Positions 1 to 64,000 of a stretch of DNA of 64,000 nt are shown in pieces; positions within the stretch are counted from its first letter, which is position 1; the number at the start of each line of letters is the position of its first letter. The position numbers and the translations under genes were made by a program. The DNA comes from Narcine bancroftii (Eukaryota), in NCBI RefSeq assembly GCF_036971445.1, contig NC_091476.1, forward strand, positions 58,900,001-58,964,000, in the 5' to 3' direction. The notes beneath the pieces are model-generated. The model ran no database searches and had not been told where the DNA came from. It saw nothing but the letters and a program-made list of their open reading frames with translations.

Positions 1-33546: not shown

Positions 33547-34856
33547 TGTCGGACTCTGGCTTTACTTTCATCCCTAACGTCGAAGTACTCGAGATGGCAG
33601 AGGTCGTCAGCATCGAGTCCACGCTGCTGAAGATCCAGCTGTGCTGGATGGGTCACGTCTCCAGAATGGAGGACCATCGCCTTCCCAAGATCGTGTTATA
33701 TGGCTAGCTCTCCACTGGCCACCATGACAGAGGTGCACCAAAGAAAAGGTACAAGGACTGCCTAAAGAAATCTCTTGGTGCCTGCCACATTGACCACCGC
33801 CAGTGGGCTGATAACGCCTCAAATCGTGCATCTTGGCGCCTCACAGTTTGGCGGGCAGCAACCTCCTTTGAAGAAGACCGCAGAGCCCACCTCACTGACA
33901 AAAGGCAAAGGAGGAAAAACCCAACACCCAACCCCAACCAACCAATTTTCCCCTGCAACCGCTGCAACCGTGTCTGCCTGTCCCGCATCGGACTTGTCAG
34001 CCACAAACGAGCCTGCAGCTGACGTGGACTTTTTACCCCCTCCATAAATCTTCGTCCGCGAAGCCAAGCCAAAGAAGAAAGAAGAAAGAATTTAGTCTAT
34101 GTGTAGTCTGAGTCCAGCGTGTTCTTTGAATGAAGTGATAGGAGAAGGTATTCGGTTCAACAGTCAATTTATTATACAGCACAAGAATAAAACTTAACAG
34201 AGCTCTGGGTCAATCGTTAGTTCATAGGTCACCTGCACAGTGAGCTACTCCCCAAGACTGACCCCTATTGTCAGTTGGCTCAGTTTATATAGGTCAACCT
34301 TATCATACAGAACAAAAGTTGGCTTCCTTTGCTAGATTTCATTATCATACAGAACAAAAGTTGTCTTCCTTTGCTAGATCTTTTTGCATAAGGGTTATCA
34401 CAAGTCATCTCCTGTTTTGCAGATATCTGGGGTGTAGCACTCCCATCTTAATCCTTCAAGCCAGACTATCCTGTTGATTGGATCAGAAATTAATTCATCC
34501 CCAGATATTTCTAATCTGGCCAATTTCTGCTGTTCTCTTTAACACCTACTCCTGCCTTAATCTTCCTCCTAGACTGGTTTTCCATTCCCTTTGTTTCTTG
34601 CAGGCCATTCTTTGTTCTGGTCTGGTCTGTGTCTCCTGTGCTACTCACCACCTCCTTCAGTTTGAGCATTCCTCCTAAATCGTTTTATGCATTTCCTCTC
34701 CCTGTATTTGGGAGCAGACAATTTTGCTCAGCCAACTTTGCTCCATGCTGTGATTGCCACTTAATCGCATTCCTCTTTTCCCCTGAACCATGCAGTAAAT
34801 ATACACTTATTAATTATTTATTTATTTCATAATGTTTTAACCCCTAGATTCCAACA
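33547..34856 (-). mobile_element. ERV-A 3' LTR (about 780 bp excluding the RTE insertion)
   Basis: TG...CA termini with imperfect inverted repeat TGTTGGAATCT / TGTCGGACTCT; follows the PPT; TATATAAA at about 34284-34291 and AATAAA at 34168-34173 on the minus strand. Confidence 0.85.
33565..34090 (+). mobile_element. RTE LINE 3' fragment inserted in U5 of the ERV-A LTR
   Basis: Same RTE sequence in + orientation, with an in-frame TAG in YG*L; (AAG/AAAG)n tail; TTTA on both sides (33561-33564, 34091-34094). Confidence 0.92.
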
Positions 34857-34857
34857 G

Positions 34858-34867
34858 TCCCCCTTTT
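34858..34867 (-). promoter_or_regulatory. Polypurine tract of ERV-A
   Basis: AAAAGGGGGA immediately upstream of the LTR-start TG on the minus strand, just downstream of the env stop. Confidence 0.85.
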
Positions 34868-34904
34868 GGTCTCATGAAAATGAGACCAACCACCTGTTAC
34901 CTTA

Positions 34905-37900
34905 TTAGACCGAGACCTCAGGAGTTATTGCAAGGGCCGGCATCTCTGACCTCTTGTAGTCACTATACTCTTGGGAGGGCAGTAGGGACAAATACATGCC
35001 TTGGGGTCTGGGGATGACTCTCTGTGACAACGCTCGTTGAAGCAGGCACTGGAGGCAGGGAAGGATGCACGGGATCAGGACCAACGCCAACACCACAACT
35101 CCAGCAACTAGCACTGCAGTCTGTATCCATCCCCAGGCTCCAGAGAACAAATTTCCCAGCCATGAGCTGCCCCAGGGTCGCCAGGTCTGAACCGGGACAT
35201 GAGCTAATTTGCGAATGCCAGATGAAATCTCCTTTACTGCTTGCCCATTGTCATCGATTTTTAAACAACAATTAGTGAGATTCAATTTCCCACACACTCC
35301 CCCTTCAGTGGCTAACAAGTAGTCTAAAGCTAAGCGGTTCTGAAACACCGTGGCCCTAATCTGTTGCTGCTCTTCTGCCAACAGATCAAGGGCTGTGGCG
35401 GTGTCATTGGTGATAATTTCCAAAATAGCTTGTAAACGAATCAGACGGTTTAACATGTAAATTGGGGTTCGATATCCCCAAGACCCATTCTGGGCCCAAG
35501 TGGCAGGTCCGTAATAAGAAATAATGCGCTCTGGAGGCCAGTCCTCTCCCCACTCACCGATCTTTAAATCCCTCTTCTGGCGGAGCCCCTGATATACACG
35601 CGCTGCTAAAAGACGGGAGTCGTTCTGTGGTAACAGCACAAACTGTGGTTGAATGATACCTATACAGCACATTCCCCTCCAGTCTGGCTCCAAAAAAGTG
35701 TAAGCCGTATTCCCACAAATCCAATATAAACCCTCTGGGGCAAATCCGTGTGGATAGGGATGAGCCCAAAATTGTCTGAGTGAGGAAACCCCTTCATATG
35801 GATTAACGCCCGTGCAATTCCATACCACTTTCCCACGGGAGTTATCTGTTATAGGTCTGCAATTTGCTTCCTTCTGTGGGGACAGGAACCACCGGGGTCA
35901 CTGAGGATGCCATCGAGGGAACTTCCCCAAGATTTTAATCCTTGTGCACCTCGAATCTCCTTTATAATGCTTGTCTTGCTCCTTCCTGATACATTCCTCT
36001 CCTAATGGGTGATTAGCTAGATGCCATGTCTGGCGGGGGAGCGTCTCATCTGCCGATCCGTGAAAACTCATCAACTCCCACACTTCCAGGGGCTCCCCGC
36101 TCCATGGCCATGATCCATCTCTTGTGGGTCCCCCACATGCCCAACAGTTTTTAACCCCCAAGAGTTCTGCCGTAGTTTGGCAAAGGTCTACCCATCTATT
36201 GTCACCTACTCTGTGAGTGGCAGCCTGGCGTTTAGCGTTGGCATAGATATCCCCCTTTTCTCTGTCCCATACGTATGGTTGTTTTCCCTTTTGCCACATG
36301 GGGTCCCACTGTATCCTCTGAATGGGAATTGAGCCCCCTTTCTCCTTATCTTGGTCTCCCTCCGGGGCACAAAACCATGTTACTCCTTGGGGACAGCGGT
36401 CTCGATTTGGCGTGAACTGTAAAGATCCCTTATTGAACTTAACATCATGGGGGGGCGTGGCAAGATGGCGTAGGGAGCGGACGTGCATTCCCGGTCTCCC
36501 CAAGGCAGTTATATAAATACCCGTTTTAAGAATATTTCTTTTCTGTTAAAAGTCTTTGTTTTGTTTATCAATTGTTTTTAGTTTAAAATGGCAACAAAGA
36601 TTAAGGAAAATAGAGTTCAAATACAGAACTACACTCTCCGACTTTGGAAGAAACTCGGCCTACTTGCCCAGACAGAACCACGGAGTCAAGGCTGGAATTT
36701 TCTTAAGAACGGAGCTCATTAATTGGACTGTCGGATAAGCTGGCCTTGGACACCCCTCTGAAAGATGGTGATGAATATTGATTTGAAATGTTTTATGAAG
36801 ATAAATTGCAGTAATTGGCATTGGTTGCCCGTGAGTTTTAAAAATCCAGATAACATTAAAGTTTATTAGTGATTTTTTTTGGATGGAATATCGGAAGGAT
36901 GAATTTATTATCTATAAATACAGAACAAAATTACATTCTTTGACTTTGGAAGAAATTTGACCTATTTGCCCAGACAGAGCTGGAGTTGGTGCTGGAATTT
37001 TCTCAAGAACAGAACTTATTAAAGTTGATTTCGGACTCCTTTTTGAAAGATGGCGACGAATGTTGATTTGAAATATTTGAAATATTTTCTGAAGATAAAC
37101 ATATATATGGAACTCCTTGACCTGCAATAAGGTTTATCAGTGATTTTTTTTTTGGATGGAATATTGGAAGAGTGAATTTATTATCTGTGAGTATGCATAC
37201 ATTGCAAACAGATTTTAATAGTTTTGAAAAGGATTTTTTTTAAACTAAACAACAAGATCAGCTTAATATTGAGAAAATTGGAAAAAACGGAAACTTTATT
37301 ATTAAATTTGGAAATTCAGTAGAAAGAAACTATGAACAAGATTGATGATTTATAAAATTAAAGTCGAAGGAGCAATGTCCAAGAAGAGTTAAAAATTTTG
37401 AATAAGTTTTTCTTGAAAATAAACAATAATTTCAACTTAACATTGAGAAGATTGACAAAGTGGAAAATTTGGTATTAAATTGGGAAACACAGAAGAAAGA
37501 ACTTATGAATAACATTGATGCTTTAGAAGATCACGACCGAAGGAATTATGTTCAAGAAAATTTTAAAAGATTTGAAAAAAACTTTTTTTGAAAGTAAGCT
37601 ACAAATTCAACTTGAGACTGAGAAGAATGGAAGATTCGGTGTTGAACTGGGATGTTCAGAGGTGTTTTAATTCAGTGGATGAAATTCAGGAAGACTTGAA
37701 AAAAAAAATTTTTTTTAAACTTTTATTGATTGTAAACAATGTTTAACTCAGTGTTGGGAGGGTGGAAAGGGTGCAAAATTTAATATCAAGTTTGGATTTT
37801 CAAAAAAAAGAGTTTATGAATAAGATTGGTTAAATTGATGGACCGGGGTTTGTTTTATGGATATAAGAAATGATGATTTTTCGGTTTATACGTGTATTTT

Positions 37901-38352
37901 GTCTGCCTGGGGGGGGGGAGGGAGTCATATGCCACGTGGTTTATACCACACCCATTTGGGTTTTTGGGAATTAACCACCATAAGGTGGTTTCCTAAGGGG
38001 TTAGGGGAGGTGGGGGGGGTGAAAATTTGAAAATTATTTAGTATCTATTATGTAATATTATACTAAGTCAATTTGAAATGAATGTATGGAGATACTATAA
38101 ATAAATTTCAAAAAAAAAAAAGAATTTAACATCATACACTTGTCCATTATGCACACACTTACGTCCCGCGTGAGTCCCCACACAGTGTTCAGGAAAGTTA
38201 GTCCAATCAGCAAAGTACTGTTCTTTTTCGTTGTGCGACCCCCAGGCCGAGTGCACACACTTTGTACAGTGGTTTTCTACTCCAGCTCCTTCAAGGGCTC
38301 GGAATACCAGTACCCATAGTCCCCACATGGTATTCATCCCAGCTCCTTTCAT
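34905..38352 (-). pseudogene. env: ERV-A envelope, gamma-type, ERV3-1/HERV-R (ENR1)-like; interrupted by one insertion and one stop
   Basis: Signal peptide MWGLWVLVFRALEG; CWAC (CxxC); LYWICG; furin site RQKR; WPPERIISYYGPATWAQNGSWGYRTPIYMLNRLIRLQA; ISD QNRLALDYLL; CX6CC CGKLNLTNCC; TM helix. ORFs 38095-38352, 35898-36503 and 34905-35828 join in one frame. Confidence 0.93.
36449..38121 (+). mobile_element. Non-autonomous L1-derived element, copy 2, inserted in env
   Basis: Near-identical to 22988-25432 but with one 191-bp unit; poly(A); 14-bp TSD GAACTTAACATCAT (36435-36448) / GAATTTAACATCAT (38122-38135). Confidence 0.9.
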
Positions 38353-38461
38353 TGTTTTGATGTCAATAAATTGATTATGCCGTCAACCACTGTTATACAG
38401 TCACCGTAGTCCAATAGTCTCTTTAAAAAGGGACGTTAAGTGTTCTTAGTCCGTGGTTGCT

Positions 38462-41400
38462 TCACAGGTTCTCAGTCACCTCCGTTCGAATCTGTTCCAG
38501 TGTCTGTGTAGGTGGGTCCGTTGCTGCACACTGACTCCAATGATACCATGTCTCACCTTTTCCTTGTAGTCGAACCGCGTGGGACGTCCTCTCCACCACT
38601 CTGTAGGGACCTGTCCACCTGGGCTCCGACCACTTTCTTTTGATGACCTTTAGCAGAAACCACTCCGCGACTGAAGGTATCGGTGTTTCCCCTTCTCTGT
38701 TGGGACTTGTGACCTGTTGTGAAAAATCTGACACCAGAGCCGTTAGTTTTTCATAATAAAGCTTGCATCCCATTGAACTTACCTCATTCTTCATAGTCTG
38801 AATTCCGGCTCCTGGTCCTGGAAACTGGTGCCCTGTTTGTAGTTCATATGGAGTAAATCCTGTCACAGAACTTACTGAACTCCTTATTGACATTAATGCC
38901 AGGGGCAAAGCATCCACCCAATTTAGTTTGGTCCGTGCCTGTACTTTCCCGATCTTACCTTTTATTGTTTGGTTCATCCTCTCCACTTTCCCTTGGGATT
39001 GTGGATGGTACACCGTTCCAAAGGCATGTTTCAATCCCAACATTGCTTCTACCTCCTGTAGATCGTTATTCTTAAAATGACTTCCATTATCGGACCTAAT
39101 TTTTTTAGGAAATCCGTGTCTCGGAATATACTGGTTGATCAGGAATTTACATACCATCCTTGCATCTTGTCTTTTGGCAGGGATTGCCTCCGGCCACCCT
39201 GTGAACACATCTACTGCTACTAAGAGGTATCAATAGCCACTTACCCTCTCAATCATGTCCGTATAATCAAGTACGATTTCCTGCCCTGGTAACTTAGGTA
39301 GCGGGAACTGACCTTCATGTGGCTTTACAGTCGCCTTTACATTGAAAGTTATACATACCTCACACTCTCTAATATGGTTCTCCACCATCACCGGCAGGAA
39401 GGGGTGCCACCAATGTATCAAGTACCTTATCATCTGGTTCTTTCCACAGTGTGTTAGCCCATGCGCCTCCTCGAGGAGGGGTTTCATGAGTCCAGATGGT
39501 AAAACTGGCCTCCCGTCTATCGATCTCCATAATTCTTGATCCTTGGTTTCCCCCCTTTCCTCCCATACCATCCTTTCCTGAGGTGATGCCTTTGCTTGTT
39601 CCTGTACTATTACTTCTACCCTACACGGTGGTAATAAGTCATGTGCTGTTCTATCTGCCTGTATCATAATAAACTGAAGGCCGTATCCTGCTGCCCTTTT
39701 AGCGGCCATGTCTGCTTCCTGATTTCCCCGAGCCACCATCGTATCTGTTCTATCATGTCCTTTACATTTAAGAACTGCTAATGCCCTTGGCTTCAGGAGA
39801 GCCTCAGCCAGTTTCCTAACGTCCTTCTCGTGTTTAATTGGGGTCATTGCTGCTGTTAAAAACCCACTTCTAATCCATTGACTAAGTTCAACCTGTATTG
39901 TCCCTACCACATATGCCGAGTCTGTATATATATTGACCTCCTTCCCTTCTGCCCATTCTAATGCTGCTATCATTCCCTGTAGTTCTGCGAGTTGTGCTGA
40001 CTCCTTTCCTCTCACTGTCCCTGTAATGATTTCTTTAAATCCTCCTGTAGTTTTTCGTACCACCGCATAGGCAGCTTTCAATCCATCTGTGGGGTGTCTG
40101 TAACAACACCCATCTGTAAACAAGGTTTCATCTGGTACTCTTAAGGGTGTAGCCTGTAAGTCAGGTCTTATTTTAATATCCTTCACTACCCTCTTCTCAC
40201 AACAGTGTGGTTCTCCCTCTCCTATATTGTCTGCCATGTTAATGCCTTCATGGGTAAATGTAACATTTGGAGCATTCAGGATCTTTTCTAGTCTCGTCTG
40301 CCTTAGCGAAGTCATTGTAAATGCTGTCGAGCTCACAAATGCTACAATACTATGTGTTGTTAATACCGTCAGGCCATGTCCCATTACTATGTGTGCCACC
40401 TTTTGTAAAATCTTTGCTACTCCCGCTGCATGTCTCGTACATGGTGGGTGTCTGTCTTCCGTCGGGTCCAGTGTGACACTCACATACATGAGCACACATC
40501 TTCCACCCCCTTTTTTCTGAAAGAGAACACCATCAATTGTGTGTGCTTTTTCAGAAACATCCAAAAAGAAAGGTAGTTTATAATTTGGAATCGCCAAATC
40601 TGTAGCTGTTGTAAGAGCTTGCTTCAATAGAATAAAACTCATCTCAGCCTGTGCAGTCCAATCAAGTGTTGCTCCCAGATTCCTCATCCCCTGCTCATTC
40701 ACCAAAGTTCGCAGTGGATGTGTCAACTCACCATACGATGGGATAAACTGCCTACTATAACCTGACAAACCCAAATACGAAAGCATCTCCTTTACTGTCT
40801 TTGGTTTTGGATGATGTAGTATCGCTGTTCGATGTGCAGGGGAAATCCCTGTGCCTTTCGCTGAGACCATTCTCCCTAAAAAGGTGACCACCTGCCTGCA
40901 GCATTGCAGCTTTGAGCGAGAGACTTTAAAGCCTGCCTTGAACAGCTGCACTAGCAGGAGACAGGTGGCCTCCAAACAGGAAGTATGATCAGGTGCTGCT
41001 AATAGGATGTCATCTACATACTGGATCAGAACTACCCCACCTGGCAGTGCTAGCCCCCCCCCAGCTGTTCTTTCAACACCTGATTGAAAATCCCTGGAGA
41101 TAAGATGAAGCCCTGCGGAAGCCTAGTATACCACAACTTTCTACCTCTATACGTGAACGAAAACACATCTCTTAATGGTTCTGCCAGCGGCAAGCAAAAG
41201 AAAGCATTCGCTAAATCTATGCAAGAGAACCACTTGTGGTTAGGGGTTAAAGCAGTCATGGCAGTATATGGGTTTGGTACTGGAACTGTGGGTGTTCTCA
41301 CAATACCATTGATGCGCCTTAAGTCATGGGCCATCTGATATTTGCCCGTGTCTTGTTTAGGAACAGGTAAGATGGGTGTATTCCAACTAGAACACGAATG

Positions 41401-41580
41401 TTCCAACACCCCTGAATACCTAAGGCCATCAATGGTATCTGCCAAACCTTCCTCAGCTTCAGGTTTGTGGGGATACTGCATCTGCCAAATAGGGGTGTAA
41501 TCTGACAGTTCGAAGGTTATGGGATCAACCTGCTGACAAAAACCCACATCTGCTGATCCCACTGACCACAGGTTCTCAAT
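38462..41580 (-). pseudogene. pol: ERV-A pol (RT, RNase H, integrase), epsilon-like
   Basis: WNTPILPV, DLRRIN, IDLANAFF, LPQGFILSP, YVDD (41009-41020); RNase H FTDG/SAQLAEL/IYTDS/GNQEAD; IN HHCC, D-D-E (VLDYTD, SDNG, VERMN) and WTGPY. One frameshift in the C9 run at 41054-41062 and one TGA at 39230-39232. Confidence 0.94.
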
Positions 41581-41668
41581 CAGACTTGTCAGCCACAAAT
41601 GAGCCTGCAGCTGACGTGGACATTTACCCCTCCATAAATCTTTGTCCGCGAAGCCAAGCCAAAGAAGA
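41579..41668 (+). mobile_element. Very short RTE LINE 3' end at the ERV-A truncation point
   Basis: gacttgtcagccacaaatgagcctgcagctgacgtgg...aagccaagccaaagaaga; no TSD. Confidence 0.9.
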
Positions 41669-42415
41669 CAAAGGAGGCTGAAAATGCCACTGGTGGAGAC
41701 CCAGGGAGAGCGAGGAACGGAGATACAGCTGCCGTCAGCTCCACGCAGGCTTTGAACAGCCCATTCAAGGAGCCGATGATAGTTTTTTTTTTAAATCCCC
41801 TTCCATGGGGTCTCTGATTGGCAGCAGCTTCAAGGGTTGGCAGACTCTGGGTAAGCGGAGGACTGGAGCCGGGCACCAGAAAACGGAGAGACCAACCCCC
41901 GACTGAGAAGGAGAAGCAGAGGAGACAACCCAAGAGATGATGACCACGACGGCGGACCAATGAGGGGACTCTGCGGCTGGCGACTCAAGGTGAAGAACAC
42001 ATGGAGGCTGGGGGCTGCTGGAGACTGCTGTTGGGAGACTCGTGCTGGGCTTCAAATTGTTGAAGACTAGCTCGAAACTAGCTGAAGAGGAGCCAGGTAT
42101 TGGAACTGGGATGGGAGGGGGTGCTGCAGGCACGGACTGTGTCGGAGGTTCGGATCTGGAGTTCGGGTTGCAATAGTTTGAATAGTTTGAATGTGGCTGA
42201 GGTGGCTGCAGAAGTGCTGGAGGCGAATCTACGAACACTCAGTGACGCTGGGGGGGAGGGGGGTGGGGACACTCTCTTTTGCTACTCTCTCTCTGACTGT
42301 AGAGGCACTTCTGGCAATTTCTGCCAGTGCAAAATCTGTCTGCCTGACAGTGGGCAAAAGCAATTTCATGGAGCATGACACTGTTTTATTACACGACAAA
42401 AAATTGAATGTCTAT
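41669..42415 (+). other. Unclassified sequence, probably an interspersed-repeat fragment
   Basis: No credible ORF; ends in a LINE/SINE-tail-like ...ttttattacacgacaaaaaattgaat. Family not recognised. Confidence 0.3.
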
Positions 42416-42459
42416 ATGAACTGAGAGTCAGTTTTATTCCTCCCTAACCTGCTTCACCC

Positions 42460-43145
42460 TGTGTAACCAATTATATTGTATCATGCGTATTATTGTATTT
42501 CTCATAGTTCCGGAGCATATCTTTTCCCATGTTTCATTCTTTATCTTTATGTTTAGATCTTGTTCCCATCAGAGATCTTCCTTCTAAGTAATATAAGAAA
42601 TAAAGAATTTGGACTCGATTTGGATGGAGCACAAAAAAGATTAATTATGATAGCCCTAGCTGTAGCAAAGAAATGTATTATGTCAACCTGGAAATTAGAA
42701 GACAACTTGAGAATACAACAATGGTACATAGAAATAAATAAATGTATTCCATTCGAAAAAATAACATATAATTTAAGAAATAACATCGCAATATTCGAAC
42801 AAAAATGGGAACCATACATGAAATACAATAGAGAAATCCTACCATGGACCTCCACCACCTACAATGACAGAAGGAGAAGACAATGAAATGAATTGACTCA
42901 ATATATAAAAGTAAAAGACAAAAGTAAAAATTTCTTGTTTATTTTTATTAAATTACGACATTGTTTAACGGGTTTAATGTATCTTATAGATTGAACTTTG
43001 AATAAATGGGAAGGAGGGGAGAGGGAGGGAGGGAAGGGAGGGGGGAAAAAGGGGAGAAAATGACTATATATTCAAGAGAAAAATGTCTGTATGTATTTTG
43101 GTCAGTATGGTTTATAGTGTGAAAAAAAAAAAAAAAATTTTAAAA
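42460..43145 (+). mobile_element. L1/Tx1-clade LINE 3' end with 5' inversion
   Basis: ORF2 C-terminus LAVAKKCIMSTWK..W..EKITY..F..KWEPY; G-rich 3' UTR and A tail; 14-bp TSD AACCTGCTTCACCC (42446-42459, 43146-43159); 42460-42568 encodes WEQDLNIKIKNETWEKIC on the minus strand. Confidence 0.9.
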
Positions 43146-43299
43146 AACCTGCTTCACCCAGAATCTTGACACTCAGCTAAGGTGAAGTTTAGGCTCATTT
43201 GCTCCAATAACTGTAATCAAGGCAGAGTGAGGAAGGGGGTGCCCCACTGTCTTGGGTAAACTTATACCTCTCATTTTGTTCATTTTAGATTGGTCACAG

Positions 43300-44047
43300 T
43301 GTTTGAGCTACCGAAAGAAAATAGACACACACACCGAGAGCAGTTCAGTTTATACAAAAGTTTATTACTAATTTAAAAGCTGATTTCACACTACAATATG
43401 CAAGCCCTTTCCAACTATACTTATCAACGCTTGGACTGGTCCCAACTGCCAAAGCGAGGCAACGACTGCACACTTGTAGTAGGTTGTCAGGGCGCCGGTA
43501 GCAGCTTCTCCACCTCCCCTGACCGGGACGTTGCTCGGACTCTGGCTGTTCTTCCTTCTTGAAAAGGGGTGTTCCCACCCCTCGGAGAGTCTAAACTTCA
43601 GCAGCAGGACCACAGGCTTATATACCCCAAAAACAATTAATCATGCGCCTACTCCTTCTAATATTTGTCAGTCAAAATCAAATTGAACATTACATTCTAC
43701 AATTTAGAAGATTAATTATTATGGAACCAGGATGTTATGATTTCCTGGTTTATCTCGTAGATACAAAGACTTATTAAAACTTCTCGAGCAAGACAGGTTG
43801 TGACCAATTCGTCAATTTCAGAGTGTTGCATTTGACAACTGCTTTCCCTGGGCCTCACAGTGGAATTCCATTTCAAAGTGTATCTTCAGATAAGTCCCCA
43901 TGGCTGAGTTTAATTACATCTGCTAGTTCTGAAAGTAAGGTGACCTGTGTGTGGACCCAGTGTCGTCAGTTCCACATAAGCAAAAAGCATCTGGGTACAT
44001 GGTTTTAATCCTCCATTACACCCACACACAGTTTTCAAGTCTCAACT
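43300..44047 (-). mobile_element. Probable solo LTR (boundaries uncertain)
   Basis: Left end TGTTTGAGCT resembles the 48130 LTR end; minus-strand AATAAA (43361-43366) and TATATAA (about 43618); CTCAAC at 44041 is inverted to the left end; flanks tcacag/tgacag. An alternative right end is 44228. Confidence 0.5.
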
Positions 44048-44424
44048 TGACAGCCACTCCTGATCATCAATGGGAAAAAAAACCTTTAATTCATGACATT
44101 TCACCAAAGGCTGAGAGAAATTCAGCAGGTCACATGGAAAACAAAGGGTAAATCCCTGATCTGGTGGCATGAATATCAAATTCTCCAATTTCCGCTGAGC
44201 CCCTCCCCATAACTCTTACCCTATCACACTGTGGTGCACTGTTAGACAGAATCAGACACAAACAAGGAAAAGACTGTACAACAGGCAAGCCTGGCCTTGC
44301 ATGTACTTCTTGCCCGGCCTCATTAGTACTGTAGGCACTGCCTCACTCGTACTCCATTCCAAGACACACCAGTACTCCAGGATCAGACACACTCGTCTCC
44401 AGGCCGAGCTTTGCCAGTACTCCG

Positions 44425-45420
44425 GGCCCAGCCTCCCCAGTACTCCAGGCCCAGCCTCCCCAGTACTCCAGGCCCAGCCTCCCCAGTACTCCAGGCCCAG
44501 CCTCCCCAGTACTCCAGGCCCAGCCTCCCCAGTACTCCAGGCCCAGCCTCCCCAGTACTCCAGGCCCAGCCTCCCCAGTACTCCAGGCCCAGCCTCCCCA
44601 GTACTCCAGGCCCAGCCTCCCCAGTACTCCAGGCCCAGCCTCCCCAGTACTCCAGGCCCAGCCTCCCCAGTACTCCAGGCCCAGCCTCCCCAGTACTCCA
44701 GGCCCAGCCTCCCCAGTACTCCAGGCCCAGCCTCCCCAGTACTCCAGGCCCAGCCTCCCCAGTACTCCAGGCCCAGCCTCCCCAGTACTCCAGGCCCAGC
44801 CTCCCCAGTACTCCAGGCCCAGCCTCCCCAGTACTCCAGGCCCAGCCTCCCCAGTACTCCAGGCCCAGCCTCCCCAGTACTCCAGGCCCAGCCTCCCCAG
44901 TACTCCAGGCCCAGCCTCCCCAGTACTCCAGGCCCAGCCTCCCCAGTACTCCAGGCCCAGCCTCCCCAGTACTCCAGGCCCAGCCTCCCCAGTACTCCAG
45001 GCCCAGCCTCCCCAGTACTCCAGGCCCAGCCTCCCCAGTACTCCAGGCCCAGCCTCCCCAGTACTCCAGGCCCAGCCTCCCCAGTACTCCAGGCCCAGCC
45101 TCCCCAGTACTCCAGGCCCAGCCTCCCCAGTACTCCAGGCCCAGCCTCCCCAGTACTCCAGGCCCAGCCTCCCCAGTACTCCAGGCCCAGCCTCCCCAGT
45201 ACTCCAGGCCCAGCCTCCCCAGTACTCCAGGCCCAGCCTCCCCAGTACTCCAGGCCCAGCCTCCCCAGTACTCCAGGCCCAGCCTCCCCAGTACTCCAGG
45301 CCCAGCCTCCCCAGTACTCCAGGCCCAGCCTCCCCAGTACTCCAGGCCCAGCCTCCCCAGTACTCCAGGCCCAGCCTCCCCAGTACTCCAGGCCCAGCCT
45401 CCCCAGTACTCCAGGCCCAG
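44425..45420. repeat. Homogeneous block of about 43 copies of CCTCCCCAGTACTCCAGGCCCAG
   Basis: Apparently identical monomers over about 1 kb. Confidence 0.95.
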
Positions 45421-46711
45421 CCGCACCAGTACTCCAGGCCCAGCCGCACCAGTACTCCAGGCCCAGCCGCCCCAGTACTCCAGGCCCAGCCGCCCCAGTA
45501 CTCCAGGCCCAGCCGCACCAGTACTCCAGGCCCAGCCTCCCCAGTACTCCAAGCCCAGCCTCCCCAGTACTCCAAGCCCAGCCTCCCCAGTACTCCAAGC
45601 CCAGCCTCCCCAGTACTCCAAGCCCAGCCTCCCCAGTACTCCAAGCCCAGCCTCACCAGTACTCCTGGCCCAGCCTCACCAGTACTCCTGGCCCAGCCTC
45701 ACCAGTACTCCTGGCACAGCCTCACCAGTACTCCAGGCCCAGCCTCACTAGTACTCCAGGCCATCCTCCACTAGTACTTCAGGCCAGGCTTCACTAGTAC
45801 TCTAGTCCCAGCTCCCCTCGTACTTCAGGCCAGCTACACTAATTCTCCAGGACCAGCCACACCAGTTTTCTAGACACAGTCTCATTAGTGCTCCAGTATC
45901 AGCCTCAACAGAACTCCAGGCCTTGCCACTCTCGTCATCCAGGCTCACGCTCACCTGATCTCCAGTCCCAGCCTCACCAGTACACCAGGACCAACCTCAG
46001 CAGTGCTCCAGGCCTGGCCACTCTAGTACTATACATCCAGCCTGACCAGTACTCCAGGCCAAGCATTACTAATACTCCAGAAGAAACATCACAAGCACAC
46101 CAGGCATAGATTCATTAGAACTTCAGGCACGGCATCAGCAGTAGCCCAGGCTCTGCATCAGTAGTACACCAAGCCCAGTCCCACCAGTACTCCTGTCGGG
46201 GCCTCCCCGGTGCTCCGGGCGGCGCCTCCCCAGCACTCCAGGCCAAGCCTCCGCAGCACTCCAGGCCCGGCCTCCCCAGCACTCCAGGTCCGGCCTCCCC
46301 AGCACTCCAGGCCAAGCTCCACTATTACTTCAGGCCAGGCTTCACAAGTACTCTAGTCCCAGCTACCTCGTACTTCAGGCCAGCTACACTAATTCTCCAG
46401 GACCAGCCACACCAGTTTTCTAGACACAGTCTCATTAGTACTCGAGTATCAGCCTCCCCAGTACTCCAGGCCCAGCCTCCCCAGTACTCCAGGCCCAACT
46501 CCACTAGTACTTCAGGCCCGGTGTCACTAGTACTCCTGGACTAGCCTCACGAGTTCCCTAGGCTCAGCCACATTGGTACTCCTGTATCAGCCTCACAAGA
46601 ACTCCAGACCTTGCCCTTCTAGTCATCCAGACTCACCCTCACCTGATCTCCAGTCCCAGATTCACCAGTACTCCACGCCCAGCCTTACCAGAACTCCAGG
46701 CCCAGCCTCAG

Positions 46712-47530
46712 TAGTACTCCAGGCCCAGTCTCACTAGTACTCCAGGCCCAGTCTCACTAGTACTCCAGGCCCAGTCTCACTAGTACTCCAGGCCCAGTCT
46801 CACTAGTACTCCAGGCCCAGTCTCACTAGTACTCCAGGCCCAGTCTCACTAGTACTCCAGGCCCAGTCTCACTAGTACTCCAGGCCCAGTCTCACTAGTA
46901 CTCCAGGCCCAGTCTCACTAGTACTCCAGGCCCAGTCTCACTAGTACTCCAGGCCCAGTCTCACTAGTACTCCAGGCCCAGTCTCACTAGTACTCCAGGC
47001 CCAGTCTCACTAGTACTCCAGGCCCAGTCTCACTAGTACTCCAGGCCCAGTCTCACTAGTACTCCAGGCCCAGTCTCACTAGTACTCCAGGCCCAGTCTC
47101 ACTAGTACTCCAGGCCCAGTCTCACTAGTACTCCAGGCCCAGTCTCACTAGTACTCCAGGCCCAGTCTCACTAGTACTCCAGGCCCAGTCTCACTAGTAC
47201 TCCAGGCCCAGTCTCACTAGTACTCCAGGCCCAGTCTCACTAGTACTCCAGGCCCAGTCTCACTAGTACTCCAGGCCCAGTCTCACTAGTACTCCAGGCC
47301 CAGTCTCACTAGTACTCCAGGCCCAGTCTCACTAGTACTCCAGGCCCAGTCTCACTAGTACTCCAGGCCCAGTCTCACTAGTACTCCAGGCCCAGTCTCA
47401 CTAGTACTCCAGGCCCAGTCTCACTAGTACTCCAGGCCCAGTCTCACTAGTACTCCAGGCCCAGTCTCACTAGTACTCCAGGCCCAGTCTCACTAGTACT
47501 CCAGGCCCAGTCTCACTAGTACTCCAGGCC
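46712..47530. repeat. Homogeneous block of about 35 copies of variant TCTCACTAGTACTCCAGGCCCAG
   Basis: Apparently identical monomers, each containing ACTAGT. Confidence 0.95.
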
Positions 47531-48129
47531 TATTTCACTCGCACTACATGTGAAGCATAGTACTCCAGGCCCAGCTTTAATAGTACTTCTGACCCACCAT
47601 CAAGAGCAATCCAGAACATTCTCACTAGTTCTCCAGGCCCAGTCTCACCAGTACTCCAGGTCTAGCCTCACCAGTACTCCTGGCCCAGCCTCACCAGTAC
47701 TCCAGGCCAAGCTCCACTAGTACTTCAGGCCAGGCTTCACTAGTACTCTAGTCCCAGCTCCTTCGTACTTCAGGCCAGCTACACTAATTCTCCAGGACCA
47801 GATACAGTCTCATTAGTACTCCAGTATCAGCCTCCCCAGTACTCCAGGACCAGCCTCCCCAGTACTCCAGGACCAGCCTCCCCAGTACTCCAGGCCCAGC
47901 CTCCCCAGTACTCCAGGCCCAGCCTCCCCAGTACTCCAGGCCCAGCCTCCCCAGTACTCCAGGCCCAGCCTCCCCAGTACTCCAGGCCCAGCCTCCCCAG
48001 TACTCCAGGCCCAGCCTCCCCAGTAGTCCAGGCCCAGCCTCCCCAGTAGTCCAGGCCCAGCCTCACCAGTACTCCTGGCCCAGCCTCACCAGTACTCCTG
48101 GCCCAGCCTCACCAGTACTCCTGGCCCAG

Positions 48130-48369
48130 TGTTGAGCTCGTCGAAAGAACCAAAGACTTGTTGATCCAAACCAAGGCTTTTATTAGCAAAAGACCGGAGC
48201 TCTTCACAGGTGGCCGACCAGTCCGGAATGATCCGACCTGGCTAGGGACACAACCCTTTAAGGCCCAAACAATAGGTGTGGCTTAGCTCTCAGCCAATCG
48301 CTGTAAGCACAGTCTAGATACAGTAACTATATACACTATGTACATTGGTGATAGATCTGTACTATCACA
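48130..48369 (-). mobile_element. 240-bp solo LTR (Gypsy- or BEL-like) inserted in the satellite
   Basis: TG...CA termini; 5-bp TSD CCCAG (48125-48129, 48370-48374); AATAAA on the minus strand at about 48179. Confidence 0.88.
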
Positions 48370-51300
48370 CCCAGCCTCACCAGTATTCCAGGCCCAGCTT
48401 CCCCTGTACTCCAGGCCCAGCCTCACCAGTACTCCAGGCCCAGCCTCACCAGTACTCCAGGCCCAGCCTCACCTGTACTCCTGGCACAGCCTCACCAGTA
48501 CTCCAGGCCCAGCCTCACCAGTACTCCAGGCCAACCTCCACTACTACTTCAGGCCAGAATTCACTAGTACTCTAGTTCCAGCTCCCCTCGTACTTCAGGC
48601 CAGCTACACTAATTCTCCAGGACCAGCCACACCAGTTTTCTAGACCCAGTCTCATTAGTACTCCACTATCAGCCTCAGCAGAACTCCAGGCCTTTCCCCT
48701 CTCATCATCCAGGCTCACGTTCACCTGATCTCCAGTCCCAGCCTCACCAGTACACCAGGACCAATCTCAGCAGTGCTCCAGGCCTGGCCCCCTCTAGTAC
48801 TATACGTCCAGCCTGACCAGTACTCCAGGCCAAGCATTACTAATACTCCAGAAGAAATATCACAAGCACACCAGGCATAGATTCATTAGAACTTCAGGCA
48901 CGGCATCAGCAGTAGCCCAGGCTCTGCATCAGTAGTACACCAAGCCCAGTCCTACTAGTACTCCTGTCGGGGCCTCCCCGGTGCTCCTGGCGGCGCCTCC
49001 CCAGCACTCCAGGCCAAGCCTCCCCAACACTCCAGGTCCAGCCACCCCAGTACTCCAAGCCCAGCCTCCCCAGTACTCCAGGCCCAGCCTCACCAGTACT
49101 CCTGCCCCACCCTCACCAGTACTCCAGGCCGAGCCTCACGAGTACTCCAAGCCCAGCCTCCCGAGTACTCCAGGTCCATTCTCACCAGTACTCCAGGCCC
49201 AGCCTTACCAATACTTCTGGCCCAGACTCACCAGTACTCCAGACCCAGCCTCGCCAGGACTCCAGGCCCGGCCTCCCCAGCACTTCAGGTCCAGCCTCCC
49301 CAGTACTCCAGGCCCAGCTTCCCCAGAACTCCATGCCCAGCTTCCCCAGTACTCCAGGCCCAGCCTCCCCAGTACTCCAGGCCCAGCCTCACCAATATTC
49401 CAGTCCCAGCCTCCCCAGTACTCCAGGCCCAGCCTCACCAGTACTCCAGGCCCAGTCTCACCAGTACTCCAGGCCCAGCCTCGCAAGTACTCGAGGCCAA
49501 GCTCCACTAGTACTTCAGGCCAGGCTTCACTAGTACTCTAGTCCCAGCTCCCCTCGTACTTCAGGCCAGCTACACTAATTCTCCAGGACCAGCCGCACCA
49601 GTTTTCTAGACCGAGTCTTATTAGTACTCCAGTATCAGCCTCAGCAGAACTCCAGGCCTTGCCCCTCTCGTCATCCAGGCTCACGCGCACCTGATCTCAA
49701 GTCCCAGCCTCAGCAGTACACCAGGACCAGCCTCAGCAGTGCTGCAGGCCTGGCCCCTCTAGTACTATACGTCCAGCCTGACCAGTAATCCAGGCCAAGC
49801 ATTACTAATACTCCAGAACAAACATCACAAGCACACCAGGCATAGATTCATTAGACCTTCAGGCACGGCGTCAGCAGTAGTCCAGGCTCTGCATCAGTAG
49901 TACACCAAGCCCAGTCCCACCAGTACTCCTGGCGGGGCCTCCCCGGTGCTTCTGGCCCGGCCTCCCCGGTGCTAGTCGCCTGGCCTCCCCGGTGCTCCTG
50001 GCCCGGCCTCCCCGGTGCTCCTGGCGCGGCTTCCCCGGTGCTCCTGGCCCGGCCTCCCCGGTGCTCCTGGCCCGGCCTCCCCGGTGCTCCTTGCGCGGCC
50101 TCCCCGGTGCTAGTGGCCGTGCCTCCCCGGTGCTCCTGGCCCGGCCTGCCCGATGCTCCTGGCCCGGCCTCCCCGGTGCTCCTGGCCCGGCCTCCCCAGC
50201 ACTCCAGGTCCCGCCACCCCAGTACACCAGGACCAGCCTCCCCAGTAATCCAGGCCCAGCCTCACCAGTACTCCAGGCCCAGCCTCCCCAGTACTCCAGG
50301 CCCAGCCTCACCAGTACTCCAGGCCCAACTCCACTAGTACTTGAGGCCCGGTGTCACTAGAACTCCTGGACCAGCCTCATGAGTTCCCTAGGCTCAGCCA
50401 CATTGGTACTCCAGAATCAGCCTCACAAGAACTCCATACCTTGCCCTTCTAGTCATCCAGACTCACCCTCACCTGATCTCCAATTGCACATTCACCAGTA
50501 CTCCAGGCCCAGCCTCACCAGAACTCCAGACCCAGCTTCACTAGTACTTCTGACCCAGCATCAAGAGCAATCCAGGCCATTCTCACTAGTTCTCCAGGCC
50601 CAGCCTCACCAGTACTCCAGATCCAACCTCACCAGTACACCAGGCCCAGCCTCACCTGTACTCCAGGCCCAGCCTCACCAGTACTCCAGGACCAGCCTCA
50701 CTAGTACACCAGGCCCAGCCTCACCTCTACTCAAAGGCCCAGCCGCACCAGTACTCCAGGCCCAGTCTCCCCAGTACTCCAGGCGCAGCCTCACCAGTAC
50801 TCCAGGCCAGCCTCACCAGTACTCCAGGCCGAACCTCACAAGTACTCAAGGCCCAGCCTCACCAGTACTCCAGGCCCAGCCTCACCAGTACTTCAGCCCA
50901 GAGTCACTAGTACTGGACCAGCCTCACCAGTTCCCTAGGCCCAGCCACATTGGTACTCCAGTATCAGCCTCACCAGAACTCCAGACCTTGACCTTCTATT
51001 CCTCCAGACTCACGCTCACCTGATCTCCAGTCCCAGACCACCAGTACTCCAGGCCATCCTCACTAGTTCTCTAGGCCCAGCCTCACCAGAAGTCCAGGCC
51101 CAGCCTCAGTAGTACTCCAGACCGTCTCACTAGTACTCCAGGCCTATTTCACTCGCACTACATGTGAAGCTTCACCAGAACGGCAGGCCCAGCTTCACTA
51201 GTACTTCTGACCCAGCATCTAGAGCAATCCAGGCCATTCTCACTAGTTCTCCAGGCCCAGCCTCACCAGTACTCCAGATCCAGCCTCACCAGTACTCCAG

Positions 51301-54300
51301 GCCCAGCCTCACCAGTACTACAGGACCAGCCTCACTAGTACACCAGGCCCAGCCTCATCTGTACTCCAGGCCCAGCCGCACCAGTACTCCAGGCCCAGCC
51401 TCACCAGTACTCCAGGCCCAACTCCACTAGTACTTCAGCCCGGCGTCACTAGTACTCCTGGACCAGCCTCACCAGTTCCCTAGGCCCAGCCACATTGGTA
51501 CTCCAGAATCAGCCTCACCAGAACTCCAGAACTTGACCTTCTATTCCTCAGACTCACCCTCACCTGACTTCCAGTCCCAGACCACCAGTACTCCAGGCCA
51601 TCCTCACTAGTTCTCTAGGCCCAGCCTCACCAGTTCTCCAGGCCAAGCTCCACTAGTACTTCAGGCCAGGCTTCACCAGTACTCTAGTCCCAGATCCCCT
51701 CGTACTTCAGTCCAGCTACACTAATGCTCCAGGACGAGCCACACCAGTTTTCTAGACCAAGTCTCATTAGTACTTCAGTATCAGCCTCAGCGGAACTCCA
51801 GGCCTTGCCCCTCTAGTCATCCAGGCTCACACTCACCTGATCTCCAGACCCAGCCTCACCAGTAAACAAGGCACAGCCTCAGCAGTGCTCCAGGCCTGGC
51901 CACTCAAGTACTATACGTCCAGCCTGAGCAGTACTCCAGGCCCAGCATTACTAATGCTCCAGAACAAACATCACAAGCACACCAGGCATAGATTCATTAG
52001 ACCTTCATGCACGGCGTCAGCAGTAGTCCAGGCTCTGCATCAGTAGTACACCAAGCCCAGTCCCACCAGTACTCCTGGCGGGGCCTCCCCGGTGCTTCTG
52101 GCCCGGCCTCCCCGGTGCTAGTCGCCTGGCCTCCCCGGTGCTCCTGGCCCGGCCTCCCCGGTGCTCCTGGCGCGGCTTCCCCGGTGCTCCTGGCCCGGCC
52201 TCCCCGGTGCTCCTGGCCCGGCCTCCCCGGTGCTCCTGGCCCGGCCTCCCCGGTGCTAGTGGCCCTGCCTCCCCGGTGCTCCTGGCCCGGCCTCCCCGGA
52301 GCTCCTGGCCCGGCCTCCCCGGTGCTCCTGTCCGGGCCTCCCCGCTGCTCCTGGCCCGGCCTCCCCAGCGCTCCAGGCCCGGCCTCCCCAGCACTCCAGG
52401 TCCCGCCACCCCAGTACTCCAGGACCAGCCTCCCCAGTAATCCAGGCCCAGCCTCACCAGTACTCAAGGCCCAGCCTCCCCAGTACTCCAGGCCCAGCGT
52501 CCCCAGTACTCCAGGCCCAGCCTCACCAGTACTCCAGGCCCAACTCCACTAGTACTTCAGGCCCGGTTTCACTAGAACTCCTGGACCAGCCTCATGAGTT
52601 CCCTAGGCTCAGCCACATTGGTACTCCAGTATCAGCCTCACAAGAACTCCAGACCTTGCCCTTCTAGTCATCCAGACTCACCCTCACCTGATCTCCAGTT
52701 GCACATTCACTAGTACTCCAGGCCCAGCCTCACCAGAACTCCAGACCCAGCTTCACTAGTACTTCTGACTCAGCATCAAGAGCAATCCAGGCCATTCTCA
52801 CTAGTTCTCCAGGCCCAGCCTCACCAGTACTCCAGATCCAGCCTCGCCAGTACACCAGGCCCAGCCTCACCTGTACTCCAGGCCCAGCCTCACCAGTACT
52901 CCAGGACCAGCCTCACTAGTACACCAGGCCCAGCCTCACCTCTACTCCAGGCCCAGCCGCACCAGTACTCCAGGCCCAGCCTCCCCAGTATTCCAGGCGC
53001 AGCCTCACCAGTACTCCAGGCCCAGCCTCACCAGTACTCCATTCCCAGCCTCACAAGTACTCAAGGCCCAGCCTCACCAGTACTCCTGGCCCAGCCTCAC
53101 CAGTATTCCAGGCCCAGCCTCCCCAGTACTCCAGGCCCAGCCTCACCAGTACTTCAGCCCGGAGTCACTAGTACTGGACCAGCCTCACCAGTTCCCTAAG
53201 CCCAGCCACATTGGTACTCCAGTATCAGCCTCACCAGAACTCCAGACCTTGACCTTCTATTCCTCCAGACTCACCCTCACCTGATCTCCAGTCCCAGACC
53301 ACCAGTACTCCAGGCCATCCTCACTAGTTCTCTAGGCCCAGCCTCACCAGAAGTCCAGGCCCAGCCTCAGTAGTACTCCAGACCGTCTCACTAGTACTCC
53401 AGGCCCAGTCTCACTAGTACTCCAGGCCTATTTCACTCGCACTACATGTGAAGCTCCACCAAAACGGCAGGCCCAGCTTCACTAGTACTTCTGACCCAGC
53501 ATCAAGAGCAATCCAGGCCATTCTCACTCGTTCTCCATGCCCAGCCTCACCAGTACTCCAGATCCAGCCTCACCAGTACTCCAGGCCCAGCCTCACCAGT
53601 ACTACAGGACCAGCCTCACTAGTACACCAGGCCCAGCCTCACCTGTACTCCAGGCCTAGCCGCACCAGTACTCCAGGCCCAGCCTCACCAGTACTCCAGG
53701 CGCAGCGTCCCCAGTACTCCAGGCCCAACTCCACTAGTACTTCAGACCGGCGTCACTAGTACTCCTGGACCAGCCTCACCAGTTCCCTAGGCCCAGCCAC
53801 ATTTGTACTCCAGAATCAGCCTCACCAGAACTCCAGAACCTGACCTTCTATTCCTCAGACTCACCCTCACCTGACTTCCAGTCCCAGACCACCAGTACGC
53901 AAGGCCATCCTCACTAGTTCTCTAGGCTCAGCCTCACCTGTTCTCCAGGCCAAGCTCCACTAGTACTTCAGGCCAGGCTTCACCAGTACTCTAGTCCCAG
54001 ATCCCCTCGTACTTCAGTCCAGCTACACTAATAATCCAAGACTAGCCACACCAGTTTTCTAGACCAAGTCTCATTAGTACTCCAGTATCAGCCTCAGCAG
54101 AACTCCAGGCCTTGCCCCTCTAGTCATCCAGGCTCACGCTCACCTGATCTCCAGACCCAGCCTCACCAGTACACCAGGCCCAGCCTCAGCAGTGCTCCAG
54201 GCCTGGCCACTCAAGTACTATACGTCCAGCCTGAGCAGTACTCCAGGCCCAGCATTACTAATACTCCAGAACAAACATCACAGGTACACCAGGCATAGAT

Positions 54301-55967
54301 TCATTAGACCTTCATGCACGGCGTCAGCAGTAGTCCACGCTCTGCATCAGTTGTACACCAAGCCCATTCCCACCGGTGCTCCTGGCCCGGCCTCCCCGGT
54401 GCTCCTGGCCCGGCCTCCCCGGTGCTCCTGGCCCGGCCTCCCCGCTGCTCCTGGCCCGGCCTCCCCGGTGCTTCTGGCCCGGCCTCCCCGGTGCTCCTCA
54501 CCCGGCCTCCCCGGTACTCCAAGCCCATCCTCCCCAGTACTCCAGGCCCAGCCTCCCCAGTACTCCAGGCCCAGCCTCACCAGTACTCCTGCCCCAGCCT
54601 CACCAGTACTCCAGGCCGAGCCTCACCAGTACTCCAAGCCCAGCCTCCCAAGTACTCCAGGCCCAGCCTCACCAGTACTCCAGGCCCAACTCCACTAGTA
54701 CTTCAGGCCCGGTGTCACTAGTACTCCTGGACCAGCCTCACGAGTTCCCTAGGCCAAGCCACATTGGTACTCCAGTATCAGCCTCACCAGAACTCCAGAC
54801 CTTGCCCTTCTAGTCATCCAGACTCACCCTCACCTGATCTCCAGTCCCAGATTCACCAGTACTCCAGGCCCAGCCTCACCAGAACTCCAGGCCCAGCCTC
54901 AGTATTACTCCAAACCGTCTCACAAGTACTCCAGGACCAGTCTCACTAGTACTCCAGGCCTATTTCACTCGAACTACATGTGAAGCCTCACCAGTACTCC
55001 AGGGCCAGCCTCACCAGTACTCCAGGCCCAGCCTCACCAGTACTCCAGGCCCAGCCTCACCAGTACACCAGGCCCAGCCTCGCATGTACTCCAGTCCCAG
55101 CCTCACCAGTACACGTGGCCCAGCCTCAGCAGTGCTCCAGGCCTGGCCACTCTAGTACTATACGTCCAGCCTGACCAGTACTCCAGGCGCAGCATTACTA
55201 ATACTCCAGAACAAACATCACAAGTACAACATTAGAACTTCAGGCACGGCGTCAGCAGTAGTCCAGGCTCTGCATCAGTTGTACACCAAGCCCAGTCCCA
55301 CCAGTACTCCTGGACGGGCCTCCCCGGTGTTCCTGGCCCAATCTCCCCGGTGCTCCTGTCCAGGTCTCCCCGGTGCTCCTGGCCTGGCCTCCCCAGTGCT
55401 CCTGGCCCAGCATCCCCGGTGCTCCTGGCCCGGCATCCCTGGTGCTCCTGGCCTGGCCTCCCCGGTGCTCCTGTCCCGGCCTCCCCGGTGCTCCAGTCCC
55501 GGCCTCCCCGGTGCTCCTGTCCCGGCCTCCCCAGTGCTCCTGACCCGGACTCGCCGGTGCTCCTGGCCCGGCTTCGCCGGTGCTCCTGGCTCGGCCTCCC
55601 CAGCACTCCAGGCCCGGCCTCCCCAGCACTCCAGGACCCGCCTCCCCAGTACTCCAGGCCCTGCTTCGCCAGTACTCCAGGCCCAGCCTCACCAGTACTC
55701 CAGGCCCAGCCACATTGGTACTCCAGTATCAGCCTCACCAGAACTCCAGACCTTGCCCTTCTAGTCATCCAAACTCACCCTCACCTGATCTCCAGTCCCA
55801 GATTCACCGGTACTCCAGGCCCAGGCTCACCAGCACTCCAGGCCCAGCCTCAGTAGTACTCAAGACCGTCTCACTAGTACTCCAGGCCCAATCTCACTAG
55901 TAGTCCAGGCCTATTTCACTCGCACTACATGTGAAGCCTCACCAGAACTCCAGGCCCAGCTTCTCTA

Positions 55968-56655
55968 TGTGAGAGATGGGAAAACTGATCTAAAATTATG
56001 AACATGAAGGAAACTAAAATTCATACATCAGTTAATGGCTGTAACCAGTACAAACAGGATGAACTTGGGGATTAGGATGCAGGAAAGCAGAATCAGCACA
56101 ATTAACATAAGAATCTTCTAGTCTTTGTGACAAGACTAAGATAAGGAGTGGTAAGGAACAATAGAATGTAGGAAGTTGAGGTAGTCTGGAACAGATAAGG
56201 GTCTCCTAGCCCTGGACAGAAGTACCAAATCCTACATATCTAATTAGTTAACCTTACAGAGATTTATACATGTTAAATTAGCCAACCATAGAAAGGATGA
56301 GCCAACTCTGCATATCAAGAGACTGTAGCCCCGAGAATCAGGAAGATGTGAATAAGGACAATAACATGAAGGGACACCGACAGGTTACCCCCTGGTCCTC
56401 CAAGTATACTGAAATTGCACGTAGGCAGGCAGGATTGCCTAATGCCAAACCTCTCCAGCAGGAGGCAGAAGAATGTAAGGGGGAGGGTATTCCAATACTG
56501 AAATCAACTGTATAAAAGTTGGGTGAGCCCCAGTATATGTGTGTATTCCCAGGGTAAGGGGAAGCACCCAACTTTGCATTGTTGCTGTAATAAATGTTCT
56601 TTGTTCTCAATTTTTGTCTCGAGCAATTTCTTTAAAGGTACTTCTATTTCTAACA
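55968..56655 (+). mobile_element. ERV-B 5' LTR (688 bp)
   Basis: TGTGAGA...TCTAACA; TATAAAA at 56511-56517; AATAAA at 56589-56594; followed by PBS; homologous to 28324-29010. Confidence 0.93.
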
Positions 56656-56657
56656 AA

Positions 56658-56675
56658 TGGGGGCTCGCCCGGGAT
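56658..56675 (+). promoter_or_regulatory. Primer-binding site, tRNA-Pro
   Basis: TGGGGGCTCGCCCGGGAT, one mismatch from the MLV PBS-Pro TGGGGGCTCGTCCGGGAT, 2 nt after the LTR. Confidence 0.93.
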
Positions 56676-56850
56676 CACACTCCCTCCACTGACAGAGTAC
56701 CCCGACGACGAGAGTAGGTGCACCCCGGCTGATTCAGCTGGACTCACGGACGACGGGTGGCTGGTCAGTGGAAGAAGCGAGTGATATCCGAGAAGAGGCA
56801 TTGAGAACTAACGACGGAAGGAAGCGCGCTAGAGCATTCCTACTGGAACC

Positions 56851-56858
56851 CGGTAAGA
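56851..56858 (+). promoter_or_regulatory. Putative major splice donor of ERV-B
   Basis: CG|GTAAGA between the PBS and the gag ATG. Confidence 0.55.
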
Positions 56859-56880
56859 CAAATTTTACTTGCCTCTCAGA

Positions 56881-57981
56881 ATGGGAAATATGGGTAGCAA
56901 GGAAGAGAGTCCTGGTTCAGGATGTGAAGATCAGATAACTACATACAACCCGCCCGGGTTGATGTTATCTGAGTGGGGCACGGGAAGGACCCGTGGAAAG
57001 GACAAACTGACCATGGTCAGGTATTGTTGTAGGGACTGGGTTAAATACCCGATAAAAGGGAGCTCCGTGTACTGGCCAAAACTCGGATCCGAGATGACTG
57101 GATGTGTCAAGCATTGAACATCTGGCTCTATCAAAACCAGAGAGATAACCTAGAGAGCAGAGAATATGCAGCCTGCTGGCTTAGGGGATCATTTGATCAA
57201 TTGGTTTTGAAAGAAAAAGAGTACAAGGACAAGAGAGAGGAGGAACCTTTTGTCCCTGAACCACAAGGGTGGGATGTGTTACATTCCCTCCCTCCACCTT
57301 ATGTTCCTCCTATGCCGGCTCCTATCTTTCCTCCCCCTCCTATAACCTACCCTTCTGCACCTTCCCCACCTCCCCCACCACTAGAGAAGAGAGAAGAGAG
57401 CAGGAGTGGTATGATGACTCGCTCACAAAGCACTCGATTACCACCCCTGTTGACAGGAGAGAGAGGTAACTTTAATTCAGAACAGAGTGAGACTCTTCAG
57501 GAAGAAAGGGCAGAACCCTTTGATTCATTTCCCAGGGAGCAGGAACCCAGACCTAATAAGCTAGAAACCAACTGGATGAGACCACTGTGGGAAGTTCCCA
57601 TGGGAGAGGGTCTCGGTTTCGTAAATGTGCCCCTGACCAGTACTGAAGTGCGTAACTTTAAGAAAGAACTGACCTCACTGATAGAAGATCCCCAGGGATG
57701 TGCCGAACAGTTAGACCAATTTTTGGGACCAAATATATATACAATATGGGGGTCTCGACATAGAATCCCCAGCAGGGGAACAATTGGTACTAACTGGTTT
57801 TGTTACCAACTCAGTCCCAGACATTAGAAGAAAATTACAAAAGACAGAAAATTGGCATGAGCAGGGAATAACCCAGCTTCTACAGATAGCACAAAAAAGC
57901 ATTTGTCCAGACATCTGAGGATAAGCAGAAAGCAAAGGCTAAAATTTTAATGCAAGCAGTTAAAGGAATAGTAGATGAGTA
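56881..57981 (+). pseudogene. gag: ERV-B gag (MA, Pro-rich region, partial CA); frameshifted and internally deleted
   Basis: MG start; YWPKLGS / DWMCQALN..EYAACW; PPPY late domain; FVNVPLTSTEVRNFKKE..DP..QLDQFLGPNIYT; after a deletion at about 57744, YGGLD..FVTNSVPDIRRKLQK..KAKAK. Frameshift at about 57093. Confidence 0.9.
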
Positions 57982-59439
57982 ACATGAAAAAAGGCAGGGA
58001 CTGTGTGCCAGCTCCTGAATGTTGGGAGAAGTGCAGCGAGTGGGAGAGTAGAGACCAGAGATAATTTCATAAATCACGACTTCCCACTTCAGTCACTGAC
58101 CAATATTGATTAAAATTCATGCTAAAATTTAAATGTCATAAAGGATCGTTTATCAATACTGTAGAATGAGCGAATTTAACTACCAGTTAATTCCAATTTA
58201 TGAAATAAATTGTATTCAAATGTGATTTTGCACAGGGAGTACCTGAGAGTTGAGTGATGTTATAACATTTGCAGGGAGAAATGTTTGCGCAAATTGGGTG
58301 AGTTCTATACATCTTAACTTTAAGTGTATGTGAGATAAAGAAAGGATCTGATGTGTAAAGTGGCTGGATCAGCCAGTTGAAGGGGGAGTGTGCATGTCCC
58401 TTTAAGTGCACTGTGGCACTTGAAATTGAGGCTTCAGGCTCTTGTCTTGCAGTTAGAGGTATGGAGTCCTATCAATACATTTAGTACATTTCTTCTACAC
58501 ATTCAGCAGTCAAGGTCCGTGAGTTTAAAGGTCACCCACCTCTGGAGAATAAAGATACCTCTGGGGATTCCTATGGGGATTCCTATAAGTTTAATCATTC
58601 ATTTCTCTGGTGCATTTTCCTCTGGAGTGAAATTAATGCCTCAGCACAATTTCTCTGTATTGCCGCTGTTATTTAATTCATGATAACTTTCCCCCATTCA
58701 TCAGGTTTATATTTAAATCCGGTAGTGCGGAAGTTACATTGTAAATAATCACGGAGGTAAACCCTGCGCAACTGGATTCATCTTAATGGAGAAATAAACC
58801 TGCGAACTGGTCTATGGTGCTGTGTGAGTACTGCAATAGGTGGAATATGATTTAAATTGGTGGCGTAGTTCAGAACAATTGGGTGCATAAGAATAATAAT
58901 ATCATTAAGAACTCACAGATCTTGTACCAGATGCTATTCAGTACATCTTGACTTAAGGACTGGAGAAATTGGCATGTTAGAATGAGATTGGCATGGCACC
59001 AATATTTCTTGATTCAATAATGACTCCACAAGCTCCAGGATTCATGCAGCAGAACTTTTAAGTGGAATATAATAGAAACTAGCCTGTACTTAAATGATTG
59101 TGTGTGCAATCTTCATAAGAACATCTTTTAACTTTTTTTGGTGCCTGTTTTACAGACTGTTTTAAATAAGGCCAGCTCCTGTGAGCTGTGGCACAAGGCA
59201 TTTTACTTAAGGCAGAACTAAAGGTTGAATATGTTTCAAGTTCTCTTGCAGGGGCTCTTGTGCTGCAATGTCTGTTATGTACTCACTCTAACAAATTGGA
59301 GGGTTGTGCCCCATACAGACAAGCAGCTCCAACTGCATTTTAATAAGGTCTAACATATTCAAAACCCATGGAAATATGGTTTGTGTTTCATTTTACAATT
59401 TTTACACTAACACAAAGGAAAGTCAGATTGTTATTCATT

Positions 59440-59700
59440 TTATTAAAATCTAGTGATTGGTTATATGTAAAAGCATGGCAAGAGGAACAACTAAAACCTG
59501 CCTGGGATGGTCCCTACTGTGTACTTTTAATTACAGACACCGCAGTACAAACAAGAGAAAAAGGCTGGACCCACATTCAAAGAATTAAACCAGCTACCGA
59601 ACCACAGAATCACGACAGTCAAACTCAACCCTCCACCTGGCGTGCAGTGCCTCATCCTTCTGACCTGAAAGTGACACTACACCGTGAAAAAGTGCCGTAA
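59440..59700 (+). pseudogene. pol: ERV-B integrase C-terminal (GPY/F) remnant
   Basis: DWLYVKAWQEEQLKPAWDGPYCVLLITDTAVQTREKGWTHIQRIKPA. Confidence 0.88.
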
Positions 59701-60055
59701 TGTTGTTTTTACCATTTATTGTATTGTTTAATTGTTGCTTCTCCATTTCTGGGACAGCACTTAATTACTCACAATGTATTAAGTCCTCCTGGGATAGGGG
59801 CAGCAGAGGTCACAATTATTTTCCTTTAGAATGTAGACAGGGCATAGATTTAATGTATAGTCATAGTGGGGTATGGGTTAACAAGGGATTCCAATACGGA
59901 CCAGGGGAACTGAACAGCTTTAGTGGAGTACATCTAATTTGTATCTTAGCCTACACAGGTATTAAAGACAGGAGTTTTAAAGCGATAGCACAAAGGACAT
60001 GGTGGGACAAAGACAGACAGAATGGTAGTCAGGATTGTACATGTTGCAGAGAGAG
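59700..60055 (+). pseudogene. env: ERV-B env N-terminal remnant
   Basis: ATG overlaps the pol stop (TAATG); hydrophobic leader MLFLPFIVLFNCCFSISG; Cys/Trp-containing SU start; runs into satellite. Confidence 0.65.
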
Positions 60056-63000
60056 AGCACCCTCCCAGTGCTCCTGGCCCGGCCTCACCGGTGCTCCTGG
60101 CCCTGCCTCCCCGGTGCTCCTGGCCCTGCTTCCCCGGTGCTCGTGGCCCGGCCTCGCAGGTGCTCCTGGCCTGGCCTCCCCGATGGTCCTGGCCCGGCCT
60201 CCCCTGTGCTCCTTGCCCGGCCTCCCAGATGCTCCTGGACCAGCCTCCCCGCCGCTCCTGTCCAGGCCTTCCCTGCACTGCAGGCCCGGCCTCCCCAGAA
60301 CTCCAGGCCCAGCCTCACCAGTACTCCAGGCCCAGCCTCACGAGTACTCCAGGCCCAGCCTCACAGTACTCCAGGCCGGGCCTCACAAGTACTCGAGGCC
60401 AAGGTCCACTAGTACTTCTGGCCAGGCTTCACCAGTACTCTAGTCGCAGCTCCCCTCATACATCAGGCCAGCCACACTAATTCTCCAGGACCAGCCACAC
60501 CAGTTTTCTAAACCCAGTCTCATGAGTACTCCAGTATTAGCCTAAGCAGACCTCCAGGCCTTTCCACTCCAGTCATCCAGGATCACGCTCACCAGATCTC
60601 CAGTCGCAGCCTCACCAGTACACCAGGACCAGCATCAGCAGTGATCCAGGCCTGGCCCCTAAAGTACTATACGTCCAGCCTGACCAGTACTCCAGGCCCA
60701 GCATTACTAATACTCCGGAACAAATATCACAAGTACACCAGGCAGAGATTCATTAGAACTTCAGGCGCGGCGTCAGCAGTAGTCCAGGCTCTGCATCAGT
60801 AGTACACCAAGCCCAGTCCCACCAGTACTTCTGGCGGGGCCTCCCCGGTGCTCCTGGAGGTGCCTCCCCGATGCTCCTGGCCCGGCCGCCCCAGTGCTCC
60901 TGGACCGGCTTCCCCGGTGCTCCTGGCCCGTCCTCGCCAGTGCTCCTGGCCCGGCCTCCCCGGTGCTCCTGGACCGGCCTCGCAGGTGCTCCTGGCCCGG
61001 CCTCCCCGGTGCTCGTGGCCCGGCCTCCCAGATGTTCCTGTCCCGGGCTGCCTGGTGCTCGTTGCCCGGCCTCCTCGGTGCTCCAGGCCTCGGCTCCCAG
61101 GTGCTCCTGGCCAGGCCTCCCCGGTGCTCCTTTCCCGGCCTCCCCAGCACTGCAGGCCCGGCCGCCCCAGTACTGCAGTCCCGGCCACCCCAGCACTCCA
61201 GGCCCTGCCTCGCCAGCACTTCAGGTCCAGCCTCCCCACTACTCCAGGCCCAGCCTCCCCAGTACTCCAGCCCCTGCCTCCCCAGTACCCCAGGCCCAGC
61301 TTCATCAGTACCCCTGGCCCAGCCTCACCATTACACTAGGCCCATCTCCCCAGTACTCCAGGCCCAGCCTCACCACTACTCCAGGCCCAGCCTCACCAGT
61401 ACTCCAGGCCCAGCCTCAACAGTACTCCTGGCCCAGCCTCACCAATACTCCTGGCCCATCCTCACCAGTACTCCAGGCCCAGCCTCGCAAGTACTCGAGG
61501 CCAAGCTCCACTAGTACTTCAGGCCAGGCTTCACCAGTACTCTAGTCCCAGCTCCCCTCGTACTTCAGGCCAGATACACTAATTCTCCAGGTCCAGCCAC
61601 ACCAGTTTTCTAGACCCAGTCTCATTAGTACTCCAGTATCAGCATCAGCAGACCTCCAGGCCTTGCCCCTCTAGTCATCCATGCTCACGCTCACCTGATC
61701 TCCAGTCCTAGCCTCACCAGTACACGAGGCCCAGCCTCAGCAGTGCTCGAGGCCTGGCCACTCTAGTACTATAGGTCCAGCCTGACCAGTACTCCAGGCC
61801 CAGCATTACTAATACTCCAGAAAAAAAATCACCAGTACACCAGGCATAGATTTATTAGAACTTCAGGCACGGCGTCAGCAGTAGCCCAGGCTCTGCATCA
61901 GTAGTACACCAAGCCCAGTCCCACCAGTGCTCCTGGCAGGGCCTCCCGGTGCTCCTGGACCGGCCACCCCGGTGCTCCTGGCCAGGCCTCCCTGGTGCTC
62001 CTTTCCCGGCCTCCCCGGTGCTCCTGGCCCGGTCTCCCCTGTGCTCCTGGCCCGGCCTCCCTGGTGCTCCTGGCCCTGCCTCCCCGGTGCTCCTGGCCCT
62101 GCCTCCCCGGTGCTCCTGGCCCTGCCTCCCCAGTGCTCCTGGCCTTGCCTCCCCGATGGTCCTGGCCCGGCCTCCCCGGTGCTCCTGGCCCGGTCTCCCC
62201 TGTGCTCCTGGCCCGGCCTCCCTGGTGCTCCTGGCCCTGCCTCCCCGGTGCTCCTGGCCCTGCCTCCCCGGTGCTCGTGGCCCGGCCTCCCCAGTGCTCC
62301 TGGCCTTGCCTCCCCGATGGTCCTGGCCCGGCCTCCCCGGTGCTCCTGGCCCGGCCTCCCAGGTGCTCCTGGACCAGCCTCCACGCCGGTCCTGTCCAGG
62401 CCTTCCCAGCACTGAAGGCCCGGTCTCCCCAGTACTGCTGGACAGGCCACCCCAGCACTCCAGGCCCGGCATCCCCAGCTCATCAGGTCCAGCCTCTCCA
62501 GTACTCCAGGCCCAGCCTCACCAGTACTCCAGGCACAGCCTCACCAGTACTCCAGGCCCAGCGTCACCAGTACTCCTGACCCAGCCTCACCAGTACTCCT
62601 GGCCCAGCCTCACCAGTACTCCTGGTACAGCCTCATCAGTACTCCAGGCCCAGCCTCACAAGTACTCAAGGCCAAGGTCCACTAGTACTTCAGGCCAGGC
62701 TTCACCAGTACTCTAGTCCCAGCTCCCCTCGTACTTCAGGCCAGCTACACTAATTCTCCAGGACCAGCCACAGCAGTTTTCTAGACCCACTCTCATTAGT
62801 ACTCCAGTATCAGCCTAAGCAGACCTCCAAGCCTTGCCCCTCTCGTCAACCAGGCTCAAGCTCACCTGATCTCCAGTCCCAGCCTCACCAGTACACCAGG
62901 ACCAGCCTCAGCAGTGCTCCAGGCCTGGCCCCTCCAATACTATACGTCCAGCCTGACCAGTACTCCAGGCCAAGCATTACTAATACTCCGCAACAAACAT

Positions 63001-64000
63001 CACAAGTATACCAGGCATAGATTCAATAGAACTTCAGGCGCGGCGTCAGCAGTAGTCCAGGCTCTGCATCAGTAGTACACCAAGCCCAGTCCCAGCAGTA
63101 CTTCTGGCGGGGCCTCCCCGGTGCTCCTGGCGGTGCTTCCCCGATGCTCCTGGCCCGGCCTCCCCGATGCTCCTGGCCCGGCCTCGCCGGTGCTCCTGGG
63201 CCGGCCTCGCCGCTGCTCCTGGCCCGGCCTCGCCGCTGCTCCTCGCCCGGCCTCACCGGTGCTCCTGCCCGGCGTACCTGGTGGTCCTGGCCCGGACTCC
63301 CCGGTGCTCCTGGCCCGGCCTCCCCGGTGCTCCTGGCCCGGCCTCCCCGGTGCTCCTGGACCGGCCTCCCCGGTGCTCCTGGCTCGGCCTCCCCAGCGCT
63401 CCAGGCCAGGCCTCCCCGTTGCTCCTGGCACGGCCTCCCCAGCACACCAGGTCCCACCTCCCCTGTACTCCAGTCCCAGCCTCCCCAGTTCTCCAGGCCC
63501 AGCCACACCAGTACTCCAAGCCCAGCCTCCCCAGTACTCCAGGCACTGCGTCCCCAGTTCTCCAGGCCCAGCCTCACCAGCACTCCAGGCCAAACTCCCC
63601 TCGTACTTCAGGCCAGTTACACTAATTCTCGAGGACCAGCCACACCAGTTTTCTAGAACCAGTCTCATTAGTACTCCAGTATCAGCCTCAGCAGACCTCC
63701 AGGCCTTGCGCCTCTAGTCATCCAGGCTCACGCTCACCTGATCTCCAGTCCAGGCCTCACCAGTACACCAGGACCAGCCGCAGCAGTGCTCCAGGCCTGG
63801 CCCCTCTAGTACTATATATCCAGCCTGACCAGTACTCCAAGCCAAGCATTACTAATACTCAGGAACAAACATCACAAGTACACCAGGCATAGATTCATTA
63901 GAACTTCAGGCACGACGTCAGCAGTCGTTCAGGCTCTGCATCAGTAGTACACCAAGCCCAGTCCCAGCAGTACTCCTGGCGGGGCCTCCCCGGTGCTCCT

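Follow-up and report, generated by a model that had tools for sequence, protein, structure and literature searches.

According to the textbooks, retroviruses recombine when the template is switched between two RNAs packaged together. Exchange of env is thought to open new host groups to a retrovirus, and cases in which both parental lineages are in view are few and come mostly from land vertebrates. In the available parts of the literature, epsilon-related endogenous retroviruses (ERVs) with a gamma-type env, together with widespread conflict between pol and env, are described by Chen et al. (bioRxiv 10.1101/2021.11.23.469661) for amphibians and fish. The general pattern, six cartilaginous fish included, is treated in that work and in bioRxiv 10.1101/2024.07.05.601823 and PMC9967133. 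One ERV of the lemon shark is placed near a human ERV, and epsilon-like ERVs are noted in the elephant shark (PMC4422223). The terms 'ERV3' and 'HERV' do not occur in the accessible text of Chen et al.; the pairing discussed here, in a shark or ray, may be among the data behind its Fig. 4A and in S1-S4. In the partly accessible literature that we searched (including PMC10536682, PMC4724089, PMC8672886, PMC10435555, and PMC4977317), no published report of an SSSV-like pol joined to an ERV3-type env was found, though supplements may hold one, and a search for literature on Narcine retroviruses found none. As a process, env swapping is known; what appears to be new is this pairing, and also that families resembling the donor live in the same genome.

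The subject of this study is a high-copy class I ERV family of the ray Narcine bancroftii, here called family A, one copy of which lies in a 64,000-nt stretch of the genome (contig NC_091476.1), the whole of which we call the window. With a probability of roughly 0.8, we read this family as a mosaic that combines a fish-type pol resembling that of SSSV with an ERV3-type env of the kind carried by HERV-I-like families, and whose likely origin is a single template switch.

Structure and Surroundings of the Window Copy

The window copy is a 5'-truncated and inactivated member of family A, lying on the minus strand and 96-98% identical to its siblings. It begins at its truncated 5' limit with the N-terminal part of reverse transcriptase (RT; 41053..41580), which gives an RVT_1 match at E 2.8e-11, is 95-98% identical to siblings, and contains the motifs IDLANAFF and LPQGFILSP to which a preliminary description of this DNA had drawn attention. 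The remaining RT, the tether, RNase H and the zinc finger of integrase (IN) follow at 39233..41050, with 74% amino acid identity to protein P0089 of Scomber scombrus, and then the integrase core and tail including the stop codon (38462..39229), in which rve and MLVIN_C are recognized and from which the IN-region tree was made. The tail reads KRKWSEPRWTGPY..GKGETWYHWSQC (38465-39229), and it differs, as had been noticed, from that of another element of the window, ERV-B. Behind the pol stop (38462-38464) lies a spacer of 109 nt (38353..38461), conserved at 95-97% in 20/20 siblings; the ATG of env is at 38352, close to the distance of about 110 nt given before, and three siblings likewise show 109 nt. 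The env gene starts with its start codon, a likely signal peptide and the beginning of the surface subunit (SU; 38128..38352; 37% amino acid identity to the env of the resident family B over residues 28-73), continues after an insertion with the middle part of SU (35898..36446; 53-55% to family-B env), and ends with the SU C-domain, an RQKR furin site, an ERV3-type transmembrane subunit (TM) with immunosuppressive domain (ISD) and CX7CC, and the membrane anchor (34905..35897; TLV_coat at E 4.7e-10; 67% to protein P0001). This last part holds the TM block WPPERIISYYGPATWAQNGSWGYRTPIYMLNR, as previously read. RVT_1, RNase_H, rve, MLVIN_C and TLV_coat are thus the Pfam domains found in the copy. 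A predicted hairpin followed by a polypurine tract (PPT) occupies 34857..34889, the sibling equivalents folding at -10 to -16 kcal/mol, and the 3' LTR (34089..34856) shares 94% identity with an 814-nt sibling LTR across 785 nt.

The preliminary description saw few lesions in this element, but the copy is more heavily damaged than that. The 5' LTR, gag and protease are missing, since the 5' half of a sibling, LTR excepted, matches nowhere in the window; the reading frame of pol breaks near 41050 and meets a stop at 39230-39232; env has a stop at 35898-35900 and is split by a plus-strand retroposon of 1,681 nt (36447..38127) with a poly(A) tail and a 10-nt target duplication; and an RTE-like insertion (33565-34080) cuts off the far end of the 3' LTR. 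The retroposon in env, which the preliminary description does not mention and which we take to be L1/Tx1-like, is missing from 20/20 siblings checked, and has a second copy, 96.6% identical, at 23881-25435. As an element (36447-38127; 22987-25435) it is short, poly(A)-tailed and without a long open reading frame, and tandem 191-nt repeats lie close to the 5' end of the copy at 23-25 kb.

Elsewhere in the window, positions 1-33500 form a long degenerate (CA)n-rich tract, a large 23-nt tandem satellite lies at 44250-56000 and 60000-64000, and RTE-like 3' fragments are found at 9129-9636, 14324-14409, 25761-26272, 33565-34080 and 41583-41670. An LTR-like stretch at 43248-43800 (minus strand), 85% identical to a repeat in locus L065 and unrelated to the family-A LTR, probably represents the solo LTR of a different family. 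ERV-B (55968-60010, plus strand) is a degraded relative of the resident families B and E, with LTR, a presumably Pro-type primer site, gag and IN tail; its env start is 50% identical to P0001, its pol is largely replaced by other DNA, and its LTR has a solo copy at 28322-29010 (minus strand, 89%).

Family A in the Ray Genome

In so rearranged a locus, amid satellites and LINE pieces, one might suspect that pol and env were brought together locally, by nested insertion, deletion or mis-assembly. We give this hardly any credence. When the 3.3-Gb genome of this electric ray, to which an env protein labelled N. bancroftii at NCBI is 100% identical, was searched, the pol-env junction recurred in 40/40 scored hits at 96-100% (761 candidates; window copy included), so that the pairing is a trait of the family and not a one-off. 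The same junction thus stands at 39 other loci on many contigs, at 96-98%, in siblings with the order LTR-gag-pol-env-LTR and LTR pairs of up to 99.9% identity. The IN tail was likewise recovered in 150/150 scored hits at 93-100%.

Siblings with the whole order from LTR to LTR, such as the preliminary description had wanted sought, were at hand, some of them with deletions. In the sibling set, which consists of the 20 top-scoring copies and is not a random sample, the env frame is uninterrupted in 4/20 and the pol frame in 2/20, and the open reading frames are gag, pol and env only, without accessory genes. An LTR pair was found in 7 of 11 family-A copies, at 99.9, 99.9, 98.5, 98.2, 98.1, 94.6 and 90.3% identity (two partial). 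A tRNA-Trp gene of the host matches the primer site with its 3' end; among 11 loci matching the primer-site pattern, ARAGORN called a tRNA at one. A single in-frame TGA divides gag from pol (L032, L035, L038 and L050, near position 2909 of the oriented copies); in gammaretroviruses a TAG stands between these genes. Among the sequencing runs listed for the family-A pol/junction stretch there was no RNA run; a second organism label carries this stretch at a share like that of the first (0.39), and two more do so at small shares.

Relatives of the Pol

The pol search gave 101 hits, family A's own pol not being among them. They are led by S. scombrus (74% amino acid identity) and by clusters with Epinephelus and Echeneis proteins, followed by S. 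japonicus, and the named hits are teleost except for one lizard and one contig labelled as a metagenome-assembled genome (MAG). In the RT tree (33 rows, with SSSV, REV, WDSV, SnRV, MoMLV, GALV and RD114 as references; a quick tree of 57 rows also placed it with the SSSV-like elements), family A falls into a seven-row clade (98/95) with elements of mackerel, grouper and remora, and this clade of fish elements and family A is nested in a 100/100 clade that holds SSSV. WDSV and its sister form a separate branch (100/98), and the HERV-I-like group also lies outside the SSSV clade. The IN-region tree agrees, all 13 ray rows being monophyletic at 100/100. The pol had been called epsilon-like from its motifs, and those of WDSV (L105) do read IDLSNAFF and LPQGFIHSP as was stated; on the RT and IN trees, however, the term is applicable only in a loose sense, for an SSSV-like teleost clade that does not adjoin WDSV. 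It is to be noted that the pol and env trees were made without human HERV-I, human ERV3, ZFERV and lokiretroviruses, and that the teleost origin of the pol may partly reflect sampling, because shark and ray pols are under-sampled and family A's own pol was absent from the 101 hits. Structural hits in the PDB (MLV RT, syncytins) were also considered as evidence of lineage and were uninformative.

What kind of env do these relatives carry? Eight of the 101 pol hits have a fused env with CX6CC, and 8/8 of them are of the VPRG/NKNVD type (gene models, some spliced); a ninth env is of a third type. VPRG-type env is also present in SSSV, in a Xenopus ERV and in family D of the ray (6/6), and ERV3-type env was seen in 0/4 fish-type contigs with both pol and env. 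The relatives with a visible env share 35-57% identity in pol, and do not include the nearest ones, at 68-75% (Scomber, Epinephelus, Echeneis). The closest fish contigs, L145 and L147, are degraded with no env visible (29 of 60 loci examined), and initial searches of viral and metagenome contigs with IN gave no match. ENA contigs of 1,736 nt included both a pol fragment of mackerel type and an env of ERV3 type; this pairing was rejected as a coincidence, because pol pieces from the protease/RT region cannot share so short a contig with that env. As a separate matter, records labelled as bacterial MAGs (Brevinema and Cetobacterium; L198-L202, P0131) hold fish retroviral pol/env contigs and are likely host contamination. 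Family D (L076-L081) is itself very young and high-copy, with an SSSV-like pol and a VPRG-type env, and 150/150 of its scored hits are near-identical.

Relatives of the Env

The best hits of the env carry the names ERV3-1 Env-like or ENR1. ERV3-1-like proteins of rays and sharks lead (53-67% over TM) and those of tetrapods follow, with ERV3-like envs of marmot, marmoset and gibbon among the hits. No teleost name appeared among the 88 and the 120 listed of 201 env hits, and a HMMER search against 50% representatives gave no env closer than the ray families. Ten env clusters were looked up, seven of which are from sharks or rays and one from a frog, two having no name; the SU-covering relatives that have a name are elasmobranch. 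ESM Atlas returned only generic TLV_coat clusters. The env of family A has the WPPERII..YYGP block, CWxC, a furin site and CX7CC.

The ray itself harbors families B, C and E, in which an ERV3-type env stands behind a different pol (IDLKDAFW/LPQGFTESP, as in the window's ERV-B), one that we take to be HERV-I-like. Such a pol or IN tail lies upstream of env at 19/20 loci of family B (one without pol), 5/5 of C and 10/10 of E, and the RT of these families groups with swallow elements. Taken more widely, the pol that accompanies ERV3-type env is HERV-I-like or gamma-like in the three ray families, in swallows and snakes, and in L118. Family C (L071-L075) is very young and high-copy, with LTR pairs at 99.8-100%. 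In a SU-TM tree of 21 rows, from which 12 intended rows had dropped for want of anchor motifs, family A joins B and E at 91/96, with 80/73 for A and B as sisters, the bootstrap not having settled. Calibration by amino acid identity tells the same: between B and E the pol is 75% and the env 59-61% identical, and between B and A the values are 33% for pol and 61% for env.

Family A is thus a mosaic, likely from an old env swap: its pol most resembles the pols of bony-fish viruses, and its env most resembles the envs that unrelated viruses have left in this ray. How widely this mosaic is distributed is another question. The mackerel, grouper and remora elements might share the ERV3-type env, the swap having occurred in a common ancestor or in a shark or ray recombinant later passed to bony fish, in which case it would not be tied to entry into rays. 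By the calibration, the split of the A env from those of B and E is about as old as that of the A pol from the mackerel pol, and frequent host switching is reported for the clade in the accessible part of PMC6001957. This broader and older mosaic is nevertheless unlikely in our opinion: the pols of mackerel, grouper and remora are in the same database that was searched for env, and yet the searches gave no full-length env, teleost-named or unnamed, nearer than those of B and E, the nameable SU-covering relatives being elasmobranch.

Conflict between the Trees and the Junction

Separate RT and TM trees, as the preliminary description had proposed, were run on 23 rows having both regions, and the position of family A differs between them. 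AU tests on these rows, with groups picked after the trees were seen, rejected congruence in 4/5 cases. With the RT data, family A together with the HERV-I-like group was rejected at p 0.0005, and A with B and E at p 5e-39; with the TM data, A with cichlids was rejected at p 2e-63, and the nine-row RT clade at p 0.02. The union of A with all fish epsilon-like rows was not rejected by TM (p 0.49), a test that is uninformative because in an unrooted tree it asks only that A be at the edge of the ERV3 group. Could the ERV3-type env be simply ancestral, the conflict arising from differences in rate, or could the resident families have taken their env from family A? TM alone resolves the ERV3 group poorly, and the support for A with B is modest, as given above. 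However, the TM of family A is 67% identical to B versus 21-30% to SSSV, family D and the Xenopus ERV, and the clade in which A is deeply nested has env of a different type, while ERV3-type env sits elsewhere with HERV-I-like or gamma-like pol. The AU tests and the identity calibration largely refute such readings without capture, and we hold them to be very improbable. Env capture between class I lineages, as initially proposed, has the support of both the discordant trees and the differing env types of the pol relatives.

The gap between pol and env had also been taken as a sign of recombination, and this argument is weak: the distance is +3 nt in SSSV, +6 in family C, +34 in RD114, -77 in family D and 109 in family A, so that SSSV, C and RD114 have no overlap either and the gap is not diagnostic. 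Nor did mapping within 38350-38460, the interval suggested before, yield an exact breakpoint: at the DNA level the 109-nt spacer matches neither families B-E nor SSSV, and no donor alignable across the junction was found among them. DNA similarity between A and B is confined to env, from about 400 nt past the start to the membrane anchor, and the primer site, PPT and LTR of family A are unlike those of B, C and E. This suggests that the exchange may have covered env alone. The 5' crossover was likely between the pol stop and early SU, that is, in the spacer or the env signal region. We infer that the donor was a relative of families B and E, and not B or E itself because dS is saturated. The hairpin before the PPT is also present in L118, which is gamma-like and has an env of ERV3 type, and is therefore a weak marker of the backbone that is not lineage-specific.

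Age of the Probable Swap and Spread of the Family

Older copies of family A, found with a teleost IN query, are mostly 84-90% identical to young copies in IN DNA, and 70-80% in the LTR. Among the 20 ray loci closest to teleost IN, the ERV3-type env is complete in two, reduced by a deletion to its first 60-80 codons in 12, and missing from six; none has env of another type, and hence no parent with the original env was seen among these 20. Since older copies hold the remnant of the same env, the swap predates the spread of the family. The element had been judged fairly young, which is true of the window copy with its 96-98% identity to siblings; its youth does not date the swap, which is old and common to the whole family.

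Between subfamilies env is under purifying selection, with dN/dS of 0.23-0.28 in nine pairs (0.14-0.32 for IN in five pairs), the pairs being non-independent and chosen among copies with near-open frames; within the young burst the env values are 0.40-0.89 (four pairs). This pattern would fit spread by reinfection. Env-deleted derivatives (L205-L224) occur in old and younger subfamilies alike, with the first 60-80 env codons followed by the 3' LTR, the deletion being either shared or recurrent. In addition, env dS between subfamilies (0.11-0.32) exceeds IN dS (0.05-0.16) for L084, L086 and L100 against L034, perhaps as a result of additional env exchange among members of the family.

How might the mosaic have come about? 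Two co-packaged retroviral RNAs, one contributing a gag-pol backbone that would have come from bony fish, may have been joined by a template switch. The captured env would then have worked in entry and the family would have spread by reinfection, with env-deleted derivatives perhaps moving by retrotransposition or complementation. The fuller history, in which a bony-fish retrovirus entered rays by capturing a resident HERV-I-like env and spread in at least two waves with env under purifying selection, is tentative, and we put it at slightly less than even odds. Because a backbone with close bony-fish relatives and donor-like env families are found in the same ray, it becomes testable whether env capture is linked to a jump from one vertebrate class to another. 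Classification of shark and ray ERVs by RT only hides such hybrids.

Comparison with Known Systems

SSSV is like family A in its RT clade (100/100), its IDLANAFF-type motif, a simple gag-pol-env organization, an in-frame stop between gag and pol, and an env that does not overlap pol; it differs in its VPRG-type env with CX6CC, 21% identical to that of family A, which is ERV3-type with CX7CC. WDSV (Epsilonretrovirus) has similar RT motifs, but lies on a separate RT branch, has an env of 1,225 amino acids without match to the A env, and carries accessory open reading frames. The HERV-I-like ERVs of elasmobranchs (B, C and E) offer the opposite picture: the A env is 58-61% identical to those of B and E in amino acids, with the same TM block, CWxC and CX7CC, whereas pol shares 33%, the primer site, which we take to be Pro-type, differs from the tRNA-Trp site of A, and LTR and PPT are unrelated. 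Parallels in principle are RD114, a python ERV and XtERV-S, in which, by the accessible parts of their descriptions, gag-pol and env stem from different lineages and for which a link to a new host has been proposed. They belong to other lineages and hosts, while the parents of family A are both class I and aquatic, and a donor-like family resides in the same genome.
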